Shown here piece by piece: positions 1-37,331 of a stretch of 37,331 nt of DNA. The translations under genes were made by a program, and so were the position numbers. Within the stretch, counting starts at the first letter, position 1. Every line of letters starts with the position of its first letter. The stretch comes from a virus (taxonomy: Duplodnaviria > Heunggongvirae > Uroviricota > Caudoviricetes), in the IMG/VR virus record IMGVR_UViG_2537561506_000022, positions 1 through 37,331 of that record. The stretch is one strand, 5' to 3'. The notes below the pieces were generated by a model. That model saw nothing but the letters and a program-made list of their open reading frames with translations. It was not told the origin of the DNA and made no database searches.

Positions 1-1140
1 ATATGCGCCAGCACCTCGTATCATGGTGACAGTATTCTTAATCGTAATACCAGGGTCAACAATGAACACCCCCTCTGGTATAACAATCTCAGTTGGCAAC
101 GTAGCATCATCAATAGCCTTCTGAAACGCCGCTTTGTTCTGAGAACCGGTGTTGCCAACTTTAAATCCGTAGTCTGAAAGTGTCACCAAATCTACAGAAA
201 GTTTTTCATATACCGACATCGAGACGGCATCATTAAATTTAGGGGTATATGTAACTATTGAGGAGCCTTTATCTGTCTCTTGACTAATCAGGTCGCTCCG
301 CAACGATGCATCCCCTACAGATACCCAGGCACCAAGGGAAACCCCACCTGTTGATTCAGGGGTTGAATTCTCAGGAACATCTTTTGGTAAAGATCCATCC
401 CAACGGTAGTACTCGCCATTTCCATCAGGACGTTTCCAGTGAAGTGCCTGAAATCTAGTTGTTATTGAAGCACCATCCTGAAACGAATCAATAAGGGAAT
501 ATCCCCATAACCCACTACTTTCAGGATCAAGAAGAAGCGGTGATCCAGAATTATCAAAACTCAGTGTTTTATTCTTTCTCCCATCCGCATCAGGTAACTC
601 ATTTATAAACGATTCAGGTACTCTCAAGCTTCTGCTTAGGCTGGCACCAGAAAGAATATCAACATAATCTTTCGTTGCTGCGTCTTTCGGCCTGGATGGG
701 GCACGAAGATTACGAATATAGTTGTCCATTGCGTCGTAATAGTTAGCAGCAAATGACGGCTTACGTAGCGCCAGGCTAAACCAACTACGAACCTGCTGAA
801 TCAACATTGTCAACTTATCAAGCGCATCCTCATGCACCTCAGCAAAGAACTTACCCTGGTTACGGAGATCCGTTTCCTGCGTAACCGGCAATTCACGTGA
901 TATGGAAATCTGGTAACCATTAGCAAGAGCTGTTGCCAGTATTACATTACCACCTACATACCCACCTGCGCCGGTTACTGTGTAGTCAGTATCTAGCGTC
1001 AGAACAGTGATGTTATCGTTCAGGTCTACAACCTGGACTACCAGATCAGACTTCTTAAAAATCCTGAAGGTATAATGGAATGTCGTTGTAACACCGTTAC
1101 CGGTGTATTCGTTGTGGTCAACTTCGGTTGAGACCGTCAT
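1..1140 (-). CDS. Tail fibre/tailspike, N-terminal ~380 codons (T7 gp17-like adaptor domain); C-terminus lies beyond the window start
   Basis: Reverse-strand ATG at 1138..1140 with GGAG 7 nt upstream; N-terminus MTVSTEVDHNEYTGNGVTTTFHYTFRIF...DYTVTG resembles the T7 gp17 N-terminal domain; open frame continues to position 1. Not in ORF track because it is truncated. Confidence 0.75.
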   Translation of the reverse strand, partial: MTVSTEVDHNEYTGNGVTTTFHYTFRIFKKSDLVVQVVDLNDNITVLTLDTDYTVTGAGGYVGGNVILATALANGYQISISRELPVTQETDLRNQGKFFAEVHEDALDKLTMLIQQVRSWFSLALRKPSFAANYYDAMDNYIRNLRAPSRPKDAATKDYVDILSGASLSRSLRVPESFINELPDADGRKNKTLSFDNSGSPLLLDPESSGLWGYSLIDSFQDGASITTRFQALHWKRPDGNGEYYRWDGSLPKDVPENSTPESTGGVSLGAWVSVGDASLRSDLISQETDKGSSIVTYTPKFNDAVSMSVYEKLSVDLVTLSDYGFKVGNTGSQNKAAFQKAIDDATLPTEIVIPEGVFIVDPGITIKNTVTMIRGAGAY

Positions 1141-1244
1141 GTTAAATCTCCAGATAGTCGCAGCACCCGTTGCGCCGCATATCCGGTTATTCTATTACCT
1201 GAAAAACCACATATGGATATATAACCCATAAATACGAACAGATA

Positions 1245-1259
1245 TTACCTTTCAGGTGA
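1245..1259. promoter_or_regulatory. 15-bp palindrome TTACC-TTTCA-GGTGA (site a) in fibre / SOS-antirepressor divergent region
   Basis: Inverted repeat read directly; member of a family found at about 13 intergenic positions; preceded by an AACCACATA block also found at 21063 and 28142. Confidence 0.4.
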
Positions 1260-1296
1260 TTCGCAAAACGTGCTGGATAGCAAACAAATTATTTGA

Positions 1297-1316
1297 TACT
1301 GTATATTTATACAGTT
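1297..1316. promoter_or_regulatory. LexA (SOS) box
   Basis: tactgtatatttatacagtt = CTGT-N8(AT-rich)-ACAG, matching the E. coli LexA box consensus TACTGTATATATATACAGTA; sits about 20 nt upstream of the ATG at 1336. Confidence 0.7.
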
Positions 1317-1335
1317 ATTGCATGGAGAAGATAAG

Positions 1336-1593
1336 ATGCAGCAGTATCACTATCCACTGGAAGACGGATTTACCGAAAGGATTCACACGCCGGGAGGCGT
1401 CAGGTCACTGGTGGAGGGATCGCACTTGATGAAATTACTCCGGGATCTCGATAAGGATGGATTTAATGTCGATGGCCCACTTGCCGAACTGACTGCACTG
1501 ATTAACTACGTCACCAGCTCGCAGATGTCTATGCAGGATCTGCAAACACATCTCGACTATTGTGCCGAACAATTACGTAAACAAACCAGATAA
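1336..1593 (+). CDS. Small stand-alone antirepressor-like protein (homologue of the shared Ant C-terminal domain), probably SOS-controlled
   Basis: ATG at 1336 with GGAG at 1324-1327 (track ORF 1318 starts at TTG); 85 aa; about 45% identical to the C-terminal 65 aa shared by the three larger antirepressors (H-P-GV..L.E.S.LM.LL..L..DG..V.G..AELT...QTH..Y). Confidence 0.6.
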   Translation: MQQYHYPLEDGFTERIHTPGGVRSLVEGSHLMKLLRDLDKDGFNVDGPLAELTALINYVTSSQMSMQDLQTHLDYCAEQLRKQTR

Positions 1594-1611
1594 GGTTTGC
1601 AATTACCAAAA

Positions 1612-1655
1612 GGAGTGCTTATATTTACCTTTGCGGTAAATTTACATCGCACTCC
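1612..1655. repeat. 44-bp extended inverted repeat (GGAGTGC...GCACTCC) enclosing palindrome site b TTACC-TTTGC-GGTAA (1625..1639)
   Basis: Read directly: GGAGTGC at 1612-1618 pairs with GCACTCC at 1649-1655; the inner 15-mer matches the operator family. Confidence 0.45.
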
Positions 1656-1731
1656 TCTTGTGCCATAGTAATCGGGCACTGGCAAAATCCAGTGCCGGGA
1701 TTGGCGTCCCGGATTACTAAAAGGCGCATTC

Positions 1732-1752
1732 ACCGCGCAAGCGGTTTTTTTA
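1732..1752 (+). terminator. Intrinsic terminator (ACCGC-GCAA-GCGGT plus T7 run)
   Basis: 5-bp stem with GNRA tetraloop followed by TTTTTTT; lies between the small antirepressor gene and the Bro-N antirepressor gene. Confidence 0.5.
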
Positions 1753-1850
1753 TGCGTATAGCACGGCCACATTCGTATTATGGTGGGCTGTGTGGGGGCA
1801 CCGAAAGGTGCGCCGGGTCCTTTTAGCCGGTTACGCCAACCCTGCACAGT

Positions 1851-1883
1851 TCACCACCAACCGATTGGCGTCGGTAGTGGTGA
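1851..1883 (+). promoter_or_regulatory. Hairpin TCACCAC...GTGGTGA about 25 nt upstream of the Bro-N antirepressor start
   Basis: TCACCAC (1851-1857) / GTGGTGA (1877-1883) with inner ACCGA-TTGGCG-TCGGT; a related ATCACCAG-N7-CTGGTGAT element precedes the antirepressor at 35393. Confidence 0.35.
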
Positions 1884-1908
1884 TTAACCAGACTAAAAGG
1901 TAACCACT

Positions 1909-2604
1909 ATGACAGCTACAAAAAGCACGTCCATTTTTTCTTTCGAATCCCAAGCCGATATACGAGTAATCGTCATTAATGGTGAGCCATGGTTTATCGC
2001 TTCAGATGTTTGTCGGGCTATAGGCATAGCAAACCATCGAGATGCTGTTCGAAAACTTGATGATGATGAGAAGGGCGTCGCTTCAACCGACACCCCTGGC
2101 GGTGAGCAAGAATCGATCATCATCTCCGAGTCAGGCCTCTACACACTGATCCTCCGCTGCCGCGACGCAGTGACACCAGGCACTATCCCCTACCGCTTTC
2201 GTAAATGGGTTACAGGTGAGGTTCTTCCTCAGATCCGCCGCACCGGAAGCTACATTAAAAACTCGCTCCCGCAGGAAGAACGCATAAAGATGCTTGCCGA
2301 CCAGGTAGCCAGCGCCACGGCGTCAGCAGTGATGCAGGCGATGAAGATAGAGAACAAAACCTACAGTGCCCCGCTGAAGCCCGGCTACCGCAGCCTGATT
2401 CATTCTCCGTCTGGTGTTCTCGGCCTGACTGAGAACTCACTGCTGATGAATCTGCTGAACCAGTTACAGGAAGACGGGCATGATGTATCGGGCGCAGCGG
2501 CGGAGCTGACCACCATGTTCTGCTACATCGTCGGTGTGAGCAAATGCCTGCGTGATATCCAGACCCACGCGGAGTACATCAACGACAAGGCAGGGTTCTT
2601 CTGA
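1909..2604 (+). CDS. Phage antirepressor, Bro-N N-terminal domain plus shared C-terminal domain
   Basis: 231-aa ORF; N-terminus FSFESQADIRVIVINGEPWFIASDVCRAIGI is a Bro-N signature; C-terminal ~80 aa identical to the C-termini of ORFs 3681..4619 and 35363..36049. Confidence 0.8.
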   Translation: MTATKSTSIFSFESQADIRVIVINGEPWFIASDVCRAIGIANHRDAVRKLDDDEKGVASTDTPGGEQESIIISESGLYTLILRCRDAVTPGTIPYRFRKWVTGEVLPQIRRTGSYIKNSLPQEERIKMLADQVASATASAVMQAMKIENKTYSAPLKPGYRSLIHSPSGVLGLTENSLLMNLLNQLQEDGHDVSGAAAELTTMFCYIVGVSKCLRDIQTHAEYINDKAGFF

Positions 2605-2627
2605 CGGCGGCGGCACAGGGACGTGCC
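2366..2627 (+). repeat. Copy A of ~260-bp near-identical repeat (antirepressor C-terminal coding segment plus ~25 bp 3' flank)
   Basis: Near-identical to 35807..36071 (direct) and to the reverse complement of 3658..3920 (inverted); only a handful of substitutions seen by eye. Confidence 0.85.
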
Positions 2628-2668
2628 TTTAAATAATTCTGTACAGATTGCAGGTGAATAGCTTACTA

Positions 2669-2683
2669 TTACCTCACGGGTGA
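2669..2683. promoter_or_regulatory. Palindrome site c TTACC-TCACG-GGTGA upstream of the cargo cassette
   Basis: Matches the 15-bp palindrome family; intergenic. Confidence 0.35.
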
Positions 2684-2720
2684 TCCATAGCGATTAGGCA
2701 CCGATACAGGAGGAGCCCAC

Positions 2721-2753
2721 ATGAGAAAATTTGACGAGTACGAAGGCGTTTAA
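2721..2753 (+). CDS. Possible 10-codon leader peptide ORF (MRKFDEYEGV)
   Basis: ATG 5 nt after a strong AGGAGGAG Shine-Dalgarno; followed at 2773..2794 by a terminator hairpin and then the membrane-protein gene; attenuator-like layout. Confidence 0.25.
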   Translation: MRKFDEYEGV

Positions 2754-2772
2754 CATTCGGATAGTTTAATGA

Positions 2773-2794
2773 CGGGGCCATTAGGCCCCGTTTT
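2773..2794 (+). terminator. Hairpin CGGGGCC-ATTA-GGCCCCG plus TTTT (possible attenuator/terminator)
   Basis: 7-bp GC-rich stem followed by a short T run, located between the mini-ORF and the RBS/GTG of ORF 2813. Confidence 0.4.
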
Positions 2795-2812
2795 CATGTC
2801 TGGAGACAGTTT

Positions 2813-3352
2813 GTGTTAAGTGAAGAAATGCAATTTGCCATGGCTGTAGCTCAAATCGTAAGTGCAGTCGCGGTTTCGCTTGGCTTGTTCATAGCTATCG
2901 CTACTATTATTTATAATGTAAATACAGCGAGAAAAGTACACACTTCAGTATTCCTTGGTGAAAGCAGGTTTGATGTAGATTATAAGAAAGGCCTATCTAC
3001 TATGCGCCGCATTCACGAATCGAACAAATCATTCCGCTCTTATATGTATCCAAGCAATGGGCAGGCTGATCTTACGGATGAAGAAAAGACAGAGAAGAGA
3101 GAAATAATTTACTGCCTAGGTTTCTACGAACGCATGGCTGTGAGCGTGAAGCGGAAAACTTATGATGAGACCATGATTAAGGAAGTATTTTACAGCTCCG
3201 TTGTAAATAACTATCAGATTGCGCTACCTCTTATACAAGCCATTAGAGAAAAAGAAAACATAAACACATATTTTAAAGAATATGAATGGTTGGCCACACG
3301 ATGGAAGGATTGTCCATTGAAGGATAAATCCCCGTGGTACAAGTTTTGGTAA
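2813..3352 (+). CDS. Membrane-anchored protein of unknown function (N-terminal TM helix plus ~140-aa soluble domain); cargo candidate
   Basis: 179-aa ORF, GTG start with GGAG 7 nt upstream (alternative ATG at 2828); hydrophobic segment FAMAVAQIVSAVAVSLGLFIAIATIIY; locally AT-rich; no family recognised by eye. Confidence 0.6.
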   Translation: MLSEEMQFAMAVAQIVSAVAVSLGLFIAIATIIYNVNTARKVHTSVFLGESRFDVDYKKGLSTMRRIHESNKSFRSYMYPSNGQADLTDEEKTEKREIIYCLGFYERMAVSVKRKTYDETMIKEVFYSSVVNNYQIALPLIQAIREKENINTYFKEYEWLATRWKDCPLKDKSPWYKFW

Positions 3353-3445
3353 GCCCGCGTTGCGGGCTTTTTTATGGACGAAACAAAAGTTAGTGCTACA
3401 CTCATTGACGCCACATTGAGGTGGCTTATAGATGGAAATTTCACA

Positions 3446-3607
3446 ATGAAAAAAGCATTTGCTGCACTGTTCGTTTTGTTGTCTCTGGTAGCTTCAACTC
3501 AGGCCTTTGCCGGTCGTTGTCAGCACGACAGCGATACTGCTGCTGACGGCTCCCGCTGCGGTGGGCGTTCTGCGGATTCCCGCCCGGGCGGCGGTGGCAT
3601 TCGTTAA
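3446..3607 (+). CDS. Small predicted secreted peptide (signal peptide plus 31-aa Cys/Gly/Arg-rich mature part)
   Basis: ATG at 3446 in frame of track ORF 3374..3607; MKKAFAALFVLLSLVASTQAFA looks like a Sec signal peptide with an AFA-G cleavage motif; the coding region is GC-rich unlike its neighbours; weak RBS. Confidence 0.35.
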   Translation: MKKAFAALFVLLSLVASTQAFAGRCQHDSDTAADGSRCGGRSADSRPGGGGIR

Positions 3608-3630
3608 AAACAAGGCCGCGAAAGCGGCCT
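3603..3630 (-). terminator. Intrinsic terminator for the leftward antirepressor transcript (AGGCCGC-GAAA-GCGGCCT plus U-run on minus strand)
   Basis: 7-bp stem with 4-nt loop; minus-strand reading gives the hairpin followed by TGTTTTTAAC. Confidence 0.55.
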
Positions 3631-3642
3631 GTGACATGTCAC
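3631..3642. promoter_or_regulatory. 12-bp perfect palindrome GTGACATGTCAC (second copy at 24368..24379)
   Basis: Exact palindrome present twice in the window, both times followed by N-CTA and both just 3' of a minus-strand gene. Confidence 0.3.
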
Positions 3643-3657
3643 GCTAGTTTCGTTTTG

Positions 3658-3920
3658 CACGTCCCTGTGCCGCCGTTCTGTCAGAAGAACCCTGCCTTGT
3701 CGTTGATGTATTCCGCGTGCGTCTGGATATCACGCAGGCATTTGCTCACACCGACGATGTAGCAGAACATGGTGGTCAGCTCCGCCGCTGCGCCCGATAC
3801 ATCATGCCCGTCTTCCTGTAACTGGTTCAGCAGATTCATCAGCAGTGAGTTCTCAGTCAGGCCGAGAACACCAGACGGCGAATGAATCAGACTGCGGTAG
3901 CCTGGCTTCAATGGATAACC
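3658..3920 (-). repeat. Copy B (inverted) of the ~260-bp antirepressor C-terminal repeat
   Basis: Reverse complement matches copies A and C; slightly more diverged at its 5' end. Confidence 0.85.
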
Positions 3921-4619
3921 ATAACATTTTGTCTGTGTTTTAATTGCCTCACGAAGCGCATCTAACATCTTGACTGCCACTTCATCATTCTCTGATGCAG
4001 ATCCAGCAGGGAGATACTCCCCTTCAAGCGGAACCCGAGCAACAAGAGACAACGCTTCGGCAAATTGATCTTCACCAATTTCTTTGTACGAACAGCCAAA
4101 ATGAGATTTCAGTGACGACCACATGGTGATCATCGCCTTAGCCTGTTTTTCTTTTGGCAGAGACTGACCGCGACTCATGACGAGTTGTTTAATGGCTTCC
4201 TGCTGTTCAGTTGTTATTTTACCCGGCAACGCCTTTTTAGCTTTGCGTGGGTTAACCACATGGCCTTTAGTCCAGTACTCGTAGAGCACATCGTCACACT
4301 CTTCCTGATACTGGATTACCTTGTCGCGGATTTCAGGGCGGACTTTGTTAGGGCTGATGCTGTTCAACCAAGCTGCCAATTTTCGTAAAGCCATACAAAT
4401 CATGGCTTGCACCCCACCGGCAGAAGGTATGGTGATTTCCACCATACCCTTCGAGAAGCGTTGAGAAATCTTCTTATGTTGAGATTTCCAGTCTAGCCCC
4501 ATTCCCTCAACGATAGGTTTCATTGGGGTATACGGTTCGCCGTTGTGATTGACAACATAAAGCTCTGCGCCGTGGAATGGCACGTTGATAGTAGATACTG
4601 CTGTTGCTATACTCGTCAT
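3681..4619 (-). CDS. Phage antirepressor (P22 Ant-like N-terminal region plus shared C-terminal domain)
   Basis: 312-aa ORF; position and orientation downstream of an Arc-like gene mirror the P22 immI arc-ant layout; C-terminal ~80 aa shared with ORFs 1909 and 35363. Confidence 0.75.
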   Translation of the reverse strand: MTSIATAVSTINVPFHGAELYVVNHNGEPYTPMKPIVEGMGLDWKSQHKKISQRFSKGMVEITIPSAGGVQAMICMALRKLAAWLNSISPNKVRPEIRDKVIQYQEECDDVLYEYWTKGHVVNPRKAKKALPGKITTEQQEAIKQLVMSRGQSLPKEKQAKAMITMWSSLKSHFGCSYKEIGEDQFAEALSLVARVPLEGEYLPAGSASENDEVAVKMLDALREAIKTQTKCYGYPLKPGYRSLIHSPSGVLGLTENSLLMNLLNQLQEDGHDVSGAAAELTTMFCYIVGVSKCLRDIQTHAEYINDKAGFF

Positions 4620-4668
4620 GTCGTTAATTCCTATACGTAGTTTTACGATACTGAAGCCCTGACGGTCT

Positions 4669-4682
4669 GGCCACCGTGGGGC
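4669..4682. promoter_or_regulatory. Palindrome GGCCACCGTGGGGC in the arc-ant intergenic region
   Basis: Shares the CCACCGTGGGG core with 4874..4888; a GAAGCCC/GGGCTTC hairpin is also present here. Confidence 0.35.
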
Positions 4683-4691
4683 TTCGCTGTT

Positions 4692-4859
4692 TTATGCCAC
4701 GCTATTCTTCTCACCAGTGAGTCCATACACTTTCCTCAGCTGATAGATAATCTCTGTATTGAACTTTCGGCATTCTTTTTCGCCATTTCTTTCAATAGCT
4801 AACTTCACATCGTCCGGAAAACGAACTCGTCGTTGACACATCTCTTTTGCTTTTTGCAT
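4692..4859 (-). CDS. Arc-like ribbon-helix-helix repressor
   Basis: ATG at 4857..4859 (reverse) with GGAG 7 nt upstream (track ORF extends to a GTG at 4880); RVRFPDDVK...NTEIIYQLRKV aligns with P22 Arc (NLRWPREV...NSEIYQRV). Confidence 0.55.
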   Translation of the reverse strand: MQKAKEMCQRRVRFPDDVKLAIERNGEKECRKFNTEIIYQLRKVYGLTGEKNSVA

Positions 4860-4873
4860 TTCATATCTCCTTA

Positions 4874-4888
4874 GCCCCACCGTGGGGC
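4874..4888. promoter_or_regulatory. 15-bp perfect palindrome GCCCCAC-C-GTGGGGC, candidate Arc/Mnt-type operator
   Basis: Sits next to the Arc-like RBS in the divergent arc/mnt control region; CACCGTG half-sites recur at 4899-4907 and, inverted, at 4926-4932. Confidence 0.45.
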
Positions 4889-4979
4889 AAAATAATTGTC
4901 ACACCGTGCGTCATTGATGTCAAGCACACGGTGAGGCATACTTCAATCATTGCAAGTAACTCAATATTTGGTGAAGAAC

Positions 4980-5411
4980 ATGAGCAGAGAAGATCCACAA
5001 CTAAGGATCAGACTTCCCGTCGAAGTAAAAGAAAAAATAGAAATTTCTGCAAAAGCCAATAAGCGATCAATGAACGCTGAAATAGTACAACGTCTTGACA
5101 CCAGCTTTCTGAAAGATATTCATGAAGATGACGTAATTTCTGCTTATGAAGCAAAAATCATTGCAAACAATGCACGACATGAAATATCAAATATTATTTT
5201 CAAAAGAACCTTTAATGAAATTAATAAGAAAATAACACTTGGACATACAAGTTTTTATATAAACCTTAATGACCTTGAACTGGAATCACTTGCAGATAAT
5301 GATTACCAGATCATCTTTGAAAAAACATTTAATAAGCTCAATGAACTAGGTTACATCATCTGTGAAAACTCATGGGATGCAGATGGTTTTGGAATTGAAA
5401 TACCTGAATAG
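4980..5411 (+). CDS. Mnt-like ribbon-helix-helix repressor with a ~60-aa C-terminal extension
   Basis: ATG at 4980 with GGTGA 5 nt upstream; SREDPQLRIRLPVEVKEKIEISAKANKRSMNAEIVQRL aligns closely with P22 Mnt (ARDDPHFNFRMPMEVREKLKFRAEANGRSMNSELLQIV). Confidence 0.7.
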   Translation: MSREDPQLRIRLPVEVKEKIEISAKANKRSMNAEIVQRLDTSFLKDIHEDDVISAYEAKIIANNARHEISNIIFKRTFNEINKKITLGHTSFYINLNDLELESLADNDYQIIFEKTFNKLNELGYIICENSWDADGFGIEIPE

Positions 5412-5474
5412 GAAGAACAAAAGGCGTGTACATATTACACGTCTTTAATACAATTGAAAAACGCCACATTACTG

Positions 5475-6065
5475 ATGTATGTTACAACAAGGAGCGATAT
5501 TTTGAAAACCATATCTATATTAAAGGTTGCATTAGGCGTCGCTATTATTTTGACTCTCTCAATATTGTTTTATTTTTACCACAAACAAACTGCTATTGCT
5601 CTTGATAGTCACGCGGCAAACTCATTTTTCTCAGAGTACATAGTGCCGCTATCAGGAAGCGGTATAACAAATAAATATACTGACTATGACATCAAATATG
5701 GAATTGATGATGGGGAGACTATTGTATTACATGTAATCATTAAAAACCTAATGACAGTAAATAAAAATACAGACTTCAACGATAAAAATACAATACATCA
5801 CAACAACAGCAAAACATTAATTTCTTATAGTAGCAACATCTATACGGATAAATACCTAAAATACATATCAGAAGATACAATAAAAGAAACCCGCGCAAAG
5901 TTAAAAAACATATATTGTGCATCCGGCAGTTTTCACAAATTATCGCCGCAAGAGCGTTTATTCTACGAAGCAAGAAAACAACGTAAGTCAATAATATTAC
6001 ATTATTATGCTGATTCAGGGGAGACACTCATATTTAATATTGGGGTTTCCCCTGAATCATGCTAA
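5475..6065 (+). CDS. Low-GC membrane-anchored protein of unknown function; candidate superinfection-exclusion protein by position (P22 sieA-equivalent)
   Basis: Track ORF 5454..6065; likely start is ATG 5475 or TTG 5502 (the TTG has AAGGAG 7 nt upstream); hydrophobic ILKVALGVAIILTLSILFYFY; very AT-rich with N/K/Y-rich codon use. Confidence 0.55.
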   Translation: MYVTTRSDILKTISILKVALGVAIILTLSILFYFYHKQTAIALDSHAANSFFSEYIVPLSGSGITNKYTDYDIKYGIDDGETIVLHVIIKNLMTVNKNTDFNDKNTIHHNNSKTLISYSSNIYTDKYLKYISEDTIKETRAKLKNIYCASGSFHKLSPQERLFYEARKQRKSIILHYYADSGETLIFNIGVSPESC

Positions 6066-6076
6066 AGGTGTTTAAC

Positions 6077-9000
6077 TCACCGCATCACCGGATCCACCTG
6101 GTTTATTAGTGGCGCAATCCAGAACAGGTTATTGCCGGGTATCAGGGTTCGGACATTATGCACAATACGATCACCGGCATCACCATTCAACACTCCTGCG
6201 GTCACATCAATGATGCTATCCGCAAGACCAAATGACGGTCCGAATAGAGATCCTACGAATCCACGACTGGCATACCTAGACTGTGTGCCAGTGCCAAATA
6301 AAGCCCCCAGCCCAACAGCACCACCAGTAGCCTTTTCAGCCATATTGTTATATTCCATCAATGGCCCAAGAATACCGGATCTATCTATACCCTCAAGCAC
6401 CAGCTTCTCTGGTGACCAGTCAACATTTTTCCCTTTCGATGCTTCTTTAAGCGCATAGACCAGTGAGCCAAGAGCAATCTGAAATGCAGTGCCATAATAA
6501 AATTGCGCAGTTCCTTCCTGTAACCCACCAAGTAGCGCACGGTTGTATGAAGCCGTTGTGAATGATTTAAACTGAAATATCGTTCGCCCCATTGGAGTAC
6601 TCGCCCATAAAGGTGTGTCACCAATACCGGGGGTGATGATAGTGTTATTAACGTCTTTCAGAACCGCTGACTGGAATACTCCGGCAACGTACTGATCGTC
6701 CCATTTATCAAAGTTACCAATGTGCCATCCATCAATTACCTCACCATGTTTCTCGAACTCACTGCGAATACGCGCAGCCATATTGTCGTTGATACCGAGT
6801 TTTGCCATGCGACGTGCAGAAAACGCACCAGACAAAATACCGTCTGACGTGAGCATTCCGTTCATGGATTTGTTTATGTCATTAAATCGATCCATGAGTG
6901 TCAGCTTGCCGAAGGCATCAGTAATTCGCTCCATTCCTGCTTCGACTGCTGTTGTCCTGGAAGAACTGTCAACAAGATCACCAATTGCACGAGAACGTGA
7001 ATGTAGTACAGTTTCCAATCCAATCCCCATCTTCAACATCTCTTCTTTGCTGGCCTTAAATGCCGGTGATTGGGATATCTGAGAAGCATAGCCTTTCATG
7101 GAGTTACGGAAACCATTAACCATAACCCCTCTGGCCAGATCTGGAATAGCTGATACTGTCATTCCACCGAGTTTGGTCGTGAAGTTCACATCCCGCAGAA
7201 AAGCGCCAGCACGAACAAAAAACGAAGACGGGTCATCAGGCATACCATATGTACCAACAAGACGATCGCGTAATGCTGTTATGTCTCTGAGATCATTTGC
7301 TCTTGATTTTGAAAGTCTGGACTGTTCTTTCCGTAATTCCTTTTCGTACTTTCGCATTAATGAATCGAGTTTACCCTGAGGAACAACTTCACCATTGCTC
7401 TCATAACGTGCTTTCAGATTTGCCACACTTTCGTCATATTTCGCCTTTATTTTTTCAGGCACTTCCCGTAACAGACTGTCATATTCGTCCTCAATTAATT
7501 GCAGACGCTCTGTCATAGTTCGTTTGCCAAATGTTCTCGTCAACTCAATTTCTGCTGCCGCTTCACGGATATGACGTTGTAGAACGTAATTCACATCACT
7601 TTCGAGATAATCCCTGATAAGACTATCAGGCACATTTAATGTTCTTTCTTTCGTACTACCTGCGGCTTTTACAGAAAATACGCTGACAAAATCCTGTGGA
7701 ACCTTAGCACCAGTAATTTTATTAATTACGATATCCGCTGCAATTTCAGCATCCTCAGGATCCAGTGTTTTATTGCCTCTCGACCACCAGTCAACCAAAA
7801 TACGTCGAAATTTATCGCGTTCACTGATTATTTTTCCAACTTTATATATACGTGGGAAATAGCTTGCCTGGCCTAATGCTTTCAGTTCTTCATCTGGCGG
7901 CAATAAACCAAGCTTTTGCATTTCAACCTTCACCCGATTTAATACAGTTCGCATCGCCTGCGCCGTTTCCTGAACAACAGGATTAGCATGCACATCACCG
8001 CTTCGCATAGCATTCCCAACCTGCTGACGAAATGAATCAAAACTCATGTCACCACCATCAGCTTTATACTTTGCGTATGCCTGTTTATTTCCGACAACAA
8101 CAGCAGCTTCTTCACGCTGCCATCCACGTGTACGGGTTTCTACAGCTACCGGTGTTTCAATCCCCCTTTCATTTCCTTTAAGGGTGAAATTATTTTCGGC
8201 TAACTCCAGCGTTGTTTTTCGCACTGTCTTGGACGGAGACTCCATTAACCTTGTCAAAGGAGTAAGATAGCTCCCTGCTTTCCATGCAGCCTTTCCAACC
8301 ACCCCACCGGAAACAGGGGTTAAATCATCCAGAGTCGCTGTATCAATTTTCATAGCACCAACACTACCACCATCAGAAAGCGAAGCGGCAGCCCTGTCAG
8401 TCGCTGATGTAATGCTCATATTATCAAGAGCATCAGCAACCTCACGCGTGGCTGCAGCCCGGACGGATGGCGAAAGCGCAACACCAGCACTGGCAAACAC
8501 GCCGCTCATCATCGCACCCGCTGCAATGTGAGCGGCACTTTCACCCCATGAGCGTGTTATTTGCTGATTATTCAGCACAACCTCGCTTAATGCTGTACCG
8601 GCTGCACCAATCGCAATCTGTGAGCCAATACGCGCCAGTGCCCCTCCTTGAGCACCGGGGATAAACATTGACGCAACAGTAACCGGATCCATTCCCGCAG
8701 CAATACTGGCAAGGGTTCCAACTACGCCAGCATCAGACAATAAACGTCTGTCTTCATTTTCATCATCTATCTGCTGCTTAATCCACGCCGTTTCCTCTGG
8801 CGATCGGGAATCTGCAAATTTCGCCCCCCAGTATTCATAACCGTGCAACTCATTTTTATCAGCATATGGGTTATAACCTTCGACCGGTTCAAACTGTCTG
8901 GCTGGTCGGAAAAAACCAGCCAGAATATTGTTCTGTCGCATTGCAGCCCCCCATACGGAAGGCTCCGGTGGCAATGGCTCAGGATTAGCCCCTTCCGGAA

Positions 9001-9091
9001 GGGCAACATCAAACCCAGTTTGTTCCGGCAAAACATTACCTGACGGGATCAGTCCGTTATTAAGATCTTCAGCTTGTGCATAAACTGGCAT
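6077..9091 (-). CDS. Internal virion / DNA-ejection protein (T7 gp16-position, 1004 aa)
   Basis: Large ORF at the end of the gp8-to-gp16 synteny block; Gly/Ala/Ser-rich segments typical of ejection proteins. Confidence 0.7.
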   Translation of the reverse strand: MPVYAQAEDLNNGLIPSGNVLPEQTGFDVALPEGANPEPLPPEPSVWGAAMRQNNILAGFFRPARQFEPVEGYNPYADKNELHGYEYWGAKFADSRSPEETAWIKQQIDDENEDRRLLSDAGVVGTLASIAAGMDPVTVASMFIPGAQGGALARIGSQIAIGAAGTALSEVVLNNQQITRSWGESAAHIAAGAMMSGVFASAGVALSPSVRAAATREVADALDNMSITSATDRAAASLSDGGSVGAMKIDTATLDDLTPVSGGVVGKAAWKAGSYLTPLTRLMESPSKTVRKTTLELAENNFTLKGNERGIETPVAVETRTRGWQREEAAVVVGNKQAYAKYKADGGDMSFDSFRQQVGNAMRSGDVHANPVVQETAQAMRTVLNRVKVEMQKLGLLPPDEELKALGQASYFPRIYKVGKIISERDKFRRILVDWWSRGNKTLDPEDAEIAADIVINKITGAKVPQDFVSVFSVKAAGSTKERTLNVPDSLIRDYLESDVNYVLQRHIREAAAEIELTRTFGKRTMTERLQLIEDEYDSLLREVPEKIKAKYDESVANLKARYESNGEVVPQGKLDSLMRKYEKELRKEQSRLSKSRANDLRDITALRDRLVGTYGMPDDPSSFFVRAGAFLRDVNFTTKLGGMTVSAIPDLARGVMVNGFRNSMKGYASQISQSPAFKASKEEMLKMGIGLETVLHSRSRAIGDLVDSSSRTTAVEAGMERITDAFGKLTLMDRFNDINKSMNGMLTSDGILSGAFSARRMAKLGINDNMAARIRSEFEKHGEVIDGWHIGNFDKWDDQYVAGVFQSAVLKDVNNTIITPGIGDTPLWASTPMGRTIFQFKSFTTASYNRALLGGLQEGTAQFYYGTAFQIALGSLVYALKEASKGKNVDWSPEKLVLEGIDRSGILGPLMEYNNMAEKATGGAVGLGALFGTGTQSRYASRGFVGSLFGPSFGLADSIIDVTAGVLNGDAGDRIVHNVRTLIPGNNLFWIAPLINQVDPVMR

Positions 9092-11808
9092 TATTTAGAT
9101 CCCCACGAAAAGTAATCTTTAAATTTGTCCATACGTTCGTTATGCAGGCGCTGATACTGCTCATCCAGAGCGCGATGCTTGTCTTTGAAGTTTCGTATAG
9201 CCTGTCCACGCATAATTTCTTCCTGCTCGTACTGCTCCCGTTCCTGCTGCATTTTCTTATAAGGTTCCCAATCTTCTAGTGATGGTTCCCAACGCATAGG
9301 ACGCCCATGTTTGTTATAAAACGGCTGGACCCGATCGATGCCATTTTCATCCTTAGTTCTTACCATAATGGCGTAATCACCATTACGAGGTGTTAACACG
9401 TCAGGGGTTATGAATAATTCTCCATTAATACGACTCTCAGGGGTTTTTGTCTCAACTACAGGAGCATTACCTGACGTGATCCCAAGCAACGTCGGACTGG
9501 TTGTTATAATCTCTTTGCGCTCACCGTACATCAGCCGTTCTTTTTCAGCTTTCCACTGCGCCGCCTGCCAGCCTGACGGCCCATATTGATAAAGCGCCTC
9601 CGGTGCATATTTCATAAACTGCGCTTCTCCGTTAACCTCGCTGATACTCCAGGTGCGGGCTATCTGCTGGTTGGTCATTTGCTTCGCTACGTCAGCGTTA
9701 CCACCAGCAACGCGGTAGTTAATGTCATACAGCGTCTGATAGTCATTACGGAATCTAGCTGCTTCCGGCGTCTGGTCATCCGCAGACGGATCCCAACGGA
9801 ACCACTGCGCCATATTGCTGACAGCAGAATTCATCGCCTTGCTGCGATTATTTTTGTACTCTTTTGAACTCTGCGTTGATGCCAATTGAGCTTTAAGAGC
9901 ATCGGTCTGGTTGTACGTCAGGTTCTGCGCCTGCTCGATAGCCGCATCAGCAGACATGCCAGAATCTGTTAGTTGCTTAACAGTCAGATAAAAACCCTGC
10001 ATATCCTTCGGCATATTTCCAATAGATGCATTGTCTGTTTCATATAACCGACTAAACAAATTCGCTGCATTTTTAACCACTTCCTGATTGCTGGATCTGG
10101 ATACTGCTGAAAGCTGCGTGATGACCTGCGAAGGCATGATGCCAGTCTGAGCCACAAGCCGAACAACCCCATCATGAGTGGAGGCATCATTAATACGAAA
10201 GTTCTGCGCCATTTCTGTGTAATCAGCAGCTTTCTGCATTGATTTGTTGCTTGGGTCTAATTTTTCACCTATTGTCAGCGCCTCATTGAATCTGCGTGAA
10301 TCACGTTGCGCCTGAATTGCTTCATTTGATCGCTGAAGCAATGCAGACAATTTTCCGTAAGCATCGAGTTTTAACGCATAGTGAGGATCGTTAACCTCAG
10401 GCTTCACTTTCTGCATTTCTTCTTGCTGCTGAGAAGGAGGTAAATACTGAATTGCCTGGAATATTCTCGCGTTATCAATCGCTATATCCAGTTGATTGAT
10501 TATTTTATCTGCATTTTTTCCATACCCCCTGATGATAGTCTCCTGAGCCGGTATATAATCTGGAACCTCACCGTTATATAGCTGGGCCATGGTGTTATTA
10601 ATAGCTGGCTCAAGCTGTTCTAATATTAACTTCCTTTGCTTTTCTATCTGACTATTAGCAAGGTTATCTATTTGATAAATAGTCAGCGGATCCATTCCAG
10701 TTTTATTTTTTCTATATCGGGAAAGCCACCCTTGTGTTTCTGATGGAAGATTTCGGATAAATTCTTCTTCTGATATTTCACCTTTACGTGGATCACCGAC
10801 TTTGGCGATCAGTTTATCCACGTTACCCATCCCCCAGTTATATGCTGCTCCGGTCAATATTTCGGAGCCGTACTTACCATACAGTTGATTTACATAGTCA
10901 CTGGCGAGCATTTCATGCTGTTGTTCGTCCGTAGGGTTGTATTTAACGCCACGCTTGGCCGCCAGTTCTTTCCCTGTGCCCGGCATTAACTGGTATTTCC
11001 CCTGGGCTCTCTCTCCAGAAGATGTTATCGGTCCTTCAAGAAGACTACCATCAGGATTAAAATGTCGATCACCTGATTCAACAAGGCGTATGGCACGCAT
11101 GTCCATGCCTCCAGAATCATTTTTCTGAAACAGACCATTTAGCCATCCTTCTGGATTGGCAGCGGCATAATTCTTCGCCCGCATTTCTGTGGCACGGCGA
11201 TCATCACTTTCTATTTCTTCCAGAATGCGTTCTTGTGACCATCCCCTGGCAGCTCCATATCTAGCAATGGCTACCATTCTGGAATTTCTGGCTAAAGTGG
11301 CAGTTTGCGGGTCATTCCAGGCATCCGCTTCATTTTGTATCCATAATTTTCTCGTTGCCTGATTTTGCTCATCTTCATAGGCATTTGTCTGCCCTATCTC
11401 ATGTCTGAGAACTCCAGTACTGAACTGAATTTTCTGTGTTCTGGCTTGTTGCAAAAACATATTTCTTGCTGCTTCATCAGTCAATGAAGCAGCTATTTCT
11501 TCCACATCCTGATCAAATCCAGATATGTACTCTTGCCCCTTACCAATCGCATTTTTGCCTTGTTGTGCATAAAAACCGGTTTGAGGGTTATAAAGACGTT
11601 CATTGCTGCGCTGATTAAGCTGAAGGATGGCATCCTGAGACAATGCAACATTCGCTTTCTGCCTGGCTTCACCATATGCCACCGCATACTGATCTGCGAC
11701 ATTCGCCAGCACCTGACCTGCTTGAGGAACATCGAAGATCTGAAAACCACCGGTTTGCACACCACGACTTTGCACCTGGCGTCCGGATGTAGTAGGAACA
11801 ACTGGCAT
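9091..11808 (-). CDS. Internal virion protein with lytic transglycosylase (SLT) domain (T7 gp15/gp16-like, 905 aa)
   Basis: Contains VESGDRHFNPDG...GKYQLMPGTG, matching the SLT ES...YQLM catalytic signature; position in the T7-like block. Confidence 0.8.
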   Translation of the reverse strand: MPVVPTTSGRQVQSRGVQTGGFQIFDVPQAGQVLANVADQYAVAYGEARQKANVALSQDAILQLNQRSNERLYNPQTGFYAQQGKNAIGKGQEYISGFDQDVEEIAASLTDEAARNMFLQQARTQKIQFSTGVLRHEIGQTNAYEDEQNQATRKLWIQNEADAWNDPQTATLARNSRMVAIARYGAARGWSQERILEEIESDDRRATEMRAKNYAAANPEGWLNGLFQKNDSGGMDMRAIRLVESGDRHFNPDGSLLEGPITSSGERAQGKYQLMPGTGKELAAKRGVKYNPTDEQQHEMLASDYVNQLYGKYGSEILTGAAYNWGMGNVDKLIAKVGDPRKGEISEEEFIRNLPSETQGWLSRYRKNKTGMDPLTIYQIDNLANSQIEKQRKLILEQLEPAINNTMAQLYNGEVPDYIPAQETIIRGYGKNADKIINQLDIAIDNARIFQAIQYLPPSQQQEEMQKVKPEVNDPHYALKLDAYGKLSALLQRSNEAIQAQRDSRRFNEALTIGEKLDPSNKSMQKAADYTEMAQNFRINDASTHDGVVRLVAQTGIMPSQVITQLSAVSRSSNQEVVKNAANLFSRLYETDNASIGNMPKDMQGFYLTVKQLTDSGMSADAAIEQAQNLTYNQTDALKAQLASTQSSKEYKNNRSKAMNSAVSNMAQWFRWDPSADDQTPEAARFRNDYQTLYDINYRVAGGNADVAKQMTNQQIARTWSISEVNGEAQFMKYAPEALYQYGPSGWQAAQWKAEKERLMYGERKEIITTSPTLLGITSGNAPVVETKTPESRINGELFITPDVLTPRNGDYAIMVRTKDENGIDRVQPFYNKHGRPMRWEPSLEDWEPYKKMQQEREQYEQEEIMRGQAIRNFKDKHRALDEQYQRLHNERMDKFKDYFSWGSK

Positions 11809-12383
11809 CAGTAACCTCCTATTTTGAATCGGGAGTCAGAATTCATAAAACCTGAGTTAGATAACATTGGCGTCCCACCACTAGATGTACTTCCTTTAGA
11901 GAACGGACTCCACGTCCCACCAAACATCTGGTACGCACCGTATGCCTTCAGAGGCGCAGTGAGCAATGTTGTTGCTGCTCCCACATTCCCCTGTTTACGG
12001 GCTGAACTGGCTTCTGCTTTATAGTTGGCAGCCTGAACCTGATAACCGTAAGCCTCGCGTTGCGCGTTATTCACCGTCGTCAGCGAATCAAGAGCGCCAA
12101 ACTGGGCAGTGTCGCCAAATATATCCAGCGCGTTACCTGTAGATAAATCAGCGCCGGTAGCCCCCATTGTCGCCGCTTGTGTACCAAGCCGCTGTCGGGT
12201 CTCTCTGCGCCGTTGCTCAGCTTCAGCGTTACCTCTGTTTATTGCATCATTTGCCTGAGCTGTGGCTATATCTGCGTTCGCTTCTGCAACCTTCGAGGCA
12301 TATTTTCCCTGTTGGTACTGGGTGTATGCCTGAATGCCACTCATGGCGAGCATTGCGCCACCAGCAATAACCGGATCGCACAT
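11808..12383 (-). CDS. Internal virion protein B (T7 gp14-like)
   Basis: 191 aa; starts MC...AMSGIQAY like T7 gp14 (MCWAAAIPIAISGAQAI); Ala/Gln-rich. Confidence 0.55.
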   Translation of the reverse strand: MCDPVIAGGAMLAMSGIQAYTQYQQGKYASKVAEANADIATAQANDAINRGNAEAEQRRRETRQRLGTQAATMGATGADLSTGNALDIFGDTAQFGALDSLTTVNNAQREAYGYQVQAANYKAEASSARKQGNVGAATTLLTAPLKAYGAYQMFGGTWSPFSKGSTSSGGTPMLSNSGFMNSDSRFKIGGY

Positions 12384-12850
12384 TATTTTCTCTCCATGTG
12401 AAATCTGTGGAAATTAAGACCAAGAGCACCATAAGGCGCGGCTTCCTCAATCCTGAATCCAAGCCAGTGCAGCCATGCTTTGGCAACATGGTTTCGCTCG
12501 TCGACATAGTTTTCCAGGCGCGGATAAACTGCCAGCATCTGCTGCAACACAGGGCGGCAGTGGCGAAGAAATGTCTTCTGATATTTTTCAATACGGCTGG
12601 TTCCTACCAGCCAGGGCGTACCATTGCCACCGATCATTGACGCCGGAGATACACCAAACATGGTTACCAGTTCTCCGTTCGCGAACCCTGACCAGGCCAT
12701 AGTCGCAGTGCGAAGACCAACACGTAGCGCATCTTCGGTAGTCATCAGTGATACTGCATACAGTTCGTCAACATCAGCCTGACGAACATCCGGCAAAATC
12801 ATCTGAAGATGCTCTTCGGTAGCGGGAATAATTTTAACGTCGATCATCAA
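12383..12850 (-). CDS. Internal virion protein A (T7 gp13-position)
   Basis: 155-aa ORF translationally coupled between the gp12-like and gp14-like genes; assignment by synteny only. Confidence 0.45.
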   Translation of the reverse strand: MMIDVKIIPATEEHLQMILPDVRQADVDELYAVSLMTTEDALRVGLRTATMAWSGFANGELVTMFGVSPASMIGGNGTPWLVGTSRIEKYQKTFLRHCRPVLQQMLAVYPRLENYVDERNHVAKAWLHWLGFRIEEAAPYGALGLNFHRFHMERK

Positions 12851-15318
12851 AATCCCCCAACAGTAAGGCGAGGAATAACGGCAAGAACAGACAGCGGCAA
12901 CGGGTCAAGCTGACGGATTCTTACACGTCCGTTTTTGCCCCAGTTACTGTCCAGTTTCACTTCTACTTTTCCGGTAGCGTCATCAACAGGATCATCGTAG
13001 AACTCGAATTCACGCTGTGGATATTCGTACCATTTACCGCCTGGCGTAGTCGCCCAGATGCCGCGGCTGGCATTCACAACCAGAGTAACGGACGGGATCA
13101 CCTGTTTTTTGTCCAGCAGCGTTTCCTGTCCGTTAATGTTGATATCCAGTGTTTCGAATTCAGCAGTTATTGGCAGGCCGATGTGCACTACAGCCCCCGG
13201 TGATTCCAGCGTGACGGCACCTCCGGAAACCACTTTCTGTGGTTCCACGTTCGCATCAGAGAGAATGTTTACGGTCTGGCCTTCAAGATGAGACAGGCCT
13301 CCAAATGTCCGGCGCGCCATCTGCCAGTTCATGGTGGCCGCATTCCTGAGGGATGGCGGGACGTTCCTGTTGGCACGAACCACTACAGCGGTATTGCTGG
13401 TTACAGAAATAATGTCGCAACGTAATTCTTTTGACACTTCATCGCCAGTACCAGGATCAGTTCCGGCATAAGGGAACTGTAGTTGCGCGCCGACATCACT
13501 ACTGGTGAAGTACGCACCACCAGAAACACTGATTGTATATTCCGCGCGATAATCCCATTCGCCAGAACCACCAGTGATGGTCATCGTTCTGTCAGACGTA
13601 TTTCTTCCATCATAGCTAAGGCCAGAATCAACAAAGAAAGCATCTTCATCGCTGGTAAATAAACGGCTGGACAGTCTCTCGATGTATCTCACTGTTTGCC
13701 CGTTAACGGTTCTGTTAACGACGAAATACACCGCATCTTCATTGCCTTCGCTGATACTGCATGTGCTTTCATATTTTCCGGTACTGGATTGTGGTGCCCA
13801 TGCAAAAACCTGCTGATCACGCAAATAGGTCATCACCAGTAATTTACCGTCATCACGGATGCAGAAGGCGCTGGAGTAAGGGACTATCGAGAAGCACCAG
13901 TCAACAATGCTGTGCTTCTGAAAAAGATGATTGGCAAGGATAGTAAGGTCGTTCCCCTGATAGCCGTCAACATCGAATGAGTAGGCCAGATCACGGACAA
14001 CACTGCCTTTCTCCTGGACGAACAGAGCAATATTCGCCACGGCAATTGGTGGGACATTGCTCGAGCCATTTGATCCCTGAGAGCTGAATGCAAATGATGA
14101 TGGGGTAAGCACTTTGTTCTGGTCTCCAGTGATGACGTACTCACCTCCGGAAGTCAGCGCCACCAGCGAACCAACATCAATCAGGTGGCGGATCTCATTA
14201 ACCTGACGCCCGGCATAGGTGTAGATAATTCTGTCGTCATCCTGCGTAGGATTGCTTTTGCCAAAATCCTTATAATCACCAGTACGGCTGGCCCAGATAG
14301 TCTGAGGGAACGCAGTCGATGCGGCGAAGTAAAGACGTTGTTGATAATAAACAACAGTGCCAGGATAACCATTAACACTGTTCCAGGCATATTTAGCCCA
14401 TTTATAGCTGGCATTATCCTCGCCAACGACCTGCGAAGGGATATAGGAAATCACCTCGGCAGTTGCAGTAGTTCCATTTGCAGCAGAGATACGGGCAATG
14501 CCAAAACCACTGTGCAGATACTCCCACTCAATGCCGGTATCATCATCACCGGATCCGCCCCAGCCATCCCATGATGTGCCTTCTGTATGAGAAGGGCGCA
14601 AAGTGCCTGTTTTGCCTGCTGTAACGGCGCGATAGTAGTTACTGTCTGCACGGCGAATATCGCCAATCGACGTACTCTTACTGGTTTCCCATACCGGCAC
14701 TGAATCCACTGCAGGCTGTTCCAGATAGAACAATTTGCCTACCTGCTCCGCGCCAAAAATAGAGGCGTTTGCCGTTAACGTAATTGTCCCGGTGCTGGCG
14801 CTGGCATAAACCGTCACTGACTCGTCAATATTGATATCTTCAAATGGCCCGTTCTTCGTTACCACATCAACAAGTTGCCAGTTGTCATGCGCATAGCGCC
14901 GCAACTCTTTCGGCGGGTATTCCGGGTGAACCAGCGTAAGCACGTCAGCGCTTTGCGTGAATTTAATTCGGAACAGATCAGCTTCAGTATATGGCGTGGC
15001 AATTTCATAAATAACATTGCTGCTGTTCAGCACCAACGCACCATCTTTGATAACGCGCATGTACTGGTGTCCGAACTCCAGAGCATAGGTCTGAACCGTC
15101 GAGAACTGGAACGGGATCAGGCGGCATTTCCGATTTGGGTATTTGGCGGCACCAACAAAACGCGTACCAGGTCGATTCTCAACGCCGCCATACTGCCGCA
15201 CGATAAAGTTATCGCACTTGCGCAATGCCACCTGGTACTTCGCCATGTCGATACGACCATACAACGATGGTCCAATCTCACCACCGGCAAAGCTGGGCTG
15301 GATCCAACTGATAGCCAT
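12847..15318 (-). CDS. Tail tubular protein B / nozzle (T7 gp12-like, 823 aa)
   Basis: N-terminus MAISWIQPSFAGGEIGPSLYGRID resembles T7 gp12 MALISQSIKNLKGGISQQPD; size and position match. Confidence 0.7.
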   Translation of the reverse strand: MAISWIQPSFAGGEIGPSLYGRIDMAKYQVALRKCDNFIVRQYGGVENRPGTRFVGAAKYPNRKCRLIPFQFSTVQTYALEFGHQYMRVIKDGALVLNSSNVIYEIATPYTEADLFRIKFTQSADVLTLVHPEYPPKELRRYAHDNWQLVDVVTKNGPFEDINIDESVTVYASASTGTITLTANASIFGAEQVGKLFYLEQPAVDSVPVWETSKSTSIGDIRRADSNYYRAVTAGKTGTLRPSHTEGTSWDGWGGSGDDDTGIEWEYLHSGFGIARISAANGTTATAEVISYIPSQVVGEDNASYKWAKYAWNSVNGYPGTVVYYQQRLYFAASTAFPQTIWASRTGDYKDFGKSNPTQDDDRIIYTYAGRQVNEIRHLIDVGSLVALTSGGEYVITGDQNKVLTPSSFAFSSQGSNGSSNVPPIAVANIALFVQEKGSVVRDLAYSFDVDGYQGNDLTILANHLFQKHSIVDWCFSIVPYSSAFCIRDDGKLLVMTYLRDQQVFAWAPQSSTGKYESTCSISEGNEDAVYFVVNRTVNGQTVRYIERLSSRLFTSDEDAFFVDSGLSYDGRNTSDRTMTITGGSGEWDYRAEYTISVSGGAYFTSSDVGAQLQFPYAGTDPGTGDEVSKELRCDIISVTSNTAVVVRANRNVPPSLRNAATMNWQMARRTFGGLSHLEGQTVNILSDANVEPQKVVSGGAVTLESPGAVVHIGLPITAEFETLDININGQETLLDKKQVIPSVTLVVNASRGIWATTPGGKWYEYPQREFEFYDDPVDDATGKVEVKLDSNWGKNGRVRIRQLDPLPLSVLAVIPRLTVGGF

Positions 15319-15926
15319 CAGGACAACCTCGCAATGGTAAACTCGTCAACCGGTGGCTGTGGTTCCTGTGATTCATTCTGGCTATGCGAGCCAGCACTAA
15401 GAATCACGCGATTGTACATATTGATGGCAAACGTACCGAGGTCTGCATTCCCAGTCAGCGCCATGTTAATAGCTGCCGCAAGACGCCAGGCCAACGCCTC
15501 CATAAAAATGGCATCAAACATGTTCACATCTGTAACGCGAGAGACATACTTGAGCCATGCCTGAGGCTGGTCTGTGTAGATCAACTTTCCTGTTCCGTTG
15601 GTGTCTGCACCAACTTCGTACTGAACGCGCATTGGTGCTGCTGGATTGCGTACACCAGGAAGCATAATTTCAGTAATGCGCAGACAATCGGACGGGTACT
15701 GGTACGCATATTCCCAGTCAGGCGGTGGATTGCTCGTATCTGCAAGCGCCACGCGTTTGGTAGCAAAGTTCCAGTCAAAATCAGAAAGCACAGCATCACG
15801 GCAGGCCTCAAAGTGCAGCGAACATTCCCCCGCTTCCTTGCTGGCTTCCGTCAGGCTGTTAATGCTGCGGCTATTGCCAATATTGGACAGCGCACGATTA
15901 CAGATCTCTACTACAGAGGCCATCAC
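15318..15926 (-). CDS. Tail tubular protein A (T7 gp11-like, 202 aa)
   Basis: NRALSNIGNSRSINSLTE...WNFA aligns with T7 gp11 NDILASIGEPPVSTLE...WTFN; immediately precedes the gp12-like gene. Confidence 0.65.
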   Translation of the reverse strand: MMASVVEICNRALSNIGNSRSINSLTEASKEAGECSLHFEACRDAVLSDFDWNFATKRVALADTSNPPPDWEYAYQYPSDCLRITEIMLPGVRNPAAPMRVQYEVGADTNGTGKLIYTDQPQAWLKYVSRVTDVNMFDAIFMEALAWRLAAAINMALTGNADLGTFAINMYNRVILSAGSHSQNESQEPQPPVDEFTIARLS

Positions 15927-16246
15927 TCACCTCCGTTACCGTACAGAGTTTCAGCCGCTGATTTTTCTACATCCCCGGAAACAGGAGCGATCGCCATATC
16001 AGTGATCTGCAGATCGGCGCTGCGATTAACGCCATCGTCAGTTTCTCTGGCTGACAGGCCTCGAATAACAGCCTTTGCAGTTATCATCACTTCTGTTCCG
16101 ACGCCCTTAGGTTGCGCCTTCAGCTTATTCAATGTGTCGTTATTCAGCGTGATGCACAGCCCCCACGGGTATTCATCGCGAGTTCTGGTTTCTCCGCTCT
16201 CATCCTGGTAGCTGTCAGTGCCGGTTTTGAGGTTTACGAGTTCCAT
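15923..16246 (-). CDS. Hypothetical virion-module protein
   Basis: ATG at 16244..16246 (reverse) with AGGAG 6 nt upstream (track ORF starts at GTG 16252); a GGGGC-TTCG-GCCCC hairpin lies just upstream. Confidence 0.5.
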   Translation of the reverse strand: MELVNLKTGTDSYQDESGETRTRDEYPWGLCITLNNDTLNKLKAQPKGVGTEVMITAKAVIRGLSARETDDGVNRSADLQITDMAIAPVSGDVEKSAAETLYGNGGE

Positions 16247-16296
16247 ATACACTCCTGCAATAAAGGGGCCGAAGCCCCTTGTCTGATTCGCGAGGC

Positions 16297-16632
16297 TTAC
16301 ACGCCCAGTTCTTTACGCTTATCTGCGATCTTCTCGCGGAGCGTTTCGGCTTTGGCGTTATGGTGTGGCTTCTCGTTAAAGAGCAATTCGTACTCTTCAC
16401 GGAGCTTATCCAGTTCACCATCATCTGACACATCGTTGATGATTTTGGTGCTGGTTGCTGCCATTGACACCTTTCCTGCAACTTTTGCTTTTGCCTGTCT
16501 GGCTGCATCGTTAACAGGTTCCAGTGCGCTACCAGGCTCACCTTCGTATTCGATTTCTGCCCCCTCCGGCCACAGAGTGTTATGGATATGAGAGAGGCGC
16601 AGAACGCGGTATCTTGGTTTCTCACCTGACAT
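16297..16632 (-). CDS. Hypothetical virion-module protein (charged, coiled-coil-like)
   Basis: ATG at 16630..16632 (reverse) with GGTGA 6 nt upstream; preferred over the overlapping alternative-frame ORF 16215..16625. Confidence 0.5.
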   Translation of the reverse strand: MSGEKPRYRVLRLSHIHNTLWPEGAEIEYEGEPGSALEPVNDAARQAKAKVAGKVSMAATSTKIINDVSDDGELDKLREEYELLFNEKPHHNAKAETLREKIADKRKELGV

Positions 16633-16642
16633 CGATATCACC

Positions 16643-17080
16643 TTAACCAGTTACTTTTGAGCGGATCGGGTACGGCGTATTGGCATCAACATCCAGACTG
16701 ATACCCGCAGTGAATTTGCCGGCCGTTAGTGGGCCAGTTGCGACGGAGTAGTTAACACGCAGATATCGCTGAACACCGGCTGGCACCTTTGCAGAAACAA
16801 CTCGCTTACCTGCTGTCAGGGTGGCCTTTGCCAACGCACCACTATCATAAATAGTGGTCCAAGAGCTGTTATTCTCACTCGTCTGCAACTGGATGTTTAC
16901 AGTTGCCTCACCACTTGCCGTGGCGGCTTCGTTAACCAGCACCCAAAACTCAAGCGGGTAACCCACACCGATATCGCGACGGTTTCCATCAATTGGACCG
17001 AGATCGATTACGTCAGTAGAAGCCGCGGTATTCGTAACCGCCTGAGCTTCGGAGAACATCAACAGTTTGTCGGTGATCAT
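16643..17080 (-). CDS. Hypothetical virion protein directly after the capsid gene (possible decoration protein)
   Basis: 145 aa, Thr/Ala/Val-rich; GGAG RBS; position only. Confidence 0.5.
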   Translation of the reverse strand: MITDKLLMFSEAQAVTNTAASTDVIDLGPIDGNRRDIGVGYPLEFWVLVNEAATASGEATVNIQLQTSENNSSWTTIYDSGALAKATLTAGKRVVSAKVPAGVQRYLRVNYSVATGPLTAGKFTAGISLDVDANTPYPIRSKVTG

Positions 17081-17131
17081 CTTCTTTCTCCATTAGTGGG
17101 TCTGTTACGACCCACAGGTTAATAACAGGCG

Positions 17132-18124
17132 TTACACCACGCGGGCTTCTGTTTCCAGAAGCGCATCAGTTTCACGGATTGGTACACCACGGAATGAAGT
17201 CCACCACTCGCCTTCTGTCTCTTTTACGCTGATCGCCAGAGATGTTTTCTCCAGAGATTGCAGATCAAGAGCCTGGCCTACAGTGCGGTTCATGTAGAAC
17301 ACCGGGCGACCCATGCCACGATTTGGAATGCGATGCAGTGCTTTAACCATCAACTTCGCAATATTTGCGGCAGAGGAAGGTTCTGAAAGATTGCTGACAT
17401 CGATGTTTGCAATGCGAACAACATAACGCCAGTCACGCAGAGCAAGTCCGTTGTCCCATTTGTAATGGGTACGGTAGCCTTCGTACTTGCCGCCATTAGC
17501 ATCTTCCAGTGTCACCTGGCCTTTATCTTCCATCTGAATGCCAGCCTTCTGCCCTTTCGGGAAGATGCCATGCACTGTGTTTTCGCCCCACACCACTAAC
17601 CAGATTGAGGTGTTATCTGTACCCGTGCCACCAGCATCAATGATGTTCTGAGCATTACCTGCAGACAGGCTGGAATAGCGGGAGGACAGTCCCATAAACT
17701 GCTGAGGGTTAACGCTGGAATCACCATAAAACAGCGTCTGCGCCATCTGCTGATTCATCGCTTCAATAAATGCGCGGTCTTCAGACAGGCGGAATTCGGC
17801 GGTATTGCCGTTCAGATCAGCCAGTGACTTATCGACTTCAGCATAGGTTTCCAGCATGCCAACGGAATCGGTTACCTGCACTGTGGTTGATTTGCTTGGC
17901 TGTACGCCATAGTTCAGCAAACGCCAGGTAGCTGAAGGTAAACCAGAACGAATGGTGGTTCGGTGTCCGGTAGGAAGGTTCCCTTCGACAAAAGGCATAT
18001 CCTGAAGGATCGGGTTAGTTTGACCGAGAAGCTCGATAATCTTATCGACTTTCCCGTTTGGATCGACGCGCTTACCCCAGTCAGCCAGCGTTAGCGCAGT
18101 TAAGCCTTTAACAGCCATTGTCAT
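17132..18124 (-). CDS. Major capsid protein
   Basis: 330-aa ORF immediately after the scaffold gene in portal-scaffold-capsid order. Confidence 0.8.
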   Translation of the reverse strand: MTMAVKGLTALTLADWGKRVDPNGKVDKIIELLGQTNPILQDMPFVEGNLPTGHRTTIRSGLPSATWRLLNYGVQPSKSTTVQVTDSVGMLETYAEVDKSLADLNGNTAEFRLSEDRAFIEAMNQQMAQTLFYGDSSVNPQQFMGLSSRYSSLSAGNAQNIIDAGGTGTDNTSIWLVVWGENTVHGIFPKGQKAGIQMEDKGQVTLEDANGGKYEGYRTHYKWDNGLALRDWRYVVRIANIDVSNLSEPSSAANIAKLMVKALHRIPNRGMGRPVFYMNRTVGQALDLQSLEKTSLAISVKETEGEWWTSFRGVPIRETDALLETEARVV

Positions 18125-18132
18125 TTCCTCTC

Positions 18133-18834
18133 TTATTTGCCATAGAGCACTTCGGCCGCACTACGCTGGCCTTCATTACCACCGGTGACCATGCCATCTT
18201 CAGACATCGCCTTTCCGATTTTCACGAACGTTTTGACCAGATCAGGGTGATTACCCAGTCCGGTGGTGTTCAGATATTCTTTGAGTTCAGGTGTCCCGAA
18301 CTGGTCAAGCGCACGCTGTGCGGCGCTAAGGTTAGAAATCAACTTGTCGCCACCGATTTCTTTGTCAGCTTTTACATCAGCAGCCCACTGCTCGGTTGTT
18401 TTCTGCCAGGCTTCTGCCTGGCGCTGCTGCACACCTGCCAGAATCTTCGGATAAACATCAACCAGCTTTTGCGCTTGCTCGTTGGTCAGGTTAAGTTCTC
18501 GCGCCACCGGCTCGAACTCCTTCAACGCTTCTGTATCCAGCTCTACGCCTTCGGCAGCCTGAAACTCGTACTTCTCAGGCGCACCCTCTGGTTTATCGCC
18601 GTCCTTTTTTTCATCCTGCTTATCGTTTTCAGGCTTTTTGTCATCAGCAGGTTTATCGCCATCAGCAACAGGTTGTGGCTTATCACCTTCCTGTTGTGAT
18701 GGATCACCAACTGGAGCAGGGTTATCACCTGCAGGCGCTGACGGTTCTGACGCAGCCGGAGCTGCTCCACCATCGACTGGTTGCTCATTGCAAAGACGGC
18801 GATACAGCAAACGCTCAAATAAATTCATGATCAC
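18133..18834 (-). CDS. Scaffolding protein
   Basis: Highly acidic, Pro/Asp/Lys-rich low-complexity N-terminal half; position between portal and capsid (T7 gp9-like). Confidence 0.65.
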   Translation of the reverse strand: MIMNLFERLLYRRLCNEQPVDGGAAPAASEPSAPAGDNPAPVGDPSQQEGDKPQPVADGDKPADDKKPENDKQDEKKDGDKPEGAPEKYEFQAAEGVELDTEALKEFEPVARELNLTNEQAQKLVDVYPKILAGVQQRQAEAWQKTTEQWAADVKADKEIGGDKLISNLSAAQRALDQFGTPELKEYLNTTGLGNHPDLVKTFVKIGKAMSEDGMVTGGNEGQRSAAEVLYGK

Positions 18835-19127
18835 TCCTGTTCACTGGCCTCTTTGGCCATCTTCAAATACTGTTCAGGGCAATGAGCCATAACGCGCTGA
18901 AACAGTTCCAGCGCCAGATTGCGTTGCCCCTCATTAAATGCCATTGCCATAGCATCCATCGGAGAGATAGCGGAAAACACCCGGCCTTTCTCCAGCACAG
19001 ACCAGACAACGCGACGCCCCTGTTCACTGCTCATGACAAAGCGAATGTCATCAATTTCACGCTGTGCCATGTCACGTTGCTTACGGGCGTTTTCTTCTTT
19101 CAGTTGATCGTCTTCGTAATCTGTCAT
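18831..19127 (-). CDS. Hypothetical head-module protein
   Basis: 98-aa charged ORF translationally coupled between portal and scaffold genes. Confidence 0.5.
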   Translation of the reverse strand: MTDYEDDQLKEENARKQRDMAQREIDDIRFVMSSEQGRRVVWSVLEKGRVFSAISPMDAMAMAFNEGQRNLALELFQRVMAHCPEQYLKMAKEASEQE

Positions 19128-20803
19128 TGTGATTGCCCACCCTGACCACTAACTGCATTCGCCATAGCTGACAAAACACTCGGATCCGAAGTTTTAGCTT
19201 CGCTTAGCGTCTTGGCACCCTGTGCCGCCGCCATCCCCATCGCCATCATTTGTTGCTGCTGTTGCTGCTGTGCCCGTTGCTGGCGAGCCTGATCAACCTG
19301 TTCCTGCGGAACAATGACGGTTGGAGACACTCCGGACATATCAGCGAATGCATCGATCGCCTGATCAACGTTGAGTTTGTCGAGAGCTTCTGGTTTCGCT
19401 TGCGCAAGTTGACCAATGAAGTTAACCGTGGACGCCAGACTGGACAGGCCGATAGACTTCTGCGCCTGAGCCATGACGGAAATGTATTCGACCTTCAGGG
19501 GCATGCCTTCCATCGCGTCAGGCGGTGGCGGCAGCATGTTTTTACGCACCATCATCGAGAAAGCGCGGTCAATGAGAGGATTAAGACATTCGTCGTTCAG
19601 ACGCTCCAGAACCGGCCCCAACATCAGAAGTTTTTCTTCTTTCATTTCGATCACCGCTTCAACAGGCATCGAGCGGGTATTGATGTTCTGCAACATCATG
19701 AACAGATCGACAAAGTAGGCGCTGTTAATGATTTGACGAGTGTCCTGAATGTCTGCTACCAGATCTGCTGTACTGGGGTTAACCAGATAAGCAGGCCTGA
19801 AACCATCCTGACCAGTAATCTGATCGATATACGTGATGTCGCCAGGAAGAAGGGAGGCGCGCTGATTCTTGAGGGAAGTCGGAGCAACCATCGGCGGATT
19901 GGTGGCTTTATCAATCAACTGCGACTTGCGCTTCTGAAGAAGCTGCAATGCCTTAACAGGTCCAAGCGCCAGCATACCCGGGCATGATGATCCATAAACA
20001 TCTTCGCCGTTAACTTCCCAGCGCGGAGCCATAATTGGAAACTCATCGAATCCGGACTCACGCAACAACTTGTCGTTATCGCCGCCAACCTCGTAATAAA
20101 CCGATTTGAATGGCTTGTTCTTGCTATCCAGCTTCGATGTATCGCGGTCAATGTTCGGGTAAACCGAATGCATCACCTCAATCCACTTCTCGTAGGTGCC
20201 AATTTCCCACATGCTTTTTACGTATTCGCTGACGTTATTTAGCCCGAACTCCTGAACAAGCTGACGAACAGTCATAGAGAACTTGCGAAAACAGGTGTCC
20301 ACACTGCCACGAGGTGAGTTAGCCAGGTAGTAACTACCTATCGGGAATGGCATTGTGCGAATGATGTCCTCGTCATCCTCCAGCACCGCCATTGCACCAG
20401 TGCTGTATGTGCCGAGGCTTCCGTATAACTGCGGAAGAGACTGGTAGAGATTCGAATTATTGAACATATCATTCATGCGGTTCTGCACCGCCTCAAGCCA
20501 CAACTTAACAGGGCCATAATCCATCATTTCAGGATCTGGCGTAGCCAGGCGAAACCACGGACGCGCGGGGCTTGTGATGCCTGACATCATGCCGCTGGCG
20601 AGAGTGCGCGCCGCCATAGTCCCGGTCGAATCAATAATGCGTGTATTGCGTCGATCGTTACGGTTGACCTCAGAAGTCAGAAAGCGGGAACCACGCGGGT
20701 TGATGTAATCACTCAACTCGCGCCAGTGCGGCTCGAACGACTGACGCTCGCTTTCAAGTTGTGCGAACTGTTTGTTCAATCGCTCTTTAGTTGTTTCCGC
20801 CAT
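19124..20803 (-). CDS. Portal (head-tail connector) protein, T7 gp8-like
   Basis: 559 aa; Gln/Ala/Met-rich C-terminus (RQQRAQQQQQQQMMAMGMAAAQGA) resembles the T7 gp8 C-terminus. Confidence 0.8.
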   Translation of the reverse strand: MAETTKERLNKQFAQLESERQSFEPHWRELSDYINPRGSRFLTSEVNRNDRRNTRIIDSTGTMAARTLASGMMSGITSPARPWFRLATPDPEMMDYGPVKLWLEAVQNRMNDMFNNSNLYQSLPQLYGSLGTYSTGAMAVLEDDEDIIRTMPFPIGSYYLANSPRGSVDTCFRKFSMTVRQLVQEFGLNNVSEYVKSMWEIGTYEKWIEVMHSVYPNIDRDTSKLDSKNKPFKSVYYEVGGDNDKLLRESGFDEFPIMAPRWEVNGEDVYGSSCPGMLALGPVKALQLLQKRKSQLIDKATNPPMVAPTSLKNQRASLLPGDITYIDQITGQDGFRPAYLVNPSTADLVADIQDTRQIINSAYFVDLFMMLQNINTRSMPVEAVIEMKEEKLLMLGPVLERLNDECLNPLIDRAFSMMVRKNMLPPPPDAMEGMPLKVEYISVMAQAQKSIGLSSLASTVNFIGQLAQAKPEALDKLNVDQAIDAFADMSGVSPTVIVPQEQVDQARQQRAQQQQQQQMMAMGMAAAQGAKTLSEAKTSDPSVLSAMANAVSGQGGQSQ

Positions 20804-20817
20804 TTCAATGACTCCGG

Positions 20818-21024
20818 TTACTGACCAAGCAGCGTTTTACCGCTGGTATTAGCGGTTGATGTGTCGCCCTGAGAACCGGTAAGCAGCGTAGAACTACGAC
20901 CAGCAGCAGCGCGACGGCGACGTGTTTCTTCGTCGCGGGCATCAACAACGGCGGCATCCTGCTCCTGTGGTGCTGCCTGAACTTCTGGTGTTGCAGGCAC
21001 TGATGGTGAGCTACCCATGCACAT
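20818..21024 (-). CDS. Small Ala/Thr/Ser-rich protein upstream of portal
   Basis: ATG with GGAG 8 nt upstream; preferred over the overlapping frame 20805..21044, whose translation is His/Arg/Cys-rich and implausible. Confidence 0.4.
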   Translation of the reverse strand: MCMGSSPSVPATPEVQAAPQEQDAAVVDARDEETRRRRAAAGRSSTLLTGSQGDTSTANTSGKTLLGQ

Positions 21025-21114
21025 ATCAATGACTCCGTACGCAATTAAATTATTACCAATTTAACCACATATGATTTATTTATCGTAGATAGTTGACATT
21101 TAACGCACAAATTA

Positions 21115-21129
21115 TTACCTTTCAGGTAA
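21115..21129. promoter_or_regulatory. Palindrome site d TTACC-TTTCA-GGTAA next to a TTGACA hexamer
   Basis: Perfect copy of the 15-bp palindrome; the surrounding ~70 bp resemble the region around site a (1205..1259). Confidence 0.4.
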
Positions 21130-21451
21130 TCAAAGGGTTCATTCCGGTTATTAACCTGACTGGCTTGTCGTTAAATTGAACAGGTGGAGTGAGCTTTTAT
21201 TTTGAGCAGTACGGCGTATGGCACATGCGCCGATAGCGGTCTGGATACGTTTAAGGGGCACCCTCCCTTGCTCTGGCAAACGAACCAGGTAGCCGGGATG
21301 TGCAAGTCGAGCGGTTTTATTCCGCGCACGGGGATTCACCATCCCGGCGATTCGGTGTGACGCCTCGGAAGAGACGAGGGTACAACGATGAGAGCATTTA
21401 TGGAGCCGCGACAAAGTGTGGCGCCTTAACAGGCTAAGTGCTCTCAGCGTT

Positions 21452-21528
21452 GTGGCATTAGCTCAGTTGGACAGAGCAACCGCCTTCTAAGCGGTTGGTC
21501 GCAGGTTCGAATCCTGCATGCCACGCCA
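21452..21528 (+). tRNA. tRNA-Arg (anticodon UCU), phage-borne
   Basis: 77-nt cloverleaf read by eye: acceptor GTGGCAT/ATGCCAC, D-arm AGCTC...GAGC, anticodon stem ACCGC/GCGGT with loop CTTCTAA, T-arm GCAGGTTCGAATCCTGC, discriminator G and encoded CCA. Confidence 0.9.
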
Positions 21529-21571
21529 GAATCACGCCTAAGGACCGTGATGCCAGAAGTTCCAGGTGCTT

Positions 21572-21614
21572 GGCGGTGATAGTTTCCCTTGAAGGACTAT
21601 CACCGCCCTTTTTA
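21572..21614 (+). terminator. Intrinsic terminator downstream of the tRNA
   Basis: 12-bp stem GGCGGTGATAGT / ACTATCACCGCC followed by CTTTTTAC. Confidence 0.65.
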
Positions 21615-21691
21615 CAGCAGGACGCCATTGCGATGACTTCATGCTGTAAACCCGTACAGCCACGGAAGGCATAACTCATTGCTTCCAGTTC

Positions 21692-21716
21692 GCCCGGTTC
21701 GCCGGGCATTTTTTTA
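21692..21716 (+). terminator. Second intrinsic terminator-like hairpin, ~10 nt before the next gene's RBS
   Basis: GCCCGG-TTCG-CCGGGC followed by ATTTTTTT. Confidence 0.5.
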
Positions 21717-21726
21717 AGGTGAGATT

Positions 21727-22098
21727 ATGAACGACCAGCAAATCGAAAAAGAAATCGTTGAGAAAGGCAAAACGGCACCGCGCGTTACGCCAGACCATAT
21801 CGAAGGCATTATTGCTCAGGAGGCATATTTCACAGCAGAAGATGGTGCCTTTGGCAAAGCCATAAAAGCGAAACATACTGGCGGAGAGGTAAACTACCAG
21901 CCGCACGAATCACTTTCTCTGCTGACGTTCTGCGTCCTGGTGCTGCGCAACGGCTTCACCGTCACCGGAGAGAGTTCCTGTGCAAGTCCGGAAAATTTTG
22001 ATGCAGAAATTGGTCGGAAGATTGCCCGGCAGAATGCTGTAAACAAAATCTGGATGCTCGAAGGTTACTTGCTGAAGCAGAAGTTAAGCGAGCAATAA
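21727..22098 (+). CDS. Phage protein, possibly Gp49/Sf6 gp66-like family
   Basis: 123-aa ORF with AAGGTGAG RBS; family call is from memory of the motif pattern and unverified. Confidence 0.55.
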   Translation: MNDQQIEKEIVEKGKTAPRVTPDHIEGIIAQEAYFTAEDGAFGKAIKAKHTGGEVNYQPHESLSLLTFCVLVLRNGFTVTGESSCASPENFDAEIGRKIARQNAVNKIWMLEGYLLKQKLSEQ

Positions 22099-22118
22099 CA
22101 CCGTGGCATGTCACAAAC

Positions 22119-22146
22119 AGCCAGCCTATGAGCTGGCTTTGTTTTA
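22119..22146 (+). terminator. Intrinsic terminator (AGCCAGC stem plus T-run)
   Basis: AGCCAGC-CTATGA-GCTGGCT followed by TTGTTTTA, between convergent genes. Confidence 0.45.
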
Positions 22147-22188
22147 TCCTCACCAGAGGATATCAACGACATTATCCCCACCAGCGGA

Positions 22189-23664
22189 TTAAGCATAAGG
22201 GTCATAATCCGTTATGGCCCTTCCCTGCTGGCTTTGCTGTCCTGGTATATTTATGCGTTTCGAGACCGGGAAAGCAAACGTCAGCAGTAGCGCATCGCCT
22301 TTACCAGGAGAACGCCCAAGACGCTCTTTGATATCTTCCTTCGGTTCGATAACGATTTTACCGTCCACACGAACTTTGTACTCTGCCGCCGACAGGTCGT
22401 CTGCAGTTTCTTGGTCATCCAGCATGCCGCCCAGCCTCAGCCATGTCTTACATGAGTTGAACATCTCCCCACGCTTGTTAAGCATCTGCGGGTCAGTGGA
22501 CGCACCGCCGAACGGAACAAGTTGCCATGTACGTCCCCAGCCATCACCGATTGACTTCAAACCGGTTCCATAACCGAAGTCGATGAACACCGCGTCAGCC
22601 TGATACTGGTCTTCAAAGTCAGCGATACGCTTCGCCATAATCAGATCGTCGGTGGTCTTGTTACCAGTCCATAGCACCTTACTGTGCAGCCCCTGCCGCA
22701 GGTATATCACAGCGTCATCAACGCCGGAGTATGCCGGGTCAACGCCGATTATCACCGGAGCATGTGCAACCTGCGCAGCGGTTACCACCCGTTTCATTGC
22801 CTCGTCAGTAAGGCCGGTAGGGATAAACTGCAATTCAGATGCATCCGGGAATATGCCGCGCACACGGATTTTAACGAAGTCGCTGTCTTCCCCGTAGTCA
22901 TCAACCCATTTCTGCAACTGCTGTTTGTTAGTGCCTTCCACCGTCCGGCTGTCAATCTGCGCAGTTTTCCAGCGGTGTTTATATTTGCGGAAACATTCGC
23001 GGAAACGCCCGGTGTTACGTGTAGGGTTTCCGAATGCCACCCAGATAATCTCAGTGTCTTCGTCCGTCAGCGCACCCTCTGCTACCTCCCACACCAGATC
23101 GGCAATGTTGGATGCTTCGTCGAATACCACGATGATGCGTTTGCGCTCGTTGTGTAGTCCGGCGAATGCCTCAGTGTTGTGCTCAGACCATGGGATTGCG
23201 TCAGCTCGCCACCGCTTGTCGTGCCCAGGGTCATTGCTGTACATCGCGGTAGCGGTACAGGTAAACCAGTCTTTCGTGATAGCAAGGTTCGACCACTTGA
23301 TAATTTCCGGCCAAGTCTTCGTTCGTAGCTGGTTGTCGGTGTTGGCGGTCACCACGACCTTACAATCCTCGCAAGTGGACATGCCCCAGTCGATCAGCAT
23401 TGAGATGAATGCGGATTTACCAATACCGTGACCAGAAGCACGTGCCAGCATAAGCGGCTGATATCGCGTCTCTGGATTCTGCAGGTGATCACGTATCTCT
23501 CGGAACGCATCGGCCTGCCACTGACGTGGACCGGTGGCATGTGCCAGTTCAGTACCCTCTTCCCCCCACGGGAACGCATAGAGGGCATAGCCAAGCGGAT
23601 CGTGAGTGAACCCTGCAATATCCTCGATTAACTGCTCTTCAGGAGATAACGCTGTATCTGTCAC
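22189..23664 (-). CDS. Terminase large subunit
   Basis: 491 aa; Walker-A-like ASGHGIGKS; adjacent to and coupled with the small-subunit gene upstream of portal. Confidence 0.85.
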   Translation of the reverse strand: MTDTALSPEEQLIEDIAGFTHDPLGYALYAFPWGEEGTELAHATGPRQWQADAFREIRDHLQNPETRYQPLMLARASGHGIGKSAFISMLIDWGMSTCEDCKVVVTANTDNQLRTKTWPEIIKWSNLAITKDWFTCTATAMYSNDPGHDKRWRADAIPWSEHNTEAFAGLHNERKRIIVVFDEASNIADLVWEVAEGALTDEDTEIIWVAFGNPTRNTGRFRECFRKYKHRWKTAQIDSRTVEGTNKQQLQKWVDDYGEDSDFVKIRVRGIFPDASELQFIPTGLTDEAMKRVVTAAQVAHAPVIIGVDPAYSGVDDAVIYLRQGLHSKVLWTGNKTTDDLIMAKRIADFEDQYQADAVFIDFGYGTGLKSIGDGWGRTWQLVPFGGASTDPQMLNKRGEMFNSCKTWLRLGGMLDDQETADDLSAAEYKVRVDGKIVIEPKEDIKERLGRSPGKGDALLLTFAFPVSKRINIPGQQSQQGRAITDYDPYA

Positions 23665-24257
23665 TGATTGCCATCCTGACGTTCTTTCAGTCTCTTCCTG
23701 GCTGCCGCTATGCGATCAGCAATTGTCACATTCACATTAACATCCAGGCGTTCTTTGAATGCGTTGACGTCGACGTGCTTACCAATCAGTTCGAGGTTCT
23801 TCACCTTGTCAGGCCATTTAATTTTTTTGAGGATTGTCTCTATCGAATCCTCGTTCATGTTCATGATGGTCGATGACAGATCAAAGCCACTAAGCGTAGT
23901 GCGCCAGATTTTCGGCCACTCACGGATTGGTTTAAGGCTCCCATCGTCGTTGAGGATATCGATCACGTCCATCTGGTCGATCTCCACCAGGCGCATGAGA
24001 ACGTAATCAGCACTGACGCGCATTCGTTTGTTGCGCTCCTCCATCAACTCGGCAATCCGTTTTTGAATGCGTTCATCGCGCATCATGACACTGGCTTTAA
24101 CTGCCGCTGTATTTGGGGAGAATCCTGCGTTAATCGCTGCCTGAGTCTGGTTTTCAGGCGTTTTGATGTATGACTGGCAATAAGCCTCCTGCATTGCTGT
24201 TAGTGGCTTAAATTGCGTTGATTTGCGTTTATAGGTTTTAGGTTCAGCAGGCATCAT
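23661..24257 (-). CDS. Terminase small subunit
   Basis: ATG-ATG at 24252..24257 (reverse) is the likely start (track ORF extends to a TTG at 24335); directly precedes the large subunit. Confidence 0.65.
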   Translation of the reverse strand: MMPAEPKTYKRKSTQFKPLTAMQEAYCQSYIKTPENQTQAAINAGFSPNTAAVKASVMMRDERIQKRIAELMEERNKRMRVSADYVLMRLVEIDQMDVIDILNDDGSLKPIREWPKIWRTTLSGFDLSSTIMNMNEDSIETILKKIKWPDKVKNLELIGKHVDVNAFKERLDVNVNVTIADRIAAARKRLKERQDGNQ

Positions 24258-24274
24258 AACCACCGTGGTAATAG

Positions 24275-24289
24275 TTACCGTTGTGGTAA
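24275..24289. promoter_or_regulatory. Palindrome site m TTACC-GTTGT-GGTAA plus adjacent near-copy, within an 11-bp direct repeat upstream of the terminase small-subunit gene
   Basis: Perfect 15-bp family member; near-copy TAACC-ACCGT-GGTAA at 24258..24272; direct repeat GTGGTAATAGT at 24265 and 24283. Confidence 0.4.
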
Positions 24290-24367
24290 TAGTACCATGC
24301 AAAATAAAGCCGCCATAGTTGGCGGCAGTATTCAAAACACATCAAATTCATCATGCATAATCCACTC

Positions 24368-24379
24368 GTGACATGTCAC
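24368..24379. promoter_or_regulatory. 12-bp perfect palindrome GTGACATGTCAC (copy 2)
   Basis: Identical to 3631..3642; located at the stop codon of ORF 24376, upstream of the terminase genes. Confidence 0.3.
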
Positions 24380-24714
24380 ACTATTAATTTCGTTTCATGC
24401 CAGCCTTTAGTCACCCAGCATTGCGAGTCACCATTGCACGGGCATGAATTAACTGGAACTCTCTCGCCGCACTTACCGCAACGTTTTCTGCTGATCGATT
24501 TTATACGCCCGCGCACGCGTGCATCATCCTGGCGGATCAGTAACGCTATATACTCACCAAATTCGTAAGGCGCACGCCCGGGGCGACGCGTGGCACAGTT
24601 ACGCTCCAGCATTTCAATTTCCTGAGCATCAAGCACAATTTCCAGCTTACGCACACCAGATGCAGCTTGTCTGGCTCTCTGAGCGGCTTTGCGCTCTGCT
24701 GCTGATTTAGCCAT
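24376..24714 (-). CDS. Hypothetical protein with C-terminal Cys cluster (CGKCG...CPC...C)
   Basis: ATG at 24712..24714 (reverse), overlapping the stop of the upstream gene by 8 nt. Confidence 0.5.
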   Translation of the reverse strand: MAKSAAERKAAQRARQAASGVRKLEIVLDAQEIEMLERNCATRRPGRAPYEFGEYIALLIRQDDARVRGRIKSISRKRCGKCGERVPVNSCPCNGDSQCWVTKGWHETKLIV

Positions 24715-24988
24715 CAATATTTACCTTTATCGCGAACACCTTTACCGGTTTATCACCGAAGTGGGGATGTGTGATTGTCTTGATTTCATATCCGTCATAC
24801 GGGACGTTAATTCTGCGGCTGGAGTCGTCGCGCTTCGGATATCCCTTTGTGATAATCAGACGGTCATACTTACGGTTAACGAGGCGCTTTTTCCAGTAGT
24901 CATTACACAGGCGATACTCTTCCGTTTTCTCTCCGCGAATCATGGCATCGAAGTATTCACCTTTGACGGCAAGTTGCAGGTTAGCCAT
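24707..24988 (-). CDS. Small ASCH-like (PUA-fold) protein
   Basis: ATG at 24986..24988 (reverse) with AGGAGG 6 nt upstream; IRGEKTEEYR matches the ASCH G-x-K-x-x-E-x-R motif; track ORF has a longer implausible N-terminus. Confidence 0.45.
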   Translation of the reverse strand: MANLQLAVKGEYFDAMIRGEKTEEYRLCNDYWKKRLVNRKYDRLIITKGYPKRDDSSRRINVPYDGYEIKTITHPHFGDKPVKVFAIKVNIDG

Positions 24989-25574
24989 GGTTAACCTCCT
25001 GCGGCGGTGCTGCTGGCATTTCACGCCAGTGCGTAACTGAGTGCGGATCCGGATATTCGGTGCCATCATCCCAGCGATTGCCATTCCACATTGCAGACCA
25101 CATCTCACCGTCTTCATACATGACCATTACCGGAATTAACTTATCCGGCATTCGCTCACTACAGCATATCCAACCATCCGGAGTTACCGGAGAGTTGCCC
25201 GATAGCGCATTACGCAATCGCTCCAGCTTCACGTATTCCTGAACCCTGTTTCCGTCGCATGCCTGAAGCCATTGCGCAGCCTTTTGCGCATCAGTGTGAA
25301 AGGCACAAGTGCGACCGTCATCAAATTGCATTTCGTAGAGGTCAGCAACTTGTTCAAACTGCGTATGTTGTGACTTGTAAGTTTGGCTTACAGGTTCGGC
25401 ACCATGAAGCATGGCGGCGCGGAGTTTCTGTATCTCCCGTGCCATTATTGCGGCCTGACGAGGAGTGAACATATCACCTGCAATAATTCTGTTTAGTTCC
25501 TCGTCAGTGAACTCATAATCATCAGGAACATTGTGAACCTCAGCATAAAGAGGCTTTTTTGTAGAAATGGTCAT
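24981..25574 (-). CDS. DUF551-like phage protein
   Basis: 197 aa; C-terminal HWREMPAAP resembles the DUF551 hallmark. Confidence 0.55.
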   Translation of the reverse strand: MTISTKKPLYAEVHNVPDDYEFTDEELNRIIAGDMFTPRQAAIMAREIQKLRAAMLHGAEPVSQTYKSQHTQFEQVADLYEMQFDDGRTCAFHTDAQKAAQWLQACDGNRVQEYVKLERLRNALSGNSPVTPDGWICCSERMPDKLIPVMVMYEDGEMWSAMWNGNRWDDGTEYPDPHSVTHWREMPAAPPQEVNHG

Positions 25575-26188
25575 CGTAAAACATCCTCCGCACTTACCAG
25601 TCCGTTTCGCAAAAGATAATCCATCGCCCTATCAGGTAATTTGCAATCAGGTTTTGCTTTTTTCAGTTGGCTGACCAATTGTTTAACCAGCATTGTTAAT
25701 TCGATCACCTGGTAGCGCGGCAATGGTGAATTATCGGATTTGCCCTGACTGTCATCACTGCATGAATGCCCTTCCAGCCAGGCCAATGCTTGTCGCATGA
25801 AATACGCAATATGTTTGCCGTGGTAATCGTCTTCATCGATGTGAAAAGCGATACTGCGGATGTATTCTATTGCATTTTCAATGGCCTCCAACGCTATCGG
25901 CGCTGGCGGTGCGGTATAAAACTTCGTCCCCAGCGGCAACAACTTCATCGCTTTTTCTCCCTTAATGATGCGATAAGTTGATTTCCCGCCAAGGTCTACC
26001 GTTCCATCCATAACAAGGCCGAGTCGCTTCTCTGAAACCTCACCAATAGGCTCTGCTTCCAGCGATGCCAGAGCAATTCGTGCCAGTTCTTCCGCTTCTT
26101 CTGCTGGCAGTACAACGTTGCTACCAGGTCCGTATGTTTCGCGCCACTGCTTGATTGTCAGTAGTCGCTCTTTGGTAATAGTGGTCAT
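25571..26188 (-). CDS. Hypothetical phage protein
   Basis: 205-aa ORF in the coupled leftward gene string. Confidence 0.55.
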   Translation of the reverse strand: MTTITKERLLTIKQWRETYGPGSNVVLPAEEAEELARIALASLEAEPIGEVSEKRLGLVMDGTVDLGGKSTYRIIKGEKAMKLLPLGTKFYTAPPAPIALEAIENAIEYIRSIAFHIDEDDYHGKHIAYFMRQALAWLEGHSCSDDSQGKSDNSPLPRYQVIELTMLVKQLVSQLKKAKPDCKLPDRAMDYLLRNGLVSAEDVLR

Positions 26189-26191
26189 GGG

Positions 26192-26380
26192 TTATCCTCT
26201 TAGCGCCACAACGCGCACTTCTGGGTCAAAAGATGGTGCATTCTCATCTGTAACATCAGCAACATGACCTACAAAGTCGTTATACTCACCCTCTGATTGG
26301 TCATAGCCCTGCCAGACCACGACAGCCTCAGGAGGCATTTTTCTGAGCTTGCTGATTAACTGCCTAACCGTCAGCGACAT
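26192..26380 (-). CDS. Small hypothetical protein (62 aa)
   Basis: ATG at 26378..26380 (reverse) with AAGGAG 6 nt upstream; track ORF 26192..26503 overlaps the upstream gene and is probably over-extended. Confidence 0.45.
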   Translation of the reverse strand: MSLTVRQLISKLRKMPPEAVVVWQGYDQSEGEYNDFVGHVADVTDENAPSFDPEVRVVALRG

Positions 26381-26381
26381 C

Positions 26382-27050
26382 TCACTCTCCTTTGATGCGA
26401 ATGCCAGTAGCGCGGATAGATTTCCATTGTTTCCACATTCGGTTGAAGTCTGTGCCTGATAAGGTTGCGTTACGGTATCCAGTTTCGGTACGCAATCCTT
26501 CAAGCGTCGATTTGGAGATACAAATTGAATGCATTACCCATGATTCAAACAAATCACGCTCCCGGGCTTCGCAACTTTGCTTACTCATCTCTTCGATACG
26601 TTCAGCCATCGCAGCACACTCTTCAAAGTTGCTTAATGCTTTTCGCTCCCATTCGGCGCATTGTTTTCCAAGCTCTGCAATCAGCTTGTCTTTGCCTTCC
26701 AGCTCAACACGCAGTTTCCCTACCGTTAGCGCAATATCCTCGTTCTCCTGATCGCGGCGTTTGATGTATTGCTGGTTTCTTTCCAGTTCATCCAGTAATG
26801 CCAGCACAGTAGCCGGATTGGCTGCGGCGATGAATTCAGCATTGGCCTGCTGTTCCATTTGGAAATCTTCATCGAAACCGCTTTCTGGATGTGCTCCTTC
26901 AATTCTGCAAATGGGAAGATATCCAACAACTTCACGATGAATTAACGCATCATCACAATCAAATCGGCTCTCTCCATATTCGAGCGACCATACACCACAC
27001 GTTGCTTTTTCTGCCTTGGCACGCAGTGCCTGATAGTCAATCAGGCTCAC
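26382..27050 (-). CDS. Ead/Ea22-like protein
   Basis: GTG start with AAGGAGG 6 nt upstream, overlapping the upstream stop (GTGA); coiled-coil-rich; family call from memory. Confidence 0.55.
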   Translation of the reverse strand: MSLIDYQALRAKAEKATCGVWSLEYGESRFDCDDALIHREVVGYLPICRIEGAHPESGFDEDFQMEQQANAEFIAAANPATVLALLDELERNQQYIKRRDQENEDIALTVGKLRVELEGKDKLIAELGKQCAEWERKALSNFEECAAMAERIEEMSKQSCEARERDLFESWVMHSICISKSTLEGLRTETGYRNATLSGTDFNRMWKQWKSIRATGIRIKGE

Positions 27051-27712
27051 TGGTTGCCTCCTTTGCGAATCTGTTCCGCCCATTCTTCAAGGGATTTCTC
27101 CGCATATTCACCGGACAGGCCATCAATCGGGTGCTGTTCATTAGCCAACTCTTCTTTCGCTGACAGAATCATGCGCGTAACGTCGAAAACTTCACGTAAA
27201 GACTTATTGATAAATCCGTGGTTGAAAGCAGCAGCAAGACGGCTTGCGGTATAGTTAATCCCCTCGTTGCGAGCCGCCGCACGAATTTCAGCCAAGAAAG
27301 CATCGGTGGCTGGTGTTTCAACACGGATGCTGTCGCGCAAGATGAAAAATGCATCAAGCATTCCAGTCTCCGGCACTTCATCCTGATGCTTCTCATACGC
27401 ATCAAGAGCCTTCATCATCTCAGGTCCGAATGGTTGAGGGTGCGCAGCCTTCAGCCCAGCATTCTCCGCCGCCATCTCTGAAAACTTCTCGTGTGCCAAC
27501 TTAACAGCCGAATCAGCCTGCTTAATTGAATCAATCGCTTTCTGCTGGTCTTCGGCCAGCGCATTAGCACGCACCAGTTGCACTTCCAGTTGCGTTGCCA
27601 AATCGCTGATCAGCTTTGCCACACTGCGCATATCAACGGCACCACATTCTGCTTTCAGTTCAGAAGCCATCTCATGCCCGGCGGAAACTAACCCTTTGAT
27701 ATTACCGTCCAT
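27047..27712 (-). CDS. Hypothetical phage protein
   Basis: 221-aa ORF, charged and helical in character. Confidence 0.55.
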   Translation of the reverse strand: MDGNIKGLVSAGHEMASELKAECGAVDMRSVAKLISDLATQLEVQLVRANALAEDQQKAIDSIKQADSAVKLAHEKFSEMAAENAGLKAAHPQPFGPEMMKALDAYEKHQDEVPETGMLDAFFILRDSIRVETPATDAFLAEIRAAARNEGINYTASRLAAAFNHGFINKSLREVFDVTRMILSAKEELANEQHPIDGLSGEYAEKSLEEWAEQIRKGGNQ

Positions 27713-27773
27713 CTTTACCCTCGCTTATCCACATAACTTATTGATTACATTGATAACTAAAAAGATCGTCGAT

Positions 27774-28118
27774 TCAGAACTCTTCGATGTTCCAGCCACC
27801 ACCTGCTTTCTTTGGTTTAACCGTTACCCCGATGATTCGGAACGGATACTGATCTGCGGCGACTTTGGTTTTCACCCTGGCGTCGTCGGTCCAGAAACCT
27901 TTCACTTCGTGCAGTTCCATCTCTCCGGTGGCGAGCATCACAGCGAAATCGGGCGTATAAAACGTGTTGTCAGCCAGCCGCAGCTTGATACCCTCGAACC
28001 GATACCAGGCGACTTCCCCTGCACGTTTACGCTGCTCAAGGTGCTGGCAATACGCAGATTCTGTTTTGTTCATCTGGCCTGTTTTGAGTCGACCAAGAGC
28101 CTGTATCTGTTTTCTCAT
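27774..28118 (-). CDS. DUF1064-like protein (PD-(D/E)XK-like small nuclease fold)
   Basis: 114 aa with D...EVK motif; the RBS GAGGT is formed by palindrome site e. Confidence 0.55.
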   Translation of the reverse strand: MRKQIQALGRLKTGQMNKTESAYCQHLEQRKRAGEVAWYRFEGIKLRLADNTFYTPDFAVMLATGEMELHEVKGFWTDDARVKTKVAADQYPFRIIGVTVKPKKAGGGWNIEEF

Positions 28119-28121
28119 GAT

Positions 28122-28136
28122 TTACCTCTAAGGTAA
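28122..28136. promoter_or_regulatory. Palindrome site e TTACC-TCTAA-GGTAA, overlapping the RBS of ORF 27774..28118
   Basis: Perfect copy; followed by an AACCACATA block. Confidence 0.4.
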
Positions 28137-28183
28137 TTAAAAACCACATAAGACACGAAATCAATAGATCTAAGAATATTTTG

Positions 28184-28198
28184 TTACCTATTAGGTAA
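28184..28198. promoter_or_regulatory. Palindrome site f TTACC-TATTA-GGTAA
   Basis: Perfect copy 62 bp (centre to centre) from site e. Confidence 0.4.
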
Positions 28199-28235
28199 CT
28201 ATTGAGGCGTAAAAAAATGCGCTATCGCGCTGGTA

Positions 28236-29021
28236 TTACTTGATAAATCCTGCTGCCTTTCCCCGCCTGTATTCCTCCATGAGCCACTGCGCCGGTGTTA
28301 TTCCCCCAAGGGTGGCGGCGTTAGGCATGCACCCGAAACTTCGCCCTGGTGGATGGTAGACGTCTCTCCCTGTGTCCGGAGGTGTACTCATGGGCTCTGG
28401 CTTTGCCTGTATGCTGATCACCGGATCGGGTATCTGCTGTCCGGAAGCCACCTTTTTCGCCCAATCATCGAGCAGCCTGCGCGCGTGTTTCTCAACCTCA
28501 ATCTCGCTAAGCTGGCGCTGATACATTGCACGGCGGGTATCACATACGACCCAGTACATAACCGGATGCCGCCACGGGAATCTTTCGGGACCACCAGGAT
28601 ATAAACTTTTTTCCTTGCTGTACCGGTGAAACTCCGCCATCACATCGTCAATGGTGACGCCAAGAACCATCTTGCTGTCTTTACACCACTTGATGAATTG
28701 CCCTGGCGACGGCCAGAACGGAGATTCACTGGCGCGGGCGTGGCGCATACCAGCAGAAACCTGTTCACGGGTTCGGATCCCCCCTTCGGCAAACGCAGCA
28801 ATCCACTGCTGTTTTGCAGCAACTTCCTGCTCTGGCGTCTTCAGGTTGGTTACCACTGCCGCCGGAAACAGTTGTTTCAACTGTTTGAAAAGGGCATCAA
28901 CAAGCCTCTCTGCTGACATGTTCACCACGTTGTCATTGTTGGTGTACTGATGCTCATAACCTGACATGCGAGAAAGGGCTTCTCCGTCACGGTTTTGTAT
29001 TGCGGTAAAAACGTTGTTCAC
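28236..29021 (-). CDS. Replication protein P-like (helicase loader)
   Basis: GTG start with GGAGGA 6 nt upstream, overlapping the O-like stop (GTGA); contains the FWPSPGQFI motif; track ORF starts at 29036. Confidence 0.65.
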   Translation of the reverse strand: MNNVFTAIQNRDGEALSRMSGYEHQYTNNDNVVNMSAERLVDALFKQLKQLFPAAVVTNLKTPEQEVAAKQQWIAAFAEGGIRTREQVSAGMRHARASESPFWPSPGQFIKWCKDSKMVLGVTIDDVMAEFHRYSKEKSLYPGGPERFPWRHPVMYWVVCDTRRAMYQRQLSEIEVEKHARRLLDDWAKKVASGQQIPDPVISIQAKPEPMSTPPDTGRDVYHPPGRSFGCMPNAATLGGITPAQWLMEEYRRGKAAGFIK

Positions 29022-29833
29022 AAGAAATCCTCCCATGCTTCAGGGCTGTTCCAGTGCGGAACGTTGTTATCAGGTAATGTTGATTGCTTCTGTCTGCTAA
29101 TCTGCAGCCTCCTTGACAGCTTCTGCTCCCACTGTGCCTGATGGTATGCCTTACCCTCAGCCATCCAGTAAATTCTGAACTCTGCAAGTTCCTGTGCCGT
29201 TGGCAGACTGTCCAGGTAGATCCCCTGCAATGAGCTTTTCCGAAGAAAGTCATCTGATGGTTTCCATTGTTCATGCATTACAAATTTGCCTAATTGCCCT
29301 AGCCCACCAGGAGGAACAAAGTTATTCATCACGGCGTTGTTTGCGCCGGGGTCATGAGGCACAGAATCCCCGGTTTTTGTCCTGCTCTCCCTCTCTTGGT
29401 TAAATGACTGGTTATATGACTGGTTCTGGATCCCGTTTTTGGGATCATTCAACATCCCGTTTTTGGGATCATTCAACATCCCGTTTTTGGGTATATTCCC
29501 GTTTTCGGGTATATTCCCGTTTTCGGGTTCATTCCCCCCTTCCCGGTTGCCTTTAATGTTCCCGTTTTTGGTTATATTAAGAGAGAAAACCCGCACTCTT
29601 TTCGTCGCTCCCTTTCTCTCTCCGGTATCTGAAATAAGCCCCATTTTCATGAGCGATATAAGCCCGGCCTGCACGGTTTTTTTATTCAGGCAAGTGTCTT
29701 TAACGAGTCGTTCTATGCTGGGGTAGCAGAGGTTATATTCATCGGCTCTGTCAGCCATCGAGAGCAGTATGAGCTTTAATGATGAGCTGCCTGGATCTGT
29801 CTCCCAGGCCCAATCTGTTGCATGTCTGCTCAT
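29018..29833 (-). CDS. Replication initiator (lambda O-like) with internal peptide repeats
   Basis: 271 aa; central ENGNIPENGNIPKNGMLNDPKNGMLNDPKNG repeats are encoded by the DNA iterons; immediately followed by the P-like gene. Confidence 0.65.
   Translation of the reverse strand: MSRHATDWAWETDPGSSSLKLILLSMADRADEYNLCYPSIERLVKDTCLNKKTVQAGLISLMKMGLISDTGERKGATKRVRVFSLNITKNGNIKGNREGGNEPENGNIPENGNIPKNGMLNDPKNGMLNDPKNGIQNQSYNQSFNQERESRTKTGDSVPHDPGANNAVMNNFVPPGGLGQLGKFVMHEQWKPSDDFLRKSSLQGIYLDSLPTAQELAEFRIYWMAEGKAYHQAQWEQKLSRRLQISRQKQSTLPDNNVPHWNSPEAWEDFL
29431..29577. repeat. Iterons (candidate replication origin) inside the O-like gene
   Basis: Tandem units: two of 24 bp (tcccgtttttgggatcattcaaca), three of 18 bp (tcccgttttYgggtWYat), and two more degenerate copies. 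Confidence 0.65.
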
Positions 29834-29848
29834 GATTAATCTCCGCTA

Positions 29849-30049
29849 TCAGCTTGAATGTTGTGGGGTGGAATTAATCATGATCTGCTTAATCTCTGCC
29901 CTGATGCGACGGTTTGATTCCATGGTGCACTCAACACAGTGTCCGTTGTAAACCCAGCGTTCACTGTCATGTCCGTGCTTACATGGTTTTCCGGTGTAGT
30001 AGCGTTTAAGTCCGCGCTTTGCGGCATCAATACGTGTAATGATTTCCAT
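29849..30049 (-). CDS. Small zinc-binding protein (C-x-H...H-C-x2-C)
   Basis: Likely starts MEIITRIDAAKRG (track ORF 29849..30112 has a hydrophobic, implausible extension); sits at the lambda cII-equivalent position. Confidence 0.4.
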   Translation of the reverse strand: MEIITRIDAAKRGLKRYYTGKPCKHGHDSERWVYNGHCVECTMESNRRIRAEIKQIMINSTPQHSS

Positions 30050-30110
30050 GGTAAGCCCTGTTATTAGTATTGGGATTACGGTTATTTTGTGCTGACACAA
30101 AAAAAAGATC

Positions 30111-30128
30111 AACCAAATTTGGTTTTTT
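30111..30128. terminator. Bidirectional hairpin AACCAAA/TTTGGTT flanked by A8 and T6 runs
   Basis: 14-bp perfect palindrome at 30111..30124 with poly-A before and poly-T after; lies just after the Cro-like gene in its reading direction (tR1-like position). Confidence 0.45.
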
Positions 30129-30129
30129 A

Positions 30130-30144
30130 TTACCTTTGAGGTGA
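30130..30144. promoter_or_regulatory. Palindrome site g TTACC-TTTGA-GGTGA
   Basis: Family member immediately beside the bidirectional hairpin. Confidence 0.35.
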
Positions 30145-30199
30145 GAATAGATATGAAAAGACCGCCGGATGACGGTCTACAGAGGGTTGTGGCTGGATA

Positions 30200-30430
30200 T
30201 CATGAGTAGAAGAAGTATGCCAGTTCTGCTTTTGAGCGCAGCCATTGTCTTGTTTTACAGGCTTTAAAAAGCCCATTCATCAATACCTTACCTGGCATTT
30301 TGCGCTTACCTGTTAAGTGAGTCTGGATATAGTGACTCGTCGTTCCGGCTTCCTGTGCGAAGGCTTCACGCTCATCCGGAGTAAGTGCAAGCCAGTGCTT
30401 TTTGAAATCGAAATGTCCGTTATCGCTCAT
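30200..30430 (-). CDS. Cro-like / YdaS-like small HTH protein
   Basis: 76 aa, divergent from the repressor gene across an operator-rich 154-bp region; HTH-like EAGTTSHYIQTHLTGKRKMP. Confidence 0.5.
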   Translation of the reverse strand: MSDNGHFDFKKHWLALTPDEREAFAQEAGTTSHYIQTHLTGKRKMPGKVLMNGLFKACKTRQWLRSKAELAYFFYS

Positions 30431-30466
30431 AGCTATTGCCTGATATTTATTTCAGATAATAAATAT

Positions 30467-30529
30467 TCACCCATAAGGTAACAAAAATCAAGGATAGTTA
30501 CCTATGGGGTGCATTTACCTGTTGGGTAA
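30467..30529. promoter_or_regulatory. Three operators in the cro/repressor divergent region (h TCACC-CATAA-GGTAA; i TTACC-TATGG-GGTGC; j TTACC-TGTTG-GGTAA)
   Basis: Three 15-bp palindrome-family sites at 30467..30481, 30498..30512 and 30515..30529; a separate 9-bp AT-rich inverted repeat lies at 30443..30466. Confidence 0.5.
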
Positions 30530-30584
30530 TATTGCTTTAAATTGAATCATCTACTGATTCATATATGAGGCGATTTTCCAGAAA

Positions 30585-31169
30585 ATGAAAAGTATCCAGG
30601 ACGTCCGCAGGCAAAATCTCAACGACTTGATCGACCGTGAATTCAATGGTGTTCAGACGCGGATGGCAGAAAAACTTGGAACTCAGGCAAATCTGGTAAA
30701 CCGCTGGGCTCTTGGCAAGAAGGTTATCGGCGACCAGGTTGCGCGAAAAATTGAAGCTGCCGCCAATAAACCCCGTAACTGGCTTGATATCGATCGCTCG
30801 CTTTCTCAGGAAGGTTTTCAGCCTGTCGGCCCAAGCGACATTGGTCAGCTGGCGGCTCACAACCTGGAACGCTGGATGAGCGAAAGCCGCGACCTTTCAA
30901 CACAGGGAAAACTTCACCGCGCATCCGGCGTCGCCCAGGTGACAATCAGCCGCCTGTTAAACAATGAGGTCAGCGTTTCCATTTCCACCCTGGAGAATGT
31001 TGCATCTGCATTCGGGCGTCACGGATATGAACTACTGATTCACCCGCACGACCCTGCAACTATCAACTATGACCGCTCGCGCTACGCATTATTACCTGAA
31101 ACCGAGAAAGCAAAGATCGAAAGTTACATTGAATTTGTCATCAACCAGAACGAAAAAAACAAACAATAA
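30585..31169 (+). CDS. Prophage repressor candidate: two XRE-type HTH domains, no S24 peptidase domain
   Basis: 194 aa; HTH-like segments QTRMAEKLGTQANLVNRW and SGVAQVTISRLLNNEVSVS; divergent from the Cro-like gene; followed by a strong terminator. Confidence 0.6.
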   Translation: MKSIQDVRRQNLNDLIDREFNGVQTRMAEKLGTQANLVNRWALGKKVIGDQVARKIEAAANKPRNWLDIDRSLSQEGFQPVGPSDIGQLAAHNLERWMSESRDLSTQGKLHRASGVAQVTISRLLNNEVSVSISTLENVASAFGRHGYELLIHPHDPATINYDRSRYALLPETEKAKIESYIEFVINQNEKNKQ

Positions 31170-31191
31170 AATCATATTTTTCAGTAAGTAA

Positions 31192-31216
31192 GCCGCCAAA
31201 TGGCGGCTTTTTTATT
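31192..31216 (+). terminator. Intrinsic terminator after the repressor gene
   Basis: GCCGCC-AAAT-GGCGGC followed by TTTTTTATT. Confidence 0.7.
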
Positions 31217-31226
31217 GTCTTTTTAA

Positions 31227-31303
31227 TTACCTTACAGGTAATTTTTTTAACTCATATCTATTGACATCAAACCAAATACGCATAATTATTACCTCAACGG
31301 TAA
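31227..31303 (+). promoter_or_regulatory. PL-like early promoter region: operators k (TTACC-TTACA-GGTAA) and l (TTACC-TCAAC-GGTAA) flanking a TTGACA -35 hexamer
   Basis: Sites at 31227..31241 and 31289..31303; TTGACA at 31261..31266 with an AT-rich -10-like hexamer about 17 nt downstream; the early operon starts right after. Confidence 0.5.
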
Positions 31304-31322
31304 CAAGCCGAGGTAACAAGTT

Positions 31323-31475
31323 ATGCAGTGGAAAATCATCAACGGTTGGTACTGCGTTACTGCATGCGGATTCATGAGCTGGAAGTTCCGCACCTTACAG
31401 GAAGGCATTAAGTGGGCTTTCGTCAGCAAAGAAGCTCGCGATGTGGCCAACGATAACGAGATATGGGAGGGCTGA
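31323..31475 (+). CDS. Small Trp-rich protein (50 aa), first gene of the rightward early operon
   Basis: ATG with GAGGT about 9 nt upstream; stop 2 nt before the next ATG; below the ORF-track size cut-off. Confidence 0.35.
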   Translation: MQWKIINGWYCVTACGFMSWKFRTLQEGIKWAFVSKEARDVANDNEIWEG

Positions 31476-31477
31476 TA

Positions 31478-31777
31478 ATGAACGTTAATCAGCAGAAAAA
31501 TCTTCAAAAAATCATGCTGGCATTCGACAAGGACTACCGCCTGTCAGAACAGCTATATGACCGACAAGTTGAACTGATTGAGAGCATCCGACTTCATCAA
31601 CTGTCCTCAACTTTCGACGTTGTAACAGGCAAAGGCGTTCGTCAGGAAGTACTGGAGGCTGCTAAAGACAGCCCTGAGTTCGAAGAACTGATGGATGCCT
31701 ATCGGCGAGAGGCAATGGCAATTATCGCCCGCTGGGATCTGGCGGATCAGCTTGATGGACAGAGGGACGCGGCATGA
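31478..31777 (+). CDS. Hypothetical early protein (99 aa)
   Basis: ATG with GGGAGGG 6 nt upstream (track ORF starts 31463); stop overlaps the exonuclease start (ATGA). Confidence 0.5.
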   Translation: MNVNQQKNLQKIMLAFDKDYRLSEQLYDRQVELIESIRLHQLSSTFDVVTGKGVRQEVLEAAKDSPEFEELMDAYRREAMAIIARWDLADQLDGQRDAA

Positions 31778-32595
31778 AACCGGGAATTTATTTCGACATC
31801 AGCAACGAAGACTACCACGCCGGTGACGGAGTGAGTAAGTCGCAACTAGACATGGTTGCCAAGAATCCGGCGCTTCTTAAATGGGTTCAGGCAGCACCAG
31901 AAGACGAAGAGAAAAAGTCTGCACTGGATATGGGAACCGCATTGCACTGTCTGCTTCTGGAGCCTGGAGAGTTCGACAAACGCTTCATTGTTTCACCGAA
32001 ATTCGATCGTCGGACGAAACAAGGTAAAGCTGACGAAGAGGCATTTCTTCGTGATGTGGCGGATATGGGGATTACGGTACTTGATGCCGAGCAGTGGCGG
32101 AAACTGGAGCTGATGCGTGATAGCGCAATGGCTCACCCGGCGGCACGCTGGATGCTGGAAGCACCTGGTTACTGCGAAGCATCAATGTACTGGAACGATG
32201 AAGATACTGGTGAGTTGTGCCGCATTCGTCCAGACAAATGGCTGAACGAGCACAACGTGATCGTCGACGTGAAAAAGGTTGCAGATATGGACCGTTTTGC
32301 ACGCCACATCGAGGAATTCCGCTACCACGTGCAGGACGCAATGTACCGCGAAGGCGCAATGAGGGTTACTGGTCAGCCGCATGGTTTTTTCTTTCTTGCC
32401 GTGAGCGAAAGCATTGATTGTGGTCGATATCCGGTACGCGTGTTCGAGCTGGATGCGACGGATGTCGATGCCGGGCACGCTCTGTTCCGCCGGGATCTGA
32501 ATACCTATCACGAATGCCGCATCAACGATGAGTGGGGCGGAGTGGAAATTATTAAACGCCCTGACTGGGCACGTAAACAGGATATGTACGTATGA
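31774..32595 (+). CDS. PD-(D/E)XK-family exonuclease (RecE/YqaJ-like), partner of the annealing protein
   Basis: 273 aa; D...DVKK nuclease motif (VIVDVKKVAD); translationally coupled to the downstream RecT-like gene. Confidence 0.6.
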   Translation: MKPGIYFDISNEDYHAGDGVSKSQLDMVAKNPALLKWVQAAPEDEEKKSALDMGTALHCLLLEPGEFDKRFIVSPKFDRRTKQGKADEEAFLRDVADMGITVLDAEQWRKLELMRDSAMAHPAARWMLEAPGYCEASMYWNDEDTGELCRIRPDKWLNEHNVIVDVKKVADMDRFARHIEEFRYHVQDAMYREGAMRVTGQPHGFFFLAVSESIDCGRYPVRVFELDATDVDAGHALFRRDLNTYHECRINDEWGGVEIIKRPDWARKQDMYV

Positions 32596-33473
32596 GCAAC
32601 GACATCGCAATCACATCGCAGCCCGGCGCCACTGTAGGAACCGCCGCTGCAATCTTCAGCCCGGAGGGCATGAATCAACTGGTGCGCTTCGCTGATCTGA
32701 TGGCACAGAGCAAAGCCACCGTTCCGGCACACCTGGCTGGCAAGCCGGCAGACTGCCTGGCCGTGACCATGCAGGCGGCACAGTGGGGAATGAACCCTTT
32801 CGCCGTGGCGCAGAAAACGCATGTGGTAAACGGAACGTTAGGCTACGAAGCACAGTTGGTAAACGCGGTCGTATCCTCTTCCAGCCTGCTAGCGACACGC
32901 CTGAATTATCGCTGGAGCGGTGACTGGTCGAATGTTAACGGCAAAACAGATAAATCACCGAATCTGACGGTAACTGTGTCAGCAGTTCTTAAAGGAGAAG
33001 CAGAACCCCGTGAGCTTACCATCAGTATGGCGCAAGCCGGAGTGCGTAACTCTCCATTGTGGGAACAGGATCCGCGCCAGCAGCTTGCCTATCTTTGCAC
33101 GAAACGATGGGCTCGCCTGCACGCTCCTGATGTACTTCTCGGTGTTTACACCCCTGACGAATTACAGGAAACGGCACCGCGCGTTGAGCGAGACATTACT
33201 CCGCAAACGACCACTGCTGCGGGAATGAACAGTCTGATCAACGCTAAACCAGCGAAAAAGCCTGATGAGCAAACGCGTAAAGCGGATAGCCGTGATCCAG
33301 AAGAAATGCTGATGGCCTTTACCAGCGCAGCGATGAATTACAGCACTGTCTCCGAACTGGATAAGGCTTACAAATACATTGCACAAAAACTTTCAGATGA
33401 TGACGAACTGCTGGCAAAAGCCACCGACGTTTACAGCGTTCGTCGGGAAGAATTAAACGAAACATCTATGTAA
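32592..33473 (+). CDS. RecT/Red-beta-family single-strand annealing protein
   Basis: 293 aa; WEQDPRQQLAYLCTKRWARL and ERDITP segments resemble lambda Bet (WQSHPKRMLRHKAMIQCARL, ERDITP). Confidence 0.65.
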   Translation: MSNDIAITSQPGATVGTAAAIFSPEGMNQLVRFADLMAQSKATVPAHLAGKPADCLAVTMQAAQWGMNPFAVAQKTHVVNGTLGYEAQLVNAVVSSSSLLATRLNYRWSGDWSNVNGKTDKSPNLTVTVSAVLKGEAEPRELTISMAQAGVRNSPLWEQDPRQQLAYLCTKRWARLHAPDVLLGVYTPDELQETAPRVERDITPQTTTAAGMNSLINAKPAKKPDEQTRKADSRDPEEMLMAFTSAAMNYSTVSELDKAYKYIAQKLSDDDELLAKATDVYSVRREELNETSM

Positions 33474-33522
33474 CCACCACCGCGGCGCCACGCGCGCCGC
33501 ACTGCAACCAAGAGAGGTATTT

Positions 33523-33771
33523 ATGAAAGGTGCATTAGGTAAGAAGGAACTCCTGGCGGTGGTGCCACTGTCATGGAGCACTATCGACCGTATGGAGCGC
33601 GCAGGGGAATTTCCTAAACGCTGGTATATCACCGATAAACGCTGCGCATGGAACCGTGATGAAGTTGAGCGTTGGCTTGATGAACGTCAGGCAGCAAGCC
33701 CGGCAGAGTTCCAGGGTAAAAAACCTCCTGTTCAGCAACGTGTATATCGTCCCGTGAGCAACGCGGCATGA
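33523..33771 (+). CDS. AlpA-family regulator / excisionase-like protein
   Basis: 82 aa; LAVVPLSWSTIDRMERAGEFPKRWYITDKRCAWNRDEVERWLDER matches the AlpA-type HTH pattern. Confidence 0.65.
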   Translation: MKGALGKKELLAVVPLSWSTIDRMERAGEFPKRWYITDKRCAWNRDEVERWLDERQAASPAEFQGKKPPVQQRVYRPVSNAA

Positions 33772-33880
33772 GTGTGCTGCTAAGGCACTGGAGCAAATGG
33801 TCAGGATGGTACTTATTCCTGGCCTCTGTTTCTGCATGGCTTTATCTGCTGGCATTAATTTTCAGAGATGGTTGGATTAA

Positions 33881-34180
33881 GTGAGAAAGTTAAGCCGACT
33901 TGAAAAATATCACATGAACAAGGTTTCAATGCGCAGCCCTTCAAAGGTTGTTGCCGTTACTCCTGCGGCGATAGAGATCGAAAAACGCGCGATTGAAAGA
34001 GAGAAAAAAGGGCAGTTCCGCATTGCCGCCCACCTTTGGCTTCAGTGTATGGATGTTGCTTCTGGTGATGTTGAGCGTGCAAGGATCGCGGTTCGCAGGG
34101 ACCAATGTATCACAAAAGGTAACGGCCTTCGCCGTGGCGACTATAGCGGCATAGGATGTTGCGGGGTGGTTTATGACTAA
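33881..34180 (+). CDS. PerC-family-like transcriptional regulator (tentative)
   Basis: Start uncertain (GTG 33881, ATG 33914 or 33929); LWLQCMDVASGDVERARIAVRRDQC resembles the PerC pattern; stop overlaps the methyltransferase start. Confidence 0.4.
   Translation: MRKLSRLEKYHMNKVSMRSPSKVVAVTPAAIEIEKRAIEREKKGQFRIAAHLWLQCMDVASGDVERARIAVRRDQCITKGNGLRRGDYSGIGCCGVVYD

Positions 34181-37331: not shown

Follow-up and report, generated by a model that had tools for sequence, protein, structure and literature searches.

The roughly 320 bp that precede a tRNA-Arg gene in the window (the whole 37,331-nucleotide stretch of tailed-phage DNA analysed here) encode a conserved, pseudoknotted RNA of about 250 nt, which spans positions 21203-21451 on the plus strand and belongs to a large family that is absent from Rfam 15. 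The window represents a phiV10/epsilon15-like phage, with 96% identity to phiV10 across the region of interest. The RNA is part of an islet, a plus-strand unit without a conserved ORF that lies between the portal and terminase genes (Table 1). A plus-strand tRNA-Arg islet between minus-strand terminase and portal genes had been noticed in an earlier sequence-only reading, and it was confirmed by ARAGORN and Rfam for the tRNA and by Pfam or the phiV10 annotation for the flanking genes. A Pfam search with the large terminase (22189-23664) gave no family.

Table 1. Features of the islet and its flanks, in window coordinates
Feature	Position	Strand	Basis
Portal gene	19124-20803	-	Pfam PF12236, 7e-186
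Putative early promoter: -35 TTGACA (21093-21098), 17-nt spacer, weak -10 TACCTT (21116-21121)	21093-21121	+	read from sequence; function inferred
Repressor operator, perfect palindrome overlapping the -10	21114-21130		palindrome count; epsilon15 annotation
5' leader, predicted transcription start to structured RNA	21131-21202	+	partial conservation
Structured RNA core	21203-21403	+	covariance model R1, covariation, fold z-score
Helix P1	21212-17/21227-32	+	
Pseudoknot PK1	21221-26 with 21298-21303	+	
Helix P2, enclosing variable hairpin P2a	21236-43/21286-93	+	
Junction helix	21306-08/21346-48	+	
Helix P3	21311-14/21322-25	+	
Helix P4	21331-34/21342-45	+	
Pseudoknot PK2	21337-40 with 21354-57	+	
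Helix P5, loop GAAGAGA	21363-67/21375-79	+	
P6, long closing hairpin with variable tip	21384-21451	+	MFE -31.6 kcal/mol, z -4.95
tRNA-Arg, anticodon UCU (TCT)	21452-21528	+	ARAGORN; Rfam RF00005, 73.3 bits vs threshold 29
Small hairpin AUCACG...CGUGAU after the tRNA	21531-21551	+	conserved motif
DicF-related module ending in predicted intrinsic terminator T1	21561-21613	+	terminator scan; DicF resemblance
T1 stem, 14 pairs, then CTTTTT (RNA: CUUUUU)	21572-21607	+	terminator scan
Inter-terminator segment, conserved, sRNA-like, ending in T2	21614-21716	+	terminator scan; conservation
T2 stem, 6 G-C pairs	21692-21707	+	terminator scan; U-run 21709-21715
Cargo gene, 123 aa, Phage_gp49_66 family	21727-22098	+	Pfam PF13876, 4.6e-34
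T3, hairpin terminator separating the cargo gene from the convergent terminase gene	22119-22138		terminator scan; phiV10 annotates a terminator here
Large terminase gene	22189-23664	-	phiV10 annotation only
Small terminase gene	23661-24335	-	Pfam PF03592

The sequence-only reading had named a leader lacking conserved structure as the result that would speak against it, and covariation instead revealed a well-conserved fold. The covariance model R1 scores the core at 163.5 bits (E 2e-53) and finds no other copy in the window, and the fold z-score of the core is -3.55 on the plus strand versus -2.04 on the minus strand. Among 39 diverse homologs aligned with MAFFT, 99.4% of the 1365 cells were paired and 13 of the 35 pairs showed compensatory changes, values that none of 500 shuffles of this alignment reached, while its slid controls were paired at 26-46%; overall, slid controls were paired at 26-56%, as against 99% for the proposed fold. 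When 94 distinct sequences were aligned to the model, pairing stood at 99.0%, with 13 of 25 pairs compensatory. The second pseudoknot is maintained in three sequences by a change from CACC/GGUG to AACC/GGUU, and the base stem of P6 is kept through compensatory changes in relatives, for example GAUGAGAGCA/UGCUCUCAGC, GGUAAGAGCA/UGCUCUUUCC and GGGUAGCUCAC/GUGAGCUACUC. About 60 positions of the RNA are invariant, and these include many of the unpaired ones. Furthermore, three G-U pairs (49-109, 50-108 and 15-25) are invariant; the opposite strand would have A-C mismatches at these places, which marks the plus strand as the RNA-like one.

We found no match to any of the 4227 families of Rfam 15 in positions 21130-21451, even at E ≤10 with permissive filters; the copy in phage mEp460 likewise had none at E up to 10, and the leader RNAs of 20 related loci had none at gathering scores. 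Full-text literature searches on the invariant sequences and on descriptive terms returned nothing on this RNA, the table of phage sRNAs in a 2025 review holds nothing comparable, and the RNA is unannotated in every record inspected. The suggestion that the leader might encode a small RNA is right as to a conserved RNA product, but not as to its nature, which is that of a multi-helix, double-pseudoknot RNA of about 250 nt. The region does contain ORFs, such as an 87-aa ORF with a TTG start on the minus strand (21151-21414) and similar ones. None of the ORFs upstream of the tRNA, this one included, matches a Pfam family, and any one reading frame stays open in at most 15 of 49 representative homologs. 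On these grounds we reject the minus-strand ORF as a gene and agree with the earlier remark that the stretch holds no convincing ORF. A small ORF within P6 (MEPRQSVAP, 21401-21430) was also discarded, being kept only in the phiV10 and mEp460 types, with the tip of P6 unrelated elsewhere.

The stretch before the tRNA had been described as starting at an operator site and a TTGACA hexamer, and both are recognizable. Epsilon15 carries the identical TTGACA-17 nt-TACCTT arrangement. A consensus promoter scan of the window made no call at the TTGACA 21093 site, because its -10 matches at only 3 of 6 positions. The operator ATTACCTTTCAGGTAAT belongs to a palindrome family of which the window has 12 sites (up to 2 mismatches), where chance would give 1.16. 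The epsilon15 record has a repressor site annotated at the equivalent position and also places IHF and RNase III sites in the corresponding spacer. The 5' leader is partly conserved in epsilon15 and in a Klebsiella relative, with the sequence GGUGGAGUG(A/C)GCUUU.

At its other end the RNA directly abuts the tRNA, with the 3' strand of P6 ending at 21451 and the tRNA beginning at 21452. This tRNA-Arg, which is already annotated in O157 typing phages 9 and 10, is the only one in the window and has its CCA encoded at 21526-21528. A count of codon usage, proposed earlier as a check, gave 7.1 AGA per 1000 codons in the ORFs of the window, concentrated in the tail and tailspike genes, which is compatible with a role in codon supply. 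A tRNA or tRNA-like element is directly adjacent in 185 of 256 untruncated instances of the RNA (72%), and no such neighbor is recognizable in the other 28%; every adjacent tRNA is on the same strand as the RNA. In relatives, a tRNA-like element occupies the exact place of the tRNA-Arg and is followed by the DicF-related terminator module. Its D-stem covaries (GCGC/GCGC, GCAC/GUGC, GCCC/GGGC), as does its T-stem (GCCGG/CCGGC, GUCGG/CCGAC, GCUGG/CCAGC), and the hairpin motif AAUCACGCCUNAGGACCGUGAU that follows the tRNA in the window is also found behind the tRNA-like element in lambdoid and Uetakevirus relatives. The degenerate second tRNA that had been suspected was not detected in the window by ARAGORN or Rfam scans, and since the tRNA-like element of the relatives replaces the tRNA-Arg itself, it does not mark a second tRNA position.

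The two terminators that had been predicted about 80 nt apart are real as sequence features, with their stems separated by 85 nt, and both are conserved in relatives, as is the segment from the tRNA to T1. The T2 stem is followed by ATTTTTTT in the DNA, AUUUUUUU in the RNA. Its distance of 10 nt from the next ribosome-binding site holds if counted from the stem, but the site itself (AAGGTGAG) directly abuts the T2 U-run, ahead of the cargo-gene ATG at 21727. The inter-terminator sequence is conserved in relatives from E. coli, Klebsiella and Salmonella, while the sequence past T2 varies. The segment is sRNA-like, and the suggestion of a degenerate tRNA in it was not supported by ARAGORN or Rfam. 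The slot after T2 carries different genes among relatives, some with their own promoter and operator. The T1 module and K-12 DicF have UUGGCGGU...CCGCCCUUUUU in common; against the Rfam DicF family (RF00039), whose gathering score is 48, the module reaches only 16.9 bits (E 0.76), and its mEp460 counterpart shows no DicF match at E up to 10. In one related locus (L277), the segment from P6 to the terminator matches, at 87% identity, the K-12 DNA that immediately precedes dicF in the Qin prophage; BLAST of the window itself against Qin gave no match. Pairing with the ftsZ translation-initiation region gave no usable criterion for the T1 module, since RNAduplex energies failed to set even authentic DicF apart from shuffled sequences.

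The RNA was detected in 1839 of 5426 complete E. coli genomes. Given its carriers, it is best described as a mobile module distributed across three unrelated groups of temperate enterobacterial phages. One group comprises Uetakeviruses of E. coli, Salmonella and Klebsiella; in epsilon15 an internal deletion removes most of the RNA, which makes it an accessory element. The second consists of lambdoid phages (mEp460, cdtI, Stx2c phages, mEp390 and BUCT708), in which it is on the same strand as the cI-like repressor gene and starts about 150-270 nt beyond that gene's end, about 45-100 nt after the predicted PL start. It takes the position of a PL leader, first in the PL transcript and ahead of a strong intrinsic terminator and all early-left genes, which in L277 include xis and int. 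These lambdoid carriers have no annotated N, and mEp460 does have Q. In the third group (P1, P7, D6 and SJ46) the RNA belongs to the ban operon, which C1 controls, and has trnI on one side and ban on the other. The version in phage P1 has no P6, has a tRNA-Ile on its 5' side and no terminator after it, and sits immediately ahead of ban, with Pban and the first terminator-like hairpin 2.3 kb upstream. In all carriers the RNA appears to be part of repressor-controlled transcripts, so that it is probably among the first products after infection or induction. Three apparent extensions of the family were rejected. Short BLAST hits to mEp390, KpF5 and others had pointed to a free-standing P4-PK2-P5 sub-element, but mEp390 has a full-length member, so that the hits reflect truncation by BLAST. 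Exact 19-mer matches in Chloroflexi, Bacteroidota, Planctomycetota and other distant phyla were dismissed because ten such loci had no profile match, and also because about 17 are expected by chance (18 specified bases, 2 x 596 Gb). The K-12 Qin prophage has no copy by model R1 and shares only the tRNA-like segment upstream of dicF.

The interpretation we favor, at a probability of about 40%, is that the islet is transcribed early as a polycistronic non-coding unit, and that the tRNA-processing machinery would free from this transcript a stable structured RNA that acts in trans; beyond the folding of the RNA, we infer the individual steps. The islet would be a self-contained early transcription unit under the phage repressor, yielding RNAs rather than proteins. 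Its self-contained nature is suggested by the gene after T2, which has its own promoter and operator in several relatives, and by the conservation of the T2 module while the downstream gene varies. Transcription would start near 21128, from the TTGACA and the operator-covered weak -10, and hence would be silent in the lysogen. The first product would be the RNA of about 250 nt (21203-21451), in the fold of P1-P5, two pseudoknots and P6 evident from covariation. Going by established tRNA biology, the RNase P cut at G21452 should also make the 3' end of the upstream RNA, and this end, sealed in P6, should be shielded from 3' exonucleases. The tRNA-Arg would play a double role, decoding AGA for the tail genes and acting as the signal for the processing that sets the structured RNA free; in relatives the tRNA-like element, or in phage P1 the preceding tRNA-Ile, would replace it in the latter capacity. 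The remaining transcript would supply two further pieces, the DicF-related module with its end at T1 and another conserved, sRNA-like segment with its end at T2. In the least certain step, the released RNA would be stable and act in trans on a component common to Enterobacterales, such as RNA polymerase, the ribosome, an RNase or a defence protein, or would alternatively form an RNA-only assembly, early after infection or induction. Against this proposal it counts that degradation is the usual fate of 5' leaders released by RNase P, that the tRNA of the phage P1 version, which lacks P6, is on the 5' side, and that 28% of instances have no tRNA or tRNA-like neighbor. The position of the lambdoid RNA, first from PL and before a terminator in phages with no annotated N, further means that a role in cis would fit there at least equally well.

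The main rival is such a cis-acting role, as a processive antiterminator or anti-pausing RNA akin to HK022 put or Bacillus EAR, which we regard as unlikely on balance while taking it seriously. The nascent RNA would bind the transcribing RNA polymerase and bring about read-through of T1 and T2, or of the DicF-type and later PL terminators. The slot after PL that it occupies in lambdoid phages is that of nutL-N in lambda and putL in HK022 (PMC9378689). Like put, it is found immediately downstream of PL in phages that lack N, with terminators further down that separate it from the early genes, and in the window the cargo gene has only a ribosome-binding site after T2 and would need read-through. 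HK022 put suppresses termination in cis via the zinc-binding domain of the RNA polymerase beta' subunit, and since the structured RNA is common to unrelated phages it too would need no phage-specific protein. However, put is about 70 nt long with two stem-loops and follows both PL and PR, whereas the structured RNA is about 250 nt long with two pseudoknots and occurs as a single copy; in mEp460, mEp390 and the other lambdoid loci a copy was found on the PL side and none on the PR side. It is also encountered in mid-operon in phage P1, well beyond Pban and the first terminator-like hairpin, and in the self-contained Uetakevirus unit, where in several members the gene after T2 has its own promoter and nothing downstream needs antitermination. 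A polymerase made resistant in the islet would, moreover, ignore T3 and run antisense into the terminase gene. Homology to put itself was rejected: neither the nhmmer profile nor model R1 found anything in the HK022 PL and PR regions, the aligned putL and putR sequences are unrelated, and their consensus (GUCGGG.GC.CGGCG.GGU..AGGAUGA) is absent from the RNA. There is also a likeness to the lambda nutL-N leader, in that the first element of the PL transcript has a hairpin with a GAAGA-type loop and then a long hairpin, for which the epsilon15 annotation gives an RNase III site. P5 (CCUCG-GAAGAGA-CGAGG) has a 7-nt loop, as against 5 nt in lambda boxB (GCCCU-GAAGA-AGGGC), and unlike in lambda no N gene is present. 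We rejected a boxA/boxB reading for this reason and because the UGCUCUUU within the P6 3' strand is replaced through compensatory changes in two members (L200 and L285), so that the boxA-like UGCUCU in P6 is a structural feature rather than a sequence motif.

We consider it improbable that the RNA is a ligand- or factor-sensing leader, a riboswitch-like attenuator setting the frequency of termination at T1 and T2. The many invariant unpaired positions and the two pseudoknots are reminiscent of aptamer domains, terminators do lie downstream, and, as read from the sequence, AUCACGCC (21531-38) has two alternative potential pairing partners, CGUGAU (21546-51) and the T1 5' strand (GGCGGUGAU). However, the terminator is at least 170 nt from the core, with P6 and the tRNA or variable tRNA-like element in between, leaving no overlapping expression platform, and the phage P1 copy has no terminator after it. 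A self-cleaving or catalytic RNA that processes the polycistronic transcript would suit the double-pseudoknot architecture with its invariant positions, and the transcript must indeed be cut into several RNAs; but ordinary RNase P and RNase E processing would suffice for this, no Rfam ribozyme family matched even at E up to 10, and we found no conserved candidate cleavage site, making this very improbable. Highly improbable, too, is a passive regulatory spacer that provides only promoter and operator, leader and an RNase III site, with the RNA itself functionless. Although epsilon15 has such sites annotated in the equivalent spacer and tolerates loss of most of the RNA, a spacer would not maintain 35 base pairs via compensatory changes, nor would about 60 of its positions stay invariant in three phage lineages that are unrelated and differ in operon context, and the covariation and distribution data already contradict it. 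Finally, the 87-aa minus-strand ORF as a protein gene, or an element that works as DNA, for instance a primosome site or an origin for single strands, has a negligible chance of being correct: overlapping ORFs are annotated as hypothetical in some genomes (mEp460_037 over the homologous DNA) and the hairpins could in principle form in single-stranded DNA, but the ORFs differ in strand, frame and length, no frame is conserved and no Pfam family is matched, while the compensatory helix substitutions, the G-U pairs and the strand of every adjacent tRNA all point to a plus-strand RNA.

Returning to the interpretation of a processed, trans-acting RNA, close counterparts are GOLLD and ROOL, large phage RNAs without a known function that are often located near tRNA islands, sometimes with tRNAs inside GOLLD, and have pseudoknotted, covariation-based folds and no known protein partner (PMC12286853). 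The structured RNA shares with them its phage or prophage origin, its place beside tRNAs and a large covariation-supported fold, a resemblance in kind rather than homology, and their Rfam models do not match it. It differs in being about 250 nt long, versus about 580 to more than 800 nt, in being found so far only in phages of Enterobacterales, and in its probable repressor-controlled early expression. A precedent for release by RNase P is offered by the C4 RNA of phages P1 and P7 and the CI RNA of P4, which are cut from operon leaders and then act as stable regulators. These RNAs, of 69-77 nt, are themselves the tRNA-like substrates and have known antisense targets in their own operon, whereas the structured RNA is separate from the tRNA-like element. 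C4 and isrK are present elsewhere in the window and in mEp460. The dicF/dicB operon of Qin is similar in being an early-left operon under a cI-like repressor with a processed sRNA that ends at an intrinsic terminator, and differs from the carriers in having no copy of the structured RNA. It is a tentative and rather doubtful further step to see here a new functional class: either a third RNA-only processive antiterminator after put and EAR, replacing N at PL, or a phage effector RNA released by RNase P from a tRNA-tagged precursor, which might self-assemble in the manner of ROOL and GOLLD or serve as decoy for an RNA-binding or defence protein of the host.

Few genetic systems have been studied as well as phage P1 and the lambdoid phages, yet these phages carry this unannotated RNA, which is present in about one third of complete E. 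coli genomes, including pathogens that bear Stx phages. A role in cis would explain how lambdoid phages without N get past their early terminators. With a role in trans, it would count as a new phage RNA directed at the host and as an enterobacterial counterpart, small and tractable, of the enigmatic GOLLD and ROOL. The phage tRNA-Arg and the tRNA-like elements of its relatives may likewise be recast as processing handles of a polycistronic non-coding operon, which would link tRNAs, DicF-type sRNAs and the structured RNA. Should a new functional class be correct, it would be represented by a widespread and experimentally tractable RNA in phage P1, in relatives of Stx phages and in a third of sequenced E. 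coli genomes.

The window is a phiV10/epsilon15-like (Uetakevirus) genome, and the region under study shares 96% identity with Escherichia phage phiV10. Gene annotation placed a plus-strand islet amid the minus-strand portal and terminase genes, as the sequence-only reading had proposed. The tRNA-Arg(UCU) that it had named was called concordantly by ARAGORN and Rfam, a TTGACA hexamer and an operator were found at the start of the leader, and two strong terminator-like hairpins, T1 and T2, lie 3' of the tRNA. The tRNA, promoter/operator and terminators being all present, the original observation of a tRNA islet is therefore correct.

Coordinates of the islet and its surroundings in the window
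Feature	Position	Strand	Remark
Portal gene	19124-20803	-	PF12236, 7e-186
Small gp3-like ORF	20818-21024	-	
-35 hexamer TTGACA	21093-98	+	
Structured RNA, core	21203-21403	+	
Structured RNA, hairpin P6	21384-21451	+	
tRNA-Arg(UCU)	21452-21528	+	CCA encoded; sole tRNA in window
Hairpin AUCACG...CGUGAU	21531-51		
Terminator T1	21572-21607		
Terminator T2	21692-21707		
Phage_gp49_66 (cargo) gene	21727-22098	+	RBS directly after T2 U-run
Terminator T3	22119-22138		between cargo and convergent terminase genes
Large terminase	22189-23664	-	phiV10 annotation only; no Pfam family found
Small terminase	23661-24335	-	PF03592
Operator-like 17-bp palindromes	1244, 1624, 2668, 21114, 24256, 24274, 28121, 28183, 30129, 30514, 31226, 31288		

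The proposal of a leader RNA turned on conserved structure, and a conserved covarying fold was indeed found. The 322-nt leader folded with a z-score of -3.55 against shuffled sequences on the plus strand and -2.04 on the minus strand. Positions 21211-21455 are ~82% identical to lambdoid phages (cdtI, mEp460, Stx2c phages, 2H10, Ayreon) and, over 163 nt, ~79% identical to P1, P7, D6 and SJ46, and these matches always fall in DNA that is either unannotated or annotated only spuriously; for relatives among Uetakeviruses of Salmonella, Klebsiella and Enterobacter the identity is ~70%. IMG/VR and one genome per species were scanned with sequence patterns and an nhmmer profile was applied next, which recovered 274 instances, grouped at 93% identity into 49 clusters. 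Aligning 39 representatives with MAFFT revealed long invariant stretches (UAUGGCACAUG, AGCGGUC, GGUAGCCGGAAUGUGCAAG, CACCA, CGGUGUGAC and GGAAGAG), separated by helices with compensatory sequence changes. The proposed structure comprises P1, P2, a junction helix, P4, P5 and the pseudoknots PK1 and PK2. In this alignment standard pairs occupy 99.4% of 1365 cells and 13 of 35 pairs had both partners changed; values as high were not reached in any of 500 shuffles, and pairing fell to 26-46% once the 3' partners were displaced by 1-3 columns. PK2 joins the CACC of the P4 loop to GGUG and is replaced by AACC/GGUU in three sequences with pairing kept, while PK1 (GCACAU with AUGUGC) is only compatible with the structure, because both its strands are invariant. 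Behind the core, P6 is a long hairpin with a variable tip and a base stem that also covaries.

A covariance model built from the alignment found exactly one copy in the window (163.5 bits), and none in HK022 or the K-12 Qin prophage. When 94 distinct further sequences were aligned to it, pairing was 99.0% and 13 of 25 pairs were compensatory. Invariant G-U pairs fix the plus strand as the RNA strand. The absence of a convincing ORF from the ~320-bp leader was also borne out: any one frame is open in at most 15 of the 49 representatives, and the minus-strand ORFs belong to no Pfam family. We show by these comparisons that the leader encodes a conserved structured RNA, and establish its fold, strand, distribution and neighbourhood.

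The RNA occurs in three genomic contexts, all of them apparently early operons under repressor control. In Uetakeviruses it lies behind an operator-covered promoter, with the gp3/portal genes on one side and the terminase genes on the other. In lambdoid phages it shares the strand of a cI-like repressor gene (HTH plus S24 peptidase) and begins 150-270 nt past the end of that gene; a terminator for cI, repeats resembling operators and a PL-like promoter come before it, and the predicted transcription start is ~45-100 nt upstream; in mEp460 Q is present and an N gene is not annotated. In P1/P7-type phage-plasmids it is found in the C1-controlled ban operon, 14 nt after tRNA-Ile and ~100 nt before ban. 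Of 5426 complete E. coli genomes 1839 have the RNA, at 1920 places on chromosomes and 551 on plasmids, and none of the listed records shows an annotated feature under the match. In species-representative genomes the real matches are from Enterobacterales; those in distant phyla are attributed to chance, since they had no profile match and ~17 were expected. A typical enterobacterial copy (L282, 1150-1334, 177 bits) on a contig of 1.75 kb assigned to a Bacillota MAG probably reflects mis-binning or contamination. One locus (L139) has two copies on the same strand (3976-4161 and 4782-4966), 800 nt apart with an opposite-strand 166-aa gene between them, the downstream one mutated at otherwise invariant positions (119 versus 176 bits). 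Repeated P5-like hairpins, GCCGG-GAAAGA-CCGGC, flank the RNA on both sides in a BUCT708-type lambdoid phage (L132, ~2375-2395 and 2790-3050), and one of this type directly precedes P6 in mEp390; some may be RBS or coding repeats. In epsilon15 (L003, 1799-1970) an internal deletion joins the P2a hairpin to the 3' half of T1, leaving 38 bits against ~160 in intact copies; it removes most of the RNA, which is therefore dispensable for viability. The RNase III site annotated in epsilon15 covers P1 and upstream sequence.

At the islet promoter the -35 hexamer is followed, after 17 nt, by a weak -10 TACCTT inside the perfect palindrome ATTACCTTTCAGGTAAT (21114-21130); a consensus promoter scan did not call it, because the -10 matches at just 3 of 6 positions. 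The palindrome family, ATTACC-N5-GGTAAT, has 12 sites in the window versus 1.16 expected, two of them in tandem immediately 5' of the small-terminase gene. The epsilon15 record annotates a repressor site at the homologous position, and such an operator would keep the islet silent in lysogens and allow early expression. The palindrome at 21114-21130 separates the islet promoter from a possible divergent one for gp3/portal (TTGTGC-17 nt-TACGAT, minus strand, ~21091-21063).

In the window P6 ends one base ahead of the tRNA-Arg, and most relatives have at this position a genuine tRNA, a type-1 tRNA-like element or a type-2 element. Simple pattern matching detected a tRNA or tRNA-like neighbour in 72% of 256 untruncated instances, and all adjacent tRNAs share the strand of the RNA. 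Type-1 elements form a cloverleaf, GUGGUGA-AU-GCGCAGGCUGAUGCGC...GCCGGAGAUCAGCACCGGC-CACCAC, whose D- and T-stems covary and which contains a variable insertion; type-2 elements are 87% identical to K-12 Qin DNA immediately upstream of dicF. This Qin segment (L287, 2752-2870; NC_000913, 1649251-1649369) has 87% identity to the tRNA-like segment that a Citrobacter braakii prophage (L277) carries after the RNA, and opens with the same GUUGUGG that closes P6; Qin is without the RNA. Same-strand Rfam tRNA matches of ~125 nt downstream of the RNA (L165, 1077-1203, 43.9 bits; L238, 1309-1433, 29.7 bits) represent tRNA-like elements, or tRNAs carrying a large insertion, that ARAGORN missed. P1 carries the 5' half of a tRNA-like element, UUGUGGUGAAUGCACAGGCUGAUGUGC, on the plus strand inside the annotated minus-strand plp gene (L007, 2296-2322; NC_005856, 69818-69844), and its annotated "dicF-like region" (L007, 1217-1306) matches the Qin-type segment; the ban operon therefore holds more than one part of this set of non-coding modules.

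A conserved hairpin 3' of the tRNA or tRNA-like element is followed by a terminator module, T1 in the window, that shares UUGGCGGU...CCGCCCUUUUU with DicF but is sub-threshold for the DicF Rfam model (16.9 versus 48 bits). T2 closes a second sRNA-like segment, also conserved, in Uetakeviruses; the genes beyond vary between phages, and some are served by a promoter and operator of their own. The islet is therefore self-contained, a non-coding operon with several products, behind which the gene at 21727 sits as cargo. This hot spot (window 21716-22140) holds different genes in relatives (L072, L114, L010, L251, L140, L096), and in several of them the gene encodes a protein of 263-296 aa (MKNFKVISMFESFKELF... 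or MLESLKEFTTSTF...) and has a TTGATG...TATAAT promoter to itself, which the operator-like ATTACCTTAAAGGTAT overlaps.

AGA makes up 7.1 per 1000 codons in the ORFs of the window, compared with ~2 per 1000 in E. coli. Of 81 AGA codons 35 fall in five tail/tailspike ORFs (6077-15318), and none in the head genes (16643-20803), the cargo gene or the large terminase. Ordinary codon supplementation is therefore sufficient to explain the presence of the tRNA.

By the established biology of tRNAs, a cut by RNase P at G21452 would necessarily make the 3' end of the upstream RNA, which would be buried in P6; the tRNA or tRNA-like element would thus act as a processing handle. We tentatively favor, at a probability of about 0.4, a discrete, stable early RNA that acts in trans on a component shared by Enterobacterales, or works as a particle made of RNA alone, because it is common to three unrelated phage lineages, its operon positions differ, and in some Uetakeviruses nothing downstream depends on it. 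The main rival, a put-like antiterminator acting in cis, appears somewhat less likely: the RNA does occupy the nutL-N/putL slot of N-less lambdoid phages and strong terminators lie after it, but it shows no relation to put, a copy at PR is lacking, in P1 the promoter is far upstream of it, and by antitermination it would defeat T3 in the window. Less likely still are readings of it as a riboswitch-like element, a ribozyme, a passive spacer, a coding gene or a DNA-level element.

The RNA has no match in Rfam 15 even at E-values up to 10. Matches at gathering score elsewhere in the window were isrK (1676-1751), C4 antisense RNA (1776-1861), sar RNA (4621-4688) and sRNA-Xcc1 (35262-35351); mEp460 likewise has isrK and C4, beside a Rha antirepressor gene. 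C4 and CI RNAs are processed by RNase P and are the closest in maturation logic. In position the structured RNA comes nearest to HK022 putL (PMC9378689). In kind it most resembles GOLLD and ROOL, elaborately folded phage RNAs that lie near tRNA islands and whose function is unknown (PMC12286853). It is a member of no such family. Within the papers covered, searches by sequence string and by keyword, and a 2025 review table of phage sRNAs, gave no sign of an earlier description. It stands as an orphan structured phage RNA associated with tRNAs, and there is a substantial chance that its mechanism will prove new.

What the first reader, a model, noticed from the sequence alone, without database searches (positions are those of the whole stretch)
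29431..29577. Iteron array inside the O-like replication initiator gene
Seven related tandem repeats (two of 24 bp, three of 18 bp, two more degenerate) share a CCCGTTTT(T/C)GGG core and encode the peptide repeats ENGNIP/KNGMLNDP in the initiator itself. This is the lambda arrangement of an origin embedded in its initiator gene, and marks the likely replication origin.
Basis: partly seen in the sequence, partly recalled or inferred. Interest (0 to 1): 0.4.

Follow-up and report, generated by a model that had tools for sequence, protein, structure and literature searches.

The report
Replication origin inside phage initiator gene
A cluster of six short repeated DNA sites inside the replication-initiator gene of a phiV10-like E. 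coli phage is almost certainly that phage's replication origin, built on the well-known phage lambda plan, so it is a sound but ordinary finding.

Summary
The repeats are real. Six copies of CCC(A/G)AAAACGGG (at most 1 mismatch) lie at 29430-29574, and nowhere else in the 37 kb (0.3 expected).

They sit in the linker of a 271-aa minus-strand gene (29018-29833). The protein has an N-terminal HTH_36 domain and a C-terminal DnaT-like domain. A lambda-P-type helicase loader gene follows.

The protein is not a Pfam lambda-O member, but the arrangement matches lambda's. Evidence from 28 distant homologues that share the N-domain:
- All 28 have 3-9 repeats at the same place in the gene.
- In 17 genes the copies lie in different reading frames.
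- Synonymous codons are invariant (Pro CCC 18/18).
- The sites are 5-6-5 palindromes whose arms co-vary.
- Relatives with other N-domains lack the array.
- Phage GF-2 joins this N-domain-plus-repeat module to lambda O's C-terminal domain.

So selection acts on the DNA, as expected for sites bound by initiator dimers.

A second conserved element lies just downstream at 29390-29428: 2-3 tandem 12/13-mers (AACCAGTCAT). It takes the place of lambda's AT-rich region. There is no strongly AT-rich tract.

Verdict: a new member of a known kind. Origin function is inferred, not shown.

The parts
29018..29833 (-). Replication initiator gene, 271 aa. It has an N-terminal HTH_36 winged-helix domain, a repeat-encoding linker and a C-terminal DnaT-like domain.
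   Evidence: ORF listed. Pfam HTH_36 at aa 18-67 (2.2e-10) and DnaT at aa 184-252 (9e-15). PHROG 1032 'replication initiation protein' 5.9e-107. PDB DnaT C-domains 6aep and 9zbt, E about 1e-19.
29573..29833 (-). Coding region of the N-terminal DNA-binding domain (aa 1-87), the part that travels together with the repeats across phages.
   Evidence: tblastn and alignments. The recognition helix and wing co-vary with iteron type.
29559..29574 (-). Iteron 1, promoter-proximal. Gene-sense sequence TAACCAAAAACGGGAA, 1 mismatch in the core.
29532..29558 (-). It is probably a spacer, not a functional site.
   Evidence: No core match. It is the most polymorphic stretch among 55 equal-length arrays.
29514..29529 (-). 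Iteron 2. Gene-sense sequence AACCCGAAAACGGGAA.
29496..29511 (-). Iteron 3. Gene-sense sequence TACCCGAAAACGGGAA.
29478..29493 (-). Iteron 4. Gene-sense sequence TACCCAAAAACGGGAT.
   Evidence: Invariant in 55 equal-length arrays.
29454..29469 (-). Iteron 5. Gene-sense sequence ATCCCAAAAACGGGAT, a perfect 5-6-5 palindrome.
29430..29445 (-). Iteron 6, promoter-distal. Gene-sense sequence ATCCCAAAAACGGGAT, a perfect 5-6-5 palindrome.
29390..29428 (-). Second conserved element: CAG + AACCAGTCATAT + AACCAGTCATTT + AACCAAGAGAGG (tandem 12-mers). It is the candidate unwinding element and occupies the position of lambda's AT-rich region.
   Evidence: TRF. Conserved directly after the last iteron in about 20 of 28 distant homologues, partly in other reading frames. 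Ser TCA 11/11 and Gln CAG 14/14. Among the 4-6% least stable 30-nt windows. The GF-2/lambda junction lies right after it.
29372..29401 (-). Purine-rich tract on the sense strand (AACCAAGAGAGGGAGAGCAGGACAAAAACC). It is a weak counterpart of the A-rich tracts that follow the 12-mers in many homologues.
   Evidence: Sequence. Homologues.
29042..29293 (-). Coding region of the DnaT-like C-terminal domain (aa 181-264).
28236..29036 (-). Lambda-P-type helicase loader gene. It overlaps the end of the initiator gene.
   Evidence: Pfam Phage_lambda_P 1.5e-56.
30456..30484 (-). pR-like early promoter candidate. Its transcript would run through the origin.
   Evidence: Consensus scan, (9 of 12 matches; weak evidence).

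Best explanation
The array is the replication origin of a phiV10-type (Uetakevirus) temperate phage, embedded in the linker of its own initiator gene.

Proposed mechanism:
1. Each 16-bp site is a 5-6-5 palindrome (ATCCC-AAAAAC-GGGAT) with an A-tract centre. A dimer of the initiator's N-terminal winged-helix domain binds each site.
2. Four to nine bound dimers form an O-some-like complex that bends the DNA.
3. The strain is passed to the adjoining promoter-distal element at 29390-29428, made of tandem AACCAGTCAT 12-mers that are moderately AT-rich. This element opens.
4. The C-terminal DnaT-like domain (ssDNA-binding in DnaT) and the downstream P-type loader bring in host DnaB.
5. Transcription from the early promoter crosses the site, as in lambda.

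Shown here: the repeats, their position, the domain identities, DNA-level selection, palindrome covariation, and the tie between the array and the N-domain.

Inferred: protein binding, unwinding at the 12-mers, and helicase recruitment.
For: - Six core copies, all in the array, against 0.3 expected.
- The array lies between HTH_36 (aa 18-67) and the DnaT domain (aa 184-252), and a P loader gene is next.
- All 28 full-length homologues from E. coli, Edwardsiella, Vibrio, Pseudoalteromonas, Proteus, Acinetobacter, Desulfovibrio, Sphingobium and other hosts have 3-9 copies at the same place, against 1-2 in shuffles or random DNA.
- In 17 genes the copies are in two or more reading frames, with 17-nt spacings.
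- Synonymous positions are fixed across loci that are only 46-87% identical in the N-domain: Pro CCC 18/18 (background 0.14) and Asn AAC 13/13.
- The repeated 16-mer is a perfect 5-6-5 inverted repeat in 12 of 28 genes (background 0.0008 per position). Six different arm pairs occur: ATCCC/GGGAT, GTACC/GGTAC, CCCCC/GGGGG, GACCC/GGGTC, GTCGG/CCGAC and GTGCC/GGCAC.
- The three loci whose arms are not of the CC/GG type have a changed recognition helix and wing.
- Tyrion and SPN1S have the same DnaT C-domain but other N-domains, and they have no in-gene array.
- The GF-2 initiator is 52% identical to this protein over aa 1-128 and 62% identical to lambda O 156-299 over aa 137-280. The junction lies right after the 12-mers, where lambda's AT-rich region ends.
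- Among 78 near-identical loci the copy number varies from 4 to 9, always in multiples of 3 nt. The copies nearest the 12-mers, and the 12-mers themselves, do not vary.
- An 8,461-bp circular E. coli plasmid carries only repressor, cro, YdaT, a homologous initiator with iterons, and P as replication-related genes.
- Brezellec 2017 (PMC5509034) reports that chromosomally domesticated HTH_36+DnaT_C genes (dopC) have no iterons.
Against: - There is no experimental test of binding or origin activity for this phage or for any homologue that I could find.
- No lambda-grade AT-rich tract is present. The 12-mer region is about 35-42% GC and is only among the 4-6% least stable 30-nt windows. The least stable spot in the gene (29551-29580) is at the other end of the array.
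- The protein shows no significant sequence similarity to lambda O.
- The loci are related to each other, so the codon and palindrome statistics are indicative rather than exact.
- The small plasmid could be an assembly product.
Confidence: 0.85

Rival explanations
1. The repeats are only a slippage-prone, low-complexity peptide linker (ENGNIP/KNGMLNDP). Any selection acts on the protein, and the DNA has no function of its own.
For: - Copy number is highly polymorphic and always in frame.
- The region lies between two folded domains.
- The peptide motifs PKNG and QNQS recur in homologues.
Against: - The same DNA motif is read in two or three frames within 17 genes. For example, in GF-2 and PPompW the first copy reads TQKRD/E and the later ones read PK(N/I)G.
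- Synonymous codons are invariant across distant loci.
- The dyad symmetry with co-varying arms has no explanation at the peptide level.
- Domesticated dopC genes lack iterons (PMC5509034).
Confidence: 0.04
2. The sites are bound by the initiator, but they serve mainly for control: autoregulation or a roadblock for P expression, copy control by handcuffing, or titration of an incoming phage's initiator. Strand opening and the true origin lie elsewhere.
For: - Iterons have such control roles in plasmids.
- Lambda origin fragments on plasmids inhibit rep-lambda phages (PMC3349717, listed).
- The flanking DNA is not strongly AT-rich.
Against: - No other repeat array or comparable candidate exists in the 37 kb.
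- The 12-mer element is conserved at the DNA level directly next to the last iteron.
- In GF-2 the module replaces exactly lambda's iterons plus AT-rich region.
- An 8.5-kb circle holds little else that could serve as an origin.
Confidence: 0.08
3. The palindromes act as RNA hairpins in the early transcript, affecting mRNA stability, translation or termination.
For: - The sense RNA of 29390-29585 folds better than shuffles (z = -3.6).
- The pattern scan lists two 'terminator-like' sites at 29440-29483, but on the plus (antisense) strand.
Against: - The stems are only 4-5 bp. The low z-score follows trivially from the DNA palindromes.
- There is no Rfam match.
- The terminator-like hits are on the non-transcribed strand.
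- The conservation pattern (A-tract spacer, dimer-type symmetry, tie to a DNA-binding domain) fits a protein-binding site.
Confidence: 0.02

Closest known systems
Phage lambda origin (ori-lambda) in gene O, with P as the DnaB loader. This includes the 6-iteron origins of Stx phages 933W and P27.
   Same: - Direct repeats with internal dyad symmetry and an A-tract centre (lambda: ATCCCTCAAAACGAGGGA; here: ATCCCAAAAACGGGAT).
- They lie in the linker of the initiator gene, between the DNA-binding and C-terminal domains.
- An easily opened element lies on the promoter-distal side.
- A P-type loader gene follows.
- The site is about 1 kb downstream of the early promoter.
- Iteron number varies and changes the protein length, as with lambda's 4 against 6 in Stx phages (PMC7466680).
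   Different: - The initiator has no Phage_rep_O or TIGR01610 match, and hhalign is not significant.
- The C-terminal domain is DnaT-like, not lambda-O-C.
- The site is 16 bp (5-6-5), against 18 bp in lambda.
- Spacings are 18/24, against 20-24.
- Tandem 12-mers at about 35-42% GC stand where lambda has a 20%-GC AT-rich tract.
DopC/DopE, chromosomally domesticated O-like and P-like genes of Cellvibrionales and Oceanospirillales (Brezellec et al. 2017, PMC5509034).
   Same: The same two-gene architecture: HTH_36 + DnaT_C protein followed by a P-family protein.
   Different: dopC is resident in the chromosome and is reported to have no iterons. The gene here is in a phage and carries the array, so it represents the phage progenitor type.
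Iteron plasmid origins with repeated 13-mers in the unwinding element (RK2 oriV/TrfA, and oriC 13-mers).
   Same: Initiator-binding direct repeats lie next to short tandem 12/13-mers that could be bound as single strands (PMC4081077, listed; the comparison rests on my own knowledge).
   Different: - Those origins lie outside the rep gene.
- They use Rep_3-type WH1-WH2 initiators and DnaA boxes.
- No DnaA box or IHF site is present here.
Other origins embedded in phage initiator genes (P22 gene 18, SPP1 oriL in gene 38).
   Same: The general plan of initiator-binding repeats inside the initiator's own coding sequence (from my own knowledge, not tested here).
   Different: These are different protein families. 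P22 and SPP1 were not recovered by tblastn with this protein.

Membership tests
Lambda-type origin (ori inside the initiator gene) | At least 3-4 direct repeats with internal dyad symmetry inside the initiator ORF | tested here: met
   Six copies, two of them perfect 5-6-5 palindromes.
Lambda-type origin (ori inside the initiator gene) | Repeats lie in the linker between the DNA-binding and C-terminal domains | tested here: met
   The array encodes aa 86-135. HTH_36 covers aa 18-67 and DnaT covers aa 184-252.
Lambda-type origin (ori inside the initiator gene) | AT-rich unwinding region on the promoter-distal side of the iterons | tested here: inconclusive
   The 12-mer element is about 35-42% GC and among the 4-6% least stable 30-nt windows, against 20% GC in lambda. 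It is conserved and corresponds in position to lambda's AT-rich region.
Lambda-type origin (ori inside the initiator gene) | P-family helicase loader encoded directly downstream | tested here: met
   PF06992, E 1.5e-56, at 28236-29036.
Lambda-type origin (ori inside the initiator gene) | The initiator binds the repeats and the fragment supports replication | not testable with these tools
   This needs EMSA or footprinting and a mini-replicon assay.
Lambda O protein family (Phage_rep_O, PF04492 / TIGR01610) | Significant match to the O N-terminal domain model | tested here: not met
   No Pfam or NCBIfam hit, whereas lambda O scores 132.6 bits on TIGR01610. BLASTP E 0.07. hhalign probability 3%. 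Brezellec 2017 reports by HHpred that lambda O's N-terminus is HTH_36-like.
DnaT primosomal protein (NF002770) | Full-length equivalog score | tested here: not met
   81.5 bits against a cut-off of 201. Only aa 181-264 align, to the DnaT C-domain.
DopC (domesticated O-like gene) | HTH_36 + DnaT_C architecture with a P-like neighbour | tested here: met
DopC (domesticated O-like gene) | Resident chromosomal context, no prophage, no iterons | tested here: not met
   The window is 96-98% identical to phiV10-type phages and carries iterons.
Iteron plasmid replicon (Rep_3 type) | Rep_3 initiator, iterons outside the gene, DnaA boxes | tested here: not met
   No Rep_3 hit. The iterons are in the gene. 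There is no DnaA box in 29000-29900 apart from one 1-mismatch site at 29014.

The most novel reading that the evidence does not exclude
Initiators carrying this HTH_36 N-domain define a widespread phage origin class, found in phages and prophages of Gamma-, Beta- and Alphaproteobacteria and of Desulfovibrio. In this class the unwinding element is not a generic AT-rich tract. It is a sequence-specific set of 2-3 tandem 12/13-mers (consensus GAACCAGTCAT) kept directly after the last iteron. The element would be recognised, probably as single-stranded DNA, by the initiator or by a conserved host factor. The whole unit of N-domain, iterons and 12-mers moves between replication systems and combines with DnaT-like, lambda-O-like and other C-terminal domains, and with either P-type loaders or DnaB-type helicases.
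Probability: 0.35. Interest if true: 0.5.

Novelty: new member of a known kind. Interest (0 to 1): 0.3.

Why it matters
- It places the likely origin of phiV10-type phages. These are used as E. coli O157 reporter phages and are present as prophages in about 8% of complete E. coli genomes. The position can now be tested to within about 200 bp. The RefSeq phiV10 record carries no origin feature in this stretch.
- It explains why these initiator proteins fall into many length variants, and why one assembly has a gap inside the array.
- It gives a clean comparative example of a protein-coding stretch whose sequence is dictated by a DNA-binding site.
- The conserved 12/13-mers offer a testable candidate for a sequence-specific unwinding element in a phage origin.
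- The principle itself, an origin inside the initiator gene, is textbook.

Tried and rejected
- AlphaFold2 on the single sequence gave a mean pLDDT of 36.8 and is unusable. No deeper alignment could be submitted, because the homologue search returned only near-identical length variants.
- hhalign of the N-domain alignment against lambda O gave probability 3%, so homology can be neither shown nor excluded.
It was repeated with 3 sequences.
- The viral-contig scan returned only relatives 99-100% identical in the N-domain. These were useful for copy-number polymorphism but not for divergence.
- Literature searches for phiV10 or epsilon15 origins, for the motif strings and for HTH_36 found no description of this origin.
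- The Rfam search found no relevant family.
- The RNA folding z-score of -3.6 is judged a trivial result of the DNA palindromes.
- No DnaA boxes or IHF sites lie in the array.
- The GATC cluster (3 in 39 nt) is not exceptional for this window.
- GC skew and simple GC profiles are uninformative at this scale.
- The '+'-strand ORFs across the array (29404-29556 and 29439-29726) are treated as antisense artefacts of the repeats.

Full report
**1. The observation**

The repeats are present at the stated place.
- Tandem Repeats Finder reports a 24-nt unit x2.6 (100% matches) at 29430-29491 and an 18-nt unit x3.2 (92%) at 29479-29536.
- The repeat finder puts six copies in register, starting at 29430, 29454, 29478, 29496, 29514 and 29559.
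- The core, written on the coding (minus) strand as CCCRAAAACGGG with at most one mismatch, occurs six times in the 37,331-nt window. All six are in the array. Dinucleotide-preserving shuffles give 0.30 on average and never reach six.
- The array lies in a minus-strand ORF, 29018-29833 (271 aa), whose translation contains EPENGNIPENGNIPKNGMLNDPKNGMLNDPKNG.
It is also the most point-polymorphic stretch among closely related arrays. I count six sites.

**2. The gene and its setting**

- The window is a phiV10-type (Uetakevirus) phage or prophage. The replication region is 96-98% identical to phiV10, EC.W1-9, PAS61 and others. It occurs in 424 of 5,426 complete E. coli genomes. The structural half is 97.8% identical to phage TL-2011b.
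- The protein has Pfam HTH_36 at aa 18-67 and the DnaT DNA-binding domain at aa 184-252. The latter aligns with solved DnaT C-domains at E about 1e-19.
- It is not a member of the lambda O family. There is no Phage_rep_O or TIGR01610 match, while lambda O itself scores 132.6 bits on TIGR01610. BLASTP and hhalign against lambda O are not significant.
- Brezellec et al. 2017 (PMC5509034) describe exactly this architecture, HTH_36 + DnaT_C followed by a P-family protein, as O-like/P-like. By HHpred they assign HTH_36 to lambda O's N-terminus as well.
- The next gene (28236-29036) is a lambda P-family loader (E 1.5e-56).
- Upstream lie a cro-like gene, a terminator-like site, a promoter-like site and a divergent repressor gene, which is a lambdoid early-right layout.
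- The array encodes aa 86-135, in the linker between the two domains.

**3. Is selection on the DNA or on the peptide?**

This question separates an origin from a mere peptide repeat.

I collected homologues that share the N-terminal domain. Some came from annotated phages: Edwardsiella GF-2, Vibrio Her, Acinetobacter Ab105-2phi and AP22, and enterobacterial PPompW. Others came from one genome per species, 27 loci that are 46-87% identical in the N-domain. These included Vibrio, Pseudoalteromonas, Proteus, Providencia, Acinetobacter, Desulfovibrio, Sphingobium and Methylotenera.

- **Presence.** All 28 full-length genes carry 3-9 copies of a 14-nt motif at the same place, about 260-530 nt from the start. 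Shuffled linkers and random 420-nt pieces of the window give 1-2, and once 3.
- **Reading frames.** In 17 of the 28 genes the copies lie in two or three different reading frames, because some spacings are 17 nt. In GF-2 and PPompW, for example, the first copy reads T-Q-K-R-D/E and the later copies read P-K-(N/I)-G.
- **Synonymous sites.** Across distant loci the Pro codon in the site is CCC in 18/18 (background 0.14). Asn is AAC in 13/13. The loci are related, so the P-values are only indicative.
- **Palindromes.** The repeated 16-mer is a 5-6-5 inverted repeat with an A/T-rich spacer. It is perfect in 12 of 28 genes and 4/5 in most of the others, against a background of 0.0008 per position.
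- **Arm covariation.** The two arms change together: ATCCC/GGGAT here, and elsewhere GTACC/GGTAC, CCCCC/GGGGG, GACCC/GGGTC, GTCGG/CCGAC and GTGCC/GGCAC. That is the signature of a site bound by a protein dimer.
- **Protein covariation.** The three loci whose arms are not of the CC/GG type also have a changed recognition helix (NKKT becomes HRDT, YRET or NRHT) and lack the DTGERKG wing.
- **Negative controls.** Tyrion and SPN1S are Uetakeviruses with the same DnaT-like C-domain but unrelated N-domains. They have no in-gene array. The domesticated chromosomal dopC genes are reported to have no iterons.

It is therefore passed in the informative sense: the repeats follow the DNA-binding domain.

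**4. Equivalence with lambda**

- The lambda record annotates four 18-bp iterons (ATCCCTCAAAACGAGGGA and variants) at 39034-39118 inside O, followed by an A-rich tract with 20% GC.
- The sites here (ATCCCAAAAACGGGAT) have the same outer arms and A-tract centre, but they are 16 bp long.
- The GF-2 initiator is a natural chimera. Its aa 1-128 are 52% identical to this protein (E 2e-37) and include iterons and 12-mers. Its aa 137-280 are 62% identical to lambda O 156-299 (E 2e-67). A P gene follows.
- The junction falls right after the 12-mers in GF-2 and right after the AT-rich region in lambda. So the unit 'N-domain + iterons + 12-mers' replaces lambda's 'N-domain + iterons + AT-rich region'.
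- The same unit is also joined to other C-terminal domains. In Acinetobacter phages it is followed by a DnaB-type helicase gene instead of P.

**5. A second element**

- Directly after the last iteron the window reads CAG AACCAGTCATAT AACCAGTCATTT AACCAAGAGAGG (29428 down to 29390). phiV10 has one more 12-mer.
- About 20 of the 28 homologues have CAGAAYCnnTCA at exactly this position, followed by one or two further copies 11-13 nt apart, and often by an A-rich tract.
- In Her the second copy is 13 nt on, so it is read in another frame (NQSL, then EPVI). In L109 and L111 the whole element is in another frame.
- Ser is TCA in 11/11 (background 0.25) and Gln is CAG in 14/14.
- In this window the element is only moderately unstable: about 35-42% GC, among the 4-6% least stable 30-nt windows. 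The least stable spot in the gene (29551-29580, top 2%) is at the other end of the array.
- I read the 12-mers as the counterpart of an unwinding element with repeated 13-mers, as in oriC or RK2 oriV. That is an inference.
- No DnaA box or IHF site is present.

**6. Population data**

- Among 78 loci whose N-domain is 99-100% identical there are 43 array variants. The length between fixed anchors is 171-267 nt and is always a multiple of three. There are 4-9 core copies (mode 6).
- Point differences are confined to the promoter-proximal copies and the 'degenerate' stretch. The copies next to the 12-mers, and the 12-mers themselves, are invariant.
- This fits lambda, where the iterons nearest the AT-rich region suffice in vitro (PMC7466680).
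- The protein database holds many length variants, 271-311 aa. One phage assembly has an N-gap inside the array.

**7. Circumstantial support for autonomous replication**

- An 8,461-bp circular E. coli plasmid record carries a repressor, cro, YdaT, a homologous initiator (98% identical to PPompW's, with four iterons in two frames) and P. It has cargo genes but no other listed replication gene. That resembles a lambda-dv. It could also be an assembly product.
- Two 41,027-bp circular 'plasmid' records carry the identical N-domain and are probably the whole phage as a circle.

**8. Rivals**

- A pure peptide repeat is excluded by the frame, codon and palindrome data.
- An RNA role is unlikely. 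The stems are 4-5 bp, there is no Rfam family, and the folding z-score of -3.6 follows from the palindromes.
- A control-only role, with the origin elsewhere, cannot be excluded without experiments. It is disfavoured by the adjacent conserved element, by the GF-2 junction, and by the absence of any other candidate in the window.

**9. Verdict**

The array is very probably the phage's origin, built on the lambda plan by an initiator of a different family. Origin activity, binding and the role of the 12-mers remain inferred. This is a new member of a known kind, and I found no published description of it. The interest is modest, and lies in the family-wide covariation and the conserved 12/13-mers.

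Noticed in passing
window 29390-29428: Tandem 12-mers (AACCAGTCATAT / AACCAGTCATTT / AACCAAG...) lie directly after the last iteron. They are conserved at the DNA level in about 20 of 28 distant homologues, partly in other reading frames. phiV10 has three full copies.
   Followed up: yes
L004 (Edwardsiella phage GF-2) 1501-2343: The initiator is a chimera. Its N-domain, iterons and 12-mers resemble this window (52% identity). Its C-terminal half resembles lambda O 156-299 (62% identity). The junction lies where lambda's AT-rich region ends.
   Followed up: yes
window 30124-30144, 30306-30320, 30465-30527: Operator-like palindromic sites (TCACCCATAAGGTAA / TTACCTATGGGGTG) lie between the repressor gene and the cro-like gene. 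Two further copies lie downstream, so the set may be split into two operator groups.
   Followed up: no
window 30159-30178 (minus strand): An intrinsic-terminator-like hairpin lies between the cro-like gene and the 87-aa ORF, in a tR1-like position. It is also annotated in phiV10. Reaching the origin and the replication genes may therefore need read-through or antitermination.
   Followed up: no
window 1-25000 versus 28000-30000: The structural genes are 97.8% identical to phage TL-2011b, but TL-2011b's initiator shares only the DnaT-like C-domain (44% identity). The replication module has been exchanged as a unit within Uetakeviruses; Tyrion and SPN1S also differ.
   Followed up: partly
L119 (NZ_CP148379.1, whole 8,461-bp circular plasmid): This small circular E. 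coli plasmid consists of repressor, cro, YdaT, an HTH_36/DnaT-type initiator with iterons, P, and cargo genes (HokD, Rem, HNH endonuclease and others). It is a possible natural lambda-dv-like replicon, or an assembly artefact.
   Followed up: partly
NZ_CP079771.1 / NZ_CP079768.1 (41,027-bp circular records): Duck E. coli 'plasmids' of phage-genome size carry an identical initiator N-domain. They are probably this phage type recovered as an extrachromosomal circle.
   Followed up: no
L002 (PP488543.1, phage BP9, 133-137 kb); PP350014.1 (PH444); L003 (KP869107.1): A 138-kb Vequintavirus record and a 115-kb record carry this phiV10-type immunity and replication module near a record end, so both are probably chimeric assemblies. 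The O157 typing phage 9 record has a run of N inside the iteron array and a truncated 'dnaT' CDS.
   Followed up: no
window 29429, 29443, 29467: Three GATC (Dam) sites within 39 nt overlap the arms of the last iterons. The density equals, but does not exceed, the maximum seen elsewhere in the window.
   Followed up: partly
window 21452-21528: A tRNA-Arg (anticodon tct) gene lies inside the phage genome.
   Followed up: no
window 29404-29556 and 29439-29726 (plus strand): Antisense ORFs of 50 and 95 aa run across the array with repetitive translations. They are by-products of the repeats, not genes.
   Followed up: no
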